From NCBI GenBank assembly GCA_021206555.1, contig JAJOKA010000227.1, positions 1 through 57,127 on the forward strand: DNA of 57,127 nt. The letters are read 5' to 3'. This document shows positions 1-57,127 of the stretch, piece after piece (within the stretch, counting starts at the first letter, position 1; each line of letters begins with the position of its first letter). This DNA comes from Candidatus Cloacimonadota bacterium (GTDB taxonomy: Bacteria > Cloacimonadota > Cloacimonadia > Cloacimonadales > Cloacimonadaceae). Under the pieces are notes generated by a model, which was not told the origin of the DNA, ran no database searches, and saw nothing but the letters and a program-made list of their open reading frames with translations. The position numbers and the translations under genes were made by a program.

Positions 1-8421: not shown

Positions 8422-10575
8422 TTATTTCATCAGCATCATTTTGCGAGTTTCGCTATGACCTTCAGTGCTCAGACGGTAGAAATATACACCGCTGGTGACG
8501 GCTTTGCCGCTGTTGTCGGTGCCATTCCATACCAGAGAAGTTTTTCCGTATTGGGCAGTGCCGTCAAAAAGGGTCTTGACGAGCTGGCCTTTTACGTTGA
8601 AGATATCCAGTTTGGCAGTTCCGGCTTTAGGCATATCAAAGCTGATGGTAGTTTCAGGATTGAAGGGATTCGGGAAGTTCGGGTTCAGCATTTTAGCAAC
8701 TGCGGGAGCGGTTCCTTCTGCGTTTGAAACATGAGGCGGGAAGGTGATCTGCATTTCCATGAACATCACTTCGCCACCATCATTGGTGGGGTGAGCAGCA
8801 GGAATAATGGCATTGGAGCCCCAAGTGTAGTCATTGTAGAACATGAAACCGATCTTACCAATCTTGCGATCTCCATCCATGCCAACAAAGAGAACTTTGT
8901 CAGCAGGATAGATCCACATGGGTTTGATGTTGGCAAATTCAGGAGTTTCAACGCTGTTCAGCAGGATGGGCTCGCTCCAGTTGTCGCCTTGGTTTGCGGA
9001 GACGGAAATGTAAACTTCCGGAACCTGAGCAAAGTCAGCGTATTCAGGAGCGCTGTTTTCATTGGCCCATTTCGCGCGTTGGCTATCCTGCCACACGGCA
9101 ACCAACATACCCTCTTCGTTCACTTCGGATACTTTGATGTTGTTGTAGTGAAACATCATGGCATCGCTGTGCAGAGATTCATCCCAGTGCGGGAAGGGGA
9201 AGATGACTTCAGGACTCAGGTAGCCATCATCAGTGTATTCCGGCTCGCCCCAAGGAGCTTCGACATCCCAGGGAGTGAAGGCAGCATTGAAGGTATCTTC
9301 AGCACTCTTCTGAGGATAGATTTCCACTACTTTGAACTCATCGATGGCAGGATTGTAGATCCAGGATTTCACAGTTTGGAAAGCGGCCCAGTATCCGCCC
9401 TCGACAGTGCTTTGTGCCCACATGCCGGGGACGATAATGCGTCCGCGATTGTCGGTCACAGCATTAAGGTGAGAGGAATTGGCCATTGACCAAACCAGCT
9501 GATCATCCGGATAAGGCACATCGCCATCACCAACGAAGTAACCGGTTCCGCCGGGGGTTCCGGCAGGATTCCAGGATGGAATTTGGCCATAATCGCTGAT
9601 GCGAGTCCAGGTGCCTTCACCGTAGTTTGGGCATACGAAGACATCTACGCCGGGTTCGTCGATGGCATTATCAGCTGCATCGTAGGCAAAGTGATAGCCG
9701 GCATAATACAGATTGCCAAGGTTGTCTGTGGTGATGGCATGGAAAGGACGACGCCAGTCTTCATCGTGGTTCCATTGGTCCATTTCAGGAATAGTGGTAT
9801 GGCTCCATACCAATGGCACTCCACCCTCGATCATGTCAGCATTGAAATCCGCATAAGCGATGTAGACGTTTTCGCTGGGAGCTGCAGTGCTATTGTGAGT
9901 TACGCTGTTGCGCATGGCCACATACACTCTGCGCATACCGTCCACAGGTGAGGGTCCGATCTGAGCGGTAGGCCAAATAAACTCATTGTCATGTGAGGGG
10001 TCGCCCACGGGTGGGATGATGGTATGAGGACCATCAGCAATGATCTGCAATTCGTTGAACAGGCCGGAGATGCCGGTCATGAAAGCATCAGAGGTGAACT
10101 GAACTTCAAATTCAGGATCCTCGTCAGCATTGCAGTGCCAGGCATACATGGGTTTGCCGGAAACAGGATCAACCGCGACGGTAGGATAACCTTCGTTGTT
10201 GGTCACAGCGGTGATTTCGTTGTTGTTTACCAGGTTGCCCATGGCATCCAGATGCGCGTAAAACACACGACGGGTACCAGTGGGGGTACGACGGCCATGA
10301 TAGGTCATGAAGTATCCGCCATCAAAATCTGAGGGGATCACGCGTAATGGAATACCATTGTAGCTACCGATCATGTAGTCATAGTAGTTGACCATCAAAG
10401 ATGTGGGGGTTTTGGTGAAGGTATAAGCTGGCATATTATCGCGGGTGCGAGTGACAGCTCTGCCGTTCACTTCCAGTTCGATAGGTCTCGGATTCGCGGT
10501 GGGCTGCAGTTCTTGGGCATATACAGCGCCGATCACGAAAGACAGGCATAGGACGAGTAACAAGAGTTTTTTCAT
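8422..10575 (-). CDS. Secreted Asp-box (BNR-like) protein with a T9SS C-terminal sorting domain
   Basis: 717 aa. Signal peptide MKKLLLLVLCLSFVIGAVYAQ. Asp-box-like SANQGDNWSEP. C-terminus FPNPFNPETTISFDMPKAGTAKLDIFNVKGQLVKTL..WNGTDNSGKAVTSGVYFYRL. Confidence 0.7.
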   Translation of the reverse strand: MKKLLLLVLCLSFVIGAVYAQELQPTANPRPIELEVNGRAVTRTRDNMPAYTFTKTPTSLMVNYYDYMIGSYNGIPLRVIPSDFDGGYFMTYHGRRTPTGTRRVFYAHLDAMGNLVNNNEITAVTNNEGYPTVAVDPVSGKPMYAWHCNADEDPEFEVQFTSDAFMTGISGLFNELQIIADGPHTIIPPVGDPSHDNEFIWPTAQIGPSPVDGMRRVYVAMRNSVTHNSTAAPSENVYIAYADFNADMIEGGVPLVWSHTTIPEMDQWNHDEDWRRPFHAITTDNLGNLYYAGYHFAYDAADNAIDEPGVDVFVCPNYGEGTWTRISDYGQIPSWNPAGTPGGTGYFVGDGDVPYPDDQLVWSMANSSHLNAVTDNRGRIIVPGMWAQSTVEGGYWAAFQTVKSWIYNPAIDEFKVVEIYPQKSAEDTFNAAFTPWDVEAPWGEPEYTDDGYLSPEVIFPFPHWDESLHSDAMMFHYNNIKVSEVNEEGMLVAVWQDSQRAKWANENSAPEYADFAQVPEVYISVSANQGDNWSEPILLNSVETPEFANIKPMWIYPADKVLFVGMDGDRKIGKIGFMFYNDYTWGSNAIIPAAHPTNDGGEVMFMEMQITFPPHVSNAEGTAPAVAKMLNPNFPNPFNPETTISFDMPKAGTAKLDIFNVKGQLVKTLFDGTAQYGKTSLVWNGTDNSGKAVTSGVYFYRLSTEGHSETRKMMLMK

Positions 10576-10600
10576 CGTTCCTCCAGTATTTTTTTCATTT

Positions 10601-11634
10601 TTAGTATCTCATTTTAAGCGACACACGGTGCGCGCTCTTGATCATGTTTTCTGCTAAATAGCCCATATCGGTATAGGCATAATCGATATTGAAGATTCCC
10701 AGGGATGTAGGAACCTGCCAGCCGGCCCCGGCACTGAAACCAGCAGCGTCATAACCGAATTGGTAACCGGTTCTCAGGAAGATGTTTCCTAACTTGTATT
10801 CGGTACCCAGGTTCCAGGTTTCCATACGATCTATCACGTTATCAAGTTGCAAGGATGCGATCCAGTAGCTATTATCCGAACGCATCAGATCACCGGAGAT
10901 TCCCAGTGAAAAGTGCATGGGTATCTTGACTTCAAGCTCAGGACCGTCTTCATCAATCAGGCCATCACCATCGTTATCAAAGAGATCCCAGGGATCTTCA
11001 TCGTAAAGACCATCACCGTCATCATCTACCCGATAGCGAATATCGGGACCGAAGTTCTTCAGGGCCATACCGATCTTGACATTGTTCCAGCCGGTATTGT
11101 ATATGGAACCAAGATCAAAGGCATAGCTATTCACGGAGAACTCATAGAGGTTTTCACGCAGATATTTGACGCCCCACGCCGGCAGAAAACTTGTCAGTAA
11201 ACTGCTGAGCGTAGTTCACGCCAAAGGCGGCACTGCTATTCGTGAAGTATTCGCCGGTGTGTTCGAAGGTATCTTCATCGGTTACTTCCATTTTGTCCAT
11301 ATGCAGCACAGTGCCGTAGATGGCAAAAGTATTCACGCCTGTGGTATAAGTAGCAGCGGCATACTCCTGCATGATATTGGCAGGCCAGTTTGTGTGTGAG
11401 AAAAACACCTGGTTTTGGAAGGCCGGGGCTAATCCCGCAGGATTCCAATACACCGAAGAGATGTCATCAGAAACCGCGGTATAGGCTTCGCCCATGCCAA
11501 TCGCGCGAGCATCCACACCAAGCTTGAGGAACTGCATTCCTACCGTTCCCACCTTGCCAAAAGGCTTGGCGGAAAGCGCAAAGGGCACCAGCATTACGGC
11601 CAGCGTCAGGATCAGGATTAATTGTTTTTTTCAC
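10601..11634 (-). CDS. PorV/PorQ-family outer-membrane beta-barrel with an acidic Ca-binding-type insert (frameshifted)
   Basis: ORFs 11154..11594 and 10601..11134. N-terminal family signature MQFLKLGVDARAIGMGEAYTAVSDDISSVYWNPAGLA. Insert DDDGDGLYDEDPWDLFDNDGDGLIDEDG. A GTG at 11634 after GGGAGGAA gives signal peptide MKKQLILILTLAVMLVPFALSA if the T7 run 11625..11631 is read as T6. Confidence 0.65.
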
Positions 11635-11643
11635 AGTTCCTCC

Positions 11644-14600
11644 CTATTTGATTATGACGAATTTGCCAACTTTGAGTTTGTTGTCGGCTTTGTTTTCTAC
11701 GCTAAACAGATACACGCCGGGAGCGATAATCTGGTTGTTTCTGGACAGTAGATCCCAGGCATGCATACCGTCCGCGGTCATGCCTTGAGTGGCAGCCTTG
11801 GAGATGGTGACGATATCAGTCTGATGAGCGCCATCATGATGCAGGGTTTGCACGAGGTCACCGGCAAGGGTGTAGATACGGATGGTGCAACGGTTGGGAA
11901 GGTTGATGAACCACAAACGGCGGCTCTTGTCACCTTTTTCGTCGTTATCATAACGTCCGTCGAACTTGCTGCGACCGATGTAAGGATTGGGAACGACCTT
12001 GATGTCGTCCATCTTTTCCCTGGCCAGTGAGCCGGGGAAGAATACCTTCATGTTGGCATCAGCGTCGCGACCGGTCTCCAGGAAGTTTAGATCATTAGAT
12101 GGAATACCGCGGTCATAAGCCGTGATGGCTACGTAGTATTCCACACCTTTTCTGGGATACATGATGTGGGATTTATAATATCTGCGCGCCAGACGTTCGC
12201 GTTCCAAGGTATCCAGCTGTTCCTGAGTGGGATCAAGGGCATCCACGCCACCGGGGAAGGCAAAGGTCTTTAGCGGCACGAGTTTGCGATCGTATAAGGC
12301 ATTGAAGATTTCGGGTTTCTGCTGCAAGTGAGGATGCATAAAGATTCTCGCCTGCATGGCGTCAAGCTCATCATCGGTCAGCATGGGATTATCAGCAACC
12401 ATCTGATCAGCCTGAGCCTGAATGGCAGGAGTCCAGTTCATGTCCGGATTGTAAATGGGCCATCCATAAAATGCGCTGCCATTGGGAACCAGAGTATACA
12501 TCTCGTTCAGGCGGTAGAATCTTGCGTATTCTTCCGGGCTGGCTTGCCATCCACGGTGGTTGATGTCTGGATTGTCACTGCGATTGGGCAGATCGGTGTC
12601 ATTACCCAGGTATCCACCAAAATCCAGGAAGAGATTCACAGAATCGGCATTGATGGTGTAGTCTGCGAAATCCTGAGGAGTATCGATCTTATCCCATCTG
12701 CGCACCATTTCCCAATCTTCCTGGCTTCCGCTGCCGGAGCGACCCCAAATGGTGTATCCCTGGAAGTCGTGCCGCAATCGGTATGCTGTGAAAGGATTGG
12801 CCAGAGCATTGTTATTCCATTTATATTCAGGATCGTTCATGTTTGGCTTGAATTCATCAGGGAAGTAATCCGGCCAGTTATCCGGCAGATATGGAGTGGG
12901 ATCACTATCGATTCCCGGTTTGAGTTGGGAACCATTGGGGTTTTGCCATCCCATGACTGCGGTAGAAACGGTCTTCACGTCATAGGAGAATTCACTACGG
13001 TTGTCCCAATAGAGATCGATGCGATCACCATTGTCCATCAGCTCGGCATAGAGAGCGGGGATTTCCGGGGGTTCCGGTGGGTTGTAATGCGGGAAAGTAT
13101 CAGGTAGCACCACAGTGATCAGGTCTTGCGCCTGGCCATAGATCTCTTTGGCCCAACGGGCAGTACGTTTGAGGTCTTCCTTGTTGTCTCCGGGGAACAC
13201 GGCAACCACGATCTTCATGGTTTTGCCGGGAGCAAGATTCCAGCGTTTGTAGTAGTGACCTTCATCATCCACTTCGTCATATTCAGGAGTGCCGGGTTGG
13301 GCTCCATAGAATGAGAAGAGAAAACGCGTGTCATTGGGAGAAGGCTGTTCATATTCCATCACGTCCGGATCTTCCGGTCTCAATGGAGTGTAATACGAAG
13401 TGTTAGGATTTTTACCGGTAAGTAGCCAATACTTCTCATTTGCAGTGCGGCCGCTGGGGTTCAGGTTGCGAGGATTGCTATCATCGGGACCTTGCCCTAC
13501 TTTCCAGTACCAGCAGTGGAACTCCAGCTCTTCCGGATCGGGAGTACAAACGCGAGCGCCTACCAGACCGGTGGTAAGTCCACCGTCTCCATCGGCATCG
13601 CGAGTGTAAGCAAATTCATAGCCTTCGCCTTTTACATAACCGGATACGTCGTCCGCGGCTTTTCCACACCCCAGGTTTGAGGTCCAACGTCCGCGTCCAT
13701 ATAAATACCCATGGCGCAATCAATCAGATCGTCTTCTGTGTTCATATTGGTAATATTGAACTCAACATAGACGAGGTTTTTGATGTAATCATAGCTCCAT
13801 TGATAGCTCATCTGACGCACGCGCACATTGAGCGGATAGTGGCGGTTTCTGCCCCTGGCGGAACCATGATCGCGATCACCTTCGGTGCCGAAGGGACAGT
13901 AGTCATAGTAATAAGCGATAAAGTCCTGTTCAGAAACAGGCGCTCCATCCTCATCAAAACGGCCATCATGATCATCATCGTATCTGGCAGCAAAGGCGTA
14001 GCTGGTGAAACTGCGATCGGAGAGATCCATGAAACCCAGTGGGAACCAGATTTCTGCGGTTGCGGGATCATCCAGTACCGAGAAGGCCGAAAGCGGCATA
14101 TCAGCGATGTGCCTTCCACCAAAAGCTCTGAACTGAGTGGGCAATTCATCGGCTTCTCTGAAGGGGAAGGTGTATCCCACAAAGTCCTCATCTATCCGGC
14201 CATCGCCATCATCATCCACCCCACGCTTTTGGGTACGGGTGGAAGCGGTGGCAATGCCATCCAGGGCATTGTAAAGGGCATAGTTCTCAGCCTGAGCAGG
14301 ATTTGATACCAGCAGAGGGTTGTATGCAGGCAGAAACTCATAAAGGTCTGCGTCGCCGTCAAATCCTACGGTAACCAGAGTGTCCAGAACCGGTTTCATG
14401 TCCGGGGTCCATCCTTCCTGGCCTTCAAACATCAAAGTGTCATTTGCCGCTGTAGGCGGATAGGTCTTCCAGTAAAGCTTGCGGTTCAGACCATCGCGGC
14501 GCGTTTTTTTGGCTCCAAACCAAAGCGCGCCTTGGTATAGATAATCGATTCCGCTGCCACCCGGATATTCCAAAGATGGGTATTGCGGAACGATATCGTC

Positions 14601-14777
14601 ACCGGAGCCAAAAAAGCCATAGTTACTGACTCTGAGCCAGATGTTTCCCACATTGTGGTATCTGGTCAGATCCAGTTTCTTTGTTCCCGTAGAGGGGTCT
14701 GCCATGGCAGCATGCACAAAGCTGGCAGTCAGCAGTAAGAGCAGCAGGCAGAACACTATCTTATTCATTTTCATCAA
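11644..14777 (-). CDS. Large secreted protein of unknown function (~1044 aa) with a T9SS-like C-terminal domain; one frameshift
   Basis: ORFs 13632..14777 and 11644..13719 join at the T4 run 13660..13663 (..QTWGVEK/AADDVSGYVKGEG..). Signal peptide MMKMNKIVFCLLLLLLTASFVHA. Acidic loops DDDGDGRIDED, DDDHDGRFDEDG and RDADGDGG. C-terminus VVPNPY..IRIYTLAGDLVQTL..APGVYLFSVENK. Confidence 0.6.
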
Positions 14778-14788
14778 ACACTCCCGGA

Positions 14789-15421
14789 TTAATTCAATTT
14801 GAACTCAACCGGAATAATAAGCAGCACATCCACGGGTTGACCGCTGCTCCGTCCGGGTTGAAATCTTACTTTTCGCACAGCTTCAATGGCGGCTTCATCC
14901 AGGCCACCGGGAACTGAACGTCTCACATGAATATTTCTCACAGAGCCATCTTTAAGAACTTCCACTTCCAGCACCACTGTACCCTGAATCCGGTTTCTGC
15001 GGGCAAATTCCGGATAAGCAGGTTGCATGGAACCGATCATCACCGGGGCTTCATCATAAGCCACGAAATTGACCGGTGTTTCATCAACCTGGGATAGGCT
15101 GGATGCAGTGGTTGAAGTGATATTCCCGATTTGAGAAAGCGCTGCCTGATATGCTTCCACATCAAACTCCTGAGTGCCCAGTTCTTCACTGATAATCAAA
15201 GGAATGTCGATGCTCACCTTCGTTTCCGGAGGTTCGATCTTCTCGCGCTCTTCCATGGGGATATCCACCAGCTCCATTTGCTGTGTTTTAAACACTTGTT
15301 TTCTTACTTCGATCTTCGGAGTAACCATCATTGCAAAGAGCAATAGGGTGAGCGAAAGAGCCATTGCTTTGCCAAATTGGCTATTGGCATAGTCTTTCCA
15401 GTCCGTATATTGTTGTTTCAC
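14789..15421 (-). CDS. tonB: Energy transducer TonB
   Basis: 210 aa with an N-terminal TM segment and the C-terminal TonB domain PAYPEFARRNRIQGTVVLEVEVLKDGSV..AAIEAVRKVRFQPG. Confidence 0.8.
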   Translation of the reverse strand: MKQQYTDWKDYANSQFGKAMALSLTLLLFAMMVTPKIEVRKQVFKTQQMELVDIPMEEREKIEPPETKVSIDIPLIISEELGTQEFDVEAYQAALSQIGNITSTTASSLSQVDETPVNFVAYDEAPVMIGSMQPAYPEFARRNRIQGTVVLEVEVLKDGSVRNIHVRRSVPGGLDEAAIEAVRKVRFQPGRSSGQPVDVLLIIPVEFKLN

Positions 15422-15430
15422 CTTAGCCTC

Positions 15431-15865
15431 CTAATCCCTGCGTTGCTGGGTTTCGAATGCCACCACCAGGGTGTTTGCATCCTGGAGTTGGCGCATAACA
15501 TCGGACATTACTCCATACATAGTATCCCGATCTGTCCTAAAACACACTACTATTTCGGGATCATCTTCTCTTTTGCGCACTAAAGTGGAAAACACAAAGG
15601 TGTCTTCCGCGCTATCAATGCGAGTGGGTACATCGTCGATCAGGATAGTCTCATCCCTCATTACATAGATGGTTGTAGTATGATTGCGAGGTATGCGCTC
15701 AATGCTTTCCGCTATTGGCCAGCGATCGCGTTCTACCCAGAATTGTTTTTCCTGAACGAACACTGTGCTAACCATGAAGAAGAGCAACAGCAAAAAGGCA
15801 ATATCCGACATCGATCCACTAGGGATATTGGTCTCACGGCTTCTTTCTCTTTTAAGCTTTGCCAT
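15431..15865 (-). CDS. exbD: Biopolymer transport protein ExbD/TolR
   Basis: 144 aa with the N-terminal IPSGSMSDIAFLLLLFFMVSTVF motif typical of ExbD. Confidence 0.8.
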   Translation of the reverse strand: MAKLKRERSRETNIPSGSMSDIAFLLLLFFMVSTVFVQEKQFWVERDRWPIAESIERIPRNHTTTIYVMRDETILIDDVPTRIDSAEDTFVFSTLVRKREDDPEIVVCFRTDRDTMYGVMSDVMRQLQDANTLVVAFETQQRRD

Positions 15866-15873
15866 TTATCCTC

Positions 15874-16300
15874 CTAATTCGTCGATAATGAGATCTTCTC
15901 GATCTTGGCCGCTTTGAGGCGGTCAACCACACGGATCATGTCATTGTATTTGGCCTGACGATCCGTGATTACTTTGAAGATCATTTCGGAGTTCACTTTC
16001 AGCTTTTGCTGAATCAAGGCATTCGAGTTCGGCACTTTCAAAAGTGCGCGGAGCCTCGTTGTTAACCACAATCATCCCCATCTGCTGTAATCTGCATCCG
16101 GGTCATCTCCTTCTCTGTCAGAGTTAGAGTCTGAGCCTGCTGCGTATTCTCTGCAGCTGCTGGGGCAGGACTATCCTGATCCCCTCTTTCACGTCGAACT
16201 TGGTAGTCGCCATGAAAAAGATGATCAAGAGGAAAGCAATGTCAGACATCGACGAAGTCGGGATCTCTGCTTTGCCTTTCCTTTTACGTCCTATCTTCAT
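15874..16300 (-). CDS. exbD: Second ExbD/TolR paralogue (about 3 frameshifts)
   Basis: The ATG at 16300 gives MKIGRKRKGKAEIPTSSMSDIAFLLIIFFMATTKF. The frame is lost at short runs (CCCC, GGGG, TTTT). The C-terminal part is ORF 15874..16071 (..KVITDRQAKYNDMIRVVDRLKAAKIEKISLSTN). Confidence 0.65.
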
Positions 16301-16317
16301 CTCATACTCCCTGAGGA

Positions 16318-17067
16318 TTATAACATCGCTTCTACGACTTTTTCAGTCGCTTTCTGCATGTCGATTACCATACCGTCTACTATGGTGACGAAGATATTGT
16401 TAAAGAACTGGGTGGGGATAGCCACGATCAAACCGGCCTGAGTGGTGATAAGAGAGATTTTGATACCGCTGGCCACGATGGTGGCGTCCACCGCGCGGGC
16501 GGCTGCGATAGCATCAAAAGCTGAGATCATACCGGACACTGTTCCCAAGAATCCCATCATGGGAGCCAAAGTAATAGCGGTGGAGAGCTCCAGAAAACCT
16601 TTTTCCAGATAGCTCATCTCGATCATTGCAGCATTCTCAATAGCTTTCTCGACGGCAGGGATGCCACCATCGGCTTTGAGCAAACCGGCATAGATGATGG
16701 CCGCGACCGGACCGCGAGTAGCTTTTGCCACTTCGGCAGCTTCTTTGAATTTCTTGTTTTTGATTAAGGGAATGATCTTACCCAAGAAGGCATTCAGATT
16801 CACCTTGGCGTAAATAAGGGCAATGAATTTCCAAACGATGTAGGCCAGTCCATAGATCGTGATAAGTAGAATAGGCCACATAGCCCAGCCACCATCTTTA
16901 AACCATTTCACCATTCCGCTGCCAAATACCAATTCAGCAAAGCTTTCCAATCCGCCGGTACTAACTGCCGCGGCTGTTTCCTCAGCTGCCACCTGCGCGA
17001 ACGCCATGCCCGGCATTACCAGGCTAAGCCCCGCTAACAGCAGCATTATGTACGAGAACTTTCTCAT
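16318..17067 (-). CDS. exbB: MotA/TolQ/ExbB proton-channel protein
   Basis: 249 aa. Long N-terminal periplasmic segment, then three TM segments, with APMMGFLGTVSGMISAF and TTQAGLIVAIP. Confidence 0.8.
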   Translation of the reverse strand: MRKFSYIMLLLAGLSLVMPGMAFAQVAAEETAAAVSTGGLESFAELVFGSGMVKWFKDGGWAMWPILLITIYGLAYIVWKFIALIYAKVNLNAFLGKIIPLIKNKKFKEAAEVAKATRGPVAAIIYAGLLKADGGIPAVEKAIENAAMIEMSYLEKGFLELSTAITLAPMMGFLGTVSGMISAFDAIAAARAVDATIVASGIKISLITTQAGLIVAIPTQFFNNIFVTIVDGMVIDMQKATEKVVEAML

Positions 17068-17090
17068 TTATGATTCCTCCTTGGAATAAT

Positions 17091-20000
17091 TTAGAAGTTG
17101 AACGACACGCCGAGGGTTACTCCGCGGTAGTTACTGTAATTGGCAGGGTTACTTGCGGCGAGACCATGCACGTATTCCACTTCGGGATAAGTGTAGTTCA
17201 CCACATCATCTTGCAGGTCTTCACCCGTATCATAGGGGCTTCCCGTTCTGGGATAAACATTGTAGATATTTTTGTTCTTAAAGAGGTTTTCTACGTCAAG
17301 GAACAAGCGCAAGTTGGTTCCTCCGGGAAGCATAACTCCCTTTGAGATACGCATATTAGTCTGCTGAGTGTAGTCCTTGCGTTTGCTGTTGGTATCAAGC
17401 ATAGCGTTTCCTTCCAGGCTCTGCGGGGTATAAGGAGCACCGGAAGCAAAGCTCCAGTTCATGCTGGCAGAAAAATCGTCCAGCGGCAAAATGAAGCTTG
17501 TGAAAGGCACGAAGAATTCTTCTCCGCGTCCGATCCGGAAGGTATAATTGATCCCAATGTTGTGGCGCACATCCCAATCCAGAGGGAATTCGCGCAGGGA
17601 GGTGTTTTCATCCTGAATCACTGTGCTGGAGTTATTGCCCTGAGCCCAGGCCAGAGAGTACGCGATACTCCAGGTATTGAAGTTTGTCAGCAGTTTTTCC
17701 AGCTGCATGTCGATGCCTCTGGCTGAGCCGTAGTCTTCAGAGATGAATTTGTACCAGGATACTGTTTCTTCCCCTTCTTTACGTTCTCTGACAGTGCTGA
17801 CGTAGTTATAAAGGTTCTTATAGTAAGCAGTCATATCCAGCACATAGTCATCGCTGACCTGATGGGAAAGACCCACTTCATAGGTAACGGTGATCTGAGG
17901 CAGCAGAGTGGGGTTACCCACTGTGATAGCCACATCGGAAAGATTCGCGTCTTCCGGAGTTTTGGATGTGAAGATATACTGCATCTGCGGCAGCTGATTC
18001 TGATAGTTGTAAGCAAAACGCAGCACGTCACGCTCGGTGATGGGGTGCGATACGCCAAGGCGTGGAGACACCATCATCTGGAAGCGATCGCCCTTATCAA
18101 AATCACGACTCACGAAGGATCCGTTATCCTGCAACACTTTATAGCTGCTGCCCAGATACCAGAAGTCAAAGCGCAAGCCGGCATTCACGATCATACCTTC
18201 CCATTCCATTTTATCTTGCAGATAGTATGCCATCTGCCAGGGATTGGCAGAATATCCGTCACGCTTACCGGAAGCGGCTTTCGCAGCTTCGAAATAAGCT
18301 TCGGGTTTGTAGATCGGGACAAGATCAGCAGTGCTGGTGGGAGTTTCCACCAGGGATTCCAGAGCGAAAAGCTCATTGGGAAGCTGATTGGGAGTGCCCC
18401 AATTGTCCAGGTCATAATATCTGACATCGTAAATACTGCGCAGGAAGTTCTGTCTGCGATCCTCATAAACAGTGAGGAAGTTTTGCAGCTGGTTCTTTTG
18501 GATATCGTGGCTGATGACTTCCAGACCGGTCTTGGCCAGATGAGTCTCGTTGATCTGCCATTCAAAATCAGCGCGCATATTTACGGTAGTAGTAGTATCA
18601 TTGATGAAGTTTGAGTAGATGGAGCCGGGAGCCGCAAAACCGGGGATACCGCGCGGAATTTCCTGACTCTCAAGGTTGTACACCCAGTTGCCGGCAGGTT
18701 GGAAGCCTCTGTCAAACACGCCATCGCCATCATAATCCACGCTACTGTAGCCATAGATTCCTTGAAGAACATTGCTGATATAGACCTCAGGATCGTCGGC
18801 AGCATTGGGATTCAGATACATATAGCTATCACGGCTGATGCCACGGGGGCCCTGGTTGCTGTCTTTGGTATAATAGCTTGCTTTCAGCTTCAGGTTCATG
18901 GTGTTATTGAACACATGGTCATAAGTAGCAATATACTGTCTCTGAATAGTTTCCGTAACGGCATAGTGCTGCAGGGCATAGCGCCAGCTATAGGCAAAAG
19001 GATAGTCATAGTTACGATCGCCACGTACAGCAAAGGTGAACTTCTGCACGGGGTTGAGATCGTATTTGGCTTTCAGGTTCACATTGTAGGCATTATAGTT
19101 ACGGTTCCCCACATCGATTCCAAGAATGTTATCTCTGGATTCATAAGGATTATAGGGATCATACTGGTGCTCCAGCAGGCTGCGATTGTTCAGCCGGAAG
19201 TCGTTGTTGGGATCAGACACATAAAGGTCTTTGAGTCTGCCATCCAGCCACTCACCACCACCATTCAGATAGAAAGTCAACCTTTCTTTCAGATCTTGGG
19301 AGGCAAAGGGCACGATGGGCCCGCCAAAGGCAAATTTGAAGACGTCGGAATTTCTACCTTCGCCAATCAAATGGTCTGTATTATACTCCAGTTTCCCGGA
19401 AAAGAAGGGATCACCATCTTTGGTCACGATGTTGATCACGCCGGACTGGGCATTACCAAATTCTGCCGGAAATCCACCGGTCATCACCTTCATATCCTTG
19501 ATGGCATCCATATCCACGGAAAGAGCGCTCCCGCCATCCACGGGATCGGAGACACTCATGCCGTCCACAGTGAAGTTCACTTCATTGGCACGGCCACCCC
19601 GGATATGCAGTTCTCCACCGATATTTGTGACTCCAGCCTGCAACGAGACAATGTCTGCCACAGAAGTCACACTGGCATCAGTCAGTCTGTCCATCTCGAT
19701 CTGACGTGAAGACTCCGTACGGTCACGGCCTACTCTGTCTTGTTCGGCCTGAACCGTGATCGGGCCTAATTCGATCCCTTCCCGGTTCATCGTGGGAGAA
19801 AGGTTCGCTGTTTGTCCCACCTGGATTCTTACGTCTTGGTATGTGAGGGTGGCATAACCCACCAGGGTCATCCTCACAGTATAAGTTCCCGGTGGAATAT
19901 TGATGATAATCGCCTGACCGCGATCGTTGGTCTGGCCACCGGTAATGCGTTGAGTGCCGGACATAACCACGATATTCACAAATTCCATAGGTCTGCCCTG

Positions 20001-20102
20001 ACTGTCACGAACACGGACAGCAAGACGACCGGTAGTCTGAGCTTCGAGGCATGCAACACCAACGAGCAACACTATTAGCAGGATCAATGCAGTTTTTCGC
20101 AT
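17091..20102 (-). CDS. TonB-dependent receptor with an N-terminal carboxypeptidase-regulatory-like domain
   Basis: The ORF is open to 20120, but the ATG at 20102 follows AGGGAGG. CarboxypepD_reg-like GRLAVRVRDSQGRPMEFVNIVV..PPGTYTVRMTLVGY. Plug motif LHIRGGRANEVNFTVDGMSVSDP. Barrel ends ..GVTLGVSFNF. Confidence 0.8.
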   Translation of the reverse strand: MRKTALILLIVLLVGVACLEAQTTGRLAVRVRDSQGRPMEFVNIVVMSGTQRITGGQTNDRGQAIIINIPPGTYTVRMTLVGYATLTYQDVRIQVGQTANLSPTMNREGIELGPITVQAEQDRVGRDRTESSRQIEMDRLTDASVTSVADIVSLQAGVTNIGGELHIRGGRANEVNFTVDGMSVSDPVDGGSALSVDMDAIKDMKVMTGGFPAEFGNAQSGVINIVTKDGDPFFSGKLEYNTDHLIGEGRNSDVFKFAFGGPIVPFASQDLKERLTFYLNGGGEWLDGRLKDLYVSDPNNDFRLNNRSLLEHQYDPYNPYESRDNILGIDVGNRNYNAYNVNLKAKYDLNPVQKFTFAVRGDRNYDYPFAYSWRYALQHYAVTETIQRQYIATYDHVFNNTMNLKLKASYYTKDSNQGPRGISRDSYMYLNPNAADDPEVYISNVLQGIYGYSSVDYDGDGVFDRGFQPAGNWVYNLESQEIPRGIPGFAAPGSIYSNFINDTTTTVNMRADFEWQINETHLAKTGLEVISHDIQKNQLQNFLTVYEDRRQNFLRSIYDVRYYDLDNWGTPNQLPNELFALESLVETPTSTADLVPIYKPEAYFEAAKAASGKRDGYSANPWQMAYYLQDKMEWEGMIVNAGLRFDFWYLGSSYKVLQDNGSFVSRDFDKGDRFQMMVSPRLGVSHPITERDVLRFAYNYQNQLPQMQYIFTSKTPEDANLSDVAITVGNPTLLPQITVTYEVGLSHQVSDDYVLDMTAYYKNLYNYVSTVRERKEGEETVSWYKFISEDYGSARGIDMQLEKLLTNFNTWSIAYSLAWAQGNNSSTVIQDENTSLREFPLDWDVRHNIGINYTFRIGRGEEFFVPFTSFILPLDDFSASMNWSFASGAPYTPQSLEGNAMLDTNSKRKDYTQQTNMRISKGVMLPGGTNLRLFLDVENLFKNKNIYNVYPRTGSPYDTGEDLQDDVVNYTYPEVEYVHGLAASNPANYSNYRGVTLGVSFNF

Positions 20103-20198
20103 CGACGGACCTCCCTTCATCCTGGCTTATTTTCTATTCTGTAATACTTTAATATAGGATTAGCCCCAAAAAGCAAAAGGTCTATTCCTCTTAAAGCT

Positions 20199-20227
20199 CT
20201 TATATCTGATCCACAAAAATCAGTCAA
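20199..20227 (-). promoter_or_regulatory. Sigma-70-type promoter of the TBDR-ExbBD-TonB operon
   Basis: Minus strand TTGACT (20227..20222), 17 nt spacer, TATAAG (20204..20199). It lies about 95 nt upstream of the start at 20102. Confidence 0.5.
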
Positions 20228-20305
20228 GCAGTTTTTTTTGCGTTAGTCGCGCTTTTACCATGCTGAGCCAAGCTAAGCGTACTGATAAAAACACATTTAT
20301 CGACA

Positions 20306-21341
20306 TCAAACAAACACCACTTTTTTATCCGATTCCGTTTTGACAAGCGCCCCCAATATCCGCGCATCGTGTTTGGAGCATAGGTCTTGCGCTATGGTAT
20401 CATTACATACAACTATCATTCCAATCCCCAGATTGAAACTCTGGCGCATCACTCCGCTTGCACATTTCCCCCATCTCGAATTATTTGAAAGATAGGTGGA
20501 ATATCGTTTTCCGGAAGATGAATTTCGGCTTTAAGACCAATGGGCAATACCCGAGCCAGGTTTCCCGGAATCCCACCACCGGTGATGTGCGCCAAAGCAT
20601 GCACTGAGGATCCGTCAGGTGAGGCCGTAGCTCGGATAAATAGCTGCGATGCACCCTGAGCAGGGCATCACCGATGCTTTCACCCAAGTCCTCCACATAT
20701 GTATCCACGCCAAGCTGCATCTTGTCAAAGAGCACTTTGCGGGCCAGGGAATATCCGTTCGTGTGCAAGCCGGTGGATGGTAAACCCACCAATACATCAC
20801 CTGCAGCAACGGATTGTCTGGGCAGGAGTTCGCTTTCCTCCACCATGCCAATAATGGTTCCGGCCAGATCAAAATCCCGCTCTTGGTAGAGGCCAGGCAT
20901 TTCGGCCATTTCGCCACCGATGAGGGCGCAATTGTTTTCCCGGCAAGCTTTCACAAAGCCATCAATGATTACTTCGATAATCGCCGGATCCAGCTTTCCT
21001 ACTCCAATGTAATCCAGGAAAAACTGGGGAATAGCACCTTGCACCAGGATGTCGTTCACACAGTGATTTACCAGGTCTTGACCTACTGTATCATATTTTC
21101 CGGCTTTGATGGCCACCATGATCTTGGTGCCCACGCCATCCGTGCTGGATACCAGAATCGGTTTCTTCCACGCGCTTTGGTCTATGCGATACAGGCCGCC
21201 AAAGCTGCCCAAATCGCTCAGCACGTTTTTACCATAGGTAGTGCGAACCTTTTCCTTGATTGATTTAACGGCCTGCTCTCCTGCGGCAATATCCACTCCG
21301 GCTTGCTTGTAATCAATGCTATCTACCTGGTCATGCGGCAT
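20306..21341 (-). CDS. purM: Phosphoribosylformylglycinamidine cyclo-ligase (AIR synthetase); about 2 frameshifts near the 3' end
   Basis: N-terminus DYKQAGVDIAAGEQAVKSIK, then SSTDGVGTK and GLHTNGYSLARK. After about 20600 the sequence continues in other frames as VHALAHITGGGIPGNLARVLP.. and ..FNLGIGMIVVC..KVVFV stop. Confidence 0.8.
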
Positions 21342-22215
21342 AATAGTTCCTTATCTTCATCGATTTTTTCTCTTTTAAGATCCAATAAACCCTGCACGCT
21401 GAATTCGCTTACATTATAGGCAGCCATCACCGTGCCATAGCGCACAGCATCTTTGACCAGCTCAAACTCCAGATCGCCTGAGCCCTCCAAATAGCCCATA
21501 AAGGCACCGGCAAAGCTATCTCCAGCTCCTGTGGGATCTTTGACTTGGGCCACCGGTAAGGCCGGAGCAAAAAAGATGTCGCTCTCGGATATGCCACACT
21601 GCCATACTCTCCACGTTTGATGATCATCAATCGCGGCCCCAATCTCAAGATACTTTTCGCAGCTTTGAAGATATCCTGTTCCGAAGTAAAATCCTTGACC
21701 TCGTCTTCGTTCATAAACACGATCTGCACTTTGGAAATCACTTCCCGCAAGGCGTCGGGACATCCCTTGATCCAATAGTTCATGGTATCGCACGCCACAT
21801 GGGTATAGGCTTTGGTTTTGTCCAGCACCTGCAATTGCAGTTCGGGATGGATATTGGCCAAAAGTAAGCTGTGGCAGGAAGCACAGTTCTGAGGTATCTG
21901 AGGCACAAAATCCGCAAACACATTTAGCTCGGTAAGCAGGGTTTCTGCCTTGTTCCAGTTCTTATACTCTCCTTTCCAGCGGAAGGTCTTGCCTTCTTTG
22001 TACTCCAGACCATCCAGATTCACGCTGTGACGGGATAGTACTTCACGGGCAGAGGCTGGGTAATCCTGACCCACCACTCCGATGATATTCACTTGCGTGA
22101 AATACGATCCGGATAGAGATCCGTAAACCGCGGATCCACCAAGAGCATCTTCCACCTTGCCGGCAGGAGTGCTGATGGTATCGAGGCCGACGGAGCCCAC
22201 TATCACCAGGCTCAA
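21323..22215 (-). CDS. PfkB-family sugar/nucleoside kinase (frameshifted)
   Basis: ORFs 21427..22215 and 21323..21793. N-terminal GSVGLD...LGGSAVY and the C-terminal catalytic motif DPTGAGDSFAGAF. Confidence 0.7.
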
Positions 22216-22427
22216 GGATTCTGCTCCGTTTCCGGGATCACAATCGTGGTACTATCAGCTGTCTCGGCCATTGGCACTGAGGTGACGTTCCCGGAGTTTT
22301 GCAGTATTCCCATTATGTATAGCAGGGCTGCCAGCAGGAGAACCATCACGATCAGTTTTGGCCAATTGTGCCCTTTTTTACGGCGATGTTGCCAACGTTC
22401 GTTGATTTTATCGTTGAGATCACTCAC
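22212..22427 (-). CDS. Small single-TM membrane protein, unknown function
   Basis: 71 aa with a basic stretch RRKKGHNWPK followed by the TM segment LIVMVLLLAALLYIMGIL. Overlaps both neighbours by 4 nt, which is operon-style. Confidence 0.5.
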   Translation of the reverse strand: MSDLNDKINERWQHRRKKGHNWPKLIVMVLLLAALLYIMGILQNSGNVTSVPMAETADSTTIVIPETEQNP

Positions 22428-23626
22428 CGGCTAATCTCCTTTAAGAAAGCCTCAAAGCGGTTCACGCCCTCATTTATCTTTTCCAGACTGTTAGCATAGG
22501 AAAAGCGAACCGTGCCTTTGAGTCCAAAAGCACTGCCGGCGACCACGGCCACATGGTGTTTATCCAATAGCATCTCGCAAAACTGATCCGAACTCTTGAT
22601 TCCGGCATTGTTGTTTTCGATATACCACTGGATGTTGGGCATGATGTAAAACGCTCCCTGCGGTTTGAAACAGCTCAGGTGTGGAATCTTTTGCAGTCTG
22701 TCATACAGATAGTCGCGTCGTTGCCAAAACTCTTTGCGCATATTCTCGATGGAATCATCTTCATCATTGAGCGCGCTTACGCAGGCTTTTTGCGTGATGG
22801 AATTCACGCACGAAGTGGTGTGTTCCTGCACTCTACCAGCGGCCTGGATGATATGTGTGGGTCCTGCGGCATAGCCCAAACGCCAGCCTGTCATGGCATA
22901 AGCTTTGGATACGCCATTGATGACCACCGTGCGTTCCTTCATTTCTTCGCTTACGGAAGCGATGGACACATGCTTGACGTCATCATAGATCAGGCGTTCG
23001 TAGATTTCATCCGAAATCACCAGGATATCATGCTTCACGCACACTTCGGCTATAGCGCTCAGTTCCTCACGGGTATAGACGGTTCCGGTGGGATTACTGG
23101 GTGAATTCAGGATCAATACTTTGGCACAGGGGCTTTCCAGGATTGCCTCTTCCAGATCTGCGGCTTGAAGCTTGTAGCTGTCGGCTTCCCTTGTTTCAAT
23201 GTACACCGGCACGGAATCTGCCAGTAAGACCTGATAGGGATAGCTTACCCAATAGGGACTGGGGATCAATACCTGGTCATCCGTATCACACACAGCGGTC
23301 AGTACATTAAGGATGGAAGCCTTGGCCCCGGGAGATACCAGGATATCTTTCGGTGTATATTCCAGACCGTTATCCCGCAGCAGTTTGGCACAGATTGCTT
23401 TGCGCAATTCCAGGATCCCGGCATTGGCGGTATAGCGGGTAAAATTGGCAGACAATGCCTTTTGCGCGGAAGCTTTGATGTACTCCGGAGTATTGAAATC
23501 CGGCTCTCCCAAGCTGAAGCTTATGACATCGATCCCCGCTTCTTTCATCTGTCCGGCTTTGGCCGACAGACTCAAGGTAGGCGAGGGTTTGATCAATTTG
23601 GAACGATTGGATAGCTTGATGGCCAT
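22424..23626 (-). CDS. PLP-dependent aspartate/aromatic aminotransferase (class I)
   Basis: 400 aa with LSLGEPDFNTP, SPSNPTG and the PLP-lysine motif GVSKAYAMTGWRLGY. Confidence 0.8.
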   Translation of the reverse strand: MAIKLSNRSKLIKPSPTLSLSAKAGQMKEAGIDVISFSLGEPDFNTPEYIKASAQKALSANFTRYTANAGILELRKAICAKLLRDNGLEYTPKDILVSPGAKASILNVLTAVCDTDDQVLIPSPYWVSYPYQVLLADSVPVYIETREADSYKLQAADLEEAILESPCAKVLILNSPSNPTGTVYTREELSAIAEVCVKHDILVISDEIYERLIYDDVKHVSIASVSEEMKERTVVINGVSKAYAMTGWRLGYAAGPTHIIQAAGRVQEHTTSCVNSITQKACVSALNDEDDSIENMRKEFWQRRDYLYDRLQKIPHLSCFKPQGAFYIMPNIQWYIENNNAGIKSSDQFCEMLLDKHHVAVVAGSAFGLKGTVRFSYANSLEKINEGVNRFEAFLKEISR

Positions 23627-23645
23627 CTTATCCCCCTATATGTTT

Positions 23646-24632
23646 TTATTTTCTAGACATCAGTAACACGAGGATGGCGGTATTGAAGATATCAAGTGTG
23701 GAGCATCCGCGTGAAAGATCGCAGATCGGAGCAGCCAGGCCCTGGATAATGGGACCAATGGCCTCATATCCGGCCAGTCTTTGCACCAATTTATAGCCGA
23801 TGTTTCCCGCCTGAAGATCGGGAAAGACCAAGGTATTGGCGCGACCGGCCACAGCGCTGTGCGGTGCTTTGCTTTTGGCAATTTTATCCACGATCGCGGC
23901 GTCCAGTTGCATTTCACCATCATAGGCAAAATCCACCTTGCGCGAATCCAGAATGCGCTTTGCCGAGCGTACTTTTTCCACCAACTCATGTTCCGCGCTG
24001 CCCATCGTGGAAAATGACAATAGGGCAACATAGGGCTCATCTCCGAGGATGGCTCTGCGCGTGATGGCGGTGGAACTGGCAATATCGGCCAATTGCTCGT
24101 CGGTAGGATTGGGCACCACGGCACAATCCGCAAACAGATATGTAGTTTCGTTTTCCCGTGGGGATACCATGATAAAGGTAGAGGAAACTGTTTTTAGCCC
24201 GGGCATCACACCCACCACCTGCAAGGCAGCTCTCAAGACATCGGCAGTGGTATTGGCAGCTCCGGCAACCATACCGCCGGCAAGGCCTTCGCGCACCATC
24301 ATGGCGCCAAAATAGAGTACATTTTGCATGGTGGCCAATGCCTGTTCTTTGCTCACACCCTTTTCTTTGCGCTTCTCATAGAAGATATCGGCAAAGCCGG
24401 GAGTGTATTCGCTTGTCATGGGATCTTCGATCTGACACATAGTGACGTCTATACCGTTGGCTGTAGCATCACTTAATATAGTTTCACGATTACCAAGAAG
24501 GATTACTTTGGCCAGTTGCTCTGTGCAAATCATGGATGCCGCCTTCAGAGTGCGGACATCAAAGGCTTCGGGAAGGACGATGGTGCCACCGATCAGGGTA
24601 GCTCTTTGTTTCAAAGTTTGCAGGATATGCAT
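23646..24632 (-). CDS. pta: Phosphate acetyltransferase (short form); phosphate butyryltransferase not excluded
   Basis: 328 aa with TIVLPEAFDVRTLKAA, DCAVVPNPTDEQLADIA and the C-terminal GLAAPICDLSRGCS. Confidence 0.75.
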   Translation of the reverse strand: MHILQTLKQRATLIGGTIVLPEAFDVRTLKAASMICTEQLAKVILLGNRETILSDATANGIDVTMCQIEDPMTSEYTPGFADIFYEKRKEKGVSKEQALATMQNVLYFGAMMVREGLAGGMVAGAANTTADVLRAALQVVGVMPGLKTVSSTFIMVSPRENETTYLFADCAVVPNPTDEQLADIASSTAITRRAILGDEPYVALLSFSTMGSAEHELVEKVRSAKRILDSRKVDFAYDGEMQLDAAIVDKIAKSKAPHSAVAGRANTLVFPDLQAGNIGYKLVQRLAGYEAIGPIIQGLAAPICDLSRGCSTLDIFNTAILVLLMSRK

Positions 24633-26743
24633 TTATTCTCCAATTTGCTCATTATCTACTACGATGAGGCTGAGATCTGCACGCAGCAAAAACTCAGCTT
24701 TGATCTTGGCCAATAGCGCGTAGCGGTTCGCTCTGAGAACCGCATCCTCGCAATTCACCAATACATCGTCAAAGAATGTATCGATCAATTTTCCATAGCG
24801 CACCAGATGCGCCAAAGCGCTTGCATAGTCCAGTTCTGTTAAAGCTCTGGAGATATCGCCACTCAATCCCAATAGTCCATTGTAAAGCTCGGTCTCTGCT
24901 CCTGCTTCCAATAAGGACGGATTCAGGTTCTCAAACAGAGAGTTGTCGGCAATGATATTGGCCACGCGTTTAAACCCAATCACCAGCCTGATAAATGATT
25001 CTTCTTTCTTCAAAGCGTCCAGGGCCCGAGCCCGGGCAATGAGATCGTCCAAAGAGCTATATGTGGTATGCATCACAGCTGCCACCACGTCGTAGGCGAT
25101 TCCCAGCTCTTTCATCAGCCAGACCACGCGTTGTTCAAAAAAACTTTTTGATCTTGTCTTCGGCTTCGGGTGCGAGCTGCACTTGCTCCCGCAAAACGGA
25201 TAGCGCGAAGCCGATCAAAGCCTCCGGATGGATGTTCCATTTGCGATGAGCCAGAATCTGAACCACTCCTCCGGCTGCTCTACGCAAGGCAAAAGGATCC
25301 GCAGAACCGGTGGGCAGCATTCCGATGCCGATGATGCCGCACACGGTATCCAGCTTATCGGCCACAGCACAGATCGCTCCACTGAGGCTTTGCGGTAAGT
25401 CATCATTGCTTCCACGCGGCATATAATGTTCATAGATGCCATCAGCCACTTCATGATCCTCGCCTGAAGCCAGAGCATACTGTTTACCCATATAGCCTTG
25501 CAGCTTGGTAAACTCCTTCTCACCCAGCATCAAAGTAACAAGATCCGCCTTGCACAACAGAGCTGTCCTCTCTGCTCTGTCCCTTGCGTCCGGGCTTAAA
25601 GCCAAGCTTTCACAAATGTGCGCGCAGAGCTTTTGCAGCCTGGCGGTCTTGGCTGCCAGAGTGCCCAATTGAGATTGGAACACCACGTCCTCAAGCTGTG
25701 ACACATAGCTTTCCAGGGGACGCTTGCAGTCTTCAGAATAGAACCACATCGCGTCTTCCAGACGTGCCCGCACCACTTTTTCGTTTCCACTACGGATGAG
25801 CTCTGAATATGCCGGATCGCCATTACTGATAAAGACGAACTTATTGGCCAGATTGCCGGCTGCGTCGTACACGGAAAAGTACTTTTGATTCTGGCTAATC
25901 GTGGAAGTGATAATTTTCTCCGGCAAGACCAGGAACTTATGCTCAAACTCTCCCACAACAGCGGTGGGGAATTCGATCAGGTTGCACACGGTATCCAGCA
26001 GCCTTTCATCTTCACCCACGCGGTAGGGCTGAGTATTGAAGATCTCGTCCAATTGCTTGGCGATCATGGCCTTGCGGCTTTCCCTCGCCGGCATTACCGC
26101 TGCATCCCGCAAGGTAGCTTCGTATGCGCTTGCATCCTTGATGATTAGCGCGGTATCCCGGCCCAGATAGCGGTTGCCGAAGCTTAATCGATCTGCTTTG
26201 ATCCCATAGAAATCCAGCTCGATCACGCTCTTGTCCCAGAGGGCTACAATCCATCTGATCGGTCTGGAGAAGCTCAGATTGGGATGTTGCCAGATCATCT
26301 TTTTGGGCATAGGGATTTGCGTGATGGCAGCAGGCATCCAGTCCCGCAGAAGCTCCATCGTCTCCTTGCCCTTTTGCACAAAGCGCGCGGCCAGAAAGTC
26401 CCCTTTCGGGCTATGCTCGATGAAGCTGTCTTCCTCACCGGCTCCCAGTTTCTTCAAAAAACCTTTTCCGGCTGGGCTCAATTCACCCTCAGCAGTATAG
26501 GCGATGCTCACGGCAGGCCCTGTTTTCAGGATTTCTGCGTCCTCCTGCTTATGGGGTAAGCCATGCAGCAATATCGCCAATCTCCGTGGCGTGCAGAAAG
26601 TATTCAGGCTTGCAAAGGGGAGGGCATTGGCCTCCAGCATCTTGATGAGCGATGTTTCCAGACTGCCGATGGCCGGCACTATCACATTGTCAGGTAGTTC
26701 TTCAGTTCCGAGTTCAAATAAAAATGAATGCAAGCGAATATAT
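24633..26743 (-). CDS. glyS: Glycine--tRNA ligase beta subunit (one frameshift)
   Basis: ORFs 25135..26808 and 24633..25127. They join as ..EDKIKKFFEQRVVWLMKELG.. if the A7 run 25137..25143 is read as A6. The FLFELGTEELP N-terminus suggests a TTG start at 26743 rather than the ATG at 26808 (uncertain). Confidence 0.8.
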
Positions 26744-26758
26744 CCTTCAGTTACTTGT

Positions 26759-27712
26759 TTAATAGTTGTATCGTAAGGTAAGCTGGTTGCTGATCCCCAA
26801 GTCTCCATAGGAAGCTACAGCGTAGTCCAGATCAAAATCTTTCACGTTCCAGCCCAGCCCCAGGGAAAGTCCACTGGTATAGGCCAGGATTCCACCCATG
26901 TAGTAATCTCCGGCATTGCTTTTGAAGCCACCACGAATGGCCAGCGCCGGATTCAGCTGATGCTCCACTCCCAATCGGGCAACGAAGTTTTCACCATTGG
27001 CTTTGCTGAGGTCAATTGCCCCCAATAGCTGATCATTTAACTGCATGGAGATTCCCGCAGTGTAGGTGGAAGGAAGCTTTTCAGAATGCTTGGCACTGCT
27101 GTAATAAGAGGATTGAAAGCCGATGTTGCGCGCGCTGAGCCCCACCTTGATCTTCTCATTCACCGTATGATGCAGGATCCCCAGATCAAGCATCACCGCT
27201 GAAGCGGAAGCGTCATCAATGGTATCGTAGATGAACTTCAGGCTGGCCCCCAAATCCAAAGCCGGACTGATAAAGCGAGCGGTGGATACCGAGGCCATCA
27301 GACTGTGAGCGCCAAAGCTCTCACCGGTTTCGATGAGTTCTCCGGTGGAGCTGATTTCCGTGCGATCAATGCTGCCACTATTCCAGTATCTAAGCCCTGC
27401 GCCCCAGGCCACAAAACGGTTTTTGGGTAACACATAGCTGATGCTTCCCCCTCCACTCCCGACCAAATGATCCATGAATGTAGTAGCAACAGAGCGGTTT
27501 GGTGCTTCCAGAATGGCAGCTGGGTTAAAATCCAAAGCGTCAGCATTTTTGGGGATACCGTTCACTGCTCCGGCCATCGCCGTGGTCCTGGCATTATAAT
27601 AGAGCTTGAGCGTGTCAAAGCCGGTGGTTCCGGCATGTTCATTCTGGGCAGCCAAAGGCAAGAGGCTAATCAGCCAGAGACTTGCCAATAATATCTTCAA
27701 TATCTTGCACAT
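26759..27712 (-). CDS. PorQ/PorV-family outer-membrane beta-barrel
   Basis: 317 aa. Signal peptide then FDTLKLYYNARTTAMAGAVNGIPKNADALDFNPAAIL, the family signature. Alternating beta-strand pattern ending ..QLTLRYNY. Confidence 0.6.
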   Translation of the reverse strand: MCKILKILLASLWLISLLPLAAQNEHAGTTGFDTLKLYYNARTTAMAGAVNGIPKNADALDFNPAAILEAPNRSVATTFMDHLVGSGGGSISYVLPKNRFVAWGAGLRYWNSGSIDRTEISSTGELIETGESFGAHSLMASVSTARFISPALDLGASLKFIYDTIDDASASAVMLDLGILHHTVNEKIKVGLSARNIGFQSSYYSSAKHSEKLPSTYTAGISMQLNDQLLGAIDLSKANGENFVARLGVEHQLNPALAIRGGFKSNAGDYYMGGILAYTSGLSLGLGWNVKDFDLDYAVASYGDLGISNQLTLRYNY

Positions 27713-28139
27713 AGGTATATAGCTCCTTATCTGTGCTTGCCCTCAATAGCAAATCCCGGTTTTTGTCCTCACGCAGATGTTGGGAAAGGCTGCGCAGAAT
27801 TTGCATATATTGATGGTTTGAGTTTTGGGGAACGGCGATGAGAAACACCAGATTCACCGGTTGACCATCTACAGAATTAAAGTCCATTGGGGTGGCCAGT
27901 TTGCACACAGCGATCCTCAAACAGCTCACAGTGAGGTCTCTGGCATGCGGAATGGCGATTCCGCGCCCAATTCCGGTGCTCATAATTTCTTCACGCCCTT
28001 TCACGGCCGCCAAATAGCGATCCGGAAAACTGAGGCATCCACTAGCCGAGAGCAGATCCGTCATGAAGTCCAGGCATTTGCCTTTGGATTCAAAACTTTC
28101 TACGATTTTGACCAGTTCCGGTTTGAAAAGTCTATTCAT
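27666..28139 (-). CDS. ptsN: PTS EIIA type-2 domain protein (nitrogen-regulatory PtsN-like)
   Basis: 157 aa with the phosphorylation-site motif GIGRGIAIPHAR. Confidence 0.7.
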   Translation of the reverse strand: MNRLFKPELVKIVESFESKGKCLDFMTDLLSASGCLSFPDRYLAAVKGREEIMSTGIGRGIAIPHARDLTVSCLRIAVCKLATPMDFNSVDGQPVNLVFLIAVPQNSNHQYMQILRSLSQHLREDKNRDLLLRASTDKELYTYVQDIEDIIGKSLAD

Positions 28140-28192
28140 TCTCTACCCAGTTCTTGTTGTTTGTAGCATTGTTTTTTTACCCCCTCTTAGCG

Positions 28193-29372
28193 TCAATCAA
28201 TTTTTCCCAACAGACGCAGGCTAAATGTGCTGCCGTGGTTTAGTTTACTCTCTACACTGATTTCGGCTGAGATCAGCTCGGCAAAACTCTTCACCAGGAT
28301 CAAGCCCAGGCCGCTTCCTGATTCATTCGCGGTGCCATACTGACGCAGTTCGTTGTCGATCCGAAAGATCTTTTGCAGATGTCTGCGTGAAATTCCGATA
28401 CCATAGTCCGTGACGGATATCTGGGGGGTCCCATTGTTGCTGCTGAGGCTTATCCTCACACTGCTTTTGGGGTAGGAATACTTCAGGGCGTTGGACAGAA
28501 GATTGCGCAGGATGGAAGAAAGCAGCCTCAGATCGCTTTCCACCATAAAGTCATGCTCTTGATCAAATTCGATGTTGATCCCCTTTTGCGCGGCAGCTTT
28601 GGCATAATGATCAATGGCATAAGAAACAGCTTTGGAGAGCGAAACAAACTCCTTTTGACACACCACCTGCCCGCTCTGCAACCTCGCCCAATCCAAAAGG
28701 TTTTCCAAAAGAGTGTAGATGCCTCTGGCTGCCGAATTTACCTGCAGCATGGCATCCTCGATCTCACGTTTGTCAAAGCTGCCAAAGTTCTCAGCGATGA
28801 ATTCTGACAGTGAGATGATGGCATAAACGGGATTCTGCAGGTCATGAGCCAATAGCGAGAAGAAGCGATCCTTGGTGGCATTCAGCTCGATCATATCCTG
28901 CGCAGCTTTTTTTGAGATCATCCTCAGCTTTGCGGCGAGCGGATACATCGATGATGAAGCCATCCAGATATACCGGAGTATTGTGTTTATCATAGACGGC
29001 ATTGCCTTTTTCCCACACCCATTTGATCGTGCCGGATTTGGCGCGGATGCGATATTCCATCTGAAACTGGGTTCGATTCTCCACTGCTGTATCAATGGCC
29101 CGGCGCACAAAGTCGCGATCTTCCTCCACGATGATATCATCGTAACACAGAAGATGATTCCCCACCAGATCAGAGGCAGCATAGCCGGTAAGCTCCAGGG
29201 AGCCTTCAGATAGAAACACCATTGACCACTGGGCGTCATTCTTACAGCGGTAAGCCATGCCCGGCAAGTTGTGCATCAGATTCGGTATTAATGCGCCGGA
29301 GATGCCTTGAACCTCGCTCGAAAGATGCTTTAGCTCGCTTTCTGGGTTTGTTGCGTCTTGCGTTTTTTCCAT
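28193..29372 (-). CDS. PAS-domain sensor histidine kinase (one frameshift)
   Basis: ORFs 28842..29372 (PAS: GMAYRCKNDAQWSMVFLSEG..YRIRAKSGTIKWVWEKG) and 28193..29239 (H-box FSLLAHDLQNPV; HATPase NLLSNALKYS, DYGIGI, GSGLGL). They join as ..DDLKKAAQDMIEL.. if the T7 run 28907..28913 is read as T6. Confidence 0.8.
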
Positions 29373-29565
29373 ATTTTGCTATTGTCCGAAGATCGCAAAA
29401 GATGTCAAGGATGAAATTGTTCATCGGCAACTGATCTTTTCTTTTCCCTGCATTACAGGGACTTTTGGCAGTGATTTGGACGGGTTGACTTGTAAACGAA
29501 GCTTGAGATATTATTGATGCGATCATCGTTTGAGAGCATCCGCAGATTGAACTCATGTTTACTCA

Positions 29566-29650
29566 CCTCGGTTTTTGCTCAGCTTTACCTCATGCTTCCC
29601 TCTTGATATGGGGAGATCATGAGGTAAAACCGAGCTGGATCCGAGCAAAA
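29566..29650. repeat. Compound hairpin, member of hairpin family H
   Basis: TTTACCTCATG (29584..29594) pairs with CATGAGGTAAA (29618..29628). Outer arms CTCGGT/ACCGAG and TTTTGCTC/GAGCAAAA. The right arm GGGGAGATCATGAGGTAAAAC resembles 8265..8285. Confidence 0.6.
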
Positions 29651-29677
29651 TATCCGGGCTCAAAGGGGACAAAAGGC

Positions 29678-30919
29678 TTATCTCAGAATGAGGATCTTTC
29701 CTGTGCTGGTGCCGGTTGTGCCGGAGAATCTGTAGAAGTAAGTGCCGCTGGCCAGATCCGGCTCAAGACTGCTTTCTGCATGGGCATTCAGGCGTTTGGA
29801 GGCCACCATTTGTCCCTTCAGGTTATACAGCTTGAAGTCGCCTGAATCCGAGCTCATAGACTTTATTTGCAGCGCGTTACCCGCCCTTAGCGGTGAGGGA
29901 TAGACCTGAATCAGCGCAGGGAGTTCCGGAGCGATGTAGTCCACTGTGGAGCTGGCGCTTGCTTGCAACTTAATATCGGTGGGCATCATCCCCACTGTGA
30001 AGCTGCGCCAGTTACTAAGGTCCGGATGCAGTACTCGCACAATGGCATTGTCCCCCCAGTTTGGATCGAGCAATGCTATAAAATTGCTACTTCCTACAAG
30101 ATCAGACGCGGCAAAAGGCAGGGGGTTATCTCCGGAATTGAGTACAGTGAAGTCATTGGCATCATAGCTGTACAGGCTGTATCCGCTGCCATCTGCAACA
30201 TAAGCCCTGCCTGCGGCATTGATCCAGATGTTTCCCGGGCTTCCGCCTAAAGCGATGCTTTCCACCACCACATCAGTAGAGGGATCAACGATACTGATCA
30301 CACCGAATACATCAGTCCAGTTGCCTGTGCTGGAGACATGTAACAACCCATCGCGAAGAGTGATGAATTGCGGATTTGCTGGCATGGGGATCGTTTGCAG
30401 CACACTGAAACTCGCTAGATCGATCACCGATAGTGAGCTGCCAGCATAGTTATTGACATAGTTCCCCGCGTTGCAAACATACAATTTACCATTGCAGACT
30501 ATCATGTCCTCTGGGGCTGCGCCCACGAGCACAGACCCAAGCAACTGTCCATTCGCGGCAGCCATCTTATATACTCTGGAACTCATCAAGCCGCTGACAT
30601 AGATATACTCTTCATGCAAGATCGCGTCCCAGGGATTGCTGCCAATGGCCACAAAGTGATTGGCCACCGTGCTGCCACTGCTCTTTGAGATCTTCTGCAA
30701 GGAGTTGTCCCCGGAATTTACGGAATACAGATAGTCTTCAGTGACCAGCAGGCGGTTGGGCACATTACCCAATTGAGCAAAACTGTTGTTCACCTGATCC
30801 GTCGCCAGATCAATGCGACTGAGTGTGCGGGATTGGGAGTTTACCACATAAATGATCTGCGCGCCCAGGAAGATCGGGCTTAAGAGCAATATCAACAGGA
30901 TACTAAGTGTTTGTTTCAT
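29678..30919 (-). CDS. YVTN/YncE-like beta-propeller surface protein with a T9SS C-terminal sorting domain, under a cobalamin riboswitch
   Basis: The ATG at 30919 follows GAGGTGA. Signal peptide MKQTLSILLILLLSPIFLGAQ. Repeated blades (IIYVVNSQSRTLSRIDL, YLYSVNSGDNSLQKI, KLYVCNAGNY..LSVIDL, RAYVADGSGYSLYSY). C-terminus VYPSPLRAGNALQI..FKLYNLKGQMV..SGTYFYRF. Confidence 0.7.
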   Translation of the reverse strand: MKQTLSILLILLLSPIFLGAQIIYVVNSQSRTLSRIDLATDQVNNSFAQLGNVPNRLLVTEDYLYSVNSGDNSLQKISKSSGSTVANHFVAIGSNPWDAILHEEYIYVSGLMSSRVYKMAAANGQLLGSVLVGAAPEDMIVCNGKLYVCNAGNYVNNYAGSSLSVIDLASFSVLQTIPMPANPQFITLRDGLLHVSSTGNWTDVFGVISIVDPSTDVVVESIALGGSPGNIWINAAGRAYVADGSGYSLYSYDANDFTVLNSGDNPLPFAASDLVGSSNFIALLDPNWGDNAIVRVLHPDLSNWRSFTVGMMPTDIKLQASASSTVDYIAPELPALIQVYPSPLRAGNALQIKSMSSDSGDFKLYNLKGQMVASKRLNAHAESSLEPDLASGTYFYRFSGTTGTSTGKILILR

Positions 30920-30949
30920 GGTGTTCACCTCTAATAATTATTGTGACTC

Positions 30950-31165
30950 GAGATGAACTGCTTATCTTTTTGCGTCTCCTTCGCTCCGTGGATACGCCTA
31001 AAAATACTTGTTGGCAGGTTTCCTGGCTCGCAGCGGTTTGCCTTTTCGGCTTATGCGGTGCCTTCCCATCTCTATCAGAGACAGTGACACCGCAAACCTT
31101 TGTGCTGCATACAGTGGCGGAGGCCGCTTCATTTGATGAATTCCTATTACCTGTGTAAGCACCAT
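30950..31165 (-). promoter_or_regulatory. Cobalamin (B12) riboswitch, copy 1
   Basis: The minus-strand RNA reads ..GGTGC..AGGTAATAGGAA..AATGAAGCGGCCTCCGCCACTGTA..CACTG..TGGGAAGGC..GAGCCAGGAAACCTGCC. The B12 box is at 31013..31028. It is followed by an expression platform and the RBS GAGGTGA. Confidence 0.88.
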
Positions 31166-31344
31166 CAAGTCACGAAGCCATAGTTTTTGAGAGTGGGATT
31201 TTCGTCAAGTGAGGAAATACAGATTAGCTTCATACCCGACTCAACTCCGGGTACTTCAGGCACATTGATATGCAGTAATACTAGGTATAGAAATATGTGA
31301 GCTCAGCGATATCAATGAATGTGACATCAGACAAAAAAAAGACC

Positions 31345-31373
31345 TTGACATTTAGCTGTGCTTAACATATATT
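31345..31373 (+). promoter_or_regulatory. Sigma-70-type promoter
   Basis: TTGACA (31345..31350), 17 nt spacer, TATATT (31368..31373). It sits in an AT-rich divergent intergenic region upstream of the beta-helix gene. Confidence 0.55.
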
Positions 31374-31589
31374 GGTTTTAGAGTTGTAAAGGCAGTTTTG
31401 ATTAAACAAACTAATGGCTTCCTTTTTGCTGTCAGTTGATTCCGGTGACTTTTTTATGAAACAGCCGTAAGGCTGAATATAAACAAAGGAGATCAGAAAC
31501 AATGATCAACACTATTCTAAAAAGTGCCCCCCCCCCGCACACGAGGATTCAAAACGCGCCGGTTGCATGCATCAGTTCAGCAATGCAGT

Positions 31590-34425
31590 ATGATGAAAAG
31601 CATCACAAATAGTGCTCACGCAACAGTCCAGAGGCTTCATCGCTTGTATTGTTTCCCAGCTTTTGTACTCGTTGTCATACTCGTTTTGGGCATATCAGGT
31701 TTGGGAGCAGAGGAGTTCTACGTCGACGTAAATTCAAGCAATCCCAACCAGTCAGGATCAATCACCGAGCCTTTTCACTCAATCAATGCCGCCGTTCTCT
31801 ACATTTACAACGGTCACACACCCTTGGATAATGTTGCCGATATCTTGATACTACCAGGAACCTATGTCGAGAACATTACTATTCGCTTTTCATATTACAC
31901 ATCCACGATAACGCTGTGGAACTTCCAAGCATATACGGGAGGTGTAACAATTATCGGATACACATTGGGTGACCCGATATTTTAGTGTGGAGTCGATGAT
32001 GGGATCAAGTGTGACCTTTCAAGATCTTGACTTCGCCACAACCTCCCTGCAGGTTAACAAGGCATTTTCGGTCACAGCCCCCAATATAATAGGAACTTTG
32101 AAGTTTAGTAATTGCAGTTTTTCGGGGTTCAAACATAGTATACTCATTACTGAGGTACAAGATTCCGAAGAAATAATGAATGTATCCAACTTCGAAGTAG
32201 CTGATTGTTACTTTGAAGGGATACATGAAGGCGGGGTCGGCATTTATACCTATGCACGAAGCGACGAGCTTTATGGGGAGGATTACCCTTTGTCCCCAAC
32301 ATCTCAATCCACAACAACACATTTAGCGATAATGGCATAACTCAACCGGCTCAGTATTATTCATACGAGTGCATCACCATAAGGAATTGGCGGAAGGTGG
32401 CCCCTGCTTATGAGCAGGTTCACATATTCGAAAATAGTTTTGAGGGCAGCACCGCAAATGTGTACCCATTCGGAGTGATTCTTGACAGACTTAACAGGCA
32501 GTACAATTGGTTTTCGCAAATAGCGTGTAAAGCCTTTGTCTATGATAATGTATTCATGAATCATCGTGTGCTTGCTGATATCTCAAAACTAAAGTTTACT
32601 GATAATCAAGCCGAGATCACCCAAAACTGCTCCCCTGTCCTTTCTTACTTTTCAGTATCTATCTACTGAAAGCGAGACTCACGCAGACACACTTTGGACA
32701 GAGCGCAATATCGTCCACGCCCCACACGCATATTCGCTGTCCCATGCTATACTCAAGGACAAGCAGAACTCATTCTTTGGTAGTGAGAAATTTATAAATG
32801 CCAATGATAGCCATGCCAGTATTGAGAATAGTCTCGTCAACGGATATAGCCAATACTTCGGGCTTACGGGGCTGAGTGCAGTAAACACAACTCACAGCTA
32901 CTACGATGTATTGGAAAACAACAACCTGGTGACTTATGAGAATTGTCTATCCCAAGTGGACCCTTTGATAAGCCATCATTCGACGGGTTTGGGGTATAGT
33001 TTGCTATGGAATAATGACAATCGTAGTCCACTCATAATGGCAGGCATTGGCACTACCGGAGCAATGGGGCAATCTACACGAAATGACAGATTGGACATTG
33101 GCGCAGTCCAATATGACGAGTACCCGCATGAATACATCACCTACACATTCCCTTCCTATTCTCAGAGAAATGGTTTGAAATGGATGAGTTTCCCCAGTTT
33201 GGACAGGATTTGGAACCCGACGACAGATGATCCTGATGTGGCTCAAGTGTTCTTTGAACCTATAATTGATGAAGATATTCTTGATCAAATAGCTTGGAAA
33301 GTTTTGGATGATGCAGCCGAGGATATCCACTTTGTTACTGGGCAAGGCTGGCAAGGAGACATGTACCATAACATAATCCCCCAGCAGGGCTATAAGATCC
33401 AAATGGCGCAAGGGCTTCAGGATCCGCAAAACATTGCGGTGCCAGGATTAATCCCCATCGTAAGTCAGAATCCTCTAAGCATCAAGGCAGCATCTGCAAG
33501 CAAAGCCGTTGATATCGGGAATGAAAACTGGTTGGGCTATTTCCATGAAACAACTGTGGAAGCTGCGGATGCCTTCGAAGGAATCATTGATAATCTATGG
33601 AGCATCCAAACCCAAAACTGGACGATGGTGAGGGAAGACATGGTTCCCGGCAGTCCCTGGATATACGCGCTACAACATGGCAAGGATCCAGTTCTGAGTT
33701 ATGGAGATATGGTGATCGTGAAGTGCTTTGAGGATGCCCAATTTTATTGGAACACCGCTGCGCTTGAGCAGATACCACTTGAAAAAGAGCTTCCCGACCA
33801 CTTCGATTTTGAAGAGAAGCCGGATTACATCCCATTCTACGTGGAACTGGACGCAAATGATCTACCCCGCGAGATTGCTTTGTATGTGGATGATGTATGT
33901 AAAGGGGCGGCTGTAGTAAACGACAGTTTCGTGGAAATCCCGGGCTATATTGTGGATAATCCTGATCCAAATGCCGAAGTGGAGATTCGTGCATTATACG
34001 AGAGTAAAGCCGCAGTGCATCTTATCCCAGAGTTCAGAGTGTGGAATCAGACCCAAGGAATCTATGAGAGCAAACCCATAATCCTGAACAGCAAAGACTA
34101 TTATTACAAATTGAGATTAGCAAGTAGTGAAGAGGATAGCCCTGTTACTCCGGAGCCTGGCCTACAGGTTTATCCCAATCCCTTTAATCCCAGCACTACG
34201 ATCAAGTTTAGCCTTCCCGCCTCGGGAGAGATCCAGCTTGATATATACAACCTGAAGGGACAACTGGTGTGCAATCTGGCCAAAGGTGAGCTAATGTCTG
34301 GAAAGCACAGCATTGTGTGGGACGGCACCGATAATCAGCATAAAAAGGTAAGCAGTGGATTGTATTATAGTAAATTGAGCTATCAAAACACAAGCTTCGT
34401 CAAGAAAATGGTAATGCTTAAATAA
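31590..34425 (+). CDS. Right-handed beta-helix surface protein with a T9SS C-terminal sorting domain (at least 3 frameshifts)
   Basis: ORFs 31524..31985, 31969..32340, 32397..32669 and 32911..34425; the last frame is open back to about 32640. Start MMKS at 31590 with signal segment FPAFVLVVILVLGISGLGA. ITEPFHSINAAV..ILILPGTYVENITI parallels the next gene. C-terminus VYPNPFNPSTTIKFSLPASGEIQLDIYNLKGQLV..WDGTDNQHKKVSSGLYY. Confidence 0.6.
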
Positions 34426-34435
34426 GCAGTAATTT

Positions 34436-34476
34436 CAGTTCAGGTGCCGTTGCTTAGTAGCTCGGCATCTGAACTG
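34436..34476 (+). terminator. 14-bp stem hairpin downstream of the stop; possible terminator but no U-tract
   Basis: CAGTTCAGGTGCCG-13 nt-CGGCATCTGAACTG with one G.U pair, starting 11 nt after the stop at 34425. Confidence 0.35.
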
Positions 34477-34523
34477 GATTAGAAAATAATCCCGAATCGA
34501 ATAGTCAGGATCGAGGTGAAACT

Positions 34524-36890
34524 ATGAACCTTAAAAAAAGCATCCATAAAATGCTACTGCTAATGATGATAACCGTATTGAGCCCAAACTTGGGCCTGGC
34601 CCTAACCCATAGAGTGGCTATGGATGGCAGCCAGCCTTTTAGCCAGATTCAGGATGCGGTAAGCGCTGCTGCCGATGGCGATACTATATTGGTGTATCCC
34701 GGCAGATACATCGAAAACGTGGACTTCAGCGGGAAAAACATCACCATTGCAAGTCTGGAGCTGATTACAGGCAATCCGTCCTACCGGGACAGTACCATCA
34801 TTGATGGCAACAATAGCGGATCCGTTGTAGAATCACTAAGCACCTTGCAAAGTGCCGGAATCTATGGTTTTACAATCACCAGAGGCTCGGGATCAGCCAT
34901 AACCTATTATCAAGGTGTCCAGATGAACTTAGGTGGCGGCATAGCCGTGCATAACGCAAGTTCATTCTACGTAGCGAACTGCATCATTGAGCACAACCGT
35001 GCTGATTGGGGTGGTGGACTTATGCTCTATCGCAGTACCGTTTACGCCAAAGACACCATAATCAGAGACAATTGGGCTACGATTGGGGGCGGAATTCATC
35101 TACGTAATCATGGCCGGATTGTCTTCGATCAAGTAGATCGCTGCAGTGTGTATAACAATACTGCGGGCACCGGGCAAGACATCATTGGCACAGATACCCG
35201 GCTGGAGACCAATATCTATCTGGATATGGCGACAATTTATCCCACTACAGATTACTTCATATTTTATTCCCGCAGTGTTCCAGAAGGGGTGTGGCCGGGT
35301 GGCTTTCCGGTAATCGACATCCAAAGAGGCTTCACCAGCGAAATCAACCTGGATATTTACGTCTCGCCCCATGGCCAGGATGATAACGACGGCCTAAGCC
35401 CGTCTACGCCAATGAGAAGCATCTATCGGGCATTGCAGATGGTTGCTTCGGACAGCCAATACCCAAAAACGGTTCATCTTGCACAGGGAGTTTATTCCAC
35501 CACTGAGGGTCAGTTCTTTCCCATCGGGATGAAGCCCCATGTGAAGATACTGGGAGATGCAGAGCATTGGCCGATTCTGGAAAATCTTGCGTATAGGGAG
35601 ACCATCACCGGCTCCCGTAGCCACAATGCCACAGTGGAAAACATCAGCATAGACTACGGAGATAATGATGAAGGGGCACAAGCAATATCAATAGGAATGT
35701 CTGACCAAGCTAAACTCAAGAACATCATCATTTTGCCGCATCAATCGAATACTTGGAAGGGGATTGGACTTGGGTCCAATACTAACTACCCTGTTGCTGT
35801 CTATGTAGAAAACGTGCACATTAGCGGTCAAACATCAAGATTCAATGCGGGCTTGATGCTCCACACTCTTGATGCAGAGGTGAGAGGCTTAACCATTGAT
35901 GATTGTCATGCCACCGGTAATCTATATGAGAGCCCTTACTCAATATTCTACCACCGCGGCAACAAGCTGACTATAGAAAATTCGCAAATCATCAATAGTA
36001 GCCTGCTCAACTATAATGCCGCAGTAGTTAGCATAGGTATGTCGCGCAGTGATTCCAACAGCCGCTTAATCATGAATAATGTACTTGTGGCCAACAATAG
36101 CAGTGGCAGTGAATCTCCGGTTTTCATTTCTGCTTTCACTGATTCAACCTCACGGATTAGCAACTCCACCTTCGCCAACAACCGGGGTGGATATTATGCT
36201 GCGACACTGAATGGTAATCTTCAGGTATCAAACTGTATATTCGATAATGACAGTCCTTCGGAGATTCGGGTAGAGAACAACAATCCTGATTTCACTTCCT
36301 CGCATACTTATAATAACAACTTTATCAGAGGCTATCCCCAAAGTTTGTCTTCGGTTGCCCTGAATCTGATTAGTTTCAACGATATTGTGCTAACCGGAAA
36401 TCCGGGCTTCAGTAGCGATTTGGCAAATGACCCTCTCTCCTACCGCCTTAGCAATGGATCTATCTGTAGAGATATGGGAACTCCCGATACCACAGGCCTA
36501 TATCTACCCGAAGTGGATTTGTATGGCAACCAACGTGTATTTGGCTCAGCTATCGATATTGGCTGCAACGAATGGAGCCATCCGGTGAGCCTTGAAGATC
36601 ACATGATTCCCATAGGCTTGGCAGTTTCGGCCTATCCCAATCCCTTTGTGGATGGGGTGAGCATCGGCTATAACCTGGATAAAGCGGCAAGGGTGAAGCT
36701 GCAAATCTACAACCTGAAGGGGCAATTGGTTCGAACTCTGGTGAAAAATACTCAAAGCAAAGGAGAGCAGCTCAGCGTGTGGGAAGGCACTGATGACAAA
36801 GGCATTGAAGTATCTGCGGGCATATATCTGATCCGACTATCCGTGGATGACAATCCTCCGGGTCTCTCCAAGCTGATTAAAGTGAAGTAA
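34524..36890 (+). CDS. Right-handed parallel beta-helix repeat protein with a T9SS C-terminal sorting domain
   Basis: 788 aa, intact. Signal peptide. QPFSQIQDAVSAAADGDTILVYPGRYIENVDFSGKNITI. Many GGG/NN-rich helix turns. C-terminus AYPNPFVDGVSIGYNL..VKLQIYNLKGQLVRTL..WEGTDDKGIEVSAGIYLIRL. Confidence 0.75.
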   Translation: MNLKKSIHKMLLLMMITVLSPNLGLALTHRVAMDGSQPFSQIQDAVSAAADGDTILVYPGRYIENVDFSGKNITIASLELITGNPSYRDSTIIDGNNSGSVVESLSTLQSAGIYGFTITRGSGSAITYYQGVQMNLGGGIAVHNASSFYVANCIIEHNRADWGGGLMLYRSTVYAKDTIIRDNWATIGGGIHLRNHGRIVFDQVDRCSVYNNTAGTGQDIIGTDTRLETNIYLDMATIYPTTDYFIFYSRSVPEGVWPGGFPVIDIQRGFTSEINLDIYVSPHGQDDNDGLSPSTPMRSIYRALQMVASDSQYPKTVHLAQGVYSTTEGQFFPIGMKPHVKILGDAEHWPILENLAYRETITGSRSHNATVENISIDYGDNDEGAQAISIGMSDQAKLKNIIILPHQSNTWKGIGLGSNTNYPVAVYVENVHISGQTSRFNAGLMLHTLDAEVRGLTIDDCHATGNLYESPYSIFYHRGNKLTIENSQIINSSLLNYNAAVVSIGMSRSDSNSRLIMNNVLVANNSSGSESPVFISAFTDSTSRISNSTFANNRGGYYAATLNGNLQVSNCIFDNDSPSEIRVENNNPDFTSSHTYNNNFIRGYPQSLSSVALNLISFNDIVLTGNPGFSSDLANDPLSYRLSNGSICRDMGTPDTTGLYLPEVDLYGNQRVFGSAIDIGCNEWSHPVSLEDHMIPIGLAVSAYPNPFVDGVSIGYNLDKAARVKLQIYNLKGQLVRTLVKNTQSKGEQLSVWEGTDDKGIEVSAGIYLIRLSVDDNPPGLSKLIKVK

Positions 36891-36912
36891 TCCATCCTGC
36901 ACAAACACCTGA

Positions 36913-39129
36913 TTATCTGAGAGAATAGCTCAGCTTGAGCCCGGTAGCCCAATTGAAGCCCGGTTGCGGGATATATGCATATATTTCGTAGCGCTGATTG
37001 AGGATGTTGGCCAGCCGCGCGTCCAGCATCAGTTCGAAACGATAGATGCGGAATTTGTGCATCAAATCCAGATCCAGATTGGAAAACCCGGGCAAGGGAT
37101 CAATGAGATTATCCACTGTGCTGTATTGCTCTCCGGTATGGTTCCAGTTTATGGTTACTGCGCGTGATTCATCAGCCAGTTTGAGTGCCAGTTGGGATTT
37201 CAGCCTGGGTGTGTAGGTGAGATGTTTGCCATAAGTGGCCGAAGGGCTGCCATCTTCTTTTATGGAAAAATCTTTAGCTTCAGTGAGCGTGAGACCGCCT
37301 TTTACAGACAGCAAGCGGGATAGCTGCCATTGACCGCTCAGTTCATAGTTCGTGATCCGGGCCTTCCCCACATTAAAAGGCTTCCAATGGCTGCCAAAGA
37401 GGAATATCTGTCGCCATTGGATCAGGTTCTCGATCTCGTTCAGATGGTAAGCAGCTTGCACTTGCCAGTTCTCGTGCTCCAAAGCGGCACGCAGGCTGTA
37501 ACCTTCGGAGATTTCGCTTTGTAACTCAGGATTACCCATGGTCTCACTATCCCCGATCCAATACATGTCATACAAAGATGGCAGCGAAAAAGCGGTTCCA
37601 TAGCTTGCGCCCAAGCGGTATTTTAGGCTAGCTTGATAGCTGAAATCCTGTTCTGCCCGCCAGGAATCGTGCACTTCAGAATCCGCGTAATCACGCCTGA
37701 GCGAGAGCTGGGAATACCCTTGCACAAAGGATAGACCATACTTCTGACCGGCACGGAGGCCAAGCGCAAAGTTATCGCGTTCACCCTTGCTGGTGGTGGA
37801 GCCTGACCCATACACATTGTGTTGGGTGAAGTCGTATGTCAAAGCCTTGTATTCCGTGATGCCTTCCAGGCTGCTTTGTCGCCACATCCAGCTTAGCCTG
37901 TCCTGCACTCCAATGTTGATTTGCGCCTGGGCATAATGGCTGGGATTAAGGGGGTTGGTGGAAGCCAGATTGCGAAAGCTGCTGCCATCGCTTTGGTGAA
38001 AGATCTGCGCTTCATTGCGTAACTCGCCCCTCTGCCATTGGTGCTTGAGAGTGTGATAGCTGTGCGAACCGCTGAGGCGGGAATCGTCGTACAAATCAGG
38101 AAAGTTGATCGGGCCCGGCAATTGGCGGATAAAGGAACCCAATCCGAGTGTGTATTCCAGGTTCTGCTTGCCGCTGTGGAAGGCTGTTTTCAAAAAAGAA
38201 GTTATCCGCTGTTTTCGCGTTATGCTTTCTGCTATAGGAGTTTCCGGGATCCCACCAGGCATCATAGGAAAAGTCGTTTCTCGCGAAGTAATGCTCATAG
38301 TTTACCCGCAAAGTCCATGCTTTTTGCAGATACGAGAGCTCATACTGCTGTCTGGCCATGGAGTATGATCCGAAACTGCTATGCGCGTTTATGTCCAGGC
38401 CTCTGCGCGTAGAGGACTCTTGGTGACGATGTTGACGATGCCACCGATGGCGGCAGAGCCAGCGTAGGCAGAGGAATTGCCTTTGATAATCTCGATGCGT
38501 TCGATCTGAGTCGCGGGAATCTTGCTAAAATCAAAGGCTTCGCCAGCAGCGTTTAAGGCCACTCCATCCAACAGCACCAGAGTGTAGGCGCGATAGCGAT
38601 CCCCAAAAAGTGATATCGTTTGCCGCTCCCCCAAAAGCCGGTTATCAGAGCTACTGAATGAGCTGGTGTCCAGCAGCAGGTCAGCCCCGCTTCTCGTGGC
38701 AGAATTGGTATCTGAATAGATCAGTTCAGTATCCAAAGCCGGGGTCGCGCTGCGATACTCCAGTTCGCGCACCCGGATCAGAGGATGGACGAGCTCCGCC
38801 CTCTGCAACACAATCGTGTACTGAGCAATATCTTTCAGGCTAAGGCTAAGGTCATTATAGCCCAAACGCGAAAAGGATACTCTTTCAGATCGGCTGCTGA
38901 CGGCTACCTTTCCCTCCGAGTCTGACACAGCCGTGCCTCCGGCATGCGTGACCCGCACATTGTCAAGGGCTTTGCCCTCGGGATCAAGCACTTGCAGTTC
39001 AATGAGTTTTGCGCTCAAAGGAAGCATAATGAGCAGTAAAATCAGGCTTGCCATTAGGACTTTCAGCCTGGACTTTAACAGCTTAAGCGGCAGGATGCCG
39101 CTTCCACATTCGAGTTCCTGTCTTTTCAT
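36913..39129 (-). CDS. btuB: TonB-dependent receptor, BtuB-like by riboswitch context (frameshifted)
   Basis: ORFs 38389..39129 (CarboxypepD_reg-like LIELQVLDPEGKALDNVRV, plug ..IERIEIIKGNSSAYAGSAAIGGIVNIVTK) and 36913..38298 (beta-barrel). It lies immediately downstream of cobalamin riboswitch copy 2. The ATG at 39129 follows GAGGTGA. Confidence 0.65.
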
Positions 39130-39159
39130 TTGTTCACCTCATCTTGTTTATTGTGACTC

Positions 39160-39370
39160 GAGATGAACTGCTTTTTCACGTCTCCCTCGCTCCGTGGATA
39201 CGCGTCAATACTTGTTGGCAGGTTTCCTGGCTCGCAGCGGTTTGCCTTTTCGGCTTATGCGGTGCCTTCCCATCCCTTTCAGAGACAGTGACACCGCAAA
39301 CCTTTGTGCTGCATACAGTGGCGGAGGCCGCTTCATTTGATGAATTCCCTATTACCTGTGTAAGCACCAT
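39160..39370 (-). promoter_or_regulatory. Cobalamin (B12) riboswitch, copy 2
   Basis: 39148..39378 aligns with 30937..31173. The roughly 165-nt aptamer core differs by only 2 substitutions and 1 indel, and carries the same B12 box and GCCACTG core. Confidence 0.88.
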
Positions 39371-39541
39371 CAAGTCACAGAGTGCACGGAATTCGGGCAT
39401 GCCGGTACTGTCAAGCAGATTCCGCGCTTCCCGATTGATAATTGAATTGACAAAAAGAGGACATCCCTGAGTTTGGCACGATTGGACAAATCTGTGAAAG
39501 ACAACTTGATGCATGTGTAAAACAAAAAAGATATATACTGA

Positions 39542-41301
39542 ATGCGAACATTTGACGCTATTCTTCCCTATCTGAAGAAGAGCTATGCCCAAATCGGTGG
39601 CGGCATCGTAATGCTAATCCTGGTTGACGTGGTACAATTGGCCATGCCCAAGGTGATGCAATACGCGATAGACAGCATCCAAAACCGCACCATCGATGAA
39701 CGGGGACTGGTTTGGGTGGGTCTGCTCATCTTTGCTTTGGCGATTGCGGTGATGGTTTTGCGCTATTTTTGGCGCATCCTGATCATAGGCAATTCGCATC
39801 GGATCGAAAAAAAGCCTGAGGCAGGATTTTTACAATCATCTCCTAAGGCTCTCGCAAAACTATTTTAACAAGAGCAAGACCGGGGATCTGATGGCCTATG
39901 CCACCAATGACCTCAATGCCGTGCGCATGCTCTTTGGCATGGGTCTGATCGCGGCGATGGACATCATATTGATGACCATTGCCAGCTTCTCCTTCATGGT
40001 CTCGATCGATCTCAGGCTCACCCTGCTGGCCATTATCCCGATGCCCTTTTTATCCTTTACCATCGGCTATTTCGGCAAAAAGATGCATAAGCGTTTTGCC
40101 GCTGTGCAAAAGAGCTTTGCCACTCTATCGGGAAGAATCCAGGAAAGCATCTCCGGTATCCGCATCGTGAAAGCCTTCAATCAGGAAAAGGCCGAACTGG
40201 CCAAAGTGGATGAAGTATCGCTGGAGTTCGTGGAGGAAAACATCTCCATGGCCAAGATTTCCGGCATCTTCCATCCTTTCATGAGCTTTGTAATCTCCAC
40301 ATCGATGATCATCACCCTCTTTTTTGGGGGCAGAGCAGCCATCCGTGGAGACATCACCATTGGAGGTTTCATCGCCTTTTTCCAATATCTGGGCATGCTC
40401 GTGTGGCCAATGATCGCCATCGGCTGGATCGTGGACATGTATCAAAGAGGTACTGCCTCACTGAAGCGACTGAATGAGATCTTCGAAGTGCAGCCTGAAG
40501 TGGATGATAGTGAAGCAGATCAGTCTATTCAGCATTTAGAAGGCAAGATTGAATTCAAAAACCTCAGTTTCCGTTTCGGAGAAGACCTGCCCTTGATCTT
40601 CAAGGATATCACCACCGGCATCGATGCCGGCAAAACACTGGCCATAGTAGGCCCCACCGGTTGCGGCAAGACCAGCCTTATCGAACTTTTGGTGCGCATC
40701 TATAATCCGCCCAAAGGCAGCATCAAGATCGATGGTCACGAGCTTTACCGCATCCCCTTGCAAGTGCTTAGGCGTGACGTGGTGCTCGTGCCGCAAGATA
40801 TCTTCCTCTTTAGCGACAGCATCGCCAATAACATCCGTCTGGGCAATCCTGACGCGTCCATCGAAGCCGTGTACGAAGCAGCCCGTATCGCCAACGTCTA
40901 TGAAGAAATCATGGACTTTGAACATAAGTTTGAAACAGTCGTCGGTGAACGGGGCATCACCCTCTCCGGAGGACAGAAGCAACGGGTGGCCATCTCTCGT
41001 GCCTTACTAACCGATCCCCAGGTGCTGATCCTGGATGACGCGCTTTCCGCCGTGGACACCAAAACTGAACGTCATATCCTGGAGCGCTTGATCGAAGTGA
41101 GAAAAGGGAAAACTACCATCATCATTGCCCATCGCATATCCTCCATTCAACACGCGGATAAAATCATCGTGCTGAGTGACGAAGTAATCAAAGAATACGG
41201 CACTCACAGCAGCCTGCTGAGAGCCGGACGGCATCTACCACGAACTCTTTGAGAAACAACGAATCCGGGCACGCCTGGAAGATGAGGAGGTGGAATCATG
41301 A
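39542..41301 (+). CDS. ABC exporter, fused permease/ATPase, subunit 1 of a heterodimeric pair (about 2 frameshifts)
   Basis: ORFs 39542..39868 and 39891..41252. They join as ..HRIEKSLRQDFYNHLLRLSQNYFNKSKTGDLMAYA.. if the A7 run 39807..39813 is read as A6. Walker A GPTGCGKTS, signature LSGGQKQR, Walker B LILDDALSAVD. The true C-terminus ..[22 protein letters not shown] overlaps the next ATG. Confidence 0.8.
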
Positions 41302-43463
41302 TGCGCGGTGGCGGTGGAGGCCGTGGCGGAGCTTTTCAGACCGATGATCTGAAAGGAAAGATCTATGATCGCCGGCTTTACGGCAAGATGTATCACTATC
41401 TGAAACCCTATATGAAATGGGTGATTCTCTCCTTCTTCATCCTAATGATGGTGACCGGCGCGGAGCTGGTGTTACCCCTCATCCAAAGATCTGCCATTGA
41501 TGACTATATCGTGTCTGACAAAGCGATAGCCATCTTTGCCGATGGTCCCGAGTATGACAGTTTTATCCGCAAATATGACTTCTTGAAGCTCAAGGAATAT
41601 CACAGCGATGGCGTGCATTTTGTGATAATCTCCTCCAGAGATCGCAACAGGATGGATAAGCCTCATCTTGACACTCTGGAACAGCAAGGCATTATCAGCC
41701 CTCAAACTGTGTTTTTGGTCAAAGACACTGACGAGAACTTTGCCATTCTGGAACAGCATCTCAGCTTTGATCCCAATCCTGAAGATGGCATCATGGAACT
41801 AGCCGGATTCTTCCGCGTTGGCAGTGGATACCTCGCTGTATCCAGAGAGCAAATGCAAAAATTGCCCCGTTTGGAGCGCCTCAATGTGCGCAAAGACGCT
41901 TCCCGCTCACTGATGATGCTGGCTCTGATCTTTTTGGGCATCATCAGCGTGAGATTGGTGGCATCCTATCTGCAATCCGTGATTACGGCCACATTCTCGC
42001 AACGCGCAATGAACGACCTGCGTCACGATGTCTTTGAACACCTGCAAAAAAATGCCCACCAAATACTTCGATCAAAACCCCGTGGGCAGGCTCGTAACGC
42101 GCGTGACAAACGATATCCGCGCCATCGACGAGATGCTGGCTTCAGGTGTAATCACCATCGTGCAGGACGTAATCCTGGTGGTCGCCATCGTCACTCTGAT
42201 GCTGATCCTGAATTGGCAACTGGCTCTGATCAGCATGGCCATCCTACCGATCGTGATTTGGGTGATAGCCATCTATCGCAGCAAAACCAGAGTGATCTAT
42301 CGCGAAGTGCGCAAACACCTGGCTCAGCTCAATGCCACTTTGGCTGAACACATTGCCGGACAAAAGATTATCCAGCTCTTCAATCAATACAGTCACAAGC
42401 GGGATGAATTCTCAGACATCAATCACCACTACTTCCTCACTTCGATGAAGCAGCTCAGGCTCTTTGCCTTTTTCCGTCCCATCATCCACGTATCTTCCCA
42501 GGTGGCAGTGGCCATGATCATCTGGTATGGAGGTGGACAGATCCTGCGCAATGTGATCACCATCGGCCTGCTCATGGCCTTCACGCAATACGTGCACAAG
42601 CTCTTTGAACCGATCAACGACTTCAGTGAGAAGTTCAACGTGCTGCAAGGTGCTTTGGCCGGTGCTGAACGCATCTTTGACCTGATGGACCAGACCCCGG
42701 ATGACTATCGTGAGGAACTAGCTACCAAGGTCAAGTTTGAAGGCGAGATCGAGTTTGAGAACCTCTGGCTGGCCTACAACAACGAAGAGTGGGTGCTCAA
42801 GGATGTGAGCTTCAAGGTGCGTCCCGGCGAGAAGATCGCTTTGGTGGGTCATACCGGAAGCGGCAAGACATCCATCGTCAATCTCATCCTGGGTATGTAT
42901 CCCTATCAAAAGGGCAAGATCCGCATCGATGGCAAACTCCTGCAAAACTACGCTTTATCTGATATTCGCTCAAACGTTGGCATCGTACAGCAGGACGTAT
43001 TCATCTTCAGCGGTGATATTCATGAAAACATTGCGTTGAACAACAGCAAGCTCAGCCGTGAAGAGGTCAAACAGGTTGCCACCTACGTGAATGCCGACAA
43101 GTTTATCCAAAACCTGCCGCATAAATATGACGAACCGGTAATGGAGCGTGGGGCAACCCTTTCCACCGGACAGCGGCAACTGATCGCTTTTGCCAGAGTA
43201 TTGGCATATGATCCATCTATCTTCATCCTGGATGAAGCCACCAGCAACATCGATACCGAGACTGAGATCCTGATCCAGGACGCGCTGGAAAAGATCATCA
43301 AGGATCGCACCTCATCATCATCGCCCACCGGCTTTCCACCATCCAGCATGTGGATCGCATCCTGGTGCTGCATAAAGGTAAGATCGTGGAAGAAGGATCG
43401 CATTTTGACCTGTTGGACAAGAAGGGGTTGTATTATGATCTCTATCGATTGCAATACACTTGA
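41298..43463 (+). CDS. ABC exporter, fused permease/ATPase, subunit 2 (about 2 frameshifts), with a ~150 aa insert between TM1 and TM2
   Basis: ORFs 41298..42347 and 42028..43518. They join as ..[20 protein letters not shown].. if the A7 run 42046..42052 is read as A6. Walker [10 protein letters not shown], signature LSTGQRQL, Walker [12 protein letters not shown]. The tail reads ..[34 protein letters not shown] stop at 43461..43463 in another frame. Confidence 0.8.
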
Positions 43464-43589
43464 GCCAGAGATGTCCAAAAATAGATTGACAAAAAATTGG
43501 AAGCAGTTTTGCATGTAAACTGATAGATAGATGATTAGAAGCTTTAAGCTCTATATACAGAACATAAACCGTGATCTATAGGAGGATCA

Positions 43590-46380
43590 ATGAAGAAACA
43601 TTGGCTTGTTATATTGGCCGTAATGCTGATCACTTCGGCTTTTGCCTATGAAGTGGTAGCATATCATGAAGACTTTGAATCCGGCGCTGATGGCTGGACT
43701 CATTACGACGGTGCCGAGAGCCCGAATAATTGGCATATTTATGACAATGGCGACGCTCAGGGCAACGTATGGTGGATGGGTGATCCCGCTCTCGCGTCAG
43801 GAGCAAACATTGGTGGTTATTACAATCGCCAATATCTTGTGTTGGACACTCCTGCCCAAACCCTTACCGCAGCAAACGCGAATCTTACTTTCAAAATGAG
43901 ACTCGGCCTGGAAGATCCGGCTGGAGCAACAGCTCCCTGGGATGGTTGGGATTCTGCCAACGTGCGTATCTCCACCGATGGTGGAACTACCTGGAATGTG
44001 ATCACGGAACCCCCGCTTATCACTTCAATTCGTCTTACGCTTTTGGCAGTGAACATGGTGAAGGCGAGAACATCGCTGCCTGGGGTGGCATGTTGACCAC
44101 CTGGACTACTGCTACTTTCAACCTCTCCGCCTATGTGGGCCAAAGCGTGAAAATCCGCTTCGCCTTCGCTTCAGATCCTGCTTACAGTACCTCTGACCAG
44201 GCCGATATGTTTGGTTTCATGGTTGACGACATCTCCTTTGGTGGCTATACCAACAATGGTGTGGACGATGGCCAAATGACCTGGACCAGCATGGTTCCTC
44301 TGGGTGGAGACCTTTGGCACATAGCCACTAGCGCCACAGCTCCGTCACCCACACATGTCATGAGAAATCAAAACGCTTCGGGCAGCTACAACCCCAATAT
44401 GCTGAACTACCTGGTAAGCCCTCCCATCACTCTGCCTTCCAGCGGTGATATCTGGGCTGATTTCATGATCATGGGTGATTTCTCGGACAACAGCCCGCAA
44501 ACAAACCTGGCCGATCTGGATTACTGGGGCTGGGAAATCTCTCCCGATAACGGCATGACCTGGTATGCTATGAGCAATCCCTATGGCCTTGCTACCGGAA
44601 ATAATTATGTTTATATTGATGCGCCGGACGTGTGGGCATCAGCGATTGAAAGCTATTCTTTAGATGGATTCATCTCAGACTATGCCGGCGAAACAGTGAT
44701 CTTCCGTTGGTATTTCAAATCCGATAGTGACGACCCCATCGGTACCGGAATCATGATCGACGATTTCAAGATTTACAATGACGTTATCGTGGCTGCTCCT
44801 GAAACCTCGTCGCTGAAGTTAGCGGCAACAATGTAACTCTCACCTGGGAAGCTCCCGGTGGCGGTGGTGGCGGTGGTGAAGAAGGCTGGCTGCAATATTG
44901 CGGTGAGCCGGATGGCAACTCCGTGGGCACCGGTGCCGCAGCAGACTTTGATGTGGCTGCCAAATGGAGTGCCATGGGTGACACCAATAGCATCTATCCC
45001 TATGTGGGCATGAACATCACCAAAATCCAGTTTGTTCCTTCCGAAGCCAATTGCCAATATGCCGTCCGCGTCTGGACCGGTGCTGCGGCAACCATGGTTG
45101 TGGATCAAGTCGTCAGCAATCCTGTGCTGAACCAATGGAATGAAATCGTGTTGGATACTCCCTTCACCATTCCAGCTGGAACCCAGATCATGGCCGGATA
45201 TCGTGCCAATACTCAAGCCGGATATCCTGCCGGCACCGATGCTGGTCCTGCCATTGACGGCTTTGGCAACATGATGCGTTTCCAAGGCTCCTGGACCACT
45301 TTGCTGGCCCTTGCCGCCACTTTAAACTACAACTGGGCCATCAAGGTCTATGTAGCCGATGCTGATGGCCGTGAATATGTGCTTGGCGAACTGCCTCAGA
45401 ACGATCAGTTTGCCTCCGGCAGCCTTGCTGCCCACACCGTTCGCACCAATCGTGCCTCCGGATACAGAGTGTATCGCAATGGCGTTATGATCGACCAGGT
45501 TGCCGGCGATGTGCTCACCTATACAGATATGAACGTGGAAGGCGGAGTGCATACCTATTATGTGACCGCTATGTATGATGCCAACGAATCCCCCGCGTCA
45601 AACTCTACCACGGTATTCGTGATTCCTGCCCTTCATGGTGAATCTTATTATGATGACGGCTCTGCCGAGATGGGTCTCAGCGTAGGCTCTTCCCGCCAGA
45701 TGGCTGTTTATCATAACTTCTATAACGATTCCGTAACCCTGAAGTATGCCAAAGTATTTGTCCACACTCCTTCCACTGCCAGCATCATCGTCCGCGTCTA
45801 TGATAACGACGGAGAAGGTGGCTTGCCCAACACCATGATCACCCAGGTGCAGTATCCTGCTGCCAACGTGATCCCGGGCTGGAACTACATCCCCTTCACC
45901 TCTGAAGTGATCATCCCCAGTGGCAGATTCTATCTGGCCATCATGGAAACTCCGAATGCTTCACAGATCGGTGTGGATACTTCCAATAACGGTCACAGCT
46001 ACACCAATATGGGTAGCGGTTGGGCTGCTTACACCGAAGGCGAGATCATGATTCGCGCCATCGTCTATACCGGAAGCTCCAATGAGAACGAGCTCAACCC
46101 CGCTCTCACCCTGGCTGCCGGAAACTATCCCAACCCGTTCAACCCCACCACCACCATTTCCTACAGTGTACCCACCAGCGGCATGACCTCAGTAAAGGTC
46201 TTCAACCTCAAAGGTCAGGTGATCAATACTCTGGTTAACAAAGAATTGGCCGGCGGAAACCACAGCGTAGTCTGGAATGGCACCGATATGAACGGCAGAG
46301 CCGTATCCAGCGGTATCTATTTCGTGCGCGTGGAAAATGACGGTAAAGCAGTAACCAGGAAAATGCTGCTCTCCAAATAA
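43590..46380 (+). CDS. Large surface protein (MAM / choice-of-anchor-like N-terminal domain) with a T9SS C-terminal sorting domain (about 2 frameshifts)
   Basis: ORFs 43590..44096, 43946..44836 and 44923..46380. Signal peptide MKKHWLVILAVMLITSAFA. YHEDFESGADGWTHYDG.. domain. Poly-G linker APGGGGGGGEEGW. C-terminus YPNPFNPTTTISYSVPTSGMTSVKVFNLKGQVINTL..WNGTDMNGRAVSSGIYFVRV. Confidence 0.65.
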
Positions 46381-46404
46381 ATAAACCTCACCATTAAACA
46401 TAAC

Positions 46405-46433
46405 AGGAGCCCTGCTTGCGGGGCTCCTTTTTT
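46405..46433 (+). terminator. Rho-independent terminator
   Basis: AGGAGCCC-tgcttgcg-GGGCTCCT followed by TTTTTT, about 25 nt after the stop at 46380. Confidence 0.85.
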
Positions 46434-47115
46434 ATATCCGTACGTTTGCATGAAGGATTGAGTGCATGTGTACAGCCTGAGCCCTGGAAGGGCGACAGAC
46501 CATAGCGAGGGGTGTGAACCCCTTGTTACGCAGTTCAAAGATGTGGTTCAGCCCCGGAGGGACGACAGGGATTCATTGATTCGTTATGGGTATGGGGGCG
46601 GGGTTTTGTGTCGCCCATGAAGGGCTAAATGGTATATTAATGACTTGTTACGAGGGGTTTCGCTTCGCTCCACACCCTCGCTATGCTCTGTCGCCCTCCG
46701 GGCTATTGGTAGCTAAGATTTCATAAGATCCGTAGTCTTTCCTCGTAGCATCGGAATAGTGCGTTACGTTGTTGCGCTTGTCAGGAGAGCAGATAGGGCG
46801 CTGGATTGTTCGCCTCAGACTTAGCCTATGCTTAGCCCATAATCACTTCATGCTACGAGGAGATCATGGGGTAATGCAGGAGTAACGATGACCTCAGGCA
46901 GCGAGTTCACCTCAAGGCCAGAGGATTCGATGCGTCTGTTCCACCCCAAACTTCGCTTCGCTCCGCCTTGGGGACCCGGGCGGTGTCAAAACGGAACGGA
47001 GTTTCGTAAAAGTAAGCAGCTGCGCTGCTTGTGCAGACGAGACGTCTGCAATCCTAGCGCTCTACCCTTTCATCTTAGGTATTCAAAGACGACCTTTGAT
47101 TAATTCCCGCTTGGT
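46434..47115. repeat. 680-nt convergent intergenic region packed with REP-like hairpin modules
   Basis: GCCC-N4/5-GGGCGACA modules at 46481..46498 and 46551..46568 (+) and at 46607..46625 and 46688..46703 (-). CATAGCGAGG modules at 46501..46525 (+) and 46651..46685 (-). GGAGCGAAGCGAA-loop hairpin at 46944..46973. Family-H hairpin at 46832..46874. Twin 7-bp hairpins at 47014..47049. Confidence 0.7.
47014..47049 (-). terminator. Twin 7-bp hairpins; possible terminator of the cls-addBA operon
   Basis: On the minus strand, GCAGACG-tct-CGTCTGC, then AAGCAGC-gca-GCTGCTT followed by ACTTTTAC. It lies about 70 nt past the stop at 47116. The U-tract is weak. Confidence 0.35.
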
Positions 47116-50100
47116 CTATATCCGAATGTTCACATACTGGCCGCTGAAGCTATAGCCACTGAAGGCAGGGAGCTTCTTTAGGGCAGCAATATACTTATCT
47201 ATCTGATCTTCTTCATGGATGCCACCGGTCTTGTAATCAATGACCAGGGCTTCTTTGGCTTGGGTATTCACCATCAGACGGTCGATCCGCAGTCGGTTGA
47301 CGGGCAATTCCGTGTAGACTTTGTCATAGACCGGCGCGAAGAGGAAGCTGTGTTTGCGCAGCTCTTGCTTAACGCTCTCAAAGACATCCCTGAGCACTCT
47401 TTCTGAGAGCAGCGAGCCGTAATGGCTGAGGCACTGCAAGGCCGCGTAGCTGTGTTCGTCATCGGTGTCCCGACGGATGAAGCTGAGATAGTAATGCGCG
47501 AGCTCGCCATACAGATGCTGGCGCTTGTCCAGATAGACCGCTTTCCAATCGCGCACGGCGTTGTCTTTCAAGGTCTTAGTAGCATCCCAATTGAGCCCTG
47601 CGCGCGGGGCAGGCTGCCAATCTCCAAGCTCAGCTTCAGCTTCTCTTTGGCTGGTTTGGGGCTTTTTTCTTTGGTTTCTGGATAGCAAGTCTTGAAGCAC
47701 AGAATCCCTCTCTGATCCGGGATTACTCCATCAAAGAACTCTTTGCAGGTATTGGCCAGAATCACGGGTAATCTCAGACTATCTTCATCTTTGTCAGCAT
47801 AGTATTCATCCCAGGTTTTCTGACCCCGATAGGAGAAATATACATGCAGCGCGGTTTTCGCTCTGGTAAAGGCGACATACAGCGCGTTGAGCTCTTCCAA
47901 AAGGCTTTGCCGGCGTTTCTGTTCCCATAAATCTTTGGCGCTGGAATGCCTTAGTACGTCTTCATAGTGATAGCTGAGCGCGTAGGCATCGATATCCTGA
48001 AATCCGGGGATGCTTTGCCCTGTGCTATCACCCTTGCCCACATCGGTGTAACGATAGCTGGAATACAGCTTCTTTTCGTTGTTTCTGCCACTATCGGAGA
48101 GATCGTAAAATACGAAGACGCGGTCAAACTGCAAGCCTTTGGATTTGTGGATGGTGAGTAGCTGCAAGTGATCCTCACCCTCCACGGATACCATCTGGAA
48201 GCTTTCCTGCTTGCTGTTGTCTTCGATGAAAATCCAAGAGACTCTGCCGCTTTCGCGCTGAGATGCCTGATTGATCTCCCAATCCCGTACCAGCGACAAA
48301 AAATGCTTGAAGATTCAATTGATCGCGTTTGCTCTTGGATATCTCATCAGTCAGAAGTATGCTCATCAGCTCACGCAGGCTTTGATAGGGAGTTTGATCC
48401 GTATGCCTTATTGCCAGATCATACCACTGCTTAAGAAAATCCGCAGTGCCAAAATCCGGGATGTAGCTATCAGCCATATCTTCCGGCACGCTGATGATAA
48501 GAGAGATGGCATCCACAGCCTGTTTGAGGGCAGTGCTGCTGAGCAGCAAATAGTCACTGCGCAAGAAACAGAGCAGGCTATACCAATCCCGATAGACTAC
48601 AAACTTCATCCAGGAAATCAAGGGTGAGACCAGATGATGCTCCACAATCGAGGCCGAAGGCTGGAATACACCGGTGATCCCCTTTTCTTCCAGCATGATC
48701 TGGAGATCGCTCAATTGCCTGCCCTTGCGGCAAAGAATGGCCACTTTCTGATCTTCGTCCTCTCTCAGGGCAGGCAGCACCATTTTATCGATAAAGTCTT
48801 CATACACAGCGTCTTTGTCATCCAATTCGCCTCGGCTGGAGTAGGGGCTGAATTTGAGCTCGATGATGCTGGAATGATCACCAATGGCGGAACGCACCTG
48901 AGGGTAATCCCACTGCATGTTATTGTCCCGCAGATAGCTGTGGATGGAAGGATTCAGGAAAATGGCATTGATGAACTTCATCATATCCGTGGATGAGCGC
49001 CAGGAATCGGCCAGGACATCGCTTTTGGCATTGGCCAGGCTGCCGATGATGTGTTTCAGATTGAGCAGGAGATCCCGCTCTCCCCCACGCCAGCCAAAGA
49101 TGGATTGCTTCTCATCTCCCACCACGATCACCCCACCCAGATCCTTGGAGCCATAGCCGGCACAGATCTCTTCGATGATTGGACGCAGGATGTTAAACTG
49201 GATCAGCGAGGTATCCTGAAACTCGTCGATCAACATGAAGCGGGTGCGATGGCTGAGAAAATGGTAAAACTCCGTAGCGGTGTTTTCCACCGAGGAGATC
49301 AAAGGCCGGAGGCTCCTGAGAGAACAGGCTTCGAAGGTAAACCAGCTGATATCGTCATAGGTCATGTTTTTGTAGCGATAGATCAGACGGTCGTATTCCT
49401 CCAATATGATGCCCCAGAGCTCCAGAATCTCTTGTTGTTCCGGCAAAAAAAGAGTGAAGTAAAGGTGATCGGCCAGGGCTCGGGTTACCAAATCCTGAGT
49501 TTGATTCAGCTGCGCTTTGAGCTCTGCTTTACGGATCCGTGTGCCACTGTAGATGTTCTTTTTGGCCAATACCTTCAGCATTGCGTGAGCTTGTTGAGGA
49601 TCGGAGAGCAGTTTATCGATATGATCCAGAGCTTCCTGCGGAGTAGCAAATTCACTTTGCAAAGCATTACGAAAATCAGAATTGAAATAGTCCATGAACT
49701 CCGCTCCGGCTTTGATCAGTCCGAAGACTTCGTTGAGCAAAGTCTCAATGCTGTCCCAGAAGATGCGCAGCTCCGCTCCCGAAGTTACATCATAGACGTT
49801 TTGCGGCAGCGATAACGGATCACATAGTAGAGCCAGCGAGAATTGATCAGATTGCTAAAGAAGCCGGCGTAATCATCCAAACTACGTTCCACCTTGCGTT
49901 GCAGCAGTTTATCGATGCGCACGCGAATCTGGGGCTGCATCAGGTGTTTGAGCAGAAAGGGCATGCGCTTTTCGATTGCTCCCAGATCGATGTCATAGCG
50001 ATCAATGCTTCTCAAAGGGCGCACGATATTGCGGAAGATGCTGCTGATGTAGCTGTCGATAGTCATCACCTGCAGCTTCCGTTTATCACAAAGGATTTCC

Positions 50101-50408
50101 TGTTTAGCCGAGATCAGCGCGCCTTCTTCTTTGACTTCAAGCCTGGCATGATCCCTGCCCAAAACCCGGCACAGATCAGCTAAGAGGCCTTCATCTTTAT
50201 GCTCGATCAAGCTGTCCAGATGTTCCAATATGCGATCGCGAATCTCGTAACTGGCCTTGCGGGTGAAGGTGAGCGCGAGGACTCCATCCAAAGAAAAAGA
50301 CTCGTATTCATAGTAACGCACGATCAGGGCAATGTATTCCAAAGAAAGACGATAGGTCTTCCCCGTGCCGGCACTGGCTGAGATGATCAGATTTTCAAAG
50401 CGTTTCAT
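47116..50408 (-). CDS. addA: UvrD/AddA-like helicase with a C-terminal PD-(D/E)XK nuclease (~1097 aa, at least 3 frameshifts)
   Basis: ORFs 49785..50450, 48175..49740, 47568..48299 and 47116..47700. Start MKRFENLIISASAGTGKTY (Walker A). FMLIDEFQDTS (motif II). VGDEKQSIFGWRGG. Late helicase motifs TIHKSKGLQFD and YVAFTRAK. Nuclease motif LVIDYKTG. Confidence 0.7.
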
Positions 50409-53171
50409 TGTGCACCCCCGGGAGATAGAGATCACTGCGACTGATATCACGCATTACAGAGCGATCCGTGCTCTTGGCGGCAAGCCGGTAACCATATTCA
50501 AAACAAGCAGTGAGAGCCTCCGAGATATTCTCCAGGTATTTTTTCCGTTTCTCGTCTTTTATCTTGATACTGTCATCAACCCGCATTTGCAGGATCAACC
50601 ATATCACCGACTTTAGTTGGGACTCAGTGGTGGGATCATCCAGAAGATAGTAGAGCCATTCATAGAAGATCAATTGCTCTGCCTTGGCCCGACCTGTCTT
50701 GAAGTCCACGATGTATTTGCTGTCGGCACTTTCGACGCGCAGATCGGCCTTACCGGTAATCCTGATGCGATACTCACTGCCGTCAATGTTCTGTTGGACA
50801 AGGATTTTGCCTTGTTTCTCAGCATCGGTCATGCGTTCATTTTCCGGGATCAAAGTGAAGGATGCGTCGCTCCAGTTTCGGCGCAGGAACCTCACATAAA
50901 ACTCCTTCAGAGAAAGGGGCCAGACAATCGCAGATGATGCTGTTCATATAGTCCGCGTTATAGTTCTTTGGCATTTTGTACCTGAATTGGGGGTGATTGA
51001 TTAGTTCCAAAAGAGCGGTTTTGAGCTTTTCCGGATCGGCAAAGACAAGGTCCAGCGATGCGGCATTATGGTGTTTACTGGCCTGATCTCCCAATACTTC
51101 AGCAAAATAGGCATGCAGCAAAGTGCCGAACAGCGTGGGCGAGATCACTTCCTTCCGAAGGATCCGGCGAGGAGATATCTTACGCAAACTGCTGATATAC
51201 CACACAAAGGGATTGTAGGCAAAGAGGCTGAGGTCATAGCTGCCGCACTTGATGCTGTGGTACTGCCAAAGTCCATGCCCGGATCGCAAGGCAGACGGAA
51301 GAATGCCGCGTCAATCGGGCTGTGATAACACTCAGAATCCACGCTCAGACCTGGCAGATCGGACTTTTGGGCTTGCCAGTTTTGCAGCACGCCCAGTTCA
51401 TCCACACGCAGAGCCTGAGGTTCCAGCCCGGTGAAGCTTTGCAACTCTCCGATGAAGCTGCTGTGATCTATCGCTTTTTCAGCATCAAGATAGCTAAAGA
51501 GCAACACTTCTTTCGCGCAAAACACTAAACGGAAGAAATAGTATCGTTCCCACTCCCGGATATCGTCGTAGGTCTTGAGTCCCAACACCTTGCGTTGATG
51601 CTCATTGAGCAGCCAGATCGGGTTTGGCGCAGTGGGCAACACTCCTTCTACCAGATTAAAAGTCACTACCCGCTGAAACACTCGATTGCGGGCATCCAGA
51701 AGGTTGCTGACCTCCCATTGAGGTTTACTCTCGAGATCTATGTCCCGCTTGAGCCGGATGCTTTTCAGGTAGTCCAGCCACAGCTCAAAGACTCCCAAAC
51801 AGGGATCTCAAAGAGCTCAGACCAGCTGGAGATCAAGCCCAAATCCTGAATGGCAGAAAAGTTCGCCATTGCCGACCAGACCTTGGGCAATAGGTCAGTG
51901 TTATCTCGCTCCATAGCAGTGGAATAGCGCTCCACAGCCAGGCTTGTGCTTAGCAGTTCTGCCAAATCCCCAATCCCGGTGATCCGCATAATGTCTTGCA
52001 GCACAGCGTTCAGGGACACGGCAAAGTGGAATAGTCGGCTTTCTTCATTATCAAATTGTCGCGCTGGATCGGTATCCAGATAGAGCAGTTCCTGGTTCTG
52101 CTGTTCATAGAGCTCTCGTTCAAAAGCCACGAAATCCTGCTCTGTCCACTCTGGACACAGAGGAATGAGCATTTGCGGATGCGCGAAGTACTTGATGATG
52201 ATCCTCAGCGGGATGTAGCCGGGACTATCCTGCAGGCTTTGCAAGATTTCCAGAAAGACGCGTTGGAAGCGATACCAATGAGTTTCACAGATGGGCAACT
52301 GCTCATTGACGAGCAGTTTGTTTGGATCAAAATACGCCGAATACGCCTTTTTGCCAAACTGGCTATCCAGGATCGCGCATTCGCCCACATCCATCGCGAT
52401 AAAGCTAAGTGCCTGTTGCTGTTCACTCTCGCAATCAAAGAGCCGGATCCGGGCTTTGCTCTTCAGGCCTTCCCAATTTGCGGCAGGATCAAAAAGCCCA
52501 GTTTCCCAATGCTCTTGATCTGCAGCCACCCCTTGATAGATGAGCAAGACTTCGTTTCCAGCCGCTTCGCATTGCCTGAGTAAGGCCTTTTCCAACTTAC
52601 TGTAATAAAACTGATTGACGCAGATGATCCGATATCCATTGAAAGGGATTTGGGCTGCATCCGAGCCCTCGTGAAAGATGCGATCAGAAAAACCGTGACT
52701 AGAGATAAAACTCCGGTAACGCAAGAGTATATCGCTGATGCGCCGGATGTTATCTTCCTGCCAAAGCCGGAGATTCAGATTCCTTTGCGCTGCCTGCTCC
52801 TGAAACTCCAAGACCGGGATCCCGGCATCGCAGAGTTCACTGCAAAACTGAAAGAGCTGCGTTCCCCACAACACAAGATCGGCATAGCCATTGAGATGAA
52901 AGTGTTCCTTGTCCTCTTCGCTCAGCACCTGATACAGACAGATCAAGCGTTTATCGTCCTCCAGAACAGGGGACGGCATACACAGCAAGAGATCCCGGAA
53001 ATCCTGCATACTGATCCAGAGCAGATCCTGCAAGGCCCAGTGTTCTTGATACTCCAGCCGTGCCGCGTCTGCTGAAGCGCGAGTGGGATAGATCATCACG
53101 CTTTTGTCGCTAATGGCCGAGAAGGCCGCTTGCGAAAGGCTTTCGGAAAAACTGATATTGACATGTTCCAT
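50395..53171 (-). CDS. addB: AddB-like PD-(D/E)XK nuclease partner (~925 aa, at least 3 frameshifts)
   Basis: ORFs 51765..53351 (true start MEHVNISF at 53171), 51145..51798, 50837..51289 and 50395..50895. C-terminal nuclease motif YIVDFKTGRAK. It overlaps the downstream helicase start by 14 nt. The addB-addA order matches Bacillus. Confidence 0.55.
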
Positions 53172-53181
53172 AGTTGCTCCT

Positions 53182-54750
53182 CTAAAGCAGAGGCGAAAAG
53201 AGCCTGCAAATGGACTCTTTACTGCGCTCCAAGATACTACGTTTTTGGAACTCTTCAAGCTCCAGCTTCTTGCTGAAAGCAAGGTCGGTATAGAAGGCTT
53301 CATCGGCTTCCCGGGCCAGAGAGTCTTCATAGACCAAAGCCGTGAGCTCAAAATTGTGGTTAAAACTCCTCAGATCCATGTTTGCCGTGCCCAAACCCAA
53401 CACTTCATCATCCACGATCAGGATCTTGGCATGGATAAAGCCCCGGGTATATTCATAGATCTCAACGCCCACTTCCATCAGCTCCTGATAGTATGACCTG
53501 CTACCCCAATACACCATCCAATGATCAGCCTTGCCCGGAACGATGATCTGCACCTTTACGCCACTGATGGCCGCGGTCTTGAGCGCCATCAACAGCGCTT
53601 CATTGAGGATCAGATATGGAGTGATAATGCGGATATAGCGATGCGCGTTGGCAATGGCCGAAAAATAAAGCTGCAAGATGCTGGAATGATCTGTATCCGG
53701 ACCGCTGGCCACCACTTGCACCGGGCTTTGCCTTTGCACATGCTTGATTGCCGCCGAATTCAGATAGCGGGATAGCGCCTCGGTGGCAAAGAGATTCTCA
53801 CCCTTCACGAAGTACCAGTCTCCCATAAAGATAGCCTGCATGGAAAGCACTGCTTCGCCCTCGAAGGATGCCACGGAATCCCGCCAATAACCAAAGTAAG
53901 GATCCTTACTCAGATATTTATCCCCGATGTTGAGCCCACCCAAAAAGGCCAGTTTACCATCCACTATCACCAGTTTCCGATGATTCCGATAGTTCATCCG
54001 GCTATTGATCAGAGGGATCCAAACCGGCATAAAGGGAACGAACTGCACTCCCGCGCGTCTGATCTCAGATTTGAAGCGGCGCGAGAGCTTCCAGCAGGCC
54101 ACATCATCATAGATAAAGCGAATCTCCACCCCTGCATGGGCTTTTTGGATCAAGAGATCCTTCAGATAGCGTCCGGTGCTGTCATCGGCGATCGAAAAAT
54201 ACTCCAGATGCACGTGATGCTTTGCTTCCCGGATGGCATCACAAATGGCGGCAAAGGCGATTCCGGTATCATTAAAAAGCTCTATCTCATTGTGCCCGGT
54301 GAGGATGGCCTTGCTGTTGTTCTTCAGGAGTCTGTGCAGTTTGTGTTCCAGCTGATGATTGAGCAGAGCGCTATTAAAACCCGGGATCAACAGCTTGATC
54401 TTCTCCATCAGTTCATTGTCAAAGAGTTCTTTGCGATTGAAGAGCTTGATCTTACGCCAGTTTCGGCCAAAGAAGAGATAGAAGATAAAGCCCACCACCG
54501 GGATGAAGATCAGCACCATGATCCAGGCCAGAGTATGCACCGGAGAGGAGTTTTCCAGCACCAGCACCACGATGATCAGAAAGATCGTAAGCGCGAAGAT
54601 CACATAGATGATGTTTGAGGTCACACGGTTGAAGGTTTGCAACACATCTCCACCCCAAATCAGCTGGATCAGAGATGCCACCAATGCCAGGCTGAGCAGC
54701 AAGGCCAGCACCATCAACACGGCATCCAAAAGCTTATGCGAAGGCATCAC
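53182..54750 (-). CDS. cls: Cardiolipin synthase (PLD family)
   Basis: 522 aa, intact. Two N-terminal TM helices with IPVVGFIFYLFFGRNWRK. Two HKD motifs: NHRKLVIVDG..GGLNIGD and IHAKILIVDDEV..GTANMD. Confidence 0.88.
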   Translation of the reverse strand: MMPSHKLLDAVLMVLALLLSLALVASLIQLIWGGDVLQTFNRVTSNIIYVIFALTIFLIIVVLVLENSSPVHTLAWIMVLIFIPVVGFIFYLFFGRNWRKIKLFNRKELFDNELMEKIKLLIPGFNSALLNHQLEHKLHRLLKNNSKAILTGHNEIELFNDTGIAFAAICDAIREAKHHVHLEYFSIADDSTGRYLKDLLIQKAHAGVEIRFIYDDVACWKLSRRFKSEIRRAGVQFVPFMPVWIPLINSRMNYRNHRKLVIVDGKLAFLGGLNIGDKYLSKDPYFGYWRDSVASFEGEAVLSMQAIFMGDWYFVKGENLFATEALSRYLNSAAIKHVQRQSPVQVVASGPDTDHSSILQLYFSAIANAHRYIRIITPYLILNEALLMALKTAAISGVKVQIIVPGKADHWMVYWGSRSYYQELMEVGVEIYEYTRGFIHAKILIVDDEVLGLGTANMDLRSFNHNFELTALVYEDSLAREADEAFYTDLAFSKKLELEEFQKRSILERSKESICRLFSPLL

Positions 54751-54828
54751 ATTGAGTGTCTATGCGGCAGATAGGCCAGGCTTGACACGAAGCTCAGATG
54801 GGCTCCGGTCATCTGCTGCTCACAGCGG

Positions 54829-56792
54829 TTATACGCCCTTTGCTTTCCTGAGTTTGAGCACAAACTCAGTACCCTGATTCTCTTCACTGGTGACCTGCAA
54901 TTCCACTCCCAAAAGCTTCAGATAGCCCAAGCTGAGCCTGATGCCCATCCCAATCCCCAGCTCCTGATCGGTTCCGGCTTTTGCCTGGAGGCCTTGCTTC
55001 AGCAGCTTGGCCAGCTCTTCTTTGCTCATTCCCACTCCGCTATCGCGAATCCGGAGCTCCAGATACCGGTCTTTGTCCCGACAGGAGATACTGATGCTTC
55101 CCCCTCCGGGTGTGAACTTGATGGCATTGCTGAGGATATTGCGCAGCACAATCTTCATGATATTCGGTTCGGTATAAGTAGTCAGGTTATCCGCAGCCAG
55201 GATCAGATCCAGCTTGATCCGCTTTTGCTCCAGATGGCTCTGATACATCCGGATAATGGGGTCAAACAGGCCTTTCACGCTCACATCCTGCATCAAGCGA
55301 TCCACATCTTTTGCTGAAACTGCGGGATTCTATCCACACCATCATCTCGGTGAGCAGATCGGTGACACTATCCAGACTGGTGATGATATGGGTCAAAAGC
55401 TCATCCGCGCTTTCACCGCTGATGCTGCCATCCTGGATCATCTTCAAGGCTGCCGCGCTATTGGCCGCAGGACCACGCACGTCGTGAGAAATGATCGAGA
55501 TCAAGCGGTTCAGCATCCCCATTGAAGTATGCAAATCGTGATTGCTCTCTTCCAATTGCTGAGCCTGGTCGTTTGATCAATTGGTTGGAAGATTCCAGTT
55601 CGGCGTTTTTTTTTCTGATAGGTCTGATTCTGCAGTTCGATCTTGCGCCTCAGATACTCCGCTTCCTGCTTTGAGATCAGCTTCTCGGAGAGCTCCGTGT
55701 ATTGCTGCTCTTGCAGATCATTCAATACCTGCAAGCTGGCATTGGCACCCTTCAGATCCCCTGTATTTTCATAATACTTAGTCCAGAGTTTATGCAGATT
55801 GATGCGATGCTGGATAATCTCCATGTCCTTCGCTGCGTCATCCGCCATCTGCAGATATTTGTGGCTTTGTTCATACTGCTCTTGTTCGATGTGCATGGTA
55901 GCCAGATTCAATAGGACATTGATCAGCCCAACTCTGTCTTCCTCAGCATTCATCAAGCTCAAAGCCTGAGTGAGGCAGCTCTCGGCTTCATCCCAACGCC
56001 GCAACTTGTTGCAAATGGAGCCCATAGTGCTCAAGGTATCGGCTGTATGCTCATCACCGTAGTATTTGCGGCTGATCTCCAGGGATCTTACGATGTAGTC
56101 ATAAGCCTCATCAAATCGGTTCAGATCGGACATCGTGAGCGCCATATTACCCAAGGCGTAGCTAAGATAGGGCAGAATGTTCTCTCTAGTGGCGATCTCG
56201 ATGGCCTCTTCATAGGCCTTTAGCGCTTTTTCGTGACTCTTTAAGGGGCGATAGGAATTGCCCAGATTGATCAAGGCGGATATCCTTACTTCAGGCTCGG
56301 TGGAGTTATCATCCACGTATTGCAGCAGCTCGAAACACAAATCCACAGCCCGGCAAATTGCATTGTAAAACCATAGGCTACCACCAGGTTATTGACGATG
56401 GGCATCCACATCGTGTGAGTGCTGTCCATTTGCGCCAACATATCTTCCCAGGTGTAAATCGCCCGCAGATGATCACCCCGCATCGAATGAATGATGGCCA
56501 TCGTGGATTGCACGTGGAACACCTCATCCGGCAGATCGTGCGACTCCGCGATCGCGAGAGCCTTTTGCAAGACAAGCTCTGCTGCTTTCGGATCCCGGCC
56601 GTTGATATGAAAACGAGCCAGGCCGATGTATAAACTGATCAGACTCTCCGGATACTCGCTATAATCGTGATCATTCGCGAAATTCTCCAGCTCTTCCACG
56701 ATCTGTAAAGCCCGGGTTCTTTCTACCCGAATTATCTCATCCAATTGCTCTCTGACCCGATCCAGGGCCTCAGAACTTAACGGTTTTTTCAT
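54829..56792 (-). CDS. TPR-repeat sensor histidine kinase (at least 3 frameshifts)
   Basis: ORFs 56286..56792 and 55510..56346 (TPR-like helices and a coiled coil), 55262..55555 (H-box ISIISHDVRGP), and 54829..55305 (HATPase NILSNAIKFT, DSGVGM, GIGMG). Confidence 0.7.
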
Positions 56793-56810
56793 GTTTCACC
56801 CCATTTGCGC

Positions 56811-56839
56811 ATTACATATTTCCCCGATGTTTTAGTCAA
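56811..56839 (-). promoter_or_regulatory. Sigma-70-type promoter of the TPR-kinase gene
   Basis: Minus strand TTGACT (56839..56834), 17 nt spacer, TGTAAT (56816..56811). It lies about 20 nt upstream of the ATG at 56792, which implies a short leader. Confidence 0.45.
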
Positions 56840-56852
56840 TATATTTGTTTGT

Positions 56853-56929
56853 GAGGTTGCAGCTTGGTGCTTGGTGCTTGGTGCTTGGTGCTGGGTGCTG
56901 GGTGCTGGGTGCTGGGTGCTTGGTGCTGG
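56853..56929. repeat. Tandem heptamer array (GTGCTTG / GTGCTGG), about 11 units
   Basis: Degenerate units GAGGTTG and CAGCTTG, then 3x GTGCTTG, 4x GTGCTGG, GTGCTTG, GTGCTGG. The unit and orientation are the same as in the array at 2413..2517. Confidence 0.95.
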
Positions 56930-56941
56930 GGACTAACACCT

Positions 56942-57030
56942 TCAAATTGTAAATCGTATTGTAAATCGTAAATCGTAAATCGTAAATTGTAAATCGTAAA
57001 TCGTAAATTGTAAATTGTAAATTGTAAATC
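56942..57030. repeat. Tandem heptamer array (GTAAATC / GTAAATT), about 12 units
   Basis: Contiguous 7-nt units with one truncated unit (GTATT at 56956..56960). It starts 12 nt after the previous array. Confidence 0.95.
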
Positions 57031-57048
57031 GTCTCTCCCTTGTGGCAG

Positions 57049-57127
57049 TTAATCAAGCGATCATCCCCCCTTAATCAAGCGTTAACTATTAACGCTTGAT
57101 TAACGCTTGATTAAGACTTGATTAACG
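57049..57127. repeat. 11-nt repeat family TTAATCAAGCG, including a 15-3-15 palindrome and a period-11 tandem array that runs off the window
   Basis: TTAATCAAGCG at 57049 and 57071. Palindrome TTAATCAAGCGTTAA-cta-TTAACGCTTGATTAA (57071..57103). Then CGCTTGATTAA (57104) and GACTTGATTAA (57115), truncated at the window end. Confidence 0.85.

What the first reader, a model, noticed from the sequence alone, without database searches (positions are those of the whole stretch)
29678..31173. Cobalamin riboswitch controlling a T9SS-anchored beta-propeller: candidate new B12-capture surface protein
A canonical B12 riboswitch (B12 box at 31013..31028) sits directly upstream of a monocistronic gene. That gene encodes a signal-peptide-bearing YVTN/YncE-like beta-propeller ending in a T9SS sorting domain.

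Established knowledge: B12 riboswitches control cobalamin uptake and salvage genes, and in Bacteroides a surface beta-propeller lipoprotein (BtuG) captures B12 for BtuB.

Inference: this propeller is a functional analogue displayed through T9SS rather than lipidation. It would deliver corrinoids to the riboswitch-controlled TonB-dependent receptor 6 kb away. I cannot judge from sequence alone whether it is homologous to BtuG.
Basis: partly seen in the sequence, partly recalled or inferred. Interest (0 to 1): 0.7.

Follow-up and report, generated by a model that had tools for sequence, protein, structure and literature searches.

The report
Riboswitch-controlled BtuG-like B12-capture propeller, T9SS-exported
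A Cloacimonadota bacterium keeps a secreted beta-propeller protein under a vitamin-B12-sensing RNA switch, and this protein is a distant relative of BtuG, the B12-capturing surface protein so far reported only from Bacteroidetes; here it has a type IX secretion tag instead of a lipid anchor.

Summary
A cobalamin riboswitch (Rfam RF00174, 63.9 bits) lies at 30996-31181(-), with the B12 box exactly at 31013-31028. It is directly upstream of a 413-aa gene (29678-30919, -) that encodes a signal peptide, a 7-bladed YVTN propeller and a T9SS type-A C-terminal domain.

A family profile hits B. thetaiotaomicron BtuG1 at E=4e-20. hhalign against BtuG1-like (DUF5074) proteins gives 99.7% probability over the whole propeller. 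In a Foldseek search of the PDB, ranks 2-17 are all BtuG structures.

In 80 Cloacimonadota genomes, 66 homologues follow a cobalamin riboswitch: 57 directly and 9 through a btuB operon.

More distant relatives from Marinimicrobia, Armatimonadota and unassigned metagenome contigs carry lipoprotein, T9SS or dockerin-like anchors. They usually sit directly downstream of btuB under a riboswitch.

The leader carries a conserved, covarying hairpin that sequesters the Shine-Dalgarno sequence. The same leader is duplicated in front of btuB.

My verdict is a new variant of a known kind. The held papers I read call BtuG exclusive to Bacteroidetes.

Corrinoid binding and surface retention are untested, and the loop carrying BtuG's DMB-stacking Phe is missing.

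The parts
30996..31181 (-). Cobalamin riboswitch aptamer (RF00174) in the 5' leader of the propeller gene
   Evidence: cmscan 63.9 bits against gathering score 31.5, E=1.6e-13, full-length model match.
31013..31028 (-). B12 box (AGCCAGGAAACCTGCC)
   Evidence: Read directly from the sequence. These columns are invariant in the alignment of 55 leaders.
31167..31173 (-). GUGACUU, the 5' flank and 5' strand of P1; complementary to the loop of the SD hairpin
   Evidence: Helix 1: 7 pairs, 5 of them with changes on both sides, 89.5% of cells paired. It overlaps P1 (CUUGAUGG) as aligned by cmscan.
30923..30958 (-). Expression platform: 9-bp hairpin GUUCAUCUC (30950-30958) / GAGGUGAAC (30923-30931) that buries the Shine-Dalgarno sequence. 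The loop holds GAGUCAC (30943-30949).
   Evidence: Present in the MFE fold and in the RNAalifold consensus. 94.2% of cells paired with 3 compensatory pairs across 55 leaders; both helices together 92.2% paired against at most 44.7% when slid. No terminator found.
29678..30919 (-). CDS, 413 aa plus stop: BtuG-like beta-propeller with T9SS C-terminal domain
   Evidence: ORF. 100% identical to P0001, which was read on 19 contigs. AF2 model mean pLDDT 91.9.
30860..30919 (-). Signal peptide MKQTLSILLILLLSPIFLGA, with predicted SPase I cleavage before Q21; no lipobox cysteine
   Evidence: Sequence inspection. Helix 2-17 in the model. The cleavage site is an inference.
29954..30859 (-). Seven-bladed YVTN beta-propeller (residues about 21-322), homologous to BtuG
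   Evidence: hhalign 99.7% against BtuG1-like DUF5074 proteins over residues 22-318. hmmsearch of the PDB gives BtuG1 E=3.7e-20. Foldseek TM-score 0.74-0.81 to BtuG1/2/3.
29681..29905 (-). T9SS type-A C-terminal sorting domain (residues 339-413), after a disordered linker (323-332)
   Evidence: PF18962 28.3 bits (cut-off 27) and TIGR04183 42.2 bits (cut-off 23). Present in all 36 aligned family members. The family profile matches PDB 8GLJ_D, a C-terminal sorting domain, at E=1.4e-9.
39200..39386 (-). Second cobalamin riboswitch, upstream of btuB. About 97% identical to the first from P1 through the SD hairpin.
   Evidence: cmscan 73.5 bits. Pairwise alignment.
36913..39129 (-). BtuB-like TonB-dependent receptor. 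It is broken by indels in this record but is an intact 737-aa gene in other assemblies of the same species.
   Evidence: Plug and barrel Pfam domains, with TIGR01779 (TonB-B12) as the best NCBIfam hit. Two in-frame TAA codons. Intact in L081 and L082. A 1-nt deletion relative to L081.
26759..27712 (-). PorV/PorQ-family T9SS outer-membrane protein
   Evidence: NF033709 113.4 bits (cut-off 90); best match is PorQ, E=6.9e-38.

Best explanation
The gene encodes a corrinoid-capture protein of the BtuG type. It is made only when the cell is short of B12.

Regulation (inferred logic, helices supported): when cobalamin binds the leader aptamer, helix P1 closes. A conserved 9-bp hairpin then occludes the Shine-Dalgarno sequence and translation stops. 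Without B12, the 5' strand of P1 can instead pair with the loop and base of that hairpin. The same leader, with the same platform, controls btuB, so both genes respond together.

Export (domains shown, fate inferred): the protein crosses the inner membrane by Sec and is exported by the type IX secretion system through its C-terminal domain. It is either attached to the cell surface or released nearby.

Function (inferred): one face of the seven-bladed propeller binds corrinoids and hands them to the TonB-dependent receptor BtuB, as BtuG does in Bacteroides.

Shown here: the riboswitch; the covarying platform helices; homology and fold similarity to BtuG; the T9SS domain; and the conserved linkage of the family to btuB and cobalamin riboswitches in several phyla.

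Inferred: corrinoid binding, surface retention, hand-over to BtuB, and the polarity of the switch.
For: Riboswitch: RF00174 at 63.9 bits, with the B12 box.

Homology to BtuG: a single-sequence phmmer search hits BtuG1 (8PTD/8PTF/8BLW_B) at E=1.2e-4, 24.6 bits. That is about the score BtuG1 gives against BtuG2/3 (22-26 bits). The family profile gives BtuG1 E=3.7e-20 and BtuG2/3 1e-12 to 1e-14, against YncE 1e-3. hhalign gives 99.7%, E=1.2e-26, over 291 columns covering the whole propeller. The AF2 model has pLDDT 91.9. Foldseek ranks 2-17 are all BtuG.

Linkage in 80 Cloacimonadota genomes: 57 have the riboswitch directly upstream. Nine more have riboswitch-btuB-propeller or riboswitch-ABC ATPase-btuB-propeller. 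Six have riboswitch-btuB-riboswitch-propeller.

Linkage in more distant relatives from metagenomes: 32 of 41 loci scanned with Rfam have a same-strand upstream cobalamin riboswitch. 47 of 66 loci with enough upstream sequence have a BtuB-like receptor ending at most 450 nt upstream.

Leader: the btuB and propeller leaders are about 97% identical, platform included. Covariation supports the platform helices: 92.2% of cells paired against at most 44.7% when slid, and 0 of 500 shuffles reach the observed score.

T9SS: the C-terminal domain is in all 36 aligned members, and a PorV/PorQ-family gene lies 2 kb away.

Binding-site positions: four polar contacts of BtuG1 named in bioRxiv 10.1101/2024.02.16.580637 could be placed. 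Residue 139 (called Glu139 there; Gln in the deposited chain), R141, R244 and E249 align with N95 and T198 (both invariant in the family), W97 and D203. These sit in the motifs NPW and TGNWxD.
Against: No binding data exist for any member of this family.

The five-residue loop SEGLF of BtuG is deleted in this family. That loop holds Glu55, Gly56 and Phe58 in BtuG2, and Phe60 in BtuG1, which stacks on the DMB base. Of the four BtuG1 polar contacts I could map, only two are conservatively kept.

The window protein stays below Pfam's DUF5074 cut-off (20.7 against 27.2 bits).

The best PDB hit by sequence and by fold is a generic archaeal YVTN S-layer propeller, 1L0Q. BtuG1 itself also hits 1L0Q better than it hits BtuG2. 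So the sequence homology is at the level of the YVTN superfamily.

One paralogue clade of 5 loci has neither riboswitch nor btuB.

The fate of T9SS cargo in Cloacimonadota (anchored or released) is unknown.
Confidence: 0.7

Rival explanations
1. The biochemistry is the same but the cell biology differs. T9SS releases the propeller into the medium as a diffusible corrinoid scavenger, working like a haemophore, and BtuB recaptures it. It is not a cell-attached lid.
For: Type-A C-terminal-domain cargo is released rather than anchored in some T9SS organisms (my own background knowledge, not tested here). There is no lipid anchor. In this subclade the gene has its own riboswitch and, in the window, lies 5.7 kb from btuB. 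Relatives carry interchangeable C-terminal modules, including dockerin-like ones.
Against: In Bacteroides the BtuG-BtuB interface is large and stable (PMC10404256), and the ancestral gene order here is btuB-propeller, which fits a physical complex. Many relatives are lipoproteins and therefore cell-bound.
Confidence: 0.2
2. The propeller is an accessory of the B12 receptor but does not itself bind corrinoids. It might be a structural cap, a docking site for corrinoid-carrying proteins or vesicles of other organisms, or a shield against phages and colicins that use BtuB.
For: The BtuG loop bearing Glu/Gly/Phe is absent, and half of the mapped contacts differ. The conserved NP and GN[WY] motifs are partly structural signatures of YVTN blades.
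Against: The nearest characterised relatives all bind B12 on the same propeller face, although BtuG1 and BtuG2 share only about 24% identity and about 60% of contacts (bioRxiv 10.1101/2024.02.16.580637). Co-regulation by B12 and adjacency to btuB across phyla fit substrate capture best.
Confidence: 0.08
3. The protein is a generic secreted YVTN propeller with an unrelated function, and its position behind a B12 riboswitch is incidental.
For: YVTN propellers are very common: 101,587 cluster representatives reach E<=0.001. Source annotations give unrelated names such as streptogramin lyase and YncE.
Against: 66 of 80 homologues are riboswitch-linked, and the linkage to btuB and the riboswitch persists in relatives of only about 25-50% identity from other phyla. 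The full leader, platform included, is shared with btuB.
Confidence: 0.02

Closest known systems
BtuG1/BtuG2/BtuG3 of Bacteroides thetaiotaomicron (PDB 8PTD, 8PTF, 8BLW_B, 8BAI, 8BMY, 8PUJ, 3DSM; Pfam DUF5074)
   Same: Seven-bladed propeller with detectable sequence homology over its full length. Best characterised structural match. Encoded with btuB under a cobalamin riboswitch. Extracytoplasmic.
   Different: No lipobox Cys or lipoprotein export signal; instead an SPase I signal and a T9SS C-terminal domain. It lacks the SEGLF loop with the DMB-stacking Phe. It falls below the DUF5074 cut-off. It comes from Cloacimonadota, whereas BtuG is described as exclusive to Bacteroidetes (PMC6143338; bioRxiv 10.1101/2024.02.16.580637). 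In this subclade it has its own riboswitch copy.
Unnamed lipoprotein, T9SS and dockerin-tagged propellers next to btuB in Marinimicrobia, Armatimonadota and unassigned metagenome contigs (P0284, P0349/P0358, loci L086-L165)
   Same: Same motifs: NSGDN, G-NPW/Y, APEG, NPQ, LHV-CTG[ND][WY]. Same context of btuB plus riboswitch.
   Different: Only about 25-50% identity to one another. The anchor differs: about a dozen have a lipobox, 22-25 of 59 have a T9SS domain, and 8 of 59 have a dockerin-like domain. Most sit in the btuB operon rather than behind their own riboswitch.
E. coli YncE (PDB 3VGZ; NF052280, PF21783)
   Same: Seven-bladed YVTN-type propeller encoded next to a TonB-dependent receptor gene (yncD) (the gene neighbourhood is my background knowledge).
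   Different: Much weaker match: E=1e-3 for the family profile, and 15.5 bits against a cut-off of 400 for NF052280. YncE is periplasmic and iron-regulated and binds ssDNA; it has no link to B12 (background knowledge).
Methanosarcina mazei S-layer YVTN propeller with PKD domain (PDB 1L0Q)
   Same: Top hit by sequence (E=1.1e-23) and by fold (E=1.3e-20). Propeller followed by an Ig-like domain.
   Different: The high score comes from the regular YVTN repeats. BtuG1 also hits it better than it hits BtuG2. It is archaeal and has no B12 context.
Class of cobalamin riboswitches that regulate translation by RBS sequestration (for example E. coli btuB)
   Same: Aptamer with B12 box, no terminator, and the RBS held in a hairpin that communicates with the aptamer.
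   Different: Here the partner of the hairpin loop is the 5' strand and flank of P1 (GUGACUU), not the L5 loop as far as I can tell. Whether the two helices alternate or coexist as a pseudoknot is unresolved.

Membership tests
BtuG (B12-capture surface protein of Bacteroidota; Pfam DUF5074) | Seven-bladed beta-propeller fold superposable on BtuG structures | tested here: met
   AF2 model pLDDT 91.9. Foldseek ranks 2-17 are BtuG1/2/3: target-normalised TM-score 0.74-0.81, rmsd about 3 A, about 335 columns.
BtuG (B12-capture surface protein of Bacteroidota; Pfam DUF5074) | Significant sequence homology to characterised BtuG proteins | tested here: met
   phmmer E=1.2e-4 to BtuG1. Profile E=3.7e-20 to BtuG1 and 1e-12 to 1e-14 to BtuG2/3. 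hhalign 99.7%, E=1.2e-26.
BtuG (B12-capture surface protein of Bacteroidota; Pfam DUF5074) | Passes the curated Pfam DUF5074 (PF16819) gathering score | tested here: not met
   20.7 bits against a cut-off of 27.2 for the window protein. 24 of 36 family members match at E<=0.01. A BtuG1 fragment passes at 32.6 bits.
BtuG (B12-capture surface protein of Bacteroidota; Pfam DUF5074) | Encoded with btuB and/or under a cobalamin riboswitch | tested here: met
   Window: own riboswitch, plus riboswitch-btuB 5.7 kb away. 66 of 80 homologues are riboswitch-linked. btuB is the adjacent upstream gene in 23 loci.
BtuG (B12-capture surface protein of Bacteroidota; Pfam DUF5074) | N-terminal lipoprotein signal (lipobox Cys and export signal) | tested here: not met
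   The N-terminus MKQTLSILLILLLSPIFLGAQ has no Cys. BtuG1-like sequences show ...ACDDLEDK. A T9SS C-terminal domain is present instead.
BtuG (B12-capture surface protein of Bacteroidota; Pfam DUF5074) | Conservation of corrinoid-contacting residues | tested here: inconclusive
   BtuG1 residue 139 (Gln in the deposited chain, called Glu139 in the paper) aligns with N95, R141 with W97, R244 with T198, and E249 with D203. The SEGLF loop (BtuG2 Glu55/Gly56/Phe58; BtuG1 Phe60) is deleted. No coordinates were available to inspect the pocket.
BtuG (B12-capture surface protein of Bacteroidota; Pfam DUF5074) | Picomolar-range binding of cobalamin, and a stable complex with BtuB | not testable with these tools
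   Needs recombinant protein (ITC, SPR or GCI) and co-purification or complex modelling.
Cobalamin riboswitch (Rfam RF00174) | Covariance-model score above the gathering threshold, with the B12 box | tested here: met
   63.9 bits against 31.5. B12 box at 31013-31028.
Cobalamin riboswitch (Rfam RF00174) | Lies in the 5' leader of a same-strand gene, with an expression platform | tested here: met
   The aptamer ends 77 nt before the ATG. The SD-sequestering hairpin is conserved and covaries.
Cobalamin riboswitch (Rfam RF00174) | Ligand-dependent change in gene expression | not testable with these tools
   Needs a reporter assay or in-line probing.
T9SS type-A cargo | C-terminal sorting domain above curated thresholds, plus an N-terminal Sec signal | tested here: met
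   PF18962 28.3 bits (cut-off 27) and TIGR04183 42.2 bits (cut-off 23). Signal peptide by inspection.
T9SS type-A cargo | T9SS machinery encoded by the organism | tested here: inconclusive
   A PorV/PorQ-family gene lies at 26759-27712 (113.4 bits against 90), and two further cargo genes with the sorting domain lie at 32911-36890. Core genes such as sprA and porKLMN could not be looked for in a 57-kb window. PMC11285876 lists Cloacimonadota among phyla that may have a T9SS.
YncE (E. coli-type) | Passes the NCBIfam equivalog NF052280 or Pfam PF21783 | tested here: not met
   NF052280 15.5 bits against 400. PF21783 24.2 bits against 27.1. The family profile reaches only E=1e-3 against PDB 3VGZ.

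The most novel reading that the evidence does not exclude
BtuG-type corrinoid capture is not an invention of Bacteroidetes. It would be an old, modular system spread across the FCB group and beyond (Cloacimonadota, Marinimicrobia, Armatimonadota). The same propeller is fitted with interchangeable localisation modules: lipid anchor, T9SS domain or dockerin-like domain. In Cloacimonadota, T9SS would release it as a diffusible 'cobalophore' that scavenges B12 away from the cell and returns it to BtuB.
Probability: 0.2. Interest if true: 0.75.

Novelty: new variant of a known kind. Interest (0 to 1): 0.6.

Why it matters
B12 is a keystone shared nutrient in anaerobic communities, and BtuG is the best understood device for competing for it.

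The held papers I read state that BtuG, and lipoprotein-capped TonB transporters in general, are exclusive to Bacteroidetes (PMC6143338, PMC10404256, bioRxiv 10.1101/2024.02.16.580637). A 2026 review discusses BtuH and BtuJ beyond that phylum, but in the passages I read it does not discuss BtuG there (PMC13616437).

If this family binds corrinoids, three things follow:
- Extracellular B12 capture of the BtuG type becomes a widespread strategy. It would be present in the Cloacimonadota that are abundant in anaerobic digesters and in several uncultured phyla.
- It would show that the propeller works with other anchoring systems.
- A divergent binding site without the Phe loop would help define what a corrinoid-binding propeller really needs.

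It would also give hundreds of 'T9SS sorting domain protein' and 'YVTN propeller' entries a functional annotation.

Tried and rejected
(1) Selenocysteine in btuB. The in-frame stops, together with NCBIfam hits to selenocysteine-motif TonB receptors, suggested recoding. I rejected this. The stops are TAA and come from indels. Two independent assemblies of the same species have an intact 737-aa gene, and the window differs from L081 by 14 gap openings in 11.6 kb.

(2) btuB as a true pseudogene. This is unlikely for the same reason. The histidine kinase, a 944-aa T9SS cargo gene and glyS are also split in the window but intact elsewhere. A neighbouring ABC transporter gene looks frameshifted too.

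(3) Riboswitch HMM. An nhmmer model trained on Cloacimonadota riboswitches worked for the 80 genome loci (checked by Rfam). It under-called riboswitches in other phyla (22 loci), so I used Rfam there.

(4) Search for BtuG sequences. Searching the large protein database with a BtuG1 fragment returned only truncated proteins of at most 317 aa. That was enough for a profile (A2) but not for BtuG2. As a result, BtuG2's contact list (Glu55, Gln93, Asn107, Ser131, Arg135, Trp149, Ser195, Gln219, Trp272) could not be mapped beyond the N-terminal loop.

(5) Terminator scan. No intrinsic terminator was found after the aptamer or after the gene, so transcription attenuation is not supported.

(6) Literature. 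Searches for BtuG together with Cloacimonadota, Marinimicrobia, Armatimonadota or T9SS listed no paper mentioning BtuG among those shown. The library is incomplete, so this is not proof of absence.

Full report
OBSERVATION

Rfam cmscan of the whole window finds two cobalamin riboswitches (RF00174). One lies at 30996-31181(-), with 63.9 bits. The other lies at 39200-39386(-), with 73.5 bits. The gathering score is 31.5, and both match the full model.

Downstream of the first riboswitch is the ORF 29678-30928(-). The listed GTG start lies inside the Shine-Dalgarno sequence. The real start is ATG 30919, which gives 413 aa, 100% identical to database protein P0001.

The protein has three parts:
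- an N-terminal signal peptide without cysteine;
- YVTN/YncE-like propeller repeats;
- a T9SS type-A sorting domain (PF18962 28.3 bits against a cut-off of 27; TIGR04183 42.2 bits against 23).

Downstream of the second riboswitch is a BtuB-like TonB-dependent receptor at 36913-39129. It has a Plug and a barrel domain, and its best NCBIfam model is TIGR01779, TonB-B12. The organism is a member of Cloacimonadota (names).

IS THE PROPELLER RELATED TO BtuG?

Sequence. A single-sequence search of all PDB chains hits 8PTD, 8PTF and 8BLW_B at E=1.2e-4. These entries are B. thetaiotaomicron BtuG1 bound to cyanocobalamin or cobinamide, and the BtuB1-BtuG1 complex (bioRxiv 10.1101/2024.02.16.580637; PMC10404256). 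A profile of 36 family members (A1) raises this to E=3.7e-20 for BtuG1. It gives 1e-12 to 1e-14 for every other BtuG entry (BtuG2, BtuG3, 3DSM). E. coli YncE reaches only 1e-3.

Profile against profile. I collected BtuG1-like DUF5074 proteins, which carry the Bacteroidetes lipobox ...ACDDxEDK. hhalign between the two profiles gives 99.7% probability, E=1.2e-26, with 291 aligned columns. The alignment covers residues 22-318, which is the whole propeller.

Structure. AlphaFold2 gives a confident model (mean pLDDT 91.9). It shows a propeller, a disordered linker at 323-332, and a C-terminal beta-sandwich. In a Foldseek search of the PDB, ranks 2-17 are all BtuG1/2/3. Target-normalised TM-scores are 0.74-0.81 and rmsd is about 3 A.

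The 1L0Q caveat. The top hit in both searches is the archaeal YVTN S-layer propeller 1L0Q. This is not evidence against the BtuG relationship. A BtuG1 fragment also hits 1L0Q (E=2.8e-9) better than it hits BtuG2/3 (1e-4 to 1e-3). The window protein scores against BtuG1 (24.6 bits) about as well as BtuG1 scores against BtuG2/3 (22-26 bits).

Honest limits:
- The homology sits within the large YVTN superfamily; 101,587 cluster representatives reach E<=0.001.
- The window protein is below Pfam's DUF5074 cut-off (20.7 against 27.2 bits).
- The family lacks the five-residue SEGLF loop. In BtuG this loop carries Glu55, Gly56 and Phe58 (BtuG2) or Phe60 (BtuG1), the residue that stacks on the dimethylbenzimidazole base.
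- I could place four named BtuG1 polar contacts. I matched the numbering through R141, R244 and E249; the paper's 'Glu139' is Gln in the deposited chain. They align with N95 (invariant), W97, T198 (invariant) and D203. Two are conservative changes and two are not.

Conservation of the binding site is therefore inconclusive.

COMPARATIVE GENOMICS

A scan of one genome per GTDB species returned 80 loci. All are Cloacimonadota except one bin labelled Armatimonadota.

An nhmmer model of the riboswitch was cross-checked with Rfam on 24 loci. The results are:
- 57 loci have a same-strand riboswitch directly upstream of the gene.
- 9 loci have it 2.3-3.1 kb upstream, with btuB, or an ABC ATPase plus btuB, in between.
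- 14 loci have none.

Of the 14 without a riboswitch:
- 2 have no upstream sequence at all.
- 4 have btuB immediately upstream; 2 of these are cut by the contig end.
- 5 form a single paralogue clade.
- 3 are scattered.

Six genomes show riboswitch-btuB-riboswitch-propeller. In a neighbour-joining tree the basal clades have the operon form and the derived clades have the propeller's own riboswitch. The window represents a further step. Two opposite-strand T9SS cargo genes now separate btuB from the riboswitch-propeller unit.

THE WIDER FAMILY

A full HMMER scan of 1.84 billion cluster representatives finds 485 with E<=1e-30. Among them are proteins of 336-374 aa that share the family motifs but have a lipobox cysteine and no C-terminal domain. 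Those that carry a name come from Marinimicrobia and Armatimonadota.

Eighty metagenome loci found with a profile of these proteins show the same context:
- 47 of 66 loci with at least 400 nt of upstream sequence have a BtuB-like receptor ending at most 450 nt upstream on the same strand.
- 32 of 41 loci scanned with Rfam have a same-strand upstream cobalamin riboswitch, usually in front of btuB.
- 39 of those 41 have one or both.

The anchoring module varies:
- about a dozen have a lipobox;
- 22-25 of 59 complete proteins have a T9SS-type domain (Por_Secre_tail or FlgD_ig);
- 8 of 59 have a dockerin-like domain.

The constant features are the propeller and the B12 context. That is the strongest argument for a role in corrinoid uptake.

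REGULATION

The two leaders in the window are about 97% identical from the start of P1 to the Shine-Dalgarno sequence. Their promoter regions and coding regions are unrelated. btuB and the propeller therefore share not only an aptamer but also an expression platform.

No intrinsic terminator is present. The MFE fold and the RNAalifold consensus show a 9-bp hairpin, GUUCAUCUC/GAGGUGAAC (30958-30950 with 30931-30923). It buries the SD four nucleotides before the ATG.

The hairpin loop holds (A/G)AGUCAC. This is complementary to GUGACUU (31173-31167), which forms the 5' flank and 5' strand of P1.

On an alignment of 55 leaders I counted both helices:
- 92.2% of cells are paired, against at most 44.7% with the partner slid by 1-3 columns.
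- 8 of 16 pairs have changes on both sides.
- 0 of 500 shuffles reach the observed covariation score.
- In some lineages the segment pair switches wholesale from GUGACUU/AAGUCAC to AGAAUA/UAUUC.

My reading is a translational OFF switch. Ligand-stabilised P1 uses CUUGAUGG, which competes with the loop pairing for five nucleotides. That releases the platform to form the sequestering hairpin.

The two helices overlap by only two nucleotides on the platform side. A ligand-dependent pseudoknot that coexists with the hairpin is therefore not excluded. The polarity of the switch is an inference from how B12 uptake genes behave generally.

EXPORT

The T9SS domain is present in all 36 aligned family members. 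A PorV/PorQ-family gene lies 2 kb downstream (113.4 bits against a cut-off of 90). Two further cargo genes with the sorting domain lie between the two riboswitch units. Cloacimonadota is listed among phyla that may have a T9SS (PMC11285876).

Whether cargo is anchored or released in this phylum is unknown. This is why the soluble-scavenger rival keeps about 0.2.

QUALITY OF THE WINDOW

In the window, btuB carries two in-frame TAA codons. Several other genes are split: the histidine kinase, a 944-aa cargo gene and glyS. A neighbouring ABC transporter gene looks frameshifted as well.

Independent assemblies of the same species (L081, L082) have btuB and those three split genes intact. The window differs from L081 by 99.1% identity with 14 gap openings in 11.6 kb. 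The breaks are therefore most likely assembly errors or strain-level damage, and the system should be regarded as intact. The propeller gene itself is intact and was read on 19 contigs.

COMPARISON WITH WHAT IS KNOWN, AND NOVELTY

It works like BtuG and is a remote homologue of it. It fails two defining features of the family as described: the lipoprotein anchor and the DUF5074 threshold. One feature, the contact residues, is inconclusive. I therefore file it as a new variant of a known kind, not as a member.

The held literature states that BtuG homologues are found exclusively in Bacteroidetes, based on BLASTP (PMC6143338). It also states that lipoprotein-capped TonB transporters seem exclusive to that phylum (PMC10404256). 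In the passages I read, a review from September 2026 discusses BtuH and BtuJ outside Bacteroidota but not BtuG (PMC13616437). The database names for this family are generic, such as 'T9SS type A sorting domain-containing protein', 'YVTN family beta-propeller' and 'streptogramin lyase'. I found no paper that describes it, but the library is not complete.

VERDICT
- Observation: confirmed.
- Function: inferred with about 0.7 confidence.
- Interest: 0.6. The finding extends a well-studied nutrient-capture system to new phyla and to a new export route, and it makes that extension directly testable. It remains a prediction by homology and gene context.

Noticed in passing
window 36913-39129 (btuB); also 28193-29372, 31524-34425, 39542-41252, 25135-26808: Several genes are broken by indels or in-frame stops in this record: btuB, a PAS histidine kinase, a 944-aa T9SS cargo gene, an ABC transporter and glyS. 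The first three and glyS are intact in other assemblies of the same species (L081/L082). Identity to L081 is 99.1%, with 14 gap openings in 11.6 kb. Assembly error is the likely cause.
   Followed up: yes
window 30880-31330 vs 39090-39540 (minus strand): The two riboswitch leaders are about 97% identical from P1 to the SD, while the flanks are unrelated. In the window and L002, within-genome identity of the btuB and propeller leaders (0.90 and 0.84) exceeds the between-genome mean (0.72). This suggests recent duplication or gene conversion.
   Followed up: partly
window 28193-29372 (-) and about 29550-29620 (-): A PAS-histidine kinase gene follows the propeller gene on the same strand in the window and in 11 close relatives, after a gap of roughly 300-400 nt. 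By eye, the gap contains a long inverted repeat (GCTCGGTTTTACCTCATG...CATGAGGTAAAGCTGAGC) with no T-run. Whether the kinase is co-transcribed, and so B12-regulated, is open.
   Followed up: partly
window 26759-27712 (-): A PorV/PorQ-family T9SS outer-membrane protein gene (NF033709, 113.4 bits) overlaps the end of a PTS IIA-like gene (27666-28139).
   Followed up: partly
window 46480-46525 (-); also L102/L103 2187-2232 and L108 971-1015: Acido-Lenti-1 sRNA (RF01687) matches just above the gathering score (38.1 bits against 37). The family also appears near propeller loci from other phyla.
   Followed up: no
window 32911-34425 (+) and 34524-36890 (+): Two T9SS cargo genes with FlgD_ig/Por_Secre_tail domains lie on the opposite strand between btuB and the riboswitch-propeller unit. 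One is a right-handed beta-helix/DUF1565 protein. In relatives such as L002 the two units are adjacent, so this looks like an insertion.
   Followed up: partly
L044, L052, L055, L057, L058 (GTDB loci): A monophyletic paralogue clade of the propeller family has neither riboswitch nor btuB. L057 comes from the same MAG as the riboswitch-linked L026. L055 sits next to a CRISPR array and a Fic-domain gene. Its function may differ.
   Followed up: partly
window 30857-30859 (residue Q21): The predicted signal-peptidase cleavage (LGA|Q) would expose an N-terminal glutamine. This recalls the 'Q-rule' described for Bacteroidetes SPase I substrates (PMC5837995). I have only this one case and did not test it.
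   Followed up: no
L129, L130, L137, L146, L157, L158, L070, L072: In some lineages the operon is ABC-transporter ATPase, then btuB, then propeller. In L070 and L072 the riboswitch precedes the ATPase. In the metagenome loci of this type no riboswitch was found within the flank.
   Followed up: partly

What the first reader, a model, noticed from the sequence alone, without database searches (positions are those of the whole stretch)
56853..57127. Three different tandem arrays packed back-to-back just upstream of a promoter
Within 275 nt there are three arrays:
- About 11 units of GTGCTKG, the same family as at 2413.
- About 12 units of GTAAATY.
- An 11-nt family TTAATCAAGCG, present as a perfect 15-3-15 palindrome plus a period-11 tandem run that continues past the window edge.

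The first array ends only 14 bp upstream of the -35 (TTGACT, 56839..56834) of the TPR histidine-kinase gene. Period 11 is about one helical turn, as seen in iterons and operators. The palindrome looks like a dimeric transcription-factor operator. This density of unrelated microsatellites in one intergenic region is highly unusual for a bacterial chromosome.
Basis: partly seen in the sequence, partly recalled or inferred. Interest (0 to 1): 0.65.

Follow-up and report, generated by a model that had tools for sequence, protein, structure and literature searches.

The report
Repeat mosaic upstream of a kinase gene
The three arrays are real, but they are genome-wide repeats of an uncultured wastewater bacterium (Cloacimonadota): two length-variable 7-base microsatellites and one copy of a many-copy palindromic element, not a control site made for this gene.

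Summary
All three arrays are real and far beyond chance. Two independent short-read assemblies span them in the same order, so this is not an assembly artefact. The organism is an uncultured Cloacimonadota bacterium from sludge and digesters.

The 275 nt are the kinase-proximal third of a 918-bp divergent intergenic region. Past the window edge lie a 15-mer duplication, a third heptamer array and a gene for a T9SS-secreted protein of more than 1,500 aa.

- **Heptamer arrays:** they belong to a lineage-wide set: 7 arrays in about 66 kb, and none in more distant Cloacimonadota. They sit after stop codons, between operon genes and upstream of promoters. Unit number differs between samples (9.4 vs 8.4, 15.4/16.4/10.4, 10.1/7.7). 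A sister species has a different heptamer at the same spot.
- **11-mer run:** it stops at the window edge. It is one arm of a 79-111-nt palindrome that is a dispersed repeat. Its depth is 150-350 times that of the flanks, and other copies have many different flanks. The identical 33-nt core occurs in Ca. Cloacimonas acidaminovorans, next to Mu-like prophage ends.
- **Promoter:** the sigma-70-like promoter call is plausible and conserved.
- **Iteron or operator reading:** not supported.

Both repeat types are known kinds (heptanucleotide SSR assemblages; REPIN/MITE-like palindromes), seen here in a new lineage.

The parts
54829..56792 (-). TPR sensor histidine kinase gene. It is split into four ORFs in the window by four single-base assembly indels, and is intact (653 aa) once these are corrected.
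   Evidence: ORFs. All four short-read runs lack the extra bases at 55309 and 55569 and carry the missing G after 56351; three of four also lack the extra base at 55606. The corrected ORF is 653 aa and 99% identical to P0001, with TPR and HATPase_c domains.
56811..56839 (-). Sigma-70-like promoter of the kinase gene: -35 TTGACT (56839..56834), 17-nt spacer, -10 TGTAAT (56816..56811). The allele in other strains is TAGAAT.
   Evidence: Sequence. TTGACT-17-TAGAAT scores 10 of 12 in L003. Both -10 alleles occur in run X2. The -35 box and the GGGGTGRAA ribosome-binding site are conserved in the species with 64% kinase identity and the one with 88%.
56853..56929 (.). Heptamer array 1, GTGCTKG: 9 perfect units plus 2 degenerate ones, arranged in blocks of the TTG and TGG variants.
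   Evidence: TRF and unit parse. There is one unit fewer in L003 and L013, as an exact 7-nt indel. The same unit forms the array at 2413-2520.
56893..56916 (+). (GGGTGCT)x3 followed by GGG. This is the only canonical G-quadruplex motif (G3-N4-G3-N4-G3-N4-G3) in the window.
   Evidence: Regex scan of the whole window on both strands. The motif is kept in L003 and L013. Whether a quadruplex forms was not tested.
56944..57032 (.). Heptamer array 2, GTAAATY, 13 copies by TRF. Read towards the kinase gene it gives periodic TTTACA-17-TACAAT promoter-like matches.
   Evidence: TRF. It is 8 nt shorter in L003 and L013. Promoter-like hits. The same unit family recurs in a third array beyond the window (L003 4964-5044).
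57030..57127 (.). One copy of a dispersed palindromic element built from 11-nt TTAATCAAGCG units. The core is 38-3-38 at 57048-57126, with a perfect 15-3-15 centre at 57071-57103. The outer imperfect arms begin at 57030 and end about 14 nt past the window.
   Evidence: It folds as single-stranded DNA at -24 kcal/mol, z = -8.2. Depth is 150-350 times the flanks, with many different flanks, in 8 DNA runs. The exact centre is found in three Cloacimonadota contigs, including Ca. C. acidaminovorans.
2413..2520 (.). A second GTGCTTG array (15.4 units). It starts at the stop codon of a gene for a T9SS-tailed protein.
   Evidence: Other samples have 16.4, 16.4 and 10.4 units with different internal variants.
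7852..7922 (.). CAGGTKG array (10.1 units), 5 nt after the stop codon of an RNB ribonuclease gene and between convergent genes.
   Evidence: Run L019 has 7.7 units. The species with 79% protein identity has CAGGTAG x3.6 at the same place.

Best explanation
The 275 nt are the kinase-proximal part of a 918-bp divergent intergenic region, which lies between a TPR histidine kinase gene and a gene for a giant T9SS-secreted protein. The region is a mosaic of two kinds of genome-wide repeat in an uncultured Cloacimonadota bacterium.

1. **Arrays 1 and 2, plus a third array just past the window, are heptanucleotide microsatellites.** This lineage makes them in many intergenic regions. I infer that they grow and shrink by replication slippage in whole-unit steps; what is shown is that unit number differs between samples. 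Their unit sequence is not what matters: a sister species has a different unit at the same position.

2. **The '11-mer array' is one copy of a dispersed hairpin-forming palindrome of about 80-110 nt, made of TTAATCAAGCG units.** It resembles a REPIN or MITE. I infer dozens of copies in this genome. Its 33-nt core is identical in Ca. Cloacimonas acidaminovorans.

Neither kind of repeat is an operator or iteron set made for this gene. The conserved sigma-70-like promoter lies just downstream of the mosaic. Any effect on expression is therefore most likely a by-product and is inferred, not shown. Seven-bp steps would change the distance and helical phase (240 degrees per unit) between upstream DNA and the promoter. 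Array 2 supplies extra promoter-like hexamers, and array 1 supplies a G-quadruplex motif.
For: **The arrays are real and spanned**
-.

**The heptamer arrays are a lineage-wide trait**
- There are 7 non-redundant period-7 arrays in about 66 kb of this species, 3 in 8.5 kb of the sister species, and 0 in 167 kb (redundant) of other Cloacimonadota.
- Shuffled windows give no period-7 arrays.
- Positions are not promoter-specific. One array starts at a stop codon, one lies between convergent genes, and two back-to-back arrays fill a 197-nt gap from a stop codon to 2 nt before the next ATG.

**Unit number varies between independent assemblies**
- Array 1: 9.4 vs 8.4 units. Array 2: 13 vs 11.6 units.
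- The array at 2413: 15.4, 16.4, 16.4 and 10.4 units. The array at 7852: 10.1 vs 7.7 units.

**Unit sequence is not conserved or special**
- The species with 88% kinase identity has GTTATGG x5.4 at the same place in one sample and no heptamers in another.
- The window's units are no commoner in viral contigs than composition-matched shuffled heptamers: 6 and 12 loci against 5 and 7.

**The palindrome is a dispersed family**
- Word depth reaches 1138, 5695, 8036 and 2336 at the palindrome in runs X1, X2, X3 and X5. The flanking single-copy depth in the same runs is 7, 32, 43 and 15.
- Between 50 and 99 contigs per run match it, with many different flanks.
- Contigs with long flanks have the same depth as this genome's single-copy baseline in several runs.
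- The exact 33-nt centre occurs in Ca. C. acidaminovorans and beside Mu-like phage ends.

**Published precedent**
- Assemblages of heptamer repeats in Bacteroidetes intergenic regions are described. They are absent from close relatives and break assemblies (PMC4679880).
- Heptamer SSRs are reported as over-represented in bacteria (PMC4692102).
Against: - No expression or binding data exist, so a regulatory role is not excluded.
- Array 1 starts only 14-22 nt upstream of a conserved -35 box, where upstream elements and activators act.
- Heptamer arrays appear at this same position in two related species, which could mean selection for an array there.
- The palindrome's arms carry no substitutions between the two strains, while its loop and flanks do. 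The numbers are too small to be significant.
- No second copy of the palindrome occurs in the roughly 85 kb of this species that I hold. The per-genome copy number therefore rests on contig depths in metagenomes, where related species contribute. A dominant organism in runs X9 and X20 carries at least three copies.
- The window is an error-prone long-read assembly, so its own unit counts could be slightly off. The polymorphism between short-read assemblies does not depend on it.
Confidence: 0.7

Rival explanations
1. The region is a contingency (phase or graded-variation) locus. Slippage in the heptamer arrays tunes expression of the kinase gene, the divergent T9SS gene or both, as the 7-bp ATCTTTC repeats do upstream of hmw1A/hmw2A in Haemophilus influenzae. 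It could work by re-phasing upstream sites or by changing which promoter-like hexamers of array 2 are used.
For: - Unit number does differ between samples in whole units.
- The arrays abut a conserved promoter.
- Array 2 yields periodic TTTACA-17-TACAAT matches that point at the kinase gene.
- The divergent T9SS gene carries a G9/G10 tract that varies between samples, a classic slippage switch.
- The hmw precedent is in PMC12721329.
Against: - Arrays 1 and 2 lie upstream of the -35 box. They are not between promoter and start codon and not between the hexamers, so no known SSR switch geometry is met for the annotated promoter.
- The same kind of array sits at 3' ends and between convergent genes.
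- Only between-sample variation is shown, not within-population variation.
Confidence: 0.15
2. The 11-mer palindrome is a protein-binding site used at many places in the genome: a site for a global regulator, a nucleoid protein or a recombinase, or a preferred landing site for transposable phages. On this view it is not a selfish mobile repeat. At this locus it would act as an operator between the two divergent genes.
For: - It has a perfect 15-3-15 centre and 11-nt (one helical turn) spacing of TTGATTAA-containing units.
- The centre is identical in genomes of 35-50% G+C.
- Three independent Mu-like phage ends lie 28, 47 and about 110 nt from copies of it, with empty sites known for one locus.
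Against: - Conservation extends over 80-110 nt with copy-specific compensating arms. One copy (L061) is a perfect 11+33+11 palindrome. This is typical of propagated hairpin elements rather than independently evolved binding sites.
- The element is absent upstream of the orthologous kinase gene in related species.
- No binding protein is identified.
- The same phage end has a different flank in run X2.
Confidence: 0.1
3. The 11-mer repeats are iterons of a plasmid, phage or chromosomal replication origin.
For: - The period is 11 nt.
- The same centre turns up in three contigs labelled viral.
- One of these (L061) has 22-25-nt direct repeats 150 nt away.
Against: - The run is 3.6 units long and inverted, not a long direct array.
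- Flanking genes are a kinase, cardiolipin synthase, AddAB and a T9SS cargo gene, with no replication gene.
- Cumulative GC skew shows no turn.
- In the viral contigs the element lies in host DNA just outside Mu-like phage ends. This is shown by empty sites and by an alternative flank.
- The 22-mers in L061 look like transposase end-binding sites.
Confidence: 0.02
4. The arrays are an assembly or contig-end artefact.
For: - The window is an error-prone assembly, with four single-base indels in one gene.
- Logan k=31 contigs break at the arrays.
Against: An ENA megahit k141 contig (L003) and a JGI 78-kb contig (L013) both span all the arrays in the same order and agree with each other base for base.
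Confidence: 0.01

Closest known systems
Intergenic heptamer direct-repeat assemblages in Bacteroidetes, and TAACTGA repeats in Beggiatoaceae and cyanobacteria (MacGregor 2015, PMC4679880)
   Same: - Several different heptamer arrays are packed into one long intergenic region.
- Close relatives have shorter regions without the arrays.
- Assemblies break in the arrays.
- The host belongs to the FCB-group neighbourhood.
   Different: - The units differ (GTGCTKG, GTAAATY, CAGGTKG and others, not TAACTGA).
- The host phylum is Cloacimonadota.
- Here unit-number polymorphism between samples is shown directly.
- Here the arrays sit next to copies of a dispersed palindrome.
Long simple sequence repeats with 5-11-nt units, STRR repeats of heterocystous cyanobacteria, and G-rich heptamers of Xanthomonas and Nostoc (Rehm 2015, PMC4692102; Mrazek 2007, cited there and recalled from my own knowledge)
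   Same: - Heptamer period, intergenic location and many loci per genome.
- Length varies between relatives.
- One block, (GGGTGCT)n, is a canonical G-quadruplex motif like GGGAATC and GGGGAYT.
   Different: - Most units here are not G-rich.
- Several unrelated units coexist, rather than one dominant motif.
The 7-bp ATCTTTC repeats upstream of hmw1A/hmw2A in Haemophilus influenzae (PMC12721329)
   Same: - A heptanucleotide SSR lies upstream of a gene.
- Unit number is variable.
- A large surface or secreted protein gene is nearby.
   Different: - The hmw repeats lie in the transcribed 5' UTR and act through an RNA hairpin and RNase III.
- Here the arrays lie upstream of the -35 box of the kinase gene and about 0.4-0.7 kb upstream of the T9SS gene.
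- No link to expression is shown here.
REP, BIME and REPIN elements (Bertels and Rainey 2011, PMC3116915; Di Nocera 2013, PMC3733652)
   Same: - Short units in inverted orientation form a 70-110-nt hairpin.
- The element is extragenic and high in copy number.
- It forms mosaics with other repeats.
- It is a site next to which transposable elements land.
   Different: - The arms are built of 11-nt tandem units.
- No clear GTAG or CGTC tag is present.
- No RAYT gene is known for it.
- The core is identical across genomes with very different G+C content, which is unusual for REPs.
Plasmid and phage iterons, and the 11-bp parC repeats of plasmid R1 (from my own knowledge)
   Same: The period is about one helical turn.
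   Different: - There are only 3.6 units.
- The arrangement is inverted.
- No replication or partition gene is adjacent.
- The element is a multi-copy chromosomal repeat.

Membership tests
Intergenic heptanucleotide SSR arrays (long SSRs / STRR-like / heptamer assemblages) | Head-to-tail repeats of a 7-nt unit, many copies, high identity | tested here: met
   TRF gives 9.4 and 13.0 copies at 96% and 86% match. No period-7 array appears in 30 shuffles.
Intergenic heptanucleotide SSR arrays (long SSRs / STRR-like / heptamer assemblages) | Located outside coding sequence, at many loci of the genome, with several unit types | tested here: met
   There are 7 arrays in four intergenic regions within about 66 kb, with five unit families. 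No credible ORF lies in the region.
Intergenic heptanucleotide SSR arrays (long SSRs / STRR-like / heptamer assemblages) | Unit number varies between strains; arrays are missing or different in relatives | tested here: met
   Whole-unit differences are seen at four arrays. A different unit is present in the species with 88% kinase identity, and no arrays in the species with 60-64% identity or in C. acidaminovorans.
SSR contingency locus (hmw type) | The repeat lies between the promoter and the start codon, or between the promoter hexamers, so that unit number changes expression | tested here: not met
   Arrays 1 and 2 lie upstream of the -35 box of the conserved promoter. Promoter-like hits inside array 2 are consensus matches only.
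SSR contingency locus (hmw type) | Unit number varies within a population and correlates with expression | not testable with these tools
Only between-sample differences were seen.
Iterons of a replication origin | Several direct repeats next to a replication initiator gene or origin features | tested here: not met
   The run is 3.6 units in an inverted arrangement and ends at the window edge. The neighbours are kinase, cls, AddAB and T9SS genes. The skew profile is flat.
Locus-specific palindromic operator | A site private to the regulated promoter(s) and kept at orthologous promoters | tested here: not met
   The element is high-copy with many flanks. It is absent upstream of the orthologous kinase gene in the species with 88%, 64% and 60% identity.
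REP / REPIN | Two short repeats in inverted orientation that can form a long hairpin | tested here: met
   The arms are 38-3-38 (extended 54-3-54) with a perfect 15-3-15 centre. Folding energy is -24 kcal/mol, z = -8.2.
REP / REPIN | Tens to hundreds of extragenic copies per genome | tested here: inconclusive
   Depth is 150-350 times the flanks, and contigs with long flanks sit at this genome's baseline depth. Only one copy lies in the roughly 85 kb held, related species also carry the element, and positions of the other copies were not seen.
REP / REPIN | A cognate RAYT (Y1 transposase) gene in the genome, and a conserved GTAG or CGTC tag | not testable with these tools
No clear tag is seen at the element's ends by eye.
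MITE | Terminal inverted repeats with target-site duplication, and a related autonomous IS | tested here: inconclusive
   The whole element is a palindrome, but no flanking direct duplication is evident. The parent IS is unknown.
G-quadruplex-forming heptamer repeats | Four or more G3 tracts with loops of 1-7 nt | tested here: met
   The motif lies at 56893-56916 and is the only such motif in the window. Folding was not tested, and the other arrays lack G3 tracts.

The most novel reading that the evidence does not exclude
The TTAATCAAGCG palindrome could be an undescribed hairpin element found across Cloacimonadota, with three properties:
- It propagates within genomes.
- It attracts Mu-like transposable phages. 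Three independent phage ends lie within about 110 nt of copies.
- It nucleates heptamer microsatellites beside it. Several other copies are also followed by GATTTAC- or GGACAAT-type arrays.

The resulting mosaics would then act as evolvable spacers that re-phase and re-tune divergent promoters of sensor and surface-protein genes.
Probability: 0.15. Interest if true: 0.6.

Novelty: new member of a known kind. Interest (0 to 1): 0.4.

Why it matters
**For annotation.** Tandem arrays next to a promoter should not be read as operators or iterons before checking whether they are genome-wide repeats. In this case they are.

**For Cloacimonadota biology.** These bacteria are abundant in digesters and remain uncultured.
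- One sub-lineage has an unusually high load of length-variable heptanucleotide microsatellites.
- The phylum carries a conserved dispersed palindrome that I found described in no paper.
- Both features break short-read assemblies, and both give ready strain markers.
- The lineage contrast offers a natural test of why heptamers in particular expand in bacteria: arrays are present here and absent in relatives with 60-64% protein identity.

**For phage biology.** The clustering of Mu-like prophage ends next to the palindrome hints at a target preference.

Tried and rejected
- **Cyanobacterial origin.** HIP1 (GCGATCGC) is not enriched: 4 sites against 1.3 expected. Rejected.
- **Genome-contig scan with the kinase fragment.** It returned only two distant hits, so no close genome was found.
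- **Exact-protein look-ups of three window ORFs.** None was on record.
- **Rfam search of the whole intergenic region.** It gave only an insignificant miRNA hit.
- **Coding potential.** The 74-aa ORF across the arrays (56832-57056) is a repeat artefact.
- **Inverton.** No distant inverted repeats flank a promoter.
- **Integron attC, dif site and CRISPR repeat.**
  - The core boxes of attC are not at the element's ends.
  - The element is multi-copy and has a 1-3-nt loop, unlike dif.
  - Copies are diversified and have related, not random, flanks. The unitigs are 43-60 nt long, which does not fit a CRISPR repeat.
- **Sigma-54 promoter in TGGCAG...GC.** The spacing is off by one. Rejected by eye.
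- **Are these heptamers special?** Composition-matched shuffled heptamers are equally common in viral contigs.
- **Palindrome as part of the Mu-like phage.** Rejected by empty sites and by an alternative flank.
- **GenBank phage search with the phage end plus palindrome.** No match.
- **RNA evidence.** It is weak. A few low-depth contigs cover the 5' end of the T9SS gene. Copies of the palindrome appear in RNA-seq contigs, but DNA carry-over cannot be excluded.
- **Association of arrays with T9SS cargo genes.** At least five such genes lie in the window and only two adjoin arrays, so the association is not convincing.
Full report
**1.

Tandem Repeats Finder reports three arrays:
- 56862-56927, period 7, 9.4 copies.
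- 56944-57032, period 7, 13.0 copies.
- 57088-57127, period 11, 3.6 copies.

Parsed from 56853, array 1 has nine perfect GTGCTKG units and two degenerate ones. Array 2 has eleven perfect GTAAATY units and one truncated unit. The 15-3-15 palindrome at 57071-57103 is perfect and lies inside a 38-3-38 imperfect palindrome. The GTGCTTG unit is the same as at 2413-2520. Thirty dinucleotide-preserving shuffles of the window gave no period-7 array.

**2. Source organism and assembly quality**

Homologues of the kinase and of a nearby RNB ribonuclease are named Candidatus Cloacimonetes, Cloacimonadota or Cloacimonadaceae. The sequence recurs in wastewater, sludge, digester and sediment metagenomes.

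In the window the kinase gene is split into four ORFs.
- All four short-read runs lack the extra bases at 55309 and 55569 and carry an additional G after 56351. Three of the four also lack the extra base at 55606.
- With these four corrections the gene is an intact 653-aa TPR histidine kinase, 99% identical to P0001.

The window therefore comes from an indel-prone, probably long-read, assembly. That explains why it spans arrays at which k=31 contigs break.

**3. The region is not an artefact, and it extends further**

An ENA k141 contig (L003) and a JGI 78-kb contig (L013) span the whole intergenic region and agree with each other. The region is 918 bp long. It lies between the kinase gene and a divergent gene for a protein of more than 1,516 aa with a T9SS C-terminal sorting domain.

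Its order, reading away from the kinase gene, is:
- promoter
- array 1
- array 2
- the 11-mer palindrome
- a 15-mer x2
- a third heptamer array, CGTACAT/CGTAAAT x11.6, with a 35-nt higher-order period
- about 400 nt of other sequence

The 11-mer run ends exactly at the window edge.

**4. The heptamer arrays are a lineage-wide, length-variable class**

- **Density.** Across the window and its extensions there are seven period-7 arrays in about 66 kb. They lie in four intergenic regions and fall into five unit families.
- **Placement.** One array starts at a stop codon. One lies between convergent genes. Two back-to-back arrays (GAGAGAC x14 and CAATTCT x10.7) fill the 197-nt gap between two co-directional glycosyltransferase genes, from the stop codon to 2 nt before the ATG.
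- **Polymorphism.**
  - Array 1 has 9.4 units in the window and 8.4 in L003 and L013, an exact 7-nt indel.
  - Array 2 has 13 units against 11.6.
  - The array at 2413 has 15.4, 16.4, 16.4 and 10.4 units, with different internal variants.
  - The array at 7852 has 10.1 units against 7.7.
  - The short-read variants have no periodic run long enough to be collapsed at k=31, so I take them as real. This last step is inference.
- **Relatives.**
  - The species with 88% kinase identity keeps the promoter. In one sample it then has GTTATGG x5.4 and CTAGTYC x4.3. In another sample the sequence diverges about 30 nt upstream of the -35 box and has no heptamers.
  - The species with 79% RNB identity has CAGGTAG x3.6 where the window has CAGGTKG x10.
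  - Species with 60-64% identity, and Ca. Cloacimonas acidaminovorans, have no heptamer arrays. The former also have a different upstream neighbour.
- **Unit identity.** The window's units are no commoner in IMG/VR contigs than composition-matched shuffled heptamers.

Together this points to slippage-driven microsatellites whose unit sequence is incidental. It does not fit conserved binding sites. The same picture is described for Bacteroidetes by MacGregor (PMC4679880): several heptamer arrays in one intergenic region, absent in close relatives, with assemblies ending in them. Over-representation of heptamers among bacterial SSRs is noted in PMC4692102.

**5. The 11-mer palindrome is a dispersed repeat**

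- **Depth.** When contigs of eight DNA runs are laid on L003 5046-5272, depth over the palindrome rises to 150-350 times the single-copy flanks. Examples are X1 at 1138 vs 7, X2 at 5695 vs 32, X3 at 8036 vs 43, X5 at 2336 vs 15 and X9 at 1680 vs 4.8.
- **Flanks.** Between 50 and 99 contigs per run match at 90-99% and have many different flanks.
- **Same genome.** Contigs with long unique flanks have depths equal to this genome's baseline in each run: about 7, 40, 17, 4 and 11. I infer dozens of copies in the same genome. The palindromic arms double-count k-mers and related species contribute, so the exact number is uncertain.
- **Nearby sequence.** No second copy lies in the roughly 85 kb of this species that I hold.
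- **Association with heptamers.** Several other copies are again followed by heptamer arrays. Loose ends include GGACAATCTACGATTTACAATTTAC....
- **Other genomes.**
  - The exact centre TTAATCAAGCGTTAA-NNN-TTAACGCTTGATTAA occurs in three IMG/VR contigs.
  - One of them is Ca. Cloacimonas acidaminovorans Evry.
  - There the copy lies in a 1.3-kb repeat-rich region between convergent genes, with arms again built of 11-nt TTGATTAA-like units.
  - One copy (L061) is a perfect 11+33+11 palindrome with arms not shared by other copies.
- **Structure and databases.** The element folds strongly as a single strand (-24 kcal/mol, z = -8.2). It has no T-run, no Rfam match, and no mention in any paper I could find.

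Its closest known kind is the REPIN, BIME or MITE class (PMC3116915, PMC3733652). Membership in REPINs cannot be claimed, because no RAYT gene or sequence tag could be checked.

**6. Relation to Mu-like phages (a side result)**

- L062 is a Mu-like transposable phage. It has a MuA-like transposase, a MuB-like ATPase, a CI-like repressor and a terminase.
- In Ca. C. acidaminovorans a close relative of this phage is inserted 47 nt to one side of the palindrome. Empty sites in two other assemblies define the junction.
- In L062 the phage end is joined 28 nt to the other side of the same chromosomal copy.
- In L061 the right end of another Mu-like phage lies about 110 nt from another copy.
- In run X2 the same phage end has an unrelated flank. 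The palindrome is therefore host DNA, not phage DNA.

This suggests, but does not prove, a target preference.

**7. The promoter**

On the minus strand, TTGACT-17-TGTAAT precedes a GGGGTGAAAC ribosome-binding site and the ATG.
- Other strains have TAGAAT at the -10 position, scoring 10 of 12. Both alleles coexist in run X2.
- The -35 box and the ribosome-binding site are conserved in the species with 88% and 64% kinase identity.
- Array 1 starts 14-22 nt upstream of the -35 box.
- Array 2, read towards the kinase gene, yields periodic TTTACA-17-TACAAT/TACGAT matches. These are consensus matches only.
- Array 1 contains the only canonical G-quadruplex motif of the window, at 56893-56916.

**8. 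Mechanism**

Shown:
- The arrays exist.
- They vary in whole units between samples.
- They are a trait of this lineage.
- The palindrome is a multi-copy element found across genomes.
- The promoter is conserved.

Inferred:
- The arrays arise and change by replication slippage.
- The palindrome spreads as a hairpin element.
- Any regulatory effect is secondary. Possible routes are 7-bp steps that rotate upstream DNA by about 240 degrees relative to the promoter, extra promoter-like hexamers, or quadruplex or cruciform formation.

I give the 'generic repeat mosaic' reading 0.7, a true contingency-locus role 0.15, a multi-site protein-binding role for the palindrome 0.1, iterons or an origin 0.02, and an artefact 0.01.

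**9. Novelty and interest**

Both components belong to known kinds of repeat. New here:
- the host lineage;
- the direct evidence for unit-number polymorphism;
- the palindrome family itself;
- its apparent association with heptamer arrays and with Mu-like phage insertion.

Interest is moderate.

Noticed in passing
window 54829-56792 and 49785-53351: The kinase gene is split by four single-base indels. Short-read runs do not have them: all four runs for three of the sites, and three of four runs for 55606. The AddB-like (PDDEXK) gene is likewise split into five ORFs in the window but is an intact 925-aa gene in L003. The window's assembly therefore carries homopolymer-type indel errors, and apparent pseudogenes in it should not be trusted.
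   Followed up: partly
window 2395-2520; L016 6398-6530, L017 3507-3597, L018 242-374: The GTGCTTG array begins at the stop codon of a gene for a T9SS-tailed protein. Strains differ by one base there, so the stop is TAA in some and TAG in others; the TAG overlaps the first repeat unit. Unit number is 10.4 to 16.4.
   Followed up: yes
L016 2725-2919 (about 1.3 kb left of the window start): Two back-to-back heptamer arrays (GAGAGAC x14, CAATTCT x10.7) fill the whole gap between two co-directional glycosyltransferase genes. They run from the stop codon to 2 nt before the ATG, leaving no Shine-Dalgarno sequence.
   Followed up: partly
L003 4457-4465 (about 0.7 kb beyond the window's right edge): A G9 tract lies near the 5' end of the giant T9SS gene. 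One run (X1) has G10. This may be a slipped-strand on/off switch for this surface protein.
   Followed up: partly
L003 4534-4960 and 5054-5093: The 'unique' part of the intergenic region also holds multi-copy or variant segments.
- The assembly graph branches at 4534, 4667 and 4895, and depth is 2-6 times higher at 4696-4737 and 5054-5093.
- In runs X3 and X5 a different gene body follows position 4534.
- A motif AATTTACACCAACNTTTGRGAC seen in the loose ends also occurs three times in the Ca. C. acidaminovorans intergenic region (L065, about 3806, 4297 and 4737).
   Followed up: partly
L064 13100-13400; L065 4060-4160; L062 9360-9489; L061 14650-14916: Mu-like transposable phages of Cloacimonadota sit 28, 47 and about 110 nt from copies of the palindrome. 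Two of these insertions are at the same chromosomal copy but on opposite sides, and empty sites are known. This may be a target preference.
   Followed up: partly
L003 4666-4687 and 4819-4899: A good intrinsic-terminator-like hairpin (CTTATCCTGCCTGCGGGATAAG followed by a T-run) points towards the T9SS gene, about 120 nt upstream of its start. A 20-26-aa ORF with a ribosome-binding site lies before it. This may be a leader or attenuator, or a small RNA.
   Followed up: no
L024 1-600 versus L025 1-260: Two samples of the sister species have the same kinase protein and promoter, but unrelated sequence from about 30 nt upstream of the -35 box. This places a rearrangement breakpoint right at the promoter's upstream edge. 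The gene upstream of the kinase also differs among more distant species (FecCD/periplasmic binding protein genes, or restriction-modification genes in L011).
   Followed up: partly
L003 5106-5135: A 15-mer, AAGCTCATAAGTAAT, is duplicated exactly. Run X3 has an 8-nt insertion (ATAAGCTC) there, so this small repeat is polymorphic too.
   Followed up: no
L023 2778-2809: In the species with 79% RNB identity, the short heptamer array after the RNB gene is followed directly by an 11-mer x2.9 (AGTCTCCTGAC). This is another case of a heptamer array next to an 11-mer repeat.
   Followed up: no
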